DNA of 32,000 nucleotides from Moraxella nasicaprae (GTDB lineage: Bacteria; Pseudomonadota; Gammaproteobacteria; Pseudomonadales; Moraxellaceae). Position 1 is the first letter of the stretch, and each line of letters begins with the position of its first letter. The notes beneath the pieces were generated by a model. It was not told where the DNA came from, did no database searches, and was given only the letters and a program-made list of their open reading frames with translations. Shown piece after piece: positions 1 through 32,000 of this stretch. Both the position numbers and the translations under genes were made by a program. The stretch covers positions 630,001-662,000 of the forward strand of contig NZ_CP089977.1 of NCBI RefSeq assembly GCF_025643275.1, read 5' to 3'.

Positions 1-191
1 AAACACCAAAAAACCAAGCCTTTTTGTCAATGATGGTGCATGATGGATTTATTAGCGTCATCAAATATCTACATTTTTGTTCGATGATAAGATTGTTTAT
101 TATCCCCTTATTTTTATACTTTTCACAGTAATACCAATTCACATCATTCATCAATAGCAGCACAAATCATCCCCATCTTATAAGAGTGCAT

Positions 192-224
192 AAAAAAACC
201 GCTACCCAAACTGACGGTAGCGGT
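192..224 (-). terminator. Rho-independent terminator downstream of rnfH
   Basis: Perfect 9-bp stem accgctacc (198-206) / ggtagcggt (216-224) with a 9-nt loop. On the minus strand the stem is followed by a T7 run (A-run 192-198 on plus). It lies 35 nt past the rnfH stop. Confidence 0.7.
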
Positions 225-258
225 TTATTTGACAAAATCGTAAGAAAATCAACTCCAA

Positions 259-633
259 CTATGCTGTTCGTTTTCGCTTATGCGAACGCTCAGCGGCCTG
301 TTGTTTGGCTTTAAGTTTGGATTTTGCTTGCCTTTGGCTCATCGGATCTGCGGACAAAGACCGATAAATCTCAATACGGTCGCCATCTTTTAGTGATTCA
401 TCAAGCCGTTTTTTGACAGAATATACGCCCACATACCACGCACGATGGTTGGGGTCGCTGTACTGATTGTCTTGGCACCATTGACCAAATTCTGCCAATT
501 CTGGCATCGCAAGCCAGCCACCATCTTGCAATGCTTGCAAAATGGTAGTGCCTTGCTCCACTTGGTATTCAGCGTATTTTTGCGTATCTTGCCCAGCATA
601 AACCACAGCAATGTTGATGGGATTTATAGCCAT
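259..633 (-). CDS. rnfH: RnfH family (UPF0125, YfjF/RatB-like) ubiquitin-fold protein
   Basis: 124 aa. The layout is typical of RnfH: N-terminal beta-grasp region (IAVVYA...VEQGTTILQAL), DGDRIEIYRSL, then a basic C-terminal tail. The start overlaps the upstream gene by 10 nt. Confidence 0.8.
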   Translation of the reverse strand: MAINPINIAVVYAGQDTQKYAEYQVEQGTTILQALQDGGWLAMPELAEFGQWCQDNQYSDPNHRAWYVGVYSVKKRLDESLKDGDRIEIYRSLSADPMSQRQAKSKLKAKQQAAERSHKRKRTA

Positions 634-1700
634 TCTAGCACCAAGCCCACCAATGCCATCAGTACCGCCACAGGCACAATGATTCGCACCAAGACACGCC
701 AGATATTGTAACGCAGCTCACTGGCAAAATTGAAAGTCTTACGCAAATGGCTGATTTTCATCACAAAACCTGCAAAAATCGCCAACAATAACACCGCCAA
801 TAAAGCAACAACGGCAATCAACTGCGACATCACCGCTGTCGGCAACAAACTTGCCAACATCGCCAAAATCACAGTCAGACCTCCGCCAACCAAGACACCC
901 AAACGAGCAATCAACTGACTGCCAGCATAATACAATAAAAATGCCACCACCAGCAACATGCCCAAACCGCTAACCACAAAAGACCATGCGTCAATCAAAG
1001 AACTACTGACCAACAATGCCAACGCCCCAAAAGCCAGCTGCGTCAGCCAAATGGGCAAAATCAATCCTGATAGTGATTTTTTAAGCTGCATACTTTGATT
1101 GGAGATACCCACCGTGCCAAACCAATATAGTCCACTGCCCACACCGACACACAGCAACGCCAATACAACCGCTTTTGCCCATTCGCCAAGACTAACTTCG
1201 CTCATGGCAGGAATTGTCACCCCACCCAGCAAAGCAATTACTGCACCCGCAACCAGCAGTAGCAAGCCAACAGGCAATAATCGTGATTTTAATAAACTTA
1301 AAATCAACACCACCACCATCACACCAGCCGACAAGCCAATGCTAGGAATCTGCACGCTTTTACCAAACTCTGCCAAATGCCCATCGGTCAAAGCAAAAGC
1401 AATGCGACTGCTCACACTTCCTGCAATCAGTAATGATATCAATACCGATAGTACAGCAAAAATTCGCCAAATCACCCCAGCATCAGCTTCACGAGTCAGT
1501 TTTTGCATGCCATGCCAAGGAGCGTCTGCTGAACGAGCGGACAATGCCACTTCGGCAAACAATACAGGCAAGCCCACAAACATTGCCCCAAGCCACAACA
1601 ACCAAAAATCCAGTTGGTGTGCCATGCTCGGTGCAATCAATCCTGTCAATAGCAAAGGCAATGCCCCAGCAATCAAAAAGACCAAATAACGGTGTGTCAT
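624..1700 (-). CDS. Polytopic inner-membrane protein, family not recognised (faint resemblance to SNF-type transporters)
   Basis: Long ORF that is almost entirely hydrophobic, with about 10 candidate TM segments. I prefer ATG 1700 over the track's TTG 1712. The antisense ORFs 1099..1689 and 1433..1720 are shadows. Confidence 0.7.
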   Translation of the reverse strand: MTHRYLVFLIAGALPLLLTGLIAPSMAHQLDFWLLWLGAMFVGLPVLFAEVALSARSADAPWHGMQKLTREADAGVIWRIFAVLSVLISLLIAGSVSSRIAFALTDGHLAEFGKSVQIPSIGLSAGVMVVVLILSLLKSRLLPVGLLLLVAGAVIALLGGVTIPAMSEVSLGEWAKAVVLALLCVGVGSGLYWFGTVGISNQSMQLKKSLSGLILPIWLTQLAFGALALLVSSSLIDAWSFVVSGLGMLLVVAFLLYYAGSQLIARLGVLVGGGLTVILAMLASLLPTAVMSQLIAVVALLAVLLLAIFAGFVMKISHLRKTFNFASELRYNIWRVLVRIIVPVAVLMALVGLVLEWL

Positions 1701-1770
1701 TTTTTTCACCAATCAATTAAAAATAAAGATTATTGTAACACAAAGCCCCATAAAGCAAAATAAAGCCAAG

Positions 1771-1799
1771 AAAAAAGCCCCCAACTGGGAGCTTTTTTT
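1771..1799 (-). terminator. Hairpin terminator after cytochrome c4 (bidirectional shape)
   Basis: Stem agccccc/gggagct (one mismatch) with a 4-nt loop, flanked by A6 on one side and T7 on the other. It lies 11 nt past the cytochrome c4 stop. Confidence 0.55.
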
Positions 1800-1809
1800 G
1801 CACATCAAA

Positions 1810-2505
1810 TCAATGCACGGCTGATAGATATTCAGACAGAATCTTGATGTCACGGTCTGATAGACGAGAAGCAACCATCTGCATCATGCCTTTTTCGCCT
1901 TTTTTGGCAGCGTCATTGGTACGCACTTCCATATCAGAACCAACTTCATCTTCACGACCTGCGGCACGGAATAGTTTTAGCTGAGTTGCCAAATATGATG
2001 CGTGCTGACCACCCAAGCGTGGGAATGCAGCCCAAGCGTTACCATTACCCTTAGGATCATGGCAACCTGCACATGGAATGACACCACGAGTCTTGTCACC
2101 GCCTAGATATAGCTTAGCAGCTTCTGCGGCAGTAGCTTTATTACCATAGCCTGGTGTCCAAGGAGCTTGATTTGCATAATAGCCCGCTAAGTTAGCCAAA
2201 TCTTGCTGGGTTAGACCAACAAGCTGAGCTTCCATAATGCCATTACGACGGGTTTTATTTTTGAAGTCCACCAACTGCTTATATAGATACTTGATGTTTT
2301 GACCACCAAGGTTTGGTTGTGCTGGTGCAGCACTAACACCGTTCATGCCGTGACAGGCAGCACAATTAACTTCCACAATCGCCTTACCTGCTTCGATGTC
2401 ATAAGCAGGTACAGGATAAGAGACAGCGTGAGCAGATAAGCTGGCAAAGCCAATCCCAGTCGCTAGGGCTACTTTGGCTAACATTGCTTTTTTTGCAGGT
2501 TTCAT
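1810..2505 (-). CDS. Di-haem cytochrome c4
   Basis: 231 aa. Signal peptide ending ...SLSAHA, two CxxCH haem motifs (CAACH, CAGCH), and an AGGAA Shine-Dalgarno upstream. The divergent pairing with engB is a common gammaproteobacterial arrangement. Confidence 0.9.
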   Translation of the reverse strand: MKPAKKAMLAKVALATGIGFASLSAHAVSYPVPAYDIEAGKAIVEVNCAACHGMNGVSAAPAQPNLGGQNIKYLYKQLVDFKNKTRRNGIMEAQLVGLTQQDLANLAGYYANQAPWTPGYGNKATAAEAAKLYLGGDKTRGVIPCAGCHDPKGNGNAWAAFPRLGGQHASYLATQLKLFRAAGREDEVGSDMEVRTNDAAKKGEKGMMQMVASRLSDRDIKILSEYLSAVH

Positions 2506-2618
2506 ATGACAATTTCCTACTAACTTGGCTAAGTCTTGGGTTTTGTTCGTCCGCTAAATTTTATGCAAAAAATCTAGCACAATTGTTATTATTCACAAAA
2601 GATTTTGAAAACAGCACT

Positions 2619-2627
2619 ATTATAGCA
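2619..2627 (-). promoter_or_regulatory. Candidate extended -10 (TGcTATAAT) for cytochrome c4
   Basis: The reverse complement of attatagca is tgctataat. It lies about 115 nt upstream of the ATG. No good -35 was seen. Confidence 0.3.
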
Positions 2628-2792
2628 AGATTTTAGTAAATTTTCCTACAAAAATTGTGGCTTTGGCAACATTTTTTTAAAAAAATTATTTTCCCATGGT
2701 GTTGTGCGTGTTTTTGTGGAGAAAAATCAGCGGTTTTTTTTGGTAAATACATCGACCACTTGATGGATATTTTACTGATTTGGTTGGCGATT

Positions 2793-2821
2793 TTGGCATT
2801 TTTGATATTTCGTGATACACT
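2793..2821 (+). promoter_or_regulatory. Candidate sigma-70 promoter for engB (TTGGCA-17-TGaTACACT)
   Basis: -35 ttggca at 2793-2798, 17-nt spacer, TG at 2813-2814, -10 tacact at 2816-2821. It lies about 40 nt upstream of the engB start. Confidence 0.4.
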
Positions 2822-2859
2822 TAGATGATTAAATATTTTTAGACCGCTTTGTGCTTAAT

Positions 2860-3543
2860 ATGACTTACGATTTTTTAAAACAAATTCATCAGACCAGATT
2901 TTTGATGTCTGCCCCCACTTTTAAACTTTGCCCAGAAGATACAGGCTTTGAAGTGGCGTTTGCTGGACGCTCAAACGCTGGTAAGTCGTCCGCCATCAAT
3001 ACCATCACCAACCAAAAACAACTGGCTCGCTCCTCCAAGACACCAGGTCGCACCCAGATGATTAACTTTTTTACTGTCGGTCATCAAGACGCACGCATTG
3101 TTGATTTGCCAGGCTATGGCTACGCTGCCGTCCCTGAAAGCATGAAAATCAAATGGCAAAAAGAGCTAGAAGAATATCTGGTGTCTCGTCAATCGCTGGC
3201 AGGGCTGGTGCTACTGACCGACATTCGTCACCCACTCAAATATTTTGATGAGCAAATGCTGCATTGGGCAAAAGATGGCGATTTGCCCGTACATGTGCTT
3301 TTGACCAAAGCCGACAAGCTCAAACGAGGTGCTCAAAAAACCGCTCTACTTGCCACCAAAAAACAACTGGACGCTCTTGGATTGCCATTTAGCATTCAGC
3401 TGTTTTCTGCCCTAAAAAAAGAGGGGCTAGATGAACTGTCAGGCGTGCTGGGCGATTGGCTGGACTTGGCAAATCTACCAGCCAAAATCCAGCAGCAGAC
3501 AGACGAAACTCCAACACCAGCCACACAAGACAACAACCCATGA
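2860..3543 (+). CDS. engB: Ribosome-biogenesis GTPase EngB/YihA
   Basis: [31 protein letters not shown] (G1 plus the EngB signature), DLPGYGY and TKADK motifs. It aligns from the start with E. coli YihA. ATG 2860 is preferred; GTG 2851 is possible. Confidence 0.9.
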
Positions 3544-4385
3544 ACGCCACACTATATATAGTCGCCACGCCCATTGGTAATTTGGGCGACATGACCACTC
3601 GTGCCATTGAGACGCTCAAACAGGTGGATTTGATTGCCTGCGAAGATACTCGCACTTCGGCAAAATTACTCAACTATTTTAACATCACCACCCCAACGGT
3701 TGCCTATCATGAACACAACGCTGATAGCCAAACCCAAAAACTCATCGAAAAACTGCTGTCAGGACAATCGGTCGCACTCATTTCAGATGCTGGCACGCCG
3801 CTCATCTCAGACCCTGGATTTCGACTGGTTAAGGCAGCCCATCAACATGGCATTAGCGTCTCGCCCATCGTTGGAGCGTGTGCCATGGTGGGAGCATTAT
3901 CAGCGGCAGGGCTTGCCTCAGATAAGTTTAGTTTCATGGGATTTTTGCCAGCCAAAACACATGGTCGCCAAAAGGCATTGGCACTGTGGCAAAACCGTCC
4001 AGAAACTTTGATTTTTTATGAAGCACCCCATCGTATCATCGAATGCTTAGAAGACATGGCAGGTGTTTTTGGTGCAGATAGAATTGCCACACTATGCCGT
4101 GAATTGACCAAAACTTTTGAGACGATTAAGCAGGCGACACTGGGCGAGTTGCTTGAATTTGTCAAAAATGATGCCAATCAACAAAAAGGCGAGATTGTTC
4201 TTGTGGTCTCAGGCGTACAAATCAGCCAAAAAGACGATAAAGACTATGATGCATGGCTGCTGCGTATCGCCCAAGAACTACCTCCCAAAAAAGCCGCCAG
4301 CATCGTTGCTGATGTGCTTGGACTCAAAAAAGGTCAAGTCTATGACCGTCTGCTGACATTACAGCAATCAACACCCAATTCATAA
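3540..4385 (+). CDS. rsmI: 16S rRNA (cytidine1402-2'-O)-methyltransferase RsmI
   Basis: The [34 protein letters not shown] start and [12 protein letters not shown] motif match E. coli RsmI closely. The ATG at 3540 overlaps the engB stop (ATGA). The longer track ORF from 3456 is an upstream read-in. Confidence 0.9.
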
Positions 4386-4406
4386 TCATCAACTAAGGAG
4401 CTAACC

Positions 4407-4862
4407 ATGACTGACAACAGTCTAAAATCCGCCCTCACCGAAGCGGTCAAAAACGCCATGAAAGCCAAAGAAATGGACAAAGTTAAAGTCCTAAGAAATG
4501 TCCAAGCCGCCATCAAACAGATTGAGATTGATGAACAAGTCGAGCTTGACGACAAGGCGGTACTGGCAATCCTACAAAAACAAATCAAACAACGCCAAGA
4601 GTCGTTACAAATCTACCAAACCAACGGTCGTGAAGATTTGGCAGCTCAGGAATCTTTTGAAATGCAAATCATCAGCCAGTTTTTGCCAGCTCAGCTTGAC
4701 GAATCCGCCCTGAACGACATCATCGCCGCCACCATCAGTCAACTAAATGCTGATGGCATGAAAGACATGGGCAAAGTCATGAATGCCGTCAAAGAACAAA
4801 CCGTTGGACAAGCTGACCCTGCCGTCATTTCAGCCTTGGTCAAAAAAGCCCTGACCGCCTAA
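4407..4862 (+). CDS. GatB/YqeY domain-containing protein
   Basis: 151 aa with a YqeY-like sequence (LKSALTEAVKNAMKAKE..., LAILQKQIKQRQESLQIY..GR.DLA..E). AAGGAG Shine-Dalgarno at 4395-4400. Confidence 0.85.
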   Translation: MTDNSLKSALTEAVKNAMKAKEMDKVKVLRNVQAAIKQIEIDEQVELDDKAVLAILQKQIKQRQESLQIYQTNGREDLAAQESFEMQIISQFLPAQLDESALNDIIAATISQLNADGMKDMGKVMNAVKEQTVGQADPAVISALVKKALTA

Positions 4863-4909
4863 TACGCCTCTTATCAAGCATGTCATGATTTAAGCCAATT
4901 TAATGATGA

Positions 4910-6421
4910 TTATTTTGGCTTAAATTCTTTGGCACTCATCACAGCTTGCTTATCTTTTTCTAATAATGCTGACAAAGCCGCCAATCTATCATCATCACGC
5001 TTAGCGACTTGTTGGGCTTGGGCAAGTGATTTTAAAGATTCTTGGTATTGACCATGCCACAGTGCCACCTGACTGCGGGCACGCAAAGCATGAATGGTGG
5101 CGGTGGTGATTTGCATTTCATCATCGGTCAGCTGAGCCAGTTTTTGATAAGCCTGCTGAGCTAATTGCCACGCCTGCACATCATGCGAGCCATCTTGGGT
5201 CAAATCATTGAGCAGCACCAAGGCATCGGTCGGCTGGTCAGCATGGATATGATGCTGTGCCAAATACAATCGCAAATCCCTGCGTTCAGGATAAATCAGC
5301 TGGCACGGCTTAATGGCAAGCACCGCACCTGCATAGTCTTTTTTGGCGGCCAATAAATGTGCCTGCGTCACACAAACCAACGGGTCAAATGGATTTAAAT
5401 CACCTGCCTTCATGACTTCACTCGCCTCTTGATGACGATGATTATCCGCCAAATAGGTCGCCAAAGCCAATCTTGCTCCAATACTTTGGGTGGCGTGTGC
5501 GACAAGCTGGGTGTGCGTGGTTTGCTTGGTTAGGTACTTTAATCGCCACACCCATTGGTCAAATAATTTTGCCTGCTCTTGTTTGGCGGTCATGACTGGC
5601 GGACGATAGGCACTGGCTCTGGCGGTTGCCTCGCTTAATCGCTCGCTGGTGAATGGGTGTGACTGCACAAAGCTGGGTACGAATGAGCCTTTGCCTTGAT
5701 TAAGCATGTGCTGTTTTTGTAGTCTTTCAAAAAATCTTGGCATGGCATCAGCATCATAGCCAGCTTGTGCCAAAATCTGCATACCCACACGGTCAGCCTC
5801 TCGCTCATGTTCTCGGCTATGTACCGCCGCTCCTTCGGCACTCGCCGTCTGTGACCCTGCCATCGCCACCAATGCCGCATCGCCACCACCGCCCGCAGCA
5901 CCAGCAGCAATCGCCGCCAACAACCCGCCCAACTGCATCGCCAACAGCTTTTTTTGATTGTCTAATTGATGCTCATAGTGTCTTTGGCTGATATGAGCAA
6001 TCTCATGTGCCAGCACACTTGCCACTTCGTCCATTGTTTGCGAACCAATGATAGTTCCTGTATTCATGCCAATCAGACCACCAGGTACGGCAAAAGCATT
6101 GATGCTATTATCATTGATGAGTAGTACTGAATACAAAGGTAGCTGACGCACCAATCCATTCATATGACCGCTCATCTGATGAATCACCTGCTCCGACCAA
6201 GGGTCATTTACCACAGGCAAGCTGTCATAAATCTGTCTAAGCGACCATGCCGCCAGCTGTTCATTGCGATGTTTTTCATAAAAACCAACACCGCTTGCCA
6301 GACTTGGTGCTTGAAATAAGGATTTTTCGCCTTGCCCTTGATGGGCATTGGCATTCATTGCTAACATTGGCAGACACGCCATCGCTACGGCTAATTTTTT
6401 TAACATCGCTTGATTACTCAT
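4910..6421 (-). CDS. bepA: Periplasmic M48 metalloprotease with C-terminal TPR region (BepA/YfgC-like)
   Basis: HEIAHISQRH zinc motif, downstream ...REHEREADRVG, and a helical-repeat C-terminal half. Starting at ATG 6421 gives a signal peptide (MSNQAMLKKLAVAMACLPMLAMNANA). The track start at 6463 is a TTG. Confidence 0.85.
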   Translation of the reverse strand: MSNQAMLKKLAVAMACLPMLAMNANAHQGQGEKSLFQAPSLASGVGFYEKHRNEQLAAWSLRQIYDSLPVVNDPWSEQVIHQMSGHMNGLVRQLPLYSVLLINDNSINAFAVPGGLIGMNTGTIIGSQTMDEVASVLAHEIAHISQRHYEHQLDNQKKLLAMQLGGLLAAIAAGAAGGGGDAALVAMAGSQTASAEGAAVHSREHEREADRVGMQILAQAGYDADAMPRFFERLQKQHMLNQGKGSFVPSFVQSHPFTSERLSEATARASAYRPPVMTAKQEQAKLFDQWVWRLKYLTKQTTHTQLVAHATQSIGARLALATYLADNHRHQEASEVMKAGDLNPFDPLVCVTQAHLLAAKKDYAGAVLAIKPCQLIYPERRDLRLYLAQHHIHADQPTDALVLLNDLTQDGSHDVQAWQLAQQAYQKLAQLTDDEMQITTATIHALRARSQVALWHGQYQESLKSLAQAQQVAKRDDDRLAALSALLEKDKQAVMSAKEFKPK

Positions 6422-6662
6422 TGTGTGACTTCTGATGAAAGATGAATGATGAACCACAACCAAAATACAGCACCATTATTCACAAAATTTGTCTCAATAA
6501 TCAATATTTTTGTTATTTTTATTGACAGATTGGTTATATTTTGTCAATATAAATCGCAATGGCTGGCTTGATGAGCAAACTTTGTTAAGTTTTGGAATCA
6601 TAATCAGATGGCTTAGTCAGAATTTGGATATATCTGCTTTTATTGTTGAAAAGGATAACTTT

Positions 6663-8324
6663 ATGAAAAGCACTCGCCTTACCCCTCTTTGCTTTGCTGT
6701 TGCACTTGGCTTAGGTACTCTACTAACCGCTTGCGGCGAAGACAAAAAGTCAGCCCAAGCCACCGATGCCAATGCTGCCGCCCCTGCTGACGCTAGTGTC
6801 GCCCAAGAAATCATCATCGGTAATGGTGCCGAACCTGAATCACTAGACCCCCATAAAGTGGCTGGCGTGCCAGAATCAAACATTTTGCGTCAAATGCTGG
6901 TTGGCTTGGTTTCTGTTGATGACAATGGCAAGACCGTTCCTGGTATGGCGACCGAATGGAGCAGTCCTGATAACAAAGTCTGGACATTCAAACTGCGTGA
7001 TGCCAAGTGGTCAAATGGCGACCCTGTGACTGCCGAAGATTTTGTATTTAGCTTCCGCCGTCTGATTGACCCGATGACCGCATCGCCTTATTCGTCATAT
7101 CTGGTGGACGCTCATTTTGCCAACGCCCAAGACATCGTGGACGGTAAAGCCAAGCCTGAAACTTTGGGCGTCAAAGCCATTGACGAAAAAACCCTAGAAA
7201 TCACTTTATCAGAGCCAGTACCTTATCTGCCTGATATGATGTTCCATACCTCTGTCAAGCCTGTCAATCCAAAAGTTGTCAAAGAGCTTGGCGATAAGTG
7301 GACTTCTGTTGGCAACTATGTGGTCAATGGTCCATACAAGCCTGTCGATTGGGTGGTCAATGAGCGTATCGTGCTAGAACGCAACCCTGAATACTTTGAC
7401 AACGACAAAACCACCATCAATAAAATCACTTTCCTAGCGATTGAGGCAGGGGCAGCAGAAGTATCTCGTTACAAGGCTCACGAGCTTGACATCACTTCTA
7501 CTGTACCGCCTGAACAGTACAAGACACTAAAAGCAGAGCTGGGTGATCAAGTACAAACCACGCCAAGCCTATGTACTTACTACTATGAGTTTAACCACAC
7601 CAAAGCACCATTTAATGATGTTCGTGTGCGTAAGGCATTGGCTTTGACTGTCGATCGTGAAGTGATTACCGACAATATCCTAGGACAAGGTCAAAAACCT
7701 GCTTATCAGTACACGCCAAAAATCACCAATGGCATCAAAGACTTTAATCCAGAATGGCAATCTTGGGATAAAGCCAAGCGTGCTGCCGAAGCCAAGCGTC
7801 TGCTGAACGAAGCTGGTTTCAACGAAAGCAATCCTTTGACCTTTGAACTGCTGCATAACACCAGCGAATCACACAAACAGATTGCTGTTGCTGTCAGCCA
7901 GTTCTGGAAAGAAAACATTGGCTTTGTTAATGTCACGCTAAACAACCAAGAATGGAAAACCTATCTTGAAACCCGTCGCCAACAAAAATTCGACATCGCT
8001 CGTGGTGGCTGGTGTGCTGACTATAACGAGCCATCGACTTTCCTAAATACCTTCAAGTCGAAGAACTCAAACAACAATGGTAAGTACAACAATCCTGAGT
8101 TTGATGCCATCTTGGCAAAAACTTTGGGTGGCGATGTTACCCCAGAACAGCGTGCAGACCTATATACCCAAGCCGAAGCGATACTGGATAAAGATGCAGC
8201 AACCATCTTTGTCTATCACTACACCGACAACCGCTTGGTTAGCCCAACCGTGAAAGGTCTGACAACAACTGACCCATTATTCCAATGGGAAGTCAAAAAC
8301 CTAAGCAAAGTCGCTGGTAACTAA
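6663..8324 (+). CDS. oppA: Oligopeptide-binding lipoprotein, OppA paralogue 1 (family 5 SBP)
   Basis: The internal ATG 6663 follows an AAGGA Shine-Dalgarno and yields a lipoprotein signal with lipobox LTAC. The family-5 substrate-binding protein body is shared with the two downstream paralogues. Confidence 0.9.
   Translation: MKSTRLTPLCFAVALGLGTLLTACGEDKKSAQATDANAAAPADASVAQEIIIGNGAEPESLDPHKVAGVPESNILRQMLVGLVSVDDNGKTVPGMATEWSSPDNKVWTFKLRDAKWSNGDPVTAEDFVFSFRRLIDPMTASPYSSYLVDAHFANAQDIVDGKAKPETLGVKAIDEKTLEITLSEPVPYLPDMMFHTSVKPVNPKVVKELGDKWTSVGNYVVNGPYKPVDWVVNERIVLERNPEYFDNDKTTINKITFLAIEAGAAEVSRYKAHELDITSTVPPEQYKTLKAELGDQVQTTPSLCTYYYEFNHTKAPFNDVRVRKALALTVDREVITDNILGQGQKPAYQYTPKITNGIKDFNPEWQSWDKAKRAAEAKRLLNEAGFNESNPLTFELLHNTSESHKQIAVAVSQFWKENIGFVNVTLNNQEWKTYLETRRQQKFDIARGGWCADYNEPSTFLNTFKSKNSNNNGKYNNPEFDAILAKTLGGDVTPEQRADLYTQAEAILDKDAATIFVYHYTDNRLVSPTVKGLTTTDPLFQWEVKNLSKVAGN
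6945..7064 (+). repeat. 120-nt near-identical tract shared with oppA paralogue 2 (8799-8918)
   Basis: Hand alignment gives 116/120 identical. All 4 differences are synonymous third positions. The flanks are much more diverged. Confidence 0.85.
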
Positions 8325-8343
8325 TATCAATGCGACTCATGCC

Positions 8344-8375
8344 AAATGCCCAAGCCAACAACTTGGGCATTTTTA
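8344..8375 (+). terminator. Rho-independent terminator after oppA paralogue 1
   Basis: 11-bp stem aaatgcccaag/cttgggcattt with a 7-nt loop, running into TTTT. Confidence 0.75.
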
Positions 8376-8462
8376 GTGGGTAATTGCAATATTTTTTCCG
8401 ATATTTTTTGCATAAAATCATTGAATTTTATAAAATTCGGTGTTATTGTATGGTTACGCAAC

Positions 8463-8471
8463 TGATACAAT
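8463..8471 (+). promoter_or_regulatory. Candidate extended -10 (TGaTACAAT) for oppA paralogues 2-3
   Basis: tgatacaat lies about 67 nt upstream of ATG 8538, just downstream of the oppA1 terminator. Confidence 0.3.
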
Positions 8472-8537
8472 CTTGTAAAATTGCACACACTTCTCCACCC
8501 CACCACAAGGAATGTTGGACAAATAAGGATTCTTAAT

Positions 8538-10175
8538 ATGTCATCATTAACAAAGACCGCTTTGGTCGCTGCTCTAAGCATCGCAATGGGTCTGACTGCC
8601 TGTTCATCAGAAACCCCAACCAAAGAAACCCAAGCCAGTCAATCTAGCCAAGCCAAAAACAGCCTGACCATCAACAACGCCAGCGAGCCTGAATCGCTTG
8701 ACCCGCACTTGGCACAAGGTGTTCAAGAGGCCAATATCATTCGCCAATTTTCCGAAGGCTTGGTCAGCACTGATAATGACGGCAATCTGATTGCTGGCAT
8801 GGCGACCGAATGGAGCAGTCCTGACAATAAAGTCTGGACATTCAAACTGCGTGATGCCAAGTGGTCAAATGGCGACCCTGTGACTGCCGAAGACTTTGTA
8901 TTTAGTTTCCGCCGTCTGGTCAATCCAGAAACAGGCTCATCGTATGCCAGCTATCTTGCTGATGCCCAAGTGCTCAACGCCCAAGCCATCATCGATGGTA
9001 AGGCGGCAATCGATACTTTGGGTGTCAAAGCCATTGATGACAAAACACTACAAATCACTCTATCAGAACCTGTTCCCTACTTTGTAGATATGATGGTGCA
9101 TAGTGCAGTGCAACCTGTCCACCCTGCCACCATCGAAAAATTTGGCGAAAAATGGACAGACCCTGCCAACATCGTGGTCAATGGTGCTTACAAGCCAACC
9201 GAATGGCTAGTGAACGAAAAAATCGTTCTAACTCGTAACGAACACTATTACGATAATAGCAAAACCAGCATTGATGAACTCATCATATTGCCAATCTCGC
9301 AAGCCACCACCGATGTGGTGCGTTATCAGGCAGGCGAAGTGGATATTACCGCCAGCGAATTACCGCCAGAACAATTTGCTGACCTAAAAGCCACTTTGGG
9401 CGATGAGCTAAAAACCGCACCCACGCTATGTACTTATTATTATGATTTAAACCAAGCCAAAGCACCGTTTGATAACGAAAAAGTGCGTCGTGCCTTGATG
9501 TTATCTTTTGACCGAGAGTTGATTGCTGACAAAGTCATGGGGCAAGGTCAGCCTGTGGCTTACCAATTTACCCCGACCGCCATCAAAGGCAACCTGACAT
9601 ACACCCCAGAATGGCAATCTTGGGACAGAGCCAAACGCATTGAAACCGCCAAGCAGTTATTAAGCGAAGCTGGTTATAATCAAAATAATCCACTCAATTT
9701 CACTTTGCTGTACGACACCAACGAAAGTCACAAAAAAATCGCTGTGGCAGCTGCCAGTATGTGGAAAGATGCCTTTGGTTTTGTGAATGCCGAACTCATC
9801 AACCAAGAATGGAAAACCTACCTAGACAGTCGCCGAAATGGCAATTATCAAATGGTTCGTGCCAGATGGTGTGGCGATTATAATGAAGCCTCCACCTTCC
9901 TAAACCTTAGAAAATCAAACAATACGAATAATTGGAGCGGTTTTAAAGACCCGCAATTTGACGCATTGATGGAGCAATCCTTGCGTGCTGATGTTGATGA
10001 CGCTGCTCGCATCAAACTCTACCAAGATGCCGAACGCATTATGGATGAAAACAGCACACAGATTGACATTTTCTATTATGCCAATGTTCGTTTGGTCAAG
10101 CCCTATGTTCAAGGTTACTCCAATAAAGACCCATTGGATTTGTGGCAAGCCAAATATTGGTCTATCAAAAAATAA
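8538..10175 (+). CDS. oppA: Oligopeptide-binding lipoprotein, OppA paralogue 2
   Basis: ATG 8538 follows an AAGGA Shine-Dalgarno. Signal MSSLTKTALVAALSIAMGLTAC (lipobox LTAC). Family-5 SBP body. Confidence 0.9.
   Translation: MSSLTKTALVAALSIAMGLTACSSETPTKETQASQSSQAKNSLTINNASEPESLDPHLAQGVQEANIIRQFSEGLVSTDNDGNLIAGMATEWSSPDNKVWTFKLRDAKWSNGDPVTAEDFVFSFRRLVNPETGSSYASYLADAQVLNAQAIIDGKAAIDTLGVKAIDDKTLQITLSEPVPYFVDMMVHSAVQPVHPATIEKFGEKWTDPANIVVNGAYKPTEWLVNEKIVLTRNEHYYDNSKTSIDELIILPISQATTDVVRYQAGEVDITASELPPEQFADLKATLGDELKTAPTLCTYYYDLNQAKAPFDNEKVRRALMLSFDRELIADKVMGQGQPVAYQFTPTAIKGNLTYTPEWQSWDRAKRIETAKQLLSEAGYNQNNPLNFTLLYDTNESHKKIAVAAASMWKDAFGFVNAELINQEWKTYLDSRRNGNYQMVRARWCGDYNEASTFLNLRKSNNTNNWSGFKDPQFDALMEQSLRADVDDAARIKLYQDAERIMDENSTQIDIFYYANVRLVKPYVQGYSNKDPLDLWQAKYWSIKK
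8799..8918 (+). repeat. Partner copy of the 120-nt tract in oppA paralogue 1
   Basis: See 6945-7064. It encodes the identical 40 aa MATEWSSPDNKVWTFKLRDAKWSNGDPVTAEDFVFSFRRL. Confidence 0.85.
9126..9178 (+). repeat. 53-nt tract identical to oppA paralogue 3 (10797-10849)
   Basis: gccaccatcgaaaaatttggcgaaaaatggacagaccctgccaacatcgtggt is identical in both genes by hand alignment. Confidence 0.85.
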
Positions 10176-10208
10176 CCATCGATATTTAACAAACACAAGG
10201 AGTTTTTT

Positions 10209-11843
10209 ATGTTAAATACCCAATCAAAAATCTTAGGCGTTTCTATCATTTCTGCAATGCTATTGCTGGCAGGTTGTGGTCAGGACAAGGCTGCTGACGG
10301 CAAAGGTGCAGAAGGAAAAGCTCAAAATGTCGTGCGTATCAATAATGGCGATGACCCTGAATCACTTGACCCACACATCGCCAATGATGTTGGCTCATTC
10401 AACATCATTCGCCAGATGTTCTTAGGTCTAACCACCACCGATGCTGAGGGCAAAACCATTCCAAGCCTTGCTACCGAATGGAGTAATGTGGACGAAAAAG
10501 TTTGGACATTTAAGCTAAATCCAAATGCCAAATGGTCAAATGGCGAACCATTGACCGCACACGATTTTGTGTACAGTATGCTGCGTCTGCTTGACCCAAA
10601 AACTGCATCGCACTACGGCACTTATCTTGCTGATGCCAAAGTGGTGAATGCTGCTGCATTTAACACCGGTAAAGCCAGTGCTGACAGCGTTGGTATCAAA
10701 GCGCTTGACGACCACACACTACAAATCACCCTATCAGAACCTGTACCGTATTTGGCTGAACTGTTGGCATTGCCAGTCGCTGCCCCTGTGCATAAAGCCA
10801 CCATCGAAAAATTTGGCGAAAAATGGACAGACCCTGCCAACATCGTGGTGAGCGGTGCTTATACTCTCGAAGCAAACAAAACAGGCGAAGTAATCCGCCT
10901 AAAACGCAACGAGAAGTTCTACGACAATGACAAAACCTCCATCGATACTGTGGAATTTTTGCCAATTCAAGGCATGGCTGCAATCAATCAATACAAAGCA
11001 GGCGATATTGACCTTGTGGGCGGTGTTCCGCCAGAGCAGTTTGAAGCTCTAAAAAAAGAGCTTGGCGAAGACCAAGTGCGTACCGCACCAAACTTCTGTC
11101 ACTACTATCTAGACTACAACTTCAAAAAAGCACCAACCAATGATGTTAAAGTGCGTCAAGCGTTGAATCTGACCATCGATAGAGACATCGTGACCAAAGA
11201 CATGATGAAGCGTGGCGAAATCGCCTCTTATCAGTTCACGCCTGAAATCATGCAAGGCTTAGGCAAGGTAACACCAGTATGGGCAACTCAGGATATGGCA
11301 ACTCGTGCTGCTACCGCCAAAAAGCTACTAAACGAAGCTGGTTATAACGAAAATAATCCGCTAAAAGTAGAAATTTTGTACACCACCAGCGAGACTGGCA
11401 AAATGATGACCGCTGGCGTATCAGCCATGTGGAAACAACATCTTGGTTTTGTTGATACCGCCTTGGTCAATCAAGAATGGAAAGTCATGCAGCAAATGCG
11501 TCATCAAGGCGACTTCCAAATTTCTCTGGGTGGCTGGTGTGCCGACTACAACGAACCATCGTCGTTCCTAAATATGTTCCGAGCGAACAACGACAACAAT
11601 AACGGTAAGTACAACAATCCAAAATTTGACAGCTTGCTAGATGCAACAACTGCCCCAGATGTGTCTGCTGAACAACGCAAAGACCTGTATATTCAAGCAG
11701 AACGCCTGTTGCACGAAGATGTGCCAGCTGCTTACTTGTTCTTGTCTGTTGGCTCTCACATGATTAAGCCACACCTAGACGCTCCAACACTAAAAGACCC
11801 GCTGCACAACTGGCAGGTCAAAGATTGGAAACTCAAAAAATAA
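10209..11843 (+). CDS. oppA: Oligopeptide-binding lipoprotein, OppA paralogue 3
   Basis: AAGGAG Shine-Dalgarno at 10197-10202. Signal with lipobox LAGC. Family-5 SBP body. It starts only 33 nt after paralogue 2 with no terminator between them. Confidence 0.9.
   Translation: MLNTQSKILGVSIISAMLLLAGCGQDKAADGKGAEGKAQNVVRINNGDDPESLDPHIANDVGSFNIIRQMFLGLTTTDAEGKTIPSLATEWSNVDEKVWTFKLNPNAKWSNGEPLTAHDFVYSMLRLLDPKTASHYGTYLADAKVVNAAAFNTGKASADSVGIKALDDHTLQITLSEPVPYLAELLALPVAAPVHKATIEKFGEKWTDPANIVVSGAYTLEANKTGEVIRLKRNEKFYDNDKTSIDTVEFLPIQGMAAINQYKAGDIDLVGGVPPEQFEALKKELGEDQVRTAPNFCHYYLDYNFKKAPTNDVKVRQALNLTIDRDIVTKDMMKRGEIASYQFTPEIMQGLGKVTPVWATQDMATRAATAKKLLNEAGYNENNPLKVEILYTTSETGKMMTAGVSAMWKQHLGFVDTALVNQEWKVMQQMRHQGDFQISLGGWCADYNEPSSFLNMFRANNDNNNGKYNNPKFDSLLDATTAPDVSAEQRKDLYIQAERLLHEDVPAAYLFLSVGSHMIKPHLDAPTLKDPLHNWQVKDWKLKK
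10797..10849 (+). repeat. Partner copy of the 53-nt tract in oppA paralogue 2
   Basis: See 9126-9178. Confidence 0.85.
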
Positions 11844-11861
11844 ATCTGCTTGTAATGTCAT

Positions 11862-11893
11862 GGTGTACTGTATGTTGCAGTACACCATTTTTT
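11862..11893 (+). terminator. Rho-independent terminator after oppA paralogue 3
   Basis: Perfect 9-bp stem ggtgtactg/cagtacacc with a 7-nt loop, followed by aTTTTTT. Confidence 0.8.
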
Positions 11894-12000
11894 ATGTTTA
11901 ATATATAGAAAAAAACAATAAATATACATTATTTGATTTGAAAAACCCATACAAAATAGCAATAAAATCGCCACGCTCTGTGATTTTTTCTAAAAAAGTT

Positions 12001-12009
12001 TGTTATAAT
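12001..12009 (+). promoter_or_regulatory. Candidate extended -10 (TGtTATAAT) for oppB-oppC-ATPase
   Basis: tgttataat contains a consensus TATAAT. It lies about 130 nt upstream of the oppB ATG. The -35 is weak. Confidence 0.35.
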
Positions 12010-12140
12010 ACGGCTTTGTGGTAGTTTTGTGTTTATTTGTGTATGAAAATAATATCGCACAAAACAAGCAATCATTATGAACCAATCCAAAATCATCGAC
12101 CACTCGGCAGAAGATTGACGGATGTAGTCAAGGAAGTATT

Positions 12141-13061
12141 ATGTTTAAGCTGATTGTTAAGCGTTTTTTTGAAGCAATTCCAACATTGCTGTTTTTGATC
12201 ACCATTTCATTCTTTATGATGCGTTTGGCACCAGGCAGTCCTTTTGCTGGCGAAAAGAACCTACCGCCAGCAGTGCTTGCCAATATTGAAGCCAAATACA
12301 ATCTGAATGACCCTTTGGGAATGCAGTATCTAAACTATCTATGGCAACTATTGCATGGTGATTTTGGTCCATCATTCAAATACAAAGACTACACCATCAA
12401 TGAACTTTTGATTCAAAACCTACCTGTTTCATTTGAGCTTGGTCTTTATGCGTTCATCGTTGCTGTCTTGATTGGTGTTACTATTGGTGTCATTGCTGCA
12501 CTACGCCAAAATGGATTTGTGGATTATATTTTGATGACATTGGCGATGATTGGGGTTGCTGTTCCTAGCTTTGTAAAAGCACCGCTATTGGTCTTGATTT
12601 TTGCCGTTACTCTAAAATGGCTTCCTGCTGGTGGTTGGAATGATGGTGCATTCATGAACCTGATTTTGCCTGTAACCGCCTTATCTTTAAGCTATGTAGC
12701 AGGCATTGCTCGTATCACTCGTGGCTCGATGATTGAAACCCTAAACAGTCCATTCATTCGCACTGCTCGTGCCAAAGGTCTATCAACCAGCACCATCATC
12801 ATTAAGCACGCTCTGCGTCCTGCGATGTTGCCCGTAGTATCTTATCTTGGCCCTGCTTTTGTGGGCATCATCACAGGCTCTATCATTATTGAGACTATTT
12901 TTGGTATTCCTGGCATTGGCAAGCTCTTTGTGAATGGTGCGTTGAACCGTGATTATAGCTTGGTGCTTAGCCTAACTATTTTGGTTGGTACTTTGACAAT
13001 CGTATTTAACGCCATTGTTGATATTTTGTACGCTGTCATCGATCCGAAAATCAAATACTAA
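12141..13061 (+). CDS. oppB: Oligopeptide ABC transporter permease OppB
   Basis: The N-terminus ...EAIPTLLFLITISFFMMRLAPGSPFAGEKNLPP..ANIEAKYNLNDP...HGDFGPSFKYKDY is nearly collinear with E. coli OppB. Confidence 0.95.
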   Translation: MFKLIVKRFFEAIPTLLFLITISFFMMRLAPGSPFAGEKNLPPAVLANIEAKYNLNDPLGMQYLNYLWQLLHGDFGPSFKYKDYTINELLIQNLPVSFELGLYAFIVAVLIGVTIGVIAALRQNGFVDYILMTLAMIGVAVPSFVKAPLLVLIFAVTLKWLPAGGWNDGAFMNLILPVTALSLSYVAGIARITRGSMIETLNSPFIRTARAKGLSTSTIIIKHALRPAMLPVVSYLGPAFVGIITGSIIIETIFGIPGIGKLFVNGALNRDYSLVLSLTILVGTLTIVFNAIVDILYAVIDPKIKY

Positions 13062-13081
13062 TCATACAATAAGGATTGTTT

Positions 13082-13978
13082 ATGTCTACTCAAACAACTA
13101 CAACGCCAGCCAATTTGGTCAAGGAAGTCAAAGCTCGCAGTCCATGGCAAGATGCTTGGAAGCGTTTTTCTCGCAACAAAGCGGCATTGGTCAGCTGTTT
13201 TATTCTACTATTAATTGCGGTATTTGTTACTGTTGCTCCTATGTTTGTGCCATTTGGTTATGCCGATACCGATTGGGCAAATATGGGTATCGCTCCTTCT
13301 GTTGATAGCAAGCACTACTTTGGCACAGATAATCTAGGTCGTGATTTGTTGGTGCGTGTTGCTGTCGGCGGTCGTATTTCCTTGATGGTCGGTATTGCTG
13401 GGGCATTGGTTGCGGTCGTCTTTGGGACGATTTATGGCTCTGTTTCTGGCTACTTGGGCGGCAAGGTCGATATGCTGATGATGCGTTTTGTTGAAATTTT
13501 GACCGCTTTTCCATTCATGTTCTTTGTGATTTTGATGGTAACTCTATTTGGTCGTAACATCATCTTTATTTTTGTTGCCATCGGCTTGGTTTCTTGGCTT
13601 GACATCGCTCGTATCGTGCGTGGTCAAACTTTGAGCCTAAAAAATAAAGAATTCATCATCGCTGCTCGCACAGGCGGTGTCTCTGACTGGAAAATCATCA
13701 CTCGCCATATCGTACCTAATGTCTTGGGCGTGGTTGTGATTTACGCATCATTACTTGTGCCTGGTATGATTATGTTTGAATCATTCCTAAGTTTCTTGGG
13801 CTTGGGCGTGCAAGAACCAATGACCAGCTGGGGTGCATTACTACAAGAAGGGTCACAAACCATGCAAGTTGCCCCTTGGCAGCTGCTTGCACCAGCAACA
13901 TTCTTGGTCATTACCTTGTTCTGCTTTAACTTTATTGGTGATGGCTTGCGAGACGCACTTGATCCAAAAGACCGCTAA
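13082..13978 (+). CDS. oppC: Oligopeptide ABC transporter permease OppC
   Basis: GRDLLVRVAVGGRISLMVG..., WLDIARIVRGQTLSLKNKEF and ...FCFNFIGDGLRDALDPKDR match E. coli OppC closely. ATG 13082 lies 6 nt after AAGGA; the track's TTG 13076 is less likely. Confidence 0.95.
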   Translation: MSTQTTTTPANLVKEVKARSPWQDAWKRFSRNKAALVSCFILLLIAVFVTVAPMFVPFGYADTDWANMGIAPSVDSKHYFGTDNLGRDLLVRVAVGGRISLMVGIAGALVAVVFGTIYGSVSGYLGGKVDMLMMRFVEILTAFPFMFFVILMVTLFGRNIIFIFVAIGLVSWLDIARIVRGQTLSLKNKEFIIAARTGGVSDWKIITRHIVPNVLGVVVIYASLLVPGMIMFESFLSFLGLGVQEPMTSWGALLQEGSQTMQVAPWQLLAPATFLVITLFCFNFIGDGLRDALDPKDR

Positions 13979-14001
13979 TCAAAGGAATTGGAGTTATAAA
14001 A

Positions 14002-15600
14002 ATGGCATTATTAGAAGTCAAAGACTTAAATGTAAAATTCGTTACCGAAGATGGCTTGGTCAATGCGGTCAATGGCGTAAATTTCACCCTCGATCAGGGT
14101 GAAACGCTGGCATTGGTTGGCGAGTCAGGCTCTGGCAAATCAGTTACCTCCATGTCAATCATGCGTCTGTTGCCAAAGAACATCACTCGCTATGACAAAG
14201 GTTCGTCCATTGTATTTGATGGCATCTCTATTCTAGAAGCCAGCGAAAAAGAACTGCAATCATTGCGTGGCAAGCGTATCGGCATGATTTTCCAAGAACC
14301 GATGACCAGCCTAAACCCTTATCTTACCATCGGTACACAGCTGATTGAAGCTGCCACGACGCACAACCCAAACATCAGCCAAACCCAAGCCAGCTCACAA
14401 GCGGTTGAGCTTTTGACCAAAGTGGGCATCCGTGAGCCTCAAAGACGGCTCAAACAGTATCCACACGAGTTTTCAGGCGGTCAATTACAACGCATCATGA
14501 TTGCGATGGCATTGACCAACAAGCCTGACCTGCTCATCGCTGACGAACCAACCACAGCACTTGATGTGACCATTCAAGCAGAGATTCTGGATTTGCTTAG
14601 AGCATTGCAAGCTGAAATGGGCATGGCAATCATCTTTATTACGCACGATTTGGGCTTGGCAGAACATTATTCAGACAAAGTCTGTGTCATGAGACACGGT
14701 CAAATTGTTGAGCGTGGCGACATCAAAGAAGTCTTTAACAACCCATCGCACGACTACACGGTAGAGCTGATTAACTCCACCCCAAAAGGTATGAAAGAGC
14801 CTGTGGCAGCCGATGCCAAAGTGCTGCTTGATGTCCAAGATGTCAAAGTAAAATTCGTGCTAGAAAGTAACTTTTTTGGCAAGCCTACCAAAATCTTTGA
14901 GGCAGTCAAAGGCATCAGTATTCAAGTCAAAGAAGGCGAAACTTTGGGTATTGTTGGCGAGTCAGGCTCTGGCAAATCAACACTTGGCAAGGCAATCATG
15001 CAGATGCTGCCTTATACTGGCAAAATCAGCTTTGACGGTAAAGATTTGGACAAGCTGTCAAAAGCTGAACAAAAATCTCTAAAAGCAAAACGCCAAATCG
15101 TCTTTCAAGACCCTTATGGCTCACTATCGCCACGCTTGACGGTAGGCGACATCATCGCCGAGCCACTAACCGTGCATGAGCCACATCTAAGCAAAGAAGA
15201 ACGCACCAAGCGAGTCTTGGCAATGCTTGACGAAGTAGCAATGCCACACTCTGCCCTAAACCGCTATCCACACGAGTTTTCAGGTGGTCAGCGTCAGCGT
15301 ATTGCCATCGCTCGTGCCATGATTTTGAACCCAAAATTTGTCTTGCTGGACGAGCCAACCTCAGCACTAGACCGCTCGGTTCAGGTCAAAGTGGTTGAGC
15401 TGTTACGCAATCTGCAAAAGAAATACGGTCTGACTTATCTATTCATCAGCCACGATTTGGCCATCGTGCGTGCGATGAGTAATAATGTCATCGTCATGCA
15501 ACAAGGCGAGGTGGTGGAATATGGCAATGCCGAACAAATCTTCCACAACCCCAAAGAAGAGTACACCAAAAAATTATTGGAAGCGACTTTCAATCTATAA
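14002..15600 (+). CDS. Fused double ABC ATPase (OppD-like plus OppF-like domains in one polypeptide)
   Basis: Two Walker A motifs (GESGSGKS twice), two signature motifs (FSGGQLQR, FSGGQRQR) and two Walker B motifs (LLIADEPT, FVLLDEPT) in 532 aa. Confidence 0.9.
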   Translation: MALLEVKDLNVKFVTEDGLVNAVNGVNFTLDQGETLALVGESGSGKSVTSMSIMRLLPKNITRYDKGSSIVFDGISILEASEKELQSLRGKRIGMIFQEPMTSLNPYLTIGTQLIEAATTHNPNISQTQASSQAVELLTKVGIREPQRRLKQYPHEFSGGQLQRIMIAMALTNKPDLLIADEPTTALDVTIQAEILDLLRALQAEMGMAIIFITHDLGLAEHYSDKVCVMRHGQIVERGDIKEVFNNPSHDYTVELINSTPKGMKEPVAADAKVLLDVQDVKVKFVLESNFFGKPTKIFEAVKGISIQVKEGETLGIVGESGSGKSTLGKAIMQMLPYTGKISFDGKDLDKLSKAEQKSLKAKRQIVFQDPYGSLSPRLTVGDIIAEPLTVHEPHLSKEERTKRVLAMLDEVAMPHSALNRYPHEFSGGQRQRIAIARAMILNPKFVLLDEPTSALDRSVQVKVVELLRNLQKKYGLTYLFISHDLAIVRAMSNNVIVMQQGEVVEYGNAEQIFHNPKEEYTKKLLEATFNL

Positions 15601-15620
15601 TCTTTTGGCAATCACACCAA

Positions 15621-15655
15621 AAAAATCCCAAAGTCATCATCTTTGGGATTTTTTA
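15621..15655 (+). terminator. Rho-independent terminator ending the opp operon
   Basis: Stem aaaaatcccaaag/ctttgggattttt with a 7-nt loop and a T-run. Confidence 0.85.
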
Positions 15656-15729
15656 TCATCACAGCCAAACCTTGAAAACCTGACTATCAGCCCCATTATG
15701 CACATAACTTTGACAAACAACTATGTATC

Positions 15730-16053
15730 ATGAATTATCCTTTTTTGGCATCTTGTGATGAAGCTTTGTACAATCATCTTAGCGAGGAACTGGCACAACA
15801 AGCCGATGAAATCGTGCGTCCTATCAGTCATTTTTTTGACGCACAAGGTTTGCCCTGCCCCATGCCTCTGCTTAAAGCAAAGGTGTCGCTTCGCTTGGTG
15901 GCAAGCGGTCAATCGTTATATTTGCTTGCCAGCGACCAAAATTCACAAACCGATATCATCGCCTTTTGCAAAAAAAATGGGCTGATGGCACACAGCTGGG
16001 TCAGCCAATGGACAGATAAGCCTTGCTATCATTTCATCATCAATAAGCCCTAG
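15730..16053 (+). CDS. TusA/SirA-like sulfurtransferase-fold protein
   Basis: Contains the CPMPLLKAK (CPxP) motif and a TusA-like C-terminal body. There is an N-terminal extension of about 25 aa relative to E. coli TusA and no clear Shine-Dalgarno, so the start is uncertain. Confidence 0.7.
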   Translation: MNYPFLASCDEALYNHLSEELAQQADEIVRPISHFFDAQGLPCPMPLLKAKVSLRLVASGQSLYLLASDQNSQTDIIAFCKKNGLMAHSWVSQWTDKPCYHFIINKP

Positions 16054-16183
16054 ACCAAAAAATAGTCGCTATTTTGGCGTGATAATTTATATGAATTGTG
16101 CATTTTTTACTAGCCTTTCTGGTCAGAGTTCCGTACAATAGCAAAGAATATTTAATCAAATCAAAGACAACCAAGTTATCAAA

Positions 16184-17275
16184 ATGACCAAACATTCACA
16201 CCCTGCCAATGATTATGATGACTACGATGAGTATGACGAATTTGGCGATTATGACGATGAGCTTGATGAAGCATTGATTGGGGAGTTGGACGATGAATTT
16301 GACGACATCGAACTTGACGAACTAGAACAAAGCTACTATCAGGACAAAAAACTTGCCAAAAGCTACTCGCCTGCGGTCATAGATGACGCCAATGTTGCCA
16401 CCAAAGACCTAGTGCCTGCGATGCCCACACATTTGACTGCACCTGGTGTCAATCTGGGGGCATACATCAATACCGTGCATCAAATTCCCATTTTAAGCCC
16501 AGAAGAAGAACAAAAACTGGCTCAGCGATATTATAATGATGGCGATTTGGAAGCTGCCAGACTGCTGGTGATGAGCCATCTGCGTTTTGTGATTCATATT
16601 GCCAGAAGCTATTCTGGCTATGGGCTGTCACAAGCAGACTTGATTCAAGAGGGTAATTTGGGCTTAATGAAAGCAGTAAAACGCTTTGACCCAAATAAAG
16701 GCGTGCGTTTGGTCAGTTTTGCGGTGCATTGGATTAAGGCAGAGATTCACGAATTTGTCATCAAAAACTGGCGAATCGTCAAAATTGCCACGACCAAAGC
16801 ACATCGTAAGCTATTTTTTAATCTACGAAGCCTAAAAAAATCAAGCAATCAGCTCACGCTTGAAGAGGCAACCGCCATCGCCAACGACCTCAATGTCACC
16901 GTCAAGCAGGTATTGGAAATGGAGGCACGCCTAACCAGCTATGACGCCTCATTTGAAATTCAAGACAGCGATGAAGATGATGGTCGCTATGCACCGCAGT
17001 TATTCTTAGAAGATGCCATTGACCCTGCCGAAGTGGTTGAAGAAGCTGACTGGGAGGACAATACCACCACCGCTCTACAATCAGCCATGGATAGCCTTGA
17101 TGACCGTTCACGAGACATCATCACCCAAAGATGGCTTGCCGACCAAAAGGCGACTTTGCACGAGCTGGCGGCTGTGTACAACATCTCCGCTGAACGAGTG
17201 CGTCAAATCGAAAAAAATGCGATGGATAAAATCAAAGAAGCCATTACCATCGATAGCGTTATTTTGGACACCTAA
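16184..17275 (+). CDS. rpoH: RNA polymerase sigma-32 (RpoH), annotated with the full open frame; the alternative start is ATG 16421
   Basis: QADLIQEGNLGLMKAVKRFDP, VSFAVHWIKAEIHEFV, the RpoH box (AHRKLFFNLR) and the region 4 motif VSAERVRQIEKNAM. Collinearity with E. coli RpoH begins just after Met80. Confidence 0.85.
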   Translation: MTKHSHPANDYDDYDEYDEFGDYDDELDEALIGELDDEFDDIELDELEQSYYQDKKLAKSYSPAVIDDANVATKDLVPAMPTHLTAPGVNLGAYINTVHQIPILSPEEEQKLAQRYYNDGDLEAARLLVMSHLRFVIHIARSYSGYGLSQADLIQEGNLGLMKAVKRFDPNKGVRLVSFAVHWIKAEIHEFVIKNWRIVKIATTKAHRKLFFNLRSLKKSSNQLTLEEATAIANDLNVTVKQVLEMEARLTSYDASFEIQDSDEDDGRYAPQLFLEDAIDPAEVVEEADWEDNTTTALQSAMDSLDDRSRDIITQRWLADQKATLHELAAVYNISAERVRQIEKNAMDKIKEAITIDSVILDT

Positions 17276-17281
17276 GGAGCA

Positions 17282-17653
17282 ATGATGAACTGGCTTAGAA
17301 TCAGTGCCATCAATTTGGCGATGGCGGTGGCGTTTGGGGCATTTGGCTCACATGGGCTAAAAAACATCGCAAACGACTACCAATTACAGATTTGGCAGAC
17401 CGCCACACTCTATCTATTCATTCATGCCTTAGGCTTACTTGCCATTGGCGTGCTGCACACGGTCAGTCGCCATCGTGCCAGCCTAAGTGCATGGCTTATC
17501 CAGATTGGCGTGCTGATTTTTAGCGGTACGCTGTATTTGATGGCGTTAGGCTTGCCAAAGTGGCTTGGGGCAATCACCCCCATTGGCGGCACTCTGATGA
17601 TTATTGGCTGGTTGACTCTTGCCTTAACCAAATCCAGCTCTCATCAGTCATAA
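17282..17653 (+). CDS. DUF423 (YgdD-like) small membrane protein
   Basis: 123 aa with four hydrophobic segments and the GAFGSHGLK motif typical of DUF423. An AGGAG Shine-Dalgarno follows directly after the rpoH stop. Confidence 0.8.
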   Translation: MMNWLRISAINLAMAVAFGAFGSHGLKNIANDYQLQIWQTATLYLFIHALGLLAIGVLHTVSRHRASLSAWLIQIGVLIFSGTLYLMALGLPKWLGAITPIGGTLMIIGWLTLALTKSSSHQS

Positions 17654-17658
17654 AAAAA

Positions 17659-17701
17659 TACCCAATGATGAAAATGCCTGTTATAAAATCATCATTGGGT
17701 A
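17659..17701 (+). terminator. Perfect 12-bp hairpin after the DUF423 gene (atypical terminator with no T-tract)
   Basis: Stem tacccaatgatg (17659-17670) / catcattgggta (17690-17701) with a 19-nt loop. An A-run precedes the stem and no T-run follows it. Confidence 0.35.
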
Positions 17702-17996
17702 TCGCCTGCTAATTTGCCATATTTTTGGGATTTTGGCAATGATTTTTTGGTAAAAATTAACCCATGAATTTTTTTTGGTTAAACATCATTAAAAAAACGC
17801 CCACCATTAACATCGCTAAGCAAAACCATCATTGCGTGGATTTTGCCCAAAATATCGACTCAACCGAAAAACCATCATAAACGACCTTTTCAAGGGTTTT
17901 TTGTAGGTTTTTTAAAAATACGACTGATTGACGGTGTCAGCTGACGCATTATCGTCACAAACACATCACTCGCCATTCATCAAATCAAGCCAGCTT

Positions 17997-18857
17997 ATGA
18001 CAACATCAACACTAAAAATCGCCAGCATTCAACTGTGCAGTCAAACCAACATCGACCAAAACCTTGCCATCATCAGTCAAGCGGTACAGGAGGCAGCAAA
18101 ACACGGTGCAAAATTCATCGTGCTGCCAGAAAACGCCTGCGTGATGGGCAGACAAGGGGAACTGGCTCAAAGATTTGATGAGATGGTGGTATTTTTTCAG
18201 ACGCTTGCCAAGACGCATCAGGTACATCTACTGGCAGGCACTCTGCCCTGCCCTTATCGCCCTGATGGTAGCAACACGCAAGAAAGATTTCGCCAAAGCA
18301 GCTTGCTGTTTGACGACTCTGGCAAACAAATCGCTCGCTACGATAAAATCCATCTGTTTCGTGCCACGGTCAATGACAGTACTGGCAACTACGATGAGGG
18401 CAGAACTTTTGAGGCTGGCGATAAGCTGGTTGTTGCCCCCTGCCTGATAGACGGTATGTCTGTCAATATTGGGCTGACCATCTGTTTTGATGCCAGATTT
18501 CCAAGCCTTGCCCAACGCCTAAGACAACAAGGGGCGGATATCATTACCGTGCCAGCCGCCTTTACCCATCAGACAGGTCAAGCACATTGGCAACTGCTGC
18601 TTCAAGCTCGGGCATTAGACAGTCAGTGCCTGATGATTGGTGCAACGCAAGGTGGCACGCATTACATTGGCGACAGCACTCGCCAAACTTGGGGTCATGC
18701 CATGATGGTCAATGCTCATGGTCAGATACTTGTCAGTACAGACAGCACCGAAGTTGGGACAAAAGGCTATCTGGTTTGCTATGCTGATTTTGATAAAGCC
18801 TTTCAAGACAGCGTGCGTCAGCGTATGCCAATTTTTGATTGTCATCGCTTGGCATAA
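17997..18857 (+). CDS. Carbon-nitrogen hydrolase (nitrilase superfamily, Nit-like amidase)
   Basis: Catalytic-triad context: VLPE (Glu), YDKIHLF (Lys), GLTICFDARFP (Cys). The start is placed at ATG 17997 (MTTSTLKIASIQL); the track's TTG 17928 is unlikely. Confidence 0.85.
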   Translation: MTTSTLKIASIQLCSQTNIDQNLAIISQAVQEAAKHGAKFIVLPENACVMGRQGELAQRFDEMVVFFQTLAKTHQVHLLAGTLPCPYRPDGSNTQERFRQSSLLFDDSGKQIARYDKIHLFRATVNDSTGNYDEGRTFEAGDKLVVAPCLIDGMSVNIGLTICFDARFPSLAQRLRQQGADIITVPAAFTHQTGQAHWQLLLQARALDSQCLMIGATQGGTHYIGDSTRQTWGHAMMVNAHGQILVSTDSTEVGTKGYLVCYADFDKAFQDSVRQRMPIFDCHRLA

Positions 18858-18871
18858 GCGTCATCAGTCGC

Positions 18872-19546
18872 CTAGCCAGTCCACGCCATTTTTAGGACAG
18901 CCGCCACCACAAAAGGCGTGATGACAATCGTGATGATTGACCCTGCTGACAATAATGCCAATGTTGGCAGTGCGTTTAGTCCTGTGGCGTACAAATCCAC
19001 CGCCCCTGTGGCAAATATCAATACAGGCAGCTGCATTGGCAAGGCGATGAGTGGCACTAAGACAGCGGCATTTTTTAGCGTGAGCGTCAAACTACTGGCA
19101 ATCGCAGACAAACCAAGCAGCATTGGCGAACCAACCACAATAGAGCCAGCCAGCACCACCGTATCCATCATCGGCAAATCAAACAGCACCACGACCAATA
19201 GCGACAATACCGCCACCGCACCAGCACTAAATAACCAATGCACCATCAAGCGTGCCAATACCCAGACAGATAAGGGAGCATTTGCCACCACCAGCTGAGC
19301 CAATGTGCCATTTTCAAACTCGCCTCGAAACAGCTCATCTACCCCCATTACTAAGGCAATCAAGGCAGCAATCCACACCGCAGATGGAGCAAGTCTTTGT
19401 AACAAAACAGGCTCGCTACCAATAGCAAGGGGGAACAGCGTAATAATCAACAAAAAGATGACAAGTGGGTATAGCCAGCCAACCATGCCTTGTTTTTTGA
19501 TTTGCCATTCTCTGCCAAGCATGGTCCAAAATACATGATTCATCAT
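18872..19546 (-). CDS. ccmB: Haem exporter membrane subunit CcmB
   Basis: 224 aa, six hydrophobic segments, a CcmB-like N-terminus (...LGREWQIKKQGMVGWLYPLVIFLLIITLFPLAIG). There is a 4-nt overlap with ccmA. Confidence 0.9.
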   Translation of the reverse strand: MMNHVFWTMLGREWQIKKQGMVGWLYPLVIFLLIITLFPLAIGSEPVLLQRLAPSAVWIAALIALVMGVDELFRGEFENGTLAQLVVANAPLSVWVLARLMVHWLFSAGAVAVLSLLVVVLFDLPMMDTVVLAGSIVVGSPMLLGLSAIASSLTLTLKNAAVLVPLIALPMQLPVLIFATGAVDLYATGLNALPTLALLSAGSIITIVITPFVVAAVLKMAWTG

Positions 19547-20175
19547 AGGGCAAACTCCGCCAAATCCAACACACCATTTGTCGCCTTGGTCGCCTGATGA
19601 CTGGTCATCAGTACCGCACCGCCTGCATTGGCAAATTCGACAATTCTTTGTTCCAGCTTTGCCACCATGCTCACATCTAATGCTGTTAAAGGTTCATCAA
19701 GTAGCCACAAGGGAGCGTGCGACACATTCAATGCAAATAATCTTGCCAAGCCCACACGACGCATTTGTCCTGCTGATAATTGCACGCTGGATACTTCTTG
19801 CAATCCTTGTAATCCCACCCACGCCAGCGATTCATCAATCATCTGCTCATCGGCAGTAATGCCATACAATGACAATAAAAATCTTAAATTCTGTTCTACG
19901 GTCAAATGCGTGCTAATGCCAAGCTGATGGGATACATAGACCATTTGGGCTGGCAGTTGTACCCACCCTTCAATGATAGGCAATAATCCTGCCAGCTGAG
20001 ACAATAAGGTCGTCTTGCCCAAGCCATTTTCACCAATCAAATGATAAATATCGCCTGCACGCAGTTTGGCACACACGCCCTGACACAGCACAAAGTCGCC
20101 TCGCTGTACCGCCACTTGCTCTAATTGTGCAATCCATTGACCCTTTGTTTGATAATCGCTCATCGCCCCACTCAT
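19543..20175 (-). CDS. ccmA: Haem exporter ATPase CcmA
   Basis: Walker A GENGLGKTT, signature LSAGQMRRV, Walker B LWLLDEP. About 205 aa, consistent with the CcmA size class. Confidence 0.9.
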   Translation of the reverse strand: MSGAMSDYQTKGQWIAQLEQVAVQRGDFVLCQGVCAKLRAGDIYHLIGENGLGKTTLLSQLAGLLPIIEGWVQLPAQMVYVSHQLGISTHLTVEQNLRFLLSLYGITADEQMIDESLAWVGLQGLQEVSSVQLSAGQMRRVGLARLFALNVSHAPLWLLDEPLTALDVSMVAKLEQRIVEFANAGGAVLMTSHQATKATNGVLDLAEFAL

Positions 20176-20287
20176 TGCTCATCAACCTGCTGTCATCATA
20201 AATGGTTATCATACCAAAAAATCACTCATAAAATCAGTCATCAAATGCCAATTTCTGCATAATTTTTGCAAAAAATCCTGCAAAATT

Positions 20288-20296
20288 TGTTAAAAT
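20288..20296 (+). promoter_or_regulatory. Candidate extended -10 (TGtTAAAAT) for the ybjN-like/deacetylase pair
   Basis: tgttaaaat ends 29 nt upstream of ATG 20325. Confidence 0.3.
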
Positions 20297-20324
20297 CTAC
20301 CAAAACAAGTAAGATTTTTAGGCA

Positions 20325-20942
20325 ATGAACTTCTTCAAACGACTCAAGCAAAGATTGACCAAATCCAATCGCTCCAACAGCACCCAAACTGATGAGACAA
20401 CCACTCAAATCAGCCATCGCCAATCTCTAATCAAGACCATCACTTCTTGGCTGTCTGACAAAGATTGGCATTATGAACAGCACAACAATCCCAATCTGCC
20501 ACATACTTGGCATTTTATTCTACACTTTCAGGAATTCAAGGATTGGGCGTGCGTGCTGCAAGTCAATGAACAAAATCAGCTGGTCAATCTGTACGGCGTC
20601 TTGACCCAAACCGTGCCAGAGACGCATTTTGCCACTGCCTTAGTCGCCATCAATCGCATCAATACCCGCCTACCACTGGGCAACATTGAGCTAGACACCA
20701 ACGATGGCGAACTGCGAGTACGAATCGGTTTTGATGCTGAATTTGTGCCACCCACCAACAAGCTGCTGGATATGTATCTGCATCTACTCATTCAGCTAAG
20801 TAAGGCTGCTCATGAGCTGTATGGCGACCTCTGTCAGGAGGAAGAGCCAAGCCCCATCATCTATGACTATCTGATGAATGAACCAAACGATGATGAAGTA
20901 GAGTCATCGCCATTTTTTGAACCCACTCAGCAGTATCAATAA
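20325..20942 (+). CDS. YbjN-domain-like protein (T3SS-chaperone-like fold family), tentative
   Basis: The pattern ...WL.DKDW.YE...F.L.F....W.C.LQV.E...LV.LY......VPE.....ALVAINRIN..LPLGN.ELD..DGELR.R resembles YbjN/DUF1821 proteins. The C-terminal tail is acidic. Confidence 0.55.
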   Translation: MNFFKRLKQRLTKSNRSNSTQTDETTTQISHRQSLIKTITSWLSDKDWHYEQHNNPNLPHTWHFILHFQEFKDWACVLQVNEQNQLVNLYGVLTQTVPETHFATALVAINRINTRLPLGNIELDTNDGELRVRIGFDAEFVPPTNKLLDMYLHLLIQLSKAAHELYGDLCQEEEPSPIIYDYLMNEPNDDEVESSPFFEPTQQYQ

Positions 20943-20970
20943 TATTTTGTTCGGTCAAAATCACCAAATT

Positions 20971-21888
20971 ATGATGTCTTTTAAAGTCGCCCACCACCCC
21001 CTATTTTGTTTGCCTTTGCCAGAGGGACACCGCTTTCCGATGGCAAAGTATCGTCTTTTACCACAAACGCTCTTGGCGGACGGCATCATTGCACCGTCTC
21101 AATTTTTTGTTCCAAGAATGGCGACGGTTGATGAGATTTTGACCACGCATAGTCCTGACTATTGGCAAATGCTAGATGAGCTAACCCTACCGCCCAAAGA
21201 TTGCCGTAAAATCGGACTACCAATGAGTCAAGATTTGATAGACCGTGAACGCTATGTCGTTGGGGCGACGATAGACTGTGCCAAATACGCCCTAACAGAC
21301 GGTATTAGCTTATCCACTTCTGGCGGTACACACCACGCCTTTAAAGACAGTGGCGAGGGTTTTTGTGTGCTAAATGATGTCTGCGTGGCAAGTAATGTGC
21401 TGTTAAATCAAGGACTTGTCAAAAAGATTTTAATCCTTGACCTAGATGTCCATCAAGGTAATGGCAATGCGTCCATAATGGCGGATAATGCCAATGTCTT
21501 TGTGATGAGTCTGCACGGCGAGAAAAACTATCCTTATCACAAGCCTGCCTCCGACCTAGACATTGCTTTGGCGGACGGTGTGGGCGATGATGAGTATTTG
21601 TCATTATTAAAATATCATTTACCCAAAGTGCTTGATGAGTTTAAGCCCGATTTTATCTTTTATATCGCAGGGGTGGATGTCCTTTGTGATGATAGATTGG
21701 GTAGGATAAACTTAACGATGAATGGGCTGTATGAGCGAGAACGCTATGTGATAAAAACTGCCTACCGCCGCCAAATCCCAATGACGGTGGTCATGGGCGG
21801 TGGCTATGCCCCTGATATGGGGGTGATTGTGAAGGGGCATTGTGGGGTGTTTGGGGTGGTGAGAGATTTGTACATTTATACAATTTAA
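20971..21888 (+). CDS. Histone deacetylase-family (class II-like, acetoin-utilisation/APAH-like) zinc deacetylase
   Basis: PLPEGHRFPMAKY N-terminus, GGTHHAFKDSGEGFCVLNDV, DLDVHQGNG and the YIAGVDV..DDRLG motif. ATG 20971 matches the start of homologues. Confidence 0.85.
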   Translation: MMSFKVAHHPLFCLPLPEGHRFPMAKYRLLPQTLLADGIIAPSQFFVPRMATVDEILTTHSPDYWQMLDELTLPPKDCRKIGLPMSQDLIDRERYVVGATIDCAKYALTDGISLSTSGGTHHAFKDSGEGFCVLNDVCVASNVLLNQGLVKKILILDLDVHQGNGNASIMADNANVFVMSLHGEKNYPYHKPASDLDIALADGVGDDEYLSLLKYHLPKVLDEFKPDFIFYIAGVDVLCDDRLGRINLTMNGLYERERYVIKTAYRRQIPMTVVMGGGYAPDMGVIVKGHCGVFGVVRDLYIYTI

Positions 21889-21896
21889 AAAAACCA

Positions 21897-23456
21897 TCAC
21901 TCATCTTTTGTTAAATCCAGACCAATAGATTTCAACTCCTCAAACCCCAATTTTATCAAAGCTGTACCTTCACTTATCAACCCATCATCACCTTTAGCAA
22001 CCCCTAAAATAGTTTTAAGAATTCCAATTTTATGGGTTATTAAAGAAAAAGAATTATCCAATTCATATATTTTAGTTAGAATCTCTATGGATTCCTCCAG
22101 TCTTTCTAAGTATAAATTATTCAATTTATCATGACCTTTTGGTAGAATTTTTAATATTTCTGTTTTGAATAAGAGTTTTGCGACGTCATTATTAATTTCT
22201 GCTAGTTTTTTCTCTATTAACTCTATTTCTTTATCCGTAAGTTCTCTACTCAAAATATACCCAGCAACAATATCAATAGTAAAAAGAACAATATTACTCT
22301 CAATTCTTAGAGATAATATATTTTGAAACTCTTCAATTTCAGCTTTAGGGGGTTTTTGGTCAAATATTTCTGTGTCACATTCATAAATATCCCATAGATT
22401 TGATGTCATTTCTAAATAATATCTTGTAGCGAATAGCCTCTTAAATTCCTCATAGTTGTTGTAAGGAAAGTAGGGATTTAAATCTAGGGATTTAACTATA
22501 TAGTTTATAGCAAGGTCGTAGTTGTTTTTTTCAAATTCTAAAATTGCCTTATATCTATAATAAGAACACTCAAAATTATTTATTAACATAACAACATTTC
22601 GTGATGTTATGTTTTTTTCCTGAGTAATTTGCTTAACTTCATTTATTAATTTAATATTATCTTGTAGGGAGAAATTTAATGAAGATAAGTCTTTAAATCT
22701 TAAAAACATATCATTAAAAGATTGTGTTATAACCATCAGATTTATTTTAATAGCAAGGTTAATTTTTTCTCTTTCATTTAAATTATTGTTATCCAAAACT
22801 TCCTGAATGGCATCTATATTTTCCTTAAAACTAGCAGATGTATCAAGGTTATCTAAATTTAGATAACTCTTATAAATAATATCCTCTTGATTAATAAAAA
22901 ATGAAAAACCAAATACAATATTATCTTTAATGGTTTTTTTAAAAAAACTATTAATGCTAATTAGATTTTTGGGTATAATATAGAATTCTGGAATATCTGC
23001 TATTATTATACGCAAAATATTCATTTTGTTTAGATAACTATGCTGATTAAACTTTTCTATTTCCTCATGAATTATTAAATCTATTCTTTCAGTTTGGAAG
23101 TTTTTATCAAGGTAGATTTTTTCATTTTCGTAAAAAGTACCAAAATAAATTAATGCAGGAATTTTGGGTGAAAATTTTAAATGAAAAACAAGTGAAAATA
23201 GCACGACTACGCTTATTGATAAAAGTATCGCTAAATCAAGTGGTATATTAAAAAAATAATATAAAGAAAATGTACCAAACATAGTTAGTAACCAATGTTG
23301 GTATTTTAAAAAAACAAAACACAGAGAAGCCTTAAAAAATTTTGAAAGGCGTGGATTTAAAAATGATGCACCAATGTATGCAAGTAATGATGCAATAATA
23401 CCTGCTATATAATTATTGGTTAAAATTTCTCTGAAGTCAAACCAAATTGTATCCAT
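21897..23456 (-). CDS. Orphan 519-aa membrane-anchored helical/TPR-like protein on a very low-GC insertion
   Basis: It is the only long ORF in about 1.6 kb of roughly 17-25% GC DNA (hand counts). It has three N-terminal hydrophobic segments, and the remainder is K/N/E/I/L-rich. One segment fits the TPR consensus. No catalytic motif was recognised and there is no Shine-Dalgarno. Confidence 0.75.
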   Translation of the reverse strand: MDTIWFDFREILTNNYIAGIIASLLAYIGASFLNPRLSKFFKASLCFVFLKYQHWLLTMFGTFSLYYFFNIPLDLAILLSISVVVLFSLVFHLKFSPKIPALIYFGTFYENEKIYLDKNFQTERIDLIIHEEIEKFNQHSYLNKMNILRIIIADIPEFYIIPKNLISINSFFKKTIKDNIVFGFSFFINQEDIIYKSYLNLDNLDTSASFKENIDAIQEVLDNNNLNEREKINLAIKINLMVITQSFNDMFLRFKDLSSLNFSLQDNIKLINEVKQITQEKNITSRNVVMLINNFECSYYRYKAILEFEKNNYDLAINYIVKSLDLNPYFPYNNYEEFKRLFATRYYLEMTSNLWDIYECDTEIFDQKPPKAEIEEFQNILSLRIESNIVLFTIDIVAGYILSRELTDKEIELIEKKLAEINNDVAKLLFKTEILKILPKGHDKLNNLYLERLEESIEILTKIYELDNSFSLITHKIGILKTILGVAKGDDGLISEGTALIKLGFEELKSIGLDLTKDE

Positions 23457-23470
23457 ATTTAAATCATATT

Positions 23471-23510
23471 AAAAATTGGTAGTTTCCATTAAAAAAATAG
23501 AAACTACCAA
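23471..23510 (-). terminator. Rho-independent terminator of valS
   Basis: Perfect 11-bp stem ttggtagtttc (23476-23486) / gaaactaccaa (23500-23510) with a 13-nt loop. On the minus strand the stem is followed by TTTTT. It begins 8 nt after the valS stop. Confidence 0.7.
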
Positions 23511-23518
23511 AAACACCA

Positions 23519-26404
23519 TCATAACCCCTCAATCTCCCCCATACTCTCCTTCACCTTCCCAATCTGCCCTTCAAGCTCACTTAACTTCTCTCGTTCAGCC
23601 GAAACAACCGCAGGTGGTGCTTTGGCAACAAAACTTTCATTGGCAAGTTTATTTTTAATTTGCTCATATTGTTTGGTGAGTTTTTCTAGCTCTTTATTAA
23701 GACGAGCCAGCTCCACCGCAGGGTCAATCAAGCCTTTCATCGGCACATAAACGACCGCTTGCCCAATCACGCCAGATGATGATAATGGGGCTTTTTCATC
23801 ATTTGCCAAAAATGTTAGGCTCTCCACCTTAGCAAGGGCTTTAAATAAGGGTTCAATTCTTTGAATTTGTGTTTTTTCGCCCTCATTGATGTTTTGTAAT
23901 AAGACAGGCAATAATTTGGCATTGCCCAAATTCATCTCACCACGAATATTTCGCACCGCCCCAATTAAGCCTTGTAGCCAATGCATATCATTTTCAGCAG
24001 TTTCGTTAATTCGTTCAGGGTTTGCAACTGGATATGGGGCAAGCATTATGGTTTCACCACCACGCCCAATCATCACAGCGATTTTTGTCCATATTTCTTC
24101 TGTGATAAATGGCATAATCGGGTGAGTAAGCCTTAAAGCCGTTTCTAATACCGACAGTAGCACATAGCGTACTTGGGCTTTTCTATCATCACTGATAGTC
24201 TCATCATTTAATACAGGTTTGGTCAGCTCCACATACCAATCGCAATATTCATTCCAAATAAAATCATAAATACTTTGACTTGCCAAATCCAAACGATAAG
24301 TGTCAAATGCCAGATTGACCGCCTGTTCACATTTTTGTAGACGGCTTATTATCCATTGTTCTGGTAATTCCCAAAGTTCAGGTTTTGCCATTTGGTGAAT
24401 GTCTTTACCGTCCACATTCATTAAAACAAATCTTGTGGCATTATAAATCTTATTACAAAAATTCCGATAACCCTCTACTCGTTTTAAATCAAATTTAATA
24501 TCTCGCCCTGTACTTGCCAACGCACAAAAGGTAAATCTAAGTGCATCTGTTCCAAAGGCGTTAATGCCGTTTTCAAATTCCTTGCGAGTGGCTTTTTCAA
24601 TTTTGGGAGCGTCTTGGGGTTTCATTAGCCCTGTGGTGCGTTTGGCAACCAAACTTTCTAAATCAATGCCGTCAATCAAATCCAGTGGGTCTAGTACATT
24701 GCCTTTTGATTTAGACATTTTCGCCCCCTCAGAGTCTCGTACTAAGCCGTGTACATAGACGGTTTTAAAGGGGACTTGCGGTTTGCCATTTTTGTCTTTA
24801 ACAAAATGCAAGGTCATCATAATCATTCTGGCAACCCAAAAGAATATGATGTCAAAGCCAGTTACCAATACCGATGTAGGGTGAAAAGTTTGTAAAATGG
24901 CATTGTCAAAATCTTCATTAGTCCCTTTCCAGCCAAGCGTTGAAAAAGTCCAAAGGGCTGATGAAAACCAAGTATCCAAAACATCATCATCTTGGCGTAA
25001 AGCAATATCGGAGAGATTATATTTTTCACGCACTTCGTTTTCACTGCGACCAACATAAAAATTGCCATTATCATCATACCACGCAGGAATACGATGACCC
25101 CACCAGAGTTGACGGCTAATACACCAATCTTTAATATCACGCATCCACGCCATATACATATTGGTATATTGTTCTGGCACAAATTTAATATCGCCATTTT
25201 GTACCGCATCTATGGCAGGTTTGGCAAGCTCATCAATTTTGACATACCATTGGTCGGTAAGTAACGGCTCAATGACTGTACCACTTCTATCGCCTTTGGG
25301 GGTTTTTAATTGGTGTGGTTCTATTTTTTCTAGCCAGTTTTCATTTTGGGCTTGTTCCACCACTTTTTTACGGGCGATATAACGGTCTAATCCTTGATAT
25401 TGTGTTGGTACGCTGATTAAATTAGGCGTTTTTTGTTCTGCATTTTCAAATAATTCAAATTCGGTTAAGATATTGGCATTAACATCAAAAATATTAATCA
25501 GCGGTAAATTGTGCCGACTACCCACTTCATAATCATTAAAATCGTGAGCAGGGGTAATCTTAACACAGCCTGTGCCAAAGTCTTTTTCCACATAATCATC
25601 AGCAACAATCGGTATTTCACGATTTGTAATCGGCAAAATCACCGTTTTACCAATCAAATGAGCATAGCGTTCATCATCAGGGTGAACCGCAACCGCCGTG
25701 TCGCCAAGCAAGGTTTCTGGGCGTGTCGTGGCAACGGTCAGATAATTTTTACCGTCTTTGGTGCTTAAATTGGCGTCCGCAAAATAATAATTAAAATGCC
25801 ATAAATTGCCCTGTTCATCGTGGTTTTCCACTTCTAGGTCGGATAAAGCGGTATGCAGTTTGGTATCCCAATTGACAAGGCGTTTTTTACGATAAATCAA
25901 TCCCTCATCATACAGGCGGACAAAGACTTCTTTGACCACGTCCGATAACTCATCGTCCATTGTAAAGCGTTCACGAGACCAATCCACCGATGACCCCAAA
26001 CGGCGAATTTGACGAGTGATATTACCGCCCGACAGCTCTTTCCATTCCCATACTTTTTCTAAGAATTTTTCACGCCCCAAATCGTGGCGAGAGATGCCCT
26101 GTTGTCCAAGCTGGCGTTCTACGACCATTTGTGTGGCAATGCCTGCGTGGTCAGTACCGCCTTGCCATAGCGTGTTGTAGCCTTTCATACGATGATAGCG
26201 AGTCAGCGCATCCATAATGGCGTTGTTAAAGCCGTGCCCCATATGGAGCGAGCCTGTCACATTGGGCGGTGGTAGGGCGATGGAGAAGGATTTGTCTTTG
26301 TCCAAAGTGGGCTTAAAATAGCCGTTACTTTCCCATTTTTCATACATGCCCGATTCGATTTCGGCTGGATTATAGTTTGGGGAAAGTTGATCTAAAATAC
26401 TCAT
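23519..26404 (-). CDS. valS: Valyl-tRNA synthetase
   Basis: [14 protein letters not shown] (HIGH region), KMSKSKGN (KMSKS), the editing-domain motif [17 protein letters not shown] and a C-terminal coiled coil. ATG 26404 is preceded by GGAG. The track's longer start at 26491 is a read-in. Confidence 0.95.
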
Positions 26405-26445
26405 AAACACTCCGATTTTTTCAATAACATTCACTAATATTAACG

Positions 26446-26454
26446 ATTCTACCA
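26446..26454 (-). promoter_or_regulatory. Candidate extended -10 (TGgTAGAAT) for valS
   Basis: The reverse complement of attctacca is tggtagaat. It ends 41 nt upstream of the valS ATG. Confidence 0.3.
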
Positions 26455-26546
26455 CCAATCCATTTGTCATATCAGCAAGCATCAAACACATGACAATCAG
26501 ATCAATCCATCAATCAACCGATGGCTTTTTGGTAAAAATTTTTTGC

Positions 26547-26582
26547 ATAAAAAATACCCCCTATTCTAGCAAAAATAGGGGG
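26547..26582 (-). terminator. Rho-independent terminator ending the UPF0149-YbjQ operon transcript
   Basis: Perfect 9-bp G/C-rich stem ccccctatt (26557-26565) / aataggggg (26574-26582) with an 8-nt loop. On the minus strand it is followed by tATTTTTTAT. Confidence 0.75.
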
Positions 26583-26836
26583 ATTTGTGGGGGATTTTTT
26601 AACATTCAAACGATGATTTTATCGCCAAACTGTATTGCTGACAGACCATCGACCACAAAAAATGGGTTGCACGCCAAGCAAATCTTGGCTTAATCCTTGT
26701 CCAAATGCCAAAAGCATAAAATACCAGCCAAAATAGATTGTTATTCCCAGCAGTTCATGCCCTACTCGTCCAACATACCATGCCTAATGACCATCGCCAT
26801 CACGATGGTATTTGGTGGGCAAATCAAAGTGTTGAT

Positions 26837-27292
26837 TTAGCTTTCTTGGTGTACTGCCGTCCCATAAGCCAGCACTTCGACACCGCCATCGTCAATCTGA
26901 TTCATCTCAAAACGAATGCCATAAATGTGTGTGCAATTTTGCTGATAGGCCATTTGTTTGGCTCGCACCAATGCTTCTCGTCTGGCTCTATCCAGCAGAC
27001 TTTCATAGACCGTCAGATTTTTGCCAAATAAACTAAGCACGCTTGCCCACACCAGCTTAAAGCGGTCTTGGGCAATGACCACACTTCCTGTAACCAGCAC
27101 GCTATGTTTGGCATTTGGTTTGATGAATCGCTCACTAGACACAATGATGGCGGACAGCTGACGCTCAGCTTGGGCAAGGCTTGCCAAATGCTTGCGTTCA
27201 GCTCGACTGCCAAAATACCAACCCATCAAAAACAAGACAATTGCAATCAGCCAATCTGGGTGTCTTAGCAATAGTGAAATGATGTCACTCAT
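26837..27292 (-). CDS. Membrane-anchored YbjQ-like (UPF0145, 'heavy-metal-binding' fold) protein
   Basis: N-terminal TM segment (WLIAIVLFLMGWYF). The C-terminal ~100 aa align by eye with E. coli YbjQ (VTGSVV..., ...IYGIRFEM......VLAYGTAV). The ATG shares 1 nt with the upstream stop (TGATG). Confidence 0.75.
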   Translation of the reverse strand: MSDIISLLLRHPDWLIAIVLFLMGWYFGSRAERKHLASLAQAERQLSAIIVSSERFIKPNAKHSVLVTGSVVIAQDRFKLVWASVLSLFGKNLTVYESLLDRARREALVRAKQMAYQQNCTHIYGIRFEMNQIDDGGVEVLAYGTAVHQES

Positions 27293-27672
27293 CAGCCTGT
27301 CGCATCATCAAAATAGGCGGATTGCCCAAATGGATTATACTGCTTTTGCACCTTGACCGCCGTGCCATACACGAACAACTCCGATGCCCCTGCGGTAATG
27401 TTGGAGGTAGAAAAGCGAATACCGACAATGGCATCTGCCCCAAGTGCATGGGCTTTGGCAATCATACGCTCCATTGCCTCTTGGCGAGCCTCTTCAAGCA
27501 GCTCAGTGTAGGCCACCAGCTCTCCACCCACGATGTTTTTTAAGCCTGCCAGCAAGTCTTTGCCAACATGTTTACTGCGTACCGTACTGCCATACACCAC
27601 ATCAAGTCGTTCGGTAATGATGTGATTTGGCAAATGTTCAAGATTGGATAATTGCACGATGTGATTCGCCAT
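27292..27672 (-). CDS. Soluble YbjQ family (UPF0145) protein
   Basis: VVYGSTVRSKHVGKDLLAGLKNIVGGELVAYTELLEEARQEAMERMIAKAHALGADAIVGIRFSTS....ELFVYGTAVKV is collinear with E. coli YbjQ. Its ATG directly abuts the upstream TAA. Confidence 0.85.
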   Translation of the reverse strand: MANHIVQLSNLEHLPNHIITERLDVVYGSTVRSKHVGKDLLAGLKNIVGGELVAYTELLEEARQEAMERMIAKAHALGADAIVGIRFSTSNITAGASELFVYGTAVKVQKQYNPFGQSAYFDDATG

Positions 27673-28194
27673 TTAGTCGTTAGTGTGGAATAATAAAAAC
27701 AGCTCGGTAATGTTGCTTTCCAAAGCATTTGCCATCTGAGCCAGCGTTTCGTCATCTCGCATTTCATCCATTTCCTCGTCAATGCCTGACAACATCACCA
27801 TTGGCAAAGTCAGCATCGCTACATCTTCTTCGGTGTTCTCATCATCAAACCAATCGACATTTTCATCTGAATACATCGCATCAACAAAGCCAATCGCCCA
27901 TGCTGCCAAGTCGCCATCTTCGCTAAAATCTTCCACTTCCTCGCTGGCATCAAATGGCAATTCGATGGGTTCTTCTGCTTTTAGGGTGTCGATGAGTTCT
28001 TGTCGCCATGCTTTTAGGGCGTTTTTGACTTCATCGCTGACCGACTTGTCCGCTCCCTCAAAAAAAGCCGACAGCCAATTTGGCAAAGGCTTGCCCACCA
28101 CCGTTGCGGTCAAAAAACCATGAGCAGCGATTGGGTCTAATCCTACCTCATTGGCATCAGATTGTAGATAGTCAAACAATTCTTGCTTATTCAT
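27673..28194 (-). CDS. UPF0149 (YgfB/YecA N-terminal domain) family protein
   Basis: The HGFLTATVVGKPLPNWL motif and an acidic C-terminal half are typical of UPF0149. ATG 28194 (with AAGG upstream) is preferred over the track's TTG 28215. Confidence 0.75.
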   Translation of the reverse strand: MNKQELFDYLQSDANEVGLDPIAAHGFLTATVVGKPLPNWLSAFFEGADKSVSDEVKNALKAWRQELIDTLKAEEPIELPFDASEEVEDFSEDGDLAAWAIGFVDAMYSDENVDWFDDENTEEDVAMLTLPMVMLSGIDEEMDEMRDDETLAQMANALESNITELFLLFHTND

Positions 28195-28231
28195 TTCTAG
28201 TACCTTTTTTATCAAATCAATGATATATCAG

Positions 28232-28268
28232 AAAAAATGCCCATACCAACCAAATTTGGCATAGGCAT
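28232..28268 (-). terminator. Rho-independent terminator after the 73-aa acidic protein gene
   Basis: On the minus strand the stem is atgcctatgcc/ggtatgggcat (11 bp including two G-U pairs) with a 10-nt loop, followed by TTTTTT. Confidence 0.7.
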
Positions 28269-28298
28269 CAAATGATTCATCTGCTCGTTGATGATTGT

Positions 28299-28520
28299 TT
28301 AAAAATCATCGTCAAAATCGTCATCAAAATCGTCAAATTCAGCAAAATCGTCCTCTTCTTCTAAGGCACGCTTTAACTTATTTAGGCGTTGCTCTTCTAG
28401 CAATGCGTCGATTTTTAGGCGTTTTTCTAATGGTTTGGTTTTGCCCTCATCTGCCAATTTGGCATCAGCATCTTCTTCAAAATTATCGTCGTCAAAATCG
28501 TCGTCAATATCGCTCATCAT
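28299..28520 (-). CDS. 73-aa hyperacidic protein with DDF-repeat termini and a basic central helix
   Basis: It has a strong AGGAG Shine-Dalgarno, its own promoter and its own terminator. 31 of 73 residues are D/E and there are 10 K/R in the centre. Family not recognised. Confidence 0.7.
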   Translation of the reverse strand: MMSDIDDDFDDDNFEEDADAKLADEGKTKPLEKRLKIDALLEEQRLNKLKRALEEEDDFAEFDDFDDDFDDDF

Positions 28521-28587
28521 GACTCCTTGGTTTGTTTTTTCACTGATATGATTATGATTTTTGTGCTATATCATAGCATCAATTAGC

Positions 28588-28616
28588 CTTATAAAATGCT
28601 TTTAAAGTTTTGTCAA
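28588..28616 (-). promoter_or_regulatory. Sigma-70 promoter for the acidic mini-protein (TTGACA-17-TATAAG)
   Basis: On the minus strand: -35 ttgaca (28611-28616), exact 17-nt spacer, -10 tataag (28588-28593). It lies about 65 nt upstream of the ATG. Confidence 0.5.
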
Positions 28617-28646
28617 GCATTTTCATCAAAACCACCCCAAAAAACA

Positions 28647-29888
28647 TCAATCTTCCAACAAAACCGCATCTCTTAGCGTATTTAGTCGCTCCACCATACC
28701 ATGACTCATCGCATCGATGGTTTGGCATTCTCGTTCGGAAATTGAATTTGGATTTTGTAGATTTTCTAATGTTGTATAAGGAGCAAGCTGTTTTTTTGCC
28801 TGTGCATCAAACAGCGTCAGCATGGGCAAACGGCGACGCTTAGCGATGCTAAATGCTGATGATGCTTGTTCAGCACTGCTGGCAATCGTCGTCATTGGCA
28901 AAGCAAAACGCCCAAGTTCACGGTGCTTATCATACACCACTTGATTGACCATCAGCACCAGTTGTGCCAGCATCAAGCTTGCTGTTGCAACTTTGGCATG
29001 TTCATTTTGGGCGGTCAAGGTGACTGTCGCCCCTTGCTCATCAAACTCACCAATTTTGGCAACCGACACGCCCGCCACAAATGCAGACGCCAACAATTTA
29101 TCAACGGTTTTTTCTAACAGCTGATTGCACAAAGCAAAATATGCCTGTTTGCCGTCATAGCCTACTGCATCTAGCAAACGGTGTGGGTCATTAAAACAAA
29201 TCTGCACCACATAGCCATCAACATCATCTCTCTCATCTTCAAATGTCTCGTCTGATGGCTCAAAAACACCCTCATTGTCCTGCATTGATGATGGCGTTGG
29301 TGCTTGCTCATCGTTTGTTGATGGTTTATCTTGTAACTGATAAGGAAGCAGTCCTTGTGTGAGCAATCTGGCTCTGACATCGGTGGCGATTTGGTTTTTT
29401 AGTGCATCAGTTGGGCGAGCCAAATAGCCATACAACACAAATAATGCCAAATGCAATACCGCTGTCGCTAACAAAAACAGCCAATGCTCCGACAGTACAA
29501 TCGCATAACTGATGGGTTTGGTTTCAATCACCACAGACCCCAACACCTTATCGCCAGACGCTACGGTCTGATTGCGGGTACGATAACCACCTGCTCCCTC
29601 TTCGCCCTTAGGTACAATTAGGTTATTTTTGGCATCGTACACACCCACAAAGCCAATCTGCGGCTCTTTCATATAGCCATCGGCAATCAGACTGGCACTG
29701 ACCGTGTCATTATTTGCCAATGCCACCGTCATACTTGTGCCTAATTCTGCCACCAAAGATTCCGCCACTTGGCGGTATTGCTCACTGGCTTGGCGTTCAT
29801 AACTGATTGAAAAAAATAACAAATGCAATAATGCACTAAGTAAAACAATCAAAAAGAACAAATTTTTTTTGGGTGCAGAATAAGTCAT
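28647..29888 (-). CDS. Smp/YtjB(AhpA)-like membrane protein with a ~250-aa C-terminal cytoplasmic extension
   Basis: The first ~165 aa form a TM - periplasmic domain - TM architecture. By eye they resemble E. coli Smp/YtjB (GFVGVYDAKNNLIVPKGEE vs LDAGVYDEQGDLIARSGE; LGSVVIETK vs LGYLRLTLD). The gene is divergent from serB, as in E. coli. Confidence 0.75.
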   Translation of the reverse strand: MTYSAPKKNLFFLIVLLSALLHLLFFSISYERQASEQYRQVAESLVAELGTSMTVALANNDTVSASLIADGYMKEPQIGFVGVYDAKNNLIVPKGEEGAGGYRTRNQTVASGDKVLGSVVIETKPISYAIVLSEHWLFLLATAVLHLALFVLYGYLARPTDALKNQIATDVRARLLTQGLLPYQLQDKPSTNDEQAPTPSSMQDNEGVFEPSDETFEDERDDVDGYVVQICFNDPHRLLDAVGYDGKQAYFALCNQLLEKTVDKLLASAFVAGVSVAKIGEFDEQGATVTLTAQNEHAKVATASLMLAQLVLMVNQVVYDKHRELGRFALPMTTIASSAEQASSAFSIAKRRRLPMLTLFDAQAKKQLAPYTTLENLQNPNSISERECQTIDAMSHGMVERLNTLRDAVLLED

Positions 29889-30070
29889 GAATACCGCTTT
29901 ACATCAAAGGTCAAAGGTCGATTGGCTCATTACGAGCTGTATTTTGTAAAAAATACTTAAATTGTGCCATTTTTAACGAAGTTGGGCAATAGTTTTTATG
30001 CTTTTTTATCAAGTTTTTATCACAAAAATCATCAAGCCTGACAAATCTTACATAAAAACCACGATAAATC

Positions 30071-30100
30071 TTGTACAAATTCCCAAAAAGGTGCTAGTAT
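30071..30100 (+). promoter_or_regulatory. Candidate promoter for serB (TTGTAC-18-TGcTAGTAT)
   Basis: -35 ttgtac at 30071-30076, 18-nt spacer containing TG at 30092-30093, -10 tagtat at 30095-30100. Confidence 0.4.
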
Positions 30101-30178
30101 GATGGGGTTTTAACAAAAGATTTTTGATGTACTTGATTGAACATCAATACATCGATTTAACACGATTTTGGGTAAGCA

Positions 30179-31216
30179 ATGATGCATCATTATACCTTAC
30201 AACACGGCATTCAAGATTGGCAAAACGCCCTACAAGCACTTCATTTAGCCCCTGAATCTGACTGGCAATCATTGCCACTGTTTGGGATTGTGTTGGTTGG
30301 CGATGTGCCAATCCAGTCTGTGCAATCATGGGCTGATGAGCATCGTTGGCAACTGGTGCCACTGACTACTCAAAAATCGACGGTTGATGTGGTTAATAGT
30401 TTAGATAATATTCACAATACCAGTGTGTATCGCTGTGTGATTTTTTCAAACGCCATCATCGACCAGCCAGTCGATGAGCTGCCACGCCTCATCAAGGCAC
30501 AACTCACATCACGCATCAATCAAGCAATGGATATTCACATTTTACCCATTGATAAACTGCTTAGACCACATCGATTGGCGTGCTTTGACATGGATTCAAC
30601 GCTCATTGAGCAAGAAGTTATCGTGGAGCTGGCTCGCTACTGCCACATAGACCAAGAGGTTAGCCACATTACCGAATCAGCGATGCGTGGCGAGATTGAT
30701 TTTGCGACCAGTTTTAGTCGGCGAGTGGCACTCTTGGCAGGGGCAGACCAATCCATCATCGAGCAAATCATCGCCAATAACATCACCTTTCAATCTGGGG
30801 CGTTGGCAACCATCCAATCCTTAAAGGCACTAGGCTATCATACCGTGCTGGTTTCAGGTGGTTTTGAGCCTTTTGCCAAGCATGTTGCCCATACGCTAGG
30901 CATAGATGAATATCACGCCAATCCTTTGGATATTGCTGAGGGCAAATTGACTGGCAAAGTCAGCCTACCCATCTTGGACGGTCATCAAAAAGCCTGCATT
31001 GTCCAACATATCGCCAAACAACTTGGCATCACAAACGACCAAATCATCTGCATTGGCGATGGAGCGAATGATTTACCAATGATGTCCATCAGTGATATTG
31101 GCATTGCCTATCACGCCAAACCCATCGTCCAAGAACAAGCAACGCTTGCCATCAATCACACAGGGCTTGAAGGCGTGCTATACGCTCTTGGACATCAGTT
31201 AGTCTCATCATCTTAA
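30179..31216 (+). CDS. serB: Phosphoserine phosphatase SerB
   Basis: HAD motifs FDMDSTLI (DxDST), SGGF and GDGANDLPM, plus an N-terminal regulatory domain as in gammaproteobacterial SerB. Confidence 0.9.
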   Translation: MMHHYTLQHGIQDWQNALQALHLAPESDWQSLPLFGIVLVGDVPIQSVQSWADEHRWQLVPLTTQKSTVDVVNSLDNIHNTSVYRCVIFSNAIIDQPVDELPRLIKAQLTSRINQAMDIHILPIDKLLRPHRLACFDMDSTLIEQEVIVELARYCHIDQEVSHITESAMRGEIDFATSFSRRVALLAGADQSIIEQIIANNITFQSGALATIQSLKALGYHTVLVSGGFEPFAKHVAHTLGIDEYHANPLDIAEGKLTGKVSLPILDGHQKACIVQHIAKQLGITNDQIICIGDGANDLPMMSISDIGIAYHAKPIVQEQATLAINHTGLEGVLYALGHQLVSSS

Positions 31217-31234
31217 ACCAATAGAGTAAAATAT

Positions 31235-31744
31235 ATGTTCACAATTCCAGTCATCAATGTCAAAACAGACCCTTTGGACGCATTGCTTGCAGGTTTGGGG
31301 TTACGCATTCAGACTCTTGCTAAATCTCGCCATAACGAAGCCTTTAACAATCTGATTAAAGACAAAGTGGCGGTGATTGAATTTAGCTCTCCGCAGATGT
31401 CTCGCCATTATCGCTTTGACAATGGCTTATTTTCCCAAGAGATTGGCAAAACCACACAAGCTGATTTAAGCATCGAATTTACCGACAGCATGATGGGGGC
31501 AAAACTGCTTGCCAAAGGCGATGTCGCCGCCTTAATGACTGCCATTCAAGACGGCAAAGTCAAAATCACAGGCGATTATAAGCTGGTGCTGTGGTTTGCT
31601 GGAATCGGCAAACAAGCCGCCACCGTGCCTGATGAATATCGCACCTATGTTGAGCAAGCCAAAACCTATGCCCAACTTGCCAAGCCATACGCCCAAAGTG
31701 CCAAAGAACTGTTTGACTCGGTCAAACAAAAACTAGGCAAATAA
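31235..31744 (+). CDS. SCP2 sterol-carrier-like domain protein, tentative
   Basis: ...MGAKLLAKGDVAALMTAIQDGKVKITGDYKLVLWF resembles the C-terminal signature of SCP2 domains. The tail is A/K/Q-rich. Confidence 0.55.
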   Translation: MFTIPVINVKTDPLDALLAGLGLRIQTLAKSRHNEAFNNLIKDKVAVIEFSSPQMSRHYRFDNGLFSQEIGKTTQADLSIEFTDSMMGAKLLAKGDVAALMTAIQDGKVKITGDYKLVLWFAGIGKQAATVPDEYRTYVEQAKTYAQLAKPYAQSAKELFDSVKQKLGK

Positions 31745-31755
31745 ATTTCAAAAAC

Positions 31756-31790
31756 AGCAAATCAGTCGTACGGTTGGTTTGCTATTTTTA
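31756..31790 (+). terminator. Terminator hairpin after the SCP2-like gene
   Basis: Stem agcaaatcagtc/gacggttggtttgct-type of 12 bp including G-U pairs, with a gtac tetraloop, followed by aTTTTT. Confidence 0.55.
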
Positions 31791-31843
31791 ACAATATTAG
31801 GTACAATTGTTTACCCAATCATTCATACGGAATCTTTGACACT

Positions 31844-32000
31844 ATGCTGACCATGCACCCAAGCAAGGAAGAAATTGCACGCTTATTTGACCTGCCTTTG
31901 ATGGACTTATTGATGCAAGCCCAAACGGTGCATCGCCAGCACTTTAATGCCAATGAAGTCCAAATCAGCACTTTGTTGTCCATCAAAACAGGTAACTGCC
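31844..32000 (+). CDS. bioB: Biotin synthase BioB, 5-prime fragment (runs off the window)
   Basis: It is absent from the ORF track because no stop is reached. The translation [52 protein letters not shown] matches the E. coli BioB N-terminus ([39 protein letters not shown]). Confidence 0.85.

What the first reader, a model, noticed from the sequence alone, without database searches (positions are those of the whole stretch)
21862..23475. Single-gene, very low-GC insertion between a deacetylase gene and valS, encoding a 519-aa membrane-anchored helical-repeat protein of no recognisable family
Hand G+C counts on 60-nt lines give 15/60 (22501-22560) and 10/60 (22921-22980) inside the ORF. Outside it they give 31/60 (21301-21360, deacetylase gene) and 34/60 (23701-23760, valS 3-prime end). 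The shift is abrupt on both sides, at about 21862 and about 23475, so the compositionally foreign block is ~1.6 kb and holds exactly one ORF. The product has three hydrophobic stretches in the first ~95 aa: NYIAGIIASLLAYIGASFL, LCFVFLKYQHWLLTMFGTFSLYYFF and LAILLSISVVVLFSLVFHL. The remaining ~420 aa are K/N/E/I/L-rich and probably all-helical, with one segment fitting the TPR consensus (YYRYKAILEFEKNNYDLAINYIVKSLDLNPYF). I see no Walker A, HExxH, nuclease, TIR or other catalytic signature. There is no integrase, transposase or tRNA next to it. A solitary foreign membrane-anchored repeat protein wedged between conserved housekeeping genes is the pattern of strain-variable cargo such as single-gene anti-phage or abortive-infection effectors. 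That functional reading is speculation.
Basis: partly seen in the sequence, partly recalled or inferred. Interest (0 to 1): 0.72.

Follow-up and report, generated by a model that had tools for sequence, protein, structure and literature searches.

The report
Orphan membrane protein in defence hotspot
A foreign, AT-rich single gene for a membrane-anchored helical-repeat protein of an unnamed family sits in a Moraxella chromosomal slot that holds restriction enzymes, Zorya and other anti-phage systems in related species, which makes it a good but untested candidate for a new anti-phage gene.

Summary
A 519-aa ORF (window 21897-23456, minus strand) has GC 0.259, against 0.445 +/- 0.021 for equal-sized windows elsewhere (z = -8.8), and GC3 of 0.20. 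It lies between an HDAC-family deacetylase and valS.

Twelve other Moraxella genomes keep these two genes as convergent neighbours. The space between them ranges from 92 bp (empty) to 5.5 kb. It holds different low-GC cargo in each: type II/IIG R-M systems, a methyl-directed restriction enzyme, Zorya II, PDC-S18, PDC-S32/AbiJ-like, PDC-M16B and unknowns. No integrase or transposase is present. This is a defence hotspot of the "minimal mobile element" type.

The protein matches no Pfam, NCBIfam, PADLOC or PHROGs family, but it is not an orphan. Eight close relatives exist (41-84% identity), and about 58 distant cluster representatives, mostly from Bacteroidota. The gene is under purifying selection (dN/dS about 0.2). 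It is AT-rich relative to its flanks in every locus. It occurs in at least three core-gene junctions, including nrdA|nrdB.

Four of seven distant relatives on long contigs lie beside strong PADLOC hits (Olokun, PD-Lambda-1, Avs4 with PDC-S49, PDC-S18 with Mrr).

Architecture: about 3 N-terminal TM helices, a small alpha/beta domain and a TPR-like solenoid, with no catalytic motif. A defence role is likely. It rests only on genomic association.

The parts
20917..21888 (+). HDAC-family deacetylase gene, the conserved left flank of the hotspot. Its last ~8 codons (21862-21888) differ in every species and belong to the variable block.
   Evidence: PDB phmmer 8e-74 to histone-deacetylase-domain proteins. 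60-93% identical orthologues in Moraxella loci L020-L038. Homology ends after GGGGTGTTTGGGGTGG.
21862..23518 (.). Variable (foreign) block: everything between the end of cross-species homology in the deacetylase and the valS stop codon. 1657 bp, GC 0.256.
   Evidence: Flank alignment of 13 loci. GC statistics. The slot holds from 92 bp to 5464 bp of unrelated cargo in other Moraxella.
21897..23456 (-). 519-aa ORF, the only gene in the block. Its stop codon lies 8 bp from the convergent deacetylase stop.
   Evidence: 100% match to a Moraxella nasicaprae hypothetical protein and 8 relatives at 41-84% identity. dN/dS 0.18-0.26.
23178..23417 (-). Residues 14-93: the N-terminal hydrophobic region, about 3 transmembrane helices. 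Topology is inferred as N-terminus out, C-terminus in.
   Evidence: Hydropathy segments in 42 of 43 family members. AF2 helices 15-30, 35-50, 52-69 and 73-93. Loop 33-44 carries +3 charge; the positive-inside rule is applied as an inference.
22842..23174 (-). Residues 95-205: a small alpha/beta domain (four strands plus helices) of unknown fold family.
   Evidence: AF2 full-length model: E101-109, H112-139, E149-152, H165-177, E181-188, E193-199, pLDDT mostly 72-89. No invariant polar residue in the wide family. No PDB sequence relative.
21921..22841 (-). Residues 206-512: an all-helical, TPR-like solenoid of about 13 helices, and the most conserved part of the family.
   Evidence: AF2 model. 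Foldseek finds only generic TPR, 14-3-3 and helical-repeat matches, best E = 0.012. The family profile hits consensus-TPR proteins in PDB. Conserved residues listed.
22470..22562 (-).
   Evidence: Pfam TPR_8/TPR_2 at E about 0.005, 17 bits, below the gathering score. 11 of 43 family members match TPR_1, best E = 3.6e-9.
23476..23510 (-). Terminator-like hairpin after valS, ending 20 nt upstream of the ORF's ATG. It lies inside the variable block and is shared with relative L011.
   Evidence: Terminator scan: 15 pairs, 4 of them G-C, followed by a T-tract. The same hairpin is in L011 and a related one in L012; other species have different hairpins.
23519..26491 (-). valS (valyl-tRNA synthetase), the conserved right flank of the hotspot.
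   Evidence: PDB phmmer 2.6e-207 to ValRS. 67-95% identical orthologues convergent with the deacetylase in 12 Moraxella loci.

Best explanation
The block is a horizontally acquired single-gene cassette in a chromosomal cargo hotspot of the genus Moraxella, namely the junction between the convergent 3' ends of an HDAC-family deacetylase gene and valS.

Shown: the slot is empty in one genome. In the other genomes it holds unrelated AT-rich cargo, mostly anti-phage systems. It has no mobility genes.

Inferred: cargo is exchanged by homologous recombination in the conserved flanks after DNA uptake, as in a Neisseria-type minimal mobile element or a core defence hotspot.

Shown or predicted: the gene encodes a conserved, selectively constrained protein of an unnamed family found in Moraxellaceae and Bacteroidota. 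It has about 3 N-terminal transmembrane helices, then a small alpha/beta domain and a TPR-like solenoid, probably cytoplasmic. No catalytic motif is present.

Inferred from genomic association only: it is a stand-alone anti-phage or anti-MGE protein. The solenoid would bind a phage or host protein. The signal would then act at the inner membrane through the TM bundle, either by permeabilising or depolarising it (abortive infection) or by blocking entry or assembly (exclusion).

Not settled: expression. It may depend on read-through of the weak valS terminator.
For: Composition: ORF GC 0.259 against 0.445 +/- 0.021, z = -8.8; GC3 0.20.

Hotspot: 12 Moraxella loci keep deacetylase and valS convergent, with gaps of 92 bp (empty, L028) to 5464 bp and gap GC of 0.25-0.37.

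Cargo in the slot:
- two type II methyltransferases (2e-101, 5e-95)
- a methyl-directed restriction enzyme (1e-113)
- a type IIG R-M enzyme (2e-239) with a specificity subunit and PDC-S18 (1e-129)
- ZorA2, ZorB2 and ZorE (5e-77, 3e-89, 7e-77)
- a type II restriction enzyme/AAA protein with PDC-M16B
- PDC-S32, which is AbiJ_NTD4 plus DUF7014 in Pfam
- R.HinP1I with a C5 methylase

Mobility of the family: relatives occupy valS|deacetylase (window, L011, L012), nrdA|nrdB (L001, L002, L014, L106) and a third junction (L013). The gene is more AT-rich than its flanks in all 12 loci examined.

A real gene: dN/dS 0.18-0.26. The close family shows full-length conservation. There are 58 distant representatives, most full-length.

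Association with defence genes: OloA/OloB (2e-48, 1e-123) plus RES and HNH in L100. PD-Lambda-1 (1e-128) in L101/L102. PDC-S49 (6e-53) and Avs4 (3e-146) directly flanking in L104. AbiEii, PDC-S18 (6e-86) and Mrr in L015.

Architecture: AF2 pLDDT 77.7, pTM 0.73. N-terminal hydrophobic helices in 42 of 43 members.

Frameworks: core defence hotspots (PMC10250203) and minimal mobile elements (PMC3082526).
Against: - No match to any of 5027 PADLOC models for the protein or for 43 relatives.
- No recognisable effector, nuclease, NTPase or signalling domain.
- Two of seven distant contexts (L018, L103) show no defence neighbours, and one (L105) has only a weak one.
- The most conserved residues lie in the solenoid, while the TM region is the least conserved. 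That fits a membrane anchor as well as a pore-forming effector. A conserved binding surface is also unlike the fast-evolving sensors of many defence proteins.
- No sigma-70-like promoter or Shine-Dalgarno sequence lies between the valS terminator and the ATG, so expression is unverified.
- No DdaA motif is nearby.
- Hotspots also carry non-defence cargo, such as the NA37-like genes in L038.
Confidence: 0.5

Rival explanations
1. The gene is hotspot cargo but is not an immune gene. It would be an accessory inner-membrane scaffold or regulator, for example a TPR adaptor for envelope, secretion or stress signalling, that travels with defence islands.
For: The only detectable similarity is to generic TPR scaffolds. 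The conserved charged residues in the solenoid suggest a conserved partner rather than a variable phage target. Contexts L018 and L103 lack defence neighbours. Membrane-anchored TPR proteins can be regulators, as with the transmembrane anti-sigma DdvA that controls a CBASS-CRISPR island (PMC11506125, title and abstract seen).
Against: No partner gene is conserved next to it; the neighbours differ in every locus. The distribution is patchy, the gene is always AT-rich and sits in single-gene islands, and it repeatedly lies next to defence systems. That is the pattern on which defence genes have been discovered. No ECF sigma gene is adjacent in the window.
Confidence: 0.25
2. The gene serves a mobile element, for example superinfection exclusion or element maintenance. 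It would have been left in the Moraxella slot as a stranded remnant of an integrative element or prophage.
For: In Bacteroidota the relatives lie inside integrative elements. These carry a tyrosine integrase, HTH_17, AAA_25/DnaB_C, BT4734-like_N or a resolvase (L100, L101/L102, L104; an Arm-DNA-bind_5 fragment in L103).
Against: No copy was found in 2.9 million viral contigs, in GenBank phages or plasmids, or in BFVD. In Moraxellaceae the gene is a clean single-gene insert with no element remnants, at three different core junctions. Purifying selection is maintained. This reading overlaps with defence, since exclusion is a form of defence.
Confidence: 0.15
3. It is not a functional gene: a chance ORF or decaying pseudogene in AT-rich spacer DNA.
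For: No canonical promoter or Shine-Dalgarno sequence lies upstream. The composition is very biased.
Against: An uninterrupted 519-codon ORF in 26% GC DNA is very unlikely by chance. Nine relatives at 41-84% identity align over the full length with about 95 invariant columns. dN/dS is 0.18-0.26. AF2 gives a confident fold.
Confidence: 0.02
4. It is an ordinary, vertically inherited housekeeping gene of Moraxella whose composition is merely unusual.
For: Orthologues at 84% and 68% identity occupy the same valS|deacetylase slot in two other samples (L011, L012).
Against: It is absent from the slot in all 12 genome-sequenced Moraxella species and MAGs examined, including M. oblonga (deacetylase 93% and valS 95% identical). 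Close family members lie at other junctions. Only 9 clusters exist among 5.8 billion proteins.
Confidence: 0.01

Closest known systems
Core defence hotspots (cDHS1/cDHS2 of Pseudomonas aeruginosa; Johnson et al. 2023, PMC10250203)
   Same: A fixed chromosomal site flanked by conserved core genes. Its content varies between isolates or species. It is rich in known anti-phage systems mixed with genes of unknown function that are candidate new systems.
   Different: The slot here is much smaller (0.09-5.5 kb, against medians of 6 and 26 kb) and usually holds a single system. It was compared between species of a genus, not between strains of one species. No MGE markers were seen. The site itself (valS|HDAC-like deacetylase in Moraxella) was not found described in the literature searched.
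Minimal mobile elements of Neisseria (Saunders & Snyder 2002; Snyder et al. 2007; defined in PMC3082526)
   Same: Two conserved genes with different whole-gene cassettes between them in different genomes. No integrase or transposase. The cassettes are low-GC. Cargo is presumed to be exchanged by homologous recombination in the flanks in a naturally transformable organism. Homology stops exactly at the ends of the flanking genes.
   Different: Recombination-mediated exchange was not demonstrated here. Natural competence of M. nasicaprae is assumed from what is known of the genus (M. catarrhalis competence: PMC6384898, found).
Single-gene abortive-infection or exclusion proteins with membrane anchors (lactococcal Abi genes such as AbiZ; RexB-type and CBASS/retron TM effectors). 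Comparison from general knowledge, not tested here.
   Same: A stand-alone, AT-rich, horizontally acquired gene with no homology to enzymes, N-terminal TM helices and sporadic distribution. The proposed logic is that a cytoplasmic sensor is coupled to a membrane-level effect.
   Different: No sequence or fold relationship to any of them was found (PADLOC 0 hits). Known TM effectors are usually short or are paired with a separate sensor or signal generator. Here a roughly 420-aa alpha/beta plus TPR-like domain is fused to the TM region.
TPR/helical-repeat sensor domains of bacterial immune proteins (e.g. Avs/STAND C-terminal sensors) and generic TPR scaffolds (OGT, Tom70, MamA, PilF)
   Same: A solenoid of paired helices with TPR-like turns (NPxFPY at residues 327-332..ELDxxF at 465-470). 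Foldseek and the profile searches find only this class.
   Different: There is no NTPase or effector domain. This protein scores below the Pfam TPR gathering thresholds. TM-scores to PDB TPR proteins are low (TMq 0.1-0.23).

Membership tests
Core defence hotspot / minimal mobile element (the locus) | The same pair of conserved core genes flanks the site across genomes | tested here: met
   Deacetylase and valS are convergent neighbours in 12 Moraxella loci plus the window, L011 and L012.
Core defence hotspot / minimal mobile element (the locus) | Different whole-gene cassettes occupy the site in different genomes, and an empty site exists | tested here: met
   Gap lengths run from 92 bp (L028, empty) to 5464 bp, with unrelated ORF sets. 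No homologue of the 519-aa protein is present in any of them.
Core defence hotspot / minimal mobile element (the locus) | The cargo is enriched in known anti-phage systems | tested here: met
   R-M type II and IIG, a methyl-directed restriction enzyme, Zorya II, PDC-S18, PDC-S32/AbiJ-like, PDC-M16B and HinP1I R-M in 7 of 11 occupied slots at strong E-values.
Core defence hotspot / minimal mobile element (the locus) | No self-mobility genes; cassette exchange occurs by homologous recombination in the flanks | tested here: inconclusive
   No integrase or transposase was seen in the window block or in the Moraxella gaps, and homology ends sharply at the gene ends. The recombination mechanism itself cannot be tested with these tools.
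Known anti-phage defence families (PADLOC-DB v2.0.0) | A significant match to a defence-protein HMM | tested here: not met
   0 families for the protein and 0 of 43 for the wider family. DefenseFinder and later PADLOC releases were not available.
Candidate defence gene by guilt-by-association (the criterion of Doron et al. 2018, recalled from general knowledge) | A majority of family members are encoded near known defence genes | tested here: inconclusive
   4 of 7 distant contexts have strong PADLOC neighbours, 1 is weak and 2 have none. The window copy sits in a defence slot. L106 sits beside a RelE-like toxin-antitoxin pair. The sample is too small for statistics.
Tetratricopeptide repeat proteins (Pfam TPR_1/TPR_2/TPR_8) | The score reaches Pfam's gathering threshold | tested here: not met
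   17.3 and 17.1 bits against cut-offs of 25.7 and 27. Relatives do better: TPR_1 in 11 of 43, best E = 3.6e-9. The predicted fold is TPR-like. The protein is TPR-like but is not filed as a Pfam TPR member.
Transmembrane anti-sigma/TPR regulators of defence islands (DdvA type, PMC11506125) | A cognate ECF sigma factor gene is adjacent | tested here: not met
   The neighbours are the deacetylase and valS. No sigma-factor ORF lies in the block. No anti-sigma family hit in Pfam or NCBIfam.
Phage- or plasmid-borne gene | Copies are found on viral or plasmid sequences | tested here: not met
   None in IMG/VR, GenBank phages, PLSDB plasmids or BFVD structures at E <= 1e-3.

The most novel reading that the evidence does not exclude
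The 519-aa protein would be the founding member of a previously undescribed single-protein anti-phage immune family with a TM bundle, a novel alpha/beta domain and a TPR-like solenoid. The family is shared between Bacteroidota and Moraxellaceae. It moves as a naked one-gene cassette between core-gene junctions (valS|deacetylase, nrdA|nrdB and others) and acts at the inner membrane without any enzymatic domain. The Moraxella valS|deacetylase slot would then be a compact, one-system-at-a-time discovery site. It holds several more unknown candidates: the M. equi 530-aa, M. caprae 417-aa, M. lacunata 543-aa and L038 408-aa proteins.
Probability: 0.4. Interest if true: 0.7.

Novelty: new variant of a known kind. 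Interest (0 to 1): 0.55.

Why it matters
If the gene is protective, it adds a new enzyme-free, membrane-anchored immune family. Its sensor is a helical-repeat domain fused directly to its presumed membrane effector, which would be a simple system for studying how recognition is coupled to membrane action.

Independently of the gene's function, the analysis defines a small and cleanly bounded defence hotspot in Moraxella, a genus of veterinary and human respiratory and ocular pathogens. The slot usually holds a single system and several uncharacterised single genes, which makes it a cheap source of candidates. Its cargo probably turns over by recombination alone.

The locus also bears on phage-therapy and strain-typing work in Moraxella, because closely related lineages differ at this site.

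Tried and rejected
- Curated libraries. Pfam, NCBIfam, PADLOC and PHROGs scans of the protein gave only sub-threshold TPR hits. Pfam and PADLOC scans of 43 relatives added nothing beyond TPR.
- Word-indexed protein search with the wide alignment A2 returned only the same 9 close relatives, so that search was wasted.
- Genome-collection scan with A2 failed because no stretch was conserved enough. The deacetylase was used as the query instead.
- Domain-only AF2 model of residues 95-215 had pLDDT 50, too poor for a fold search. A domain profile against PDB sequences found nothing below E = 0.39.
- No copies in viral contigs, GenBank phages or plasmids.
- The M. equi 530-aa cargo was tested as a remote homologue: hhalign probability 0.85%, so it is unrelated.
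- Rfam scan of 20000-24500 found nothing.
- Promoter scan found no sigma-70-like site between the valS terminator and the ATG. All hits lie inside the AT-rich ORF and are near the shuffle expectation (16 found against 11.6 +/- 3.3).
- DdaA activator motif CGWCA-N5-TGWCG (PMC12392091). One 1-mismatch hit at 27777, below the chance expectation, and none near the gene.
- Literature searches for a described Moraxella hotspot or a TM-TPR defence family found nothing specific.
- Target-site duplications or flanking repeats were considered. Inspection of the junction alignments showed none, only divergence starting at the gene ends. No dedicated repeat search was run.
Full report
**1. The observation**

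The window contains a 519-codon ORF at 21897-23456 on the minus strand. 300-nt windows inside it have GC 0.21-0.29, and both flanks have 0.43-0.50. The ORF GC is 0.259. Windows of 1560 bp elsewhere in the 32 kb average 0.445 +/- 0.021, so z = -8.8. GC3 is 0.198, against 0.38-0.53 for the six neighbouring genes tested.

The left neighbour is an HDAC-family deacetylase (20917-21888, plus strand; PDB phmmer 8e-74). The right neighbour is valS (23519-26491, minus strand; 2.6e-207 to ValRS). The deacetylase and ORF stop codons are convergent and 8 bp apart.

Between the valS stop and the ORF's ATG there are 62 bp. They contain a terminator-like hairpin at 23476-23510. No tRNA, integrase or transposase is adjacent, and Rfam finds nothing.

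**2. The junction is a cargo hotspot**

I searched one genome per species with the deacetylase and retrieved 19 Moraxellaceae loci. In 12 of them both deacetylase and valS are present, in the same convergent arrangement. The distance between them varies widely:

- 92 bp in a Moraxella MAG (L028). This is an empty site with a single hairpin.
- 1.3-1.9 kb in five or six species.
- 2.6-5.5 kb in the remaining species.

Gap GC is always 0.25-0.37, against 0.41-0.53 for the flanks. None of the gaps encodes a relative of the 519-aa protein (tblastn with all family proteins held).

The cargo:

| Genome | Content of the slot |
|---|---|
| M. oblonga | two type II methyltransferases (2e-101, 5e-95) plus small genes |
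| M. oculi | a DpnI-like methyl-directed restriction enzyme (1e-113) with methylase fragments |
| MAG S24M_Sa_18 | type IIG R-M enzyme (2e-239), specificity subunit, PDC-S18 (1e-129) |
| M. pluranimalium | complete Zorya II: ZorA2 5e-77, ZorB2 3e-89, ZorE 7e-77 |
| M. porci | AAA-type restriction enzyme (1e-33) and PDC-M16B (7e-19) |
| MAG S24M_Sa_47 | PDC-S32, which is AbiJ_NTD4 plus DUF7014 in Pfam |
| M. equi, M. caprae, M. lacunata, MAG S24M_Sa_22 | unknown or weakly matching genes |

I aligned the flanks of all loci. Homology ends just after ...GGGGTGTTTGGGGTGG, at window position ~21861, so the last ~8 codons of the deacetylase differ in every species. On the other side it ends exactly at the valS stop codon.

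The site meets the published definition of a minimal mobile element: two conserved genes with different whole-gene cassettes between them, incorporated by homologous recombination (PMC3082526). It also resembles a core defence hotspot (PMC10250203). The recombination step is an inference.

**3. The gene is real and belongs to an unnamed, mobile family**

The protein is 100% identical to a hypothetical protein of Moraxella nasicaprae. Only eight other clusters among 5.8 billion proteins are close relatives (41-84% identity), all from short metagenome contigs. They align over the full length with about 95 invariant columns. dN/dS is 0.18-0.26.

The contexts of the close relatives differ:

- L011 (84% identity) and L012 (68%) are in the same valS|deacetylase slot.
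- L001, L002, L014 and the 135-kb contig L106 carry the gene between nrdA and nrdB. L106 also has a YefM/RelE-like pair next to it.
- L013 is at a third junction.

An exhaustive HMMER search of 1.84 billion representatives found 58 hits, 37 of them below 1e-10. Most are full-length proteins of 500-535 aa at 21-30% identity. The named ones come from Bacteroidota: Paludibacter and two Chitinophaga.

In all 12 loci examined the gene is more AT-rich than its surroundings, by 3 to 18 GC points. No copy was found on viral contigs, GenBank phages or plasmids.

**4. Association with defence genes**

Seven distant relatives sit on long contigs.

- Four lie next to strong PADLOC hits.
  - L100: OloA and OloB immediately upstream (2e-48, 1e-123), RES and HNH downstream.
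  - L101/L102: PD-Lambda-1 (1e-128) two genes away, inside an integrative element.
  - L104: PDC-S49 (6e-53) directly upstream and Avs4 (3e-146) directly downstream.
  - L015: AbiEii, PDC-S18 (6e-86) and an Mrr-type enzyme.
- One has a weaker neighbour (L105: DUF4365, Aga-like at 8e-9).
- Two have none (L018, L103).

No partner gene is conserved across contexts, so the protein probably acts alone.

**5. The protein**

AlphaFold2 on the nine-sequence alignment gives pLDDT 77.7 and pTM 0.73. The model has four parts:

- helices at 15-30, 35-50, 52-69 and 73-93, the hydrophobic region;
- a small alpha/beta unit at about 100-200;
- about 13 helices from 208 to 510.

N-terminal hydrophobic segments occur in 42 of 43 family members. 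The +3 charge of loop 33-44 and the acidic N-terminus suggest an N-out, C-in topology with the large domain in the cytoplasm. That is an inference from the positive-inside rule.

Only TPR-type similarity is detectable:

- Pfam TPR_8/TPR_2 at 17 bits, below threshold;
- TPR_1 in 11 of 43 relatives;
- generic TPR, 14-3-3 and designed repeats by Foldseek, best E = 0.012;
- consensus-TPR chains with the family profile.

The alpha/beta domain has no invariant polar residue in the wide family and no PDB relative. Modelled alone, it folds poorly.

Conservation is highest in the solenoid: Q245, D249, R301, N327-P328-Y329-x-P331-Y332, Y335, K339, K436, G441, R452, D467, F470, G512. It is lowest in the TM region, apart from W55. 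No catalytic signature was found.

**6. How it most likely works**

Shown: this is a foreign single-gene cassette in a recombination-type defence hotspot. It encodes a constrained, membrane-anchored helical-repeat protein whose relatives travel with defence systems.

Inferred: it is a stand-alone anti-phage or anti-MGE protein. The solenoid binds a protein ligand, and the output is exerted at the inner membrane, either as abortive permeabilisation or as exclusion.

I put about 0.95 on the hotspot-cargo statement, about 0.5 on a defence function and about 0.2 on the specific membrane-effector mechanism. The poorly conserved TM region fits a simple anchor equally well.

Expression is unresolved. 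The ATG lies 20 nt after the valS terminator's T-tract. No sigma-70-like promoter or Shine-Dalgarno sequence is evident, and no DdaA site is present. Read-through of the weak hairpin (4 G-C pairs out of 15) is possible.

**7. Rivals**

- A non-immune accessory scaffold or regulator (0.25).
- A gene that serves a mobile element, now stranded in the slot (0.15). This overlaps with defence.
- A spurious ORF (0.02; refuted).
- An ordinary housekeeping gene (0.01; refuted).

**8. Novelty and verdict**

Hotspots and single-gene membrane-anchored defence proteins are both known kinds. This particular slot and this protein family were not found in the libraries or literature searched. I rate it a new variant of a known kind, with interest 0.55.

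It is a well-supported and cheaply testable candidate, and it brings a useful hotspot with it. It is not a conceptual surprise, and the function is still based on association.

Noticed in passing
L031:6917-8509 (-), L023:6913-8166 (-), L021:6949-8580 (-), L038:7007-8233 (-): Other uncharacterised cargo occupies the same valS|deacetylase slot. M. equi has a 530-aa protein (GC 0.25, no Pfam or PADLOC hit). M. caprae has a 417-aa protein (weak HEC-07 hit, 6e-8). M. lacunata has a 543-aa P-loop protein (weak mad8 hit, 1e-5). A MAG has a 408-aa unknown next to a split NA37-like pair. All are further defence candidates.
   Followed up: partly
[not shown]
   Followed up: partly
window 20917-21888; loci L039-L099: Outside Moraxella, nearly all of the next-best relatives of the deacetylase are Bacteroidota (45-51% identity), not other Gammaproteobacteria. 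The distant relatives of the 519-aa family are also mostly Bacteroidota. This may reflect cross-phylum gene flow.
   Followed up: no
L106:9990-10517: A YefM-like antitoxin and a RelE-like toxin (the toxin gives a weak PADLOC hit, CARF_RelE at 1e-5) sit between nrdA and nrdB, next to the 41%-identical relative. The nrdA|nrdB intergenic region in that organism is therefore another accessory-gene landing site.
   Followed up: partly
L001:2120-2200, L002 and L014 3' ends: REP-like inverted repeats (GTAGGGTGCGCCCCGCGCACC ... GGTGCGCGAGGCACACCCTAC) lie just downstream of the relative in the nrdA context.
   Followed up: no
L104:3143-11525: PDC-S49 (6e-53), the family member P0021 and Avs4 (3e-146) are packed on one strand with gaps of 18 and 9 nt, inside an element with an integrase, HTH_17 and AAA_25.
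   Followed up: partly
L025:6902-8735: The M. oculi slot holds an intact DpnI-like methyl-directed restriction enzyme, with methyltransferase-like ORF fragments on both sides (sequence resemblance only, not scanned). It looks like a decayed or replaced R-M system.
   Followed up: no
window ~2451-2900, 6351-6700, 11751-12200, 29801-30250: Four other short patches have GC below 0.33 in 300-bp windows. All are much shorter than the 1.6-kb block and were not examined.
   Followed up: no
window 20917-20942 and 26400-26491: The mechanically called starts of the deacetylase (TTG, overlapping the upstream 205-aa ORF by 26 nt) and of valS are probably too far upstream. Cross-species and PDB homology begins at about residue 18-23 of the deacetylase and about residue 21-37 of valS.
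   Followed up: no
L011:64-105: The called start of relative P0002 adds 14 residues that run into the valS terminator hairpin. The Met aligned with the window's ATG is the likely true start.
   Followed up: partly
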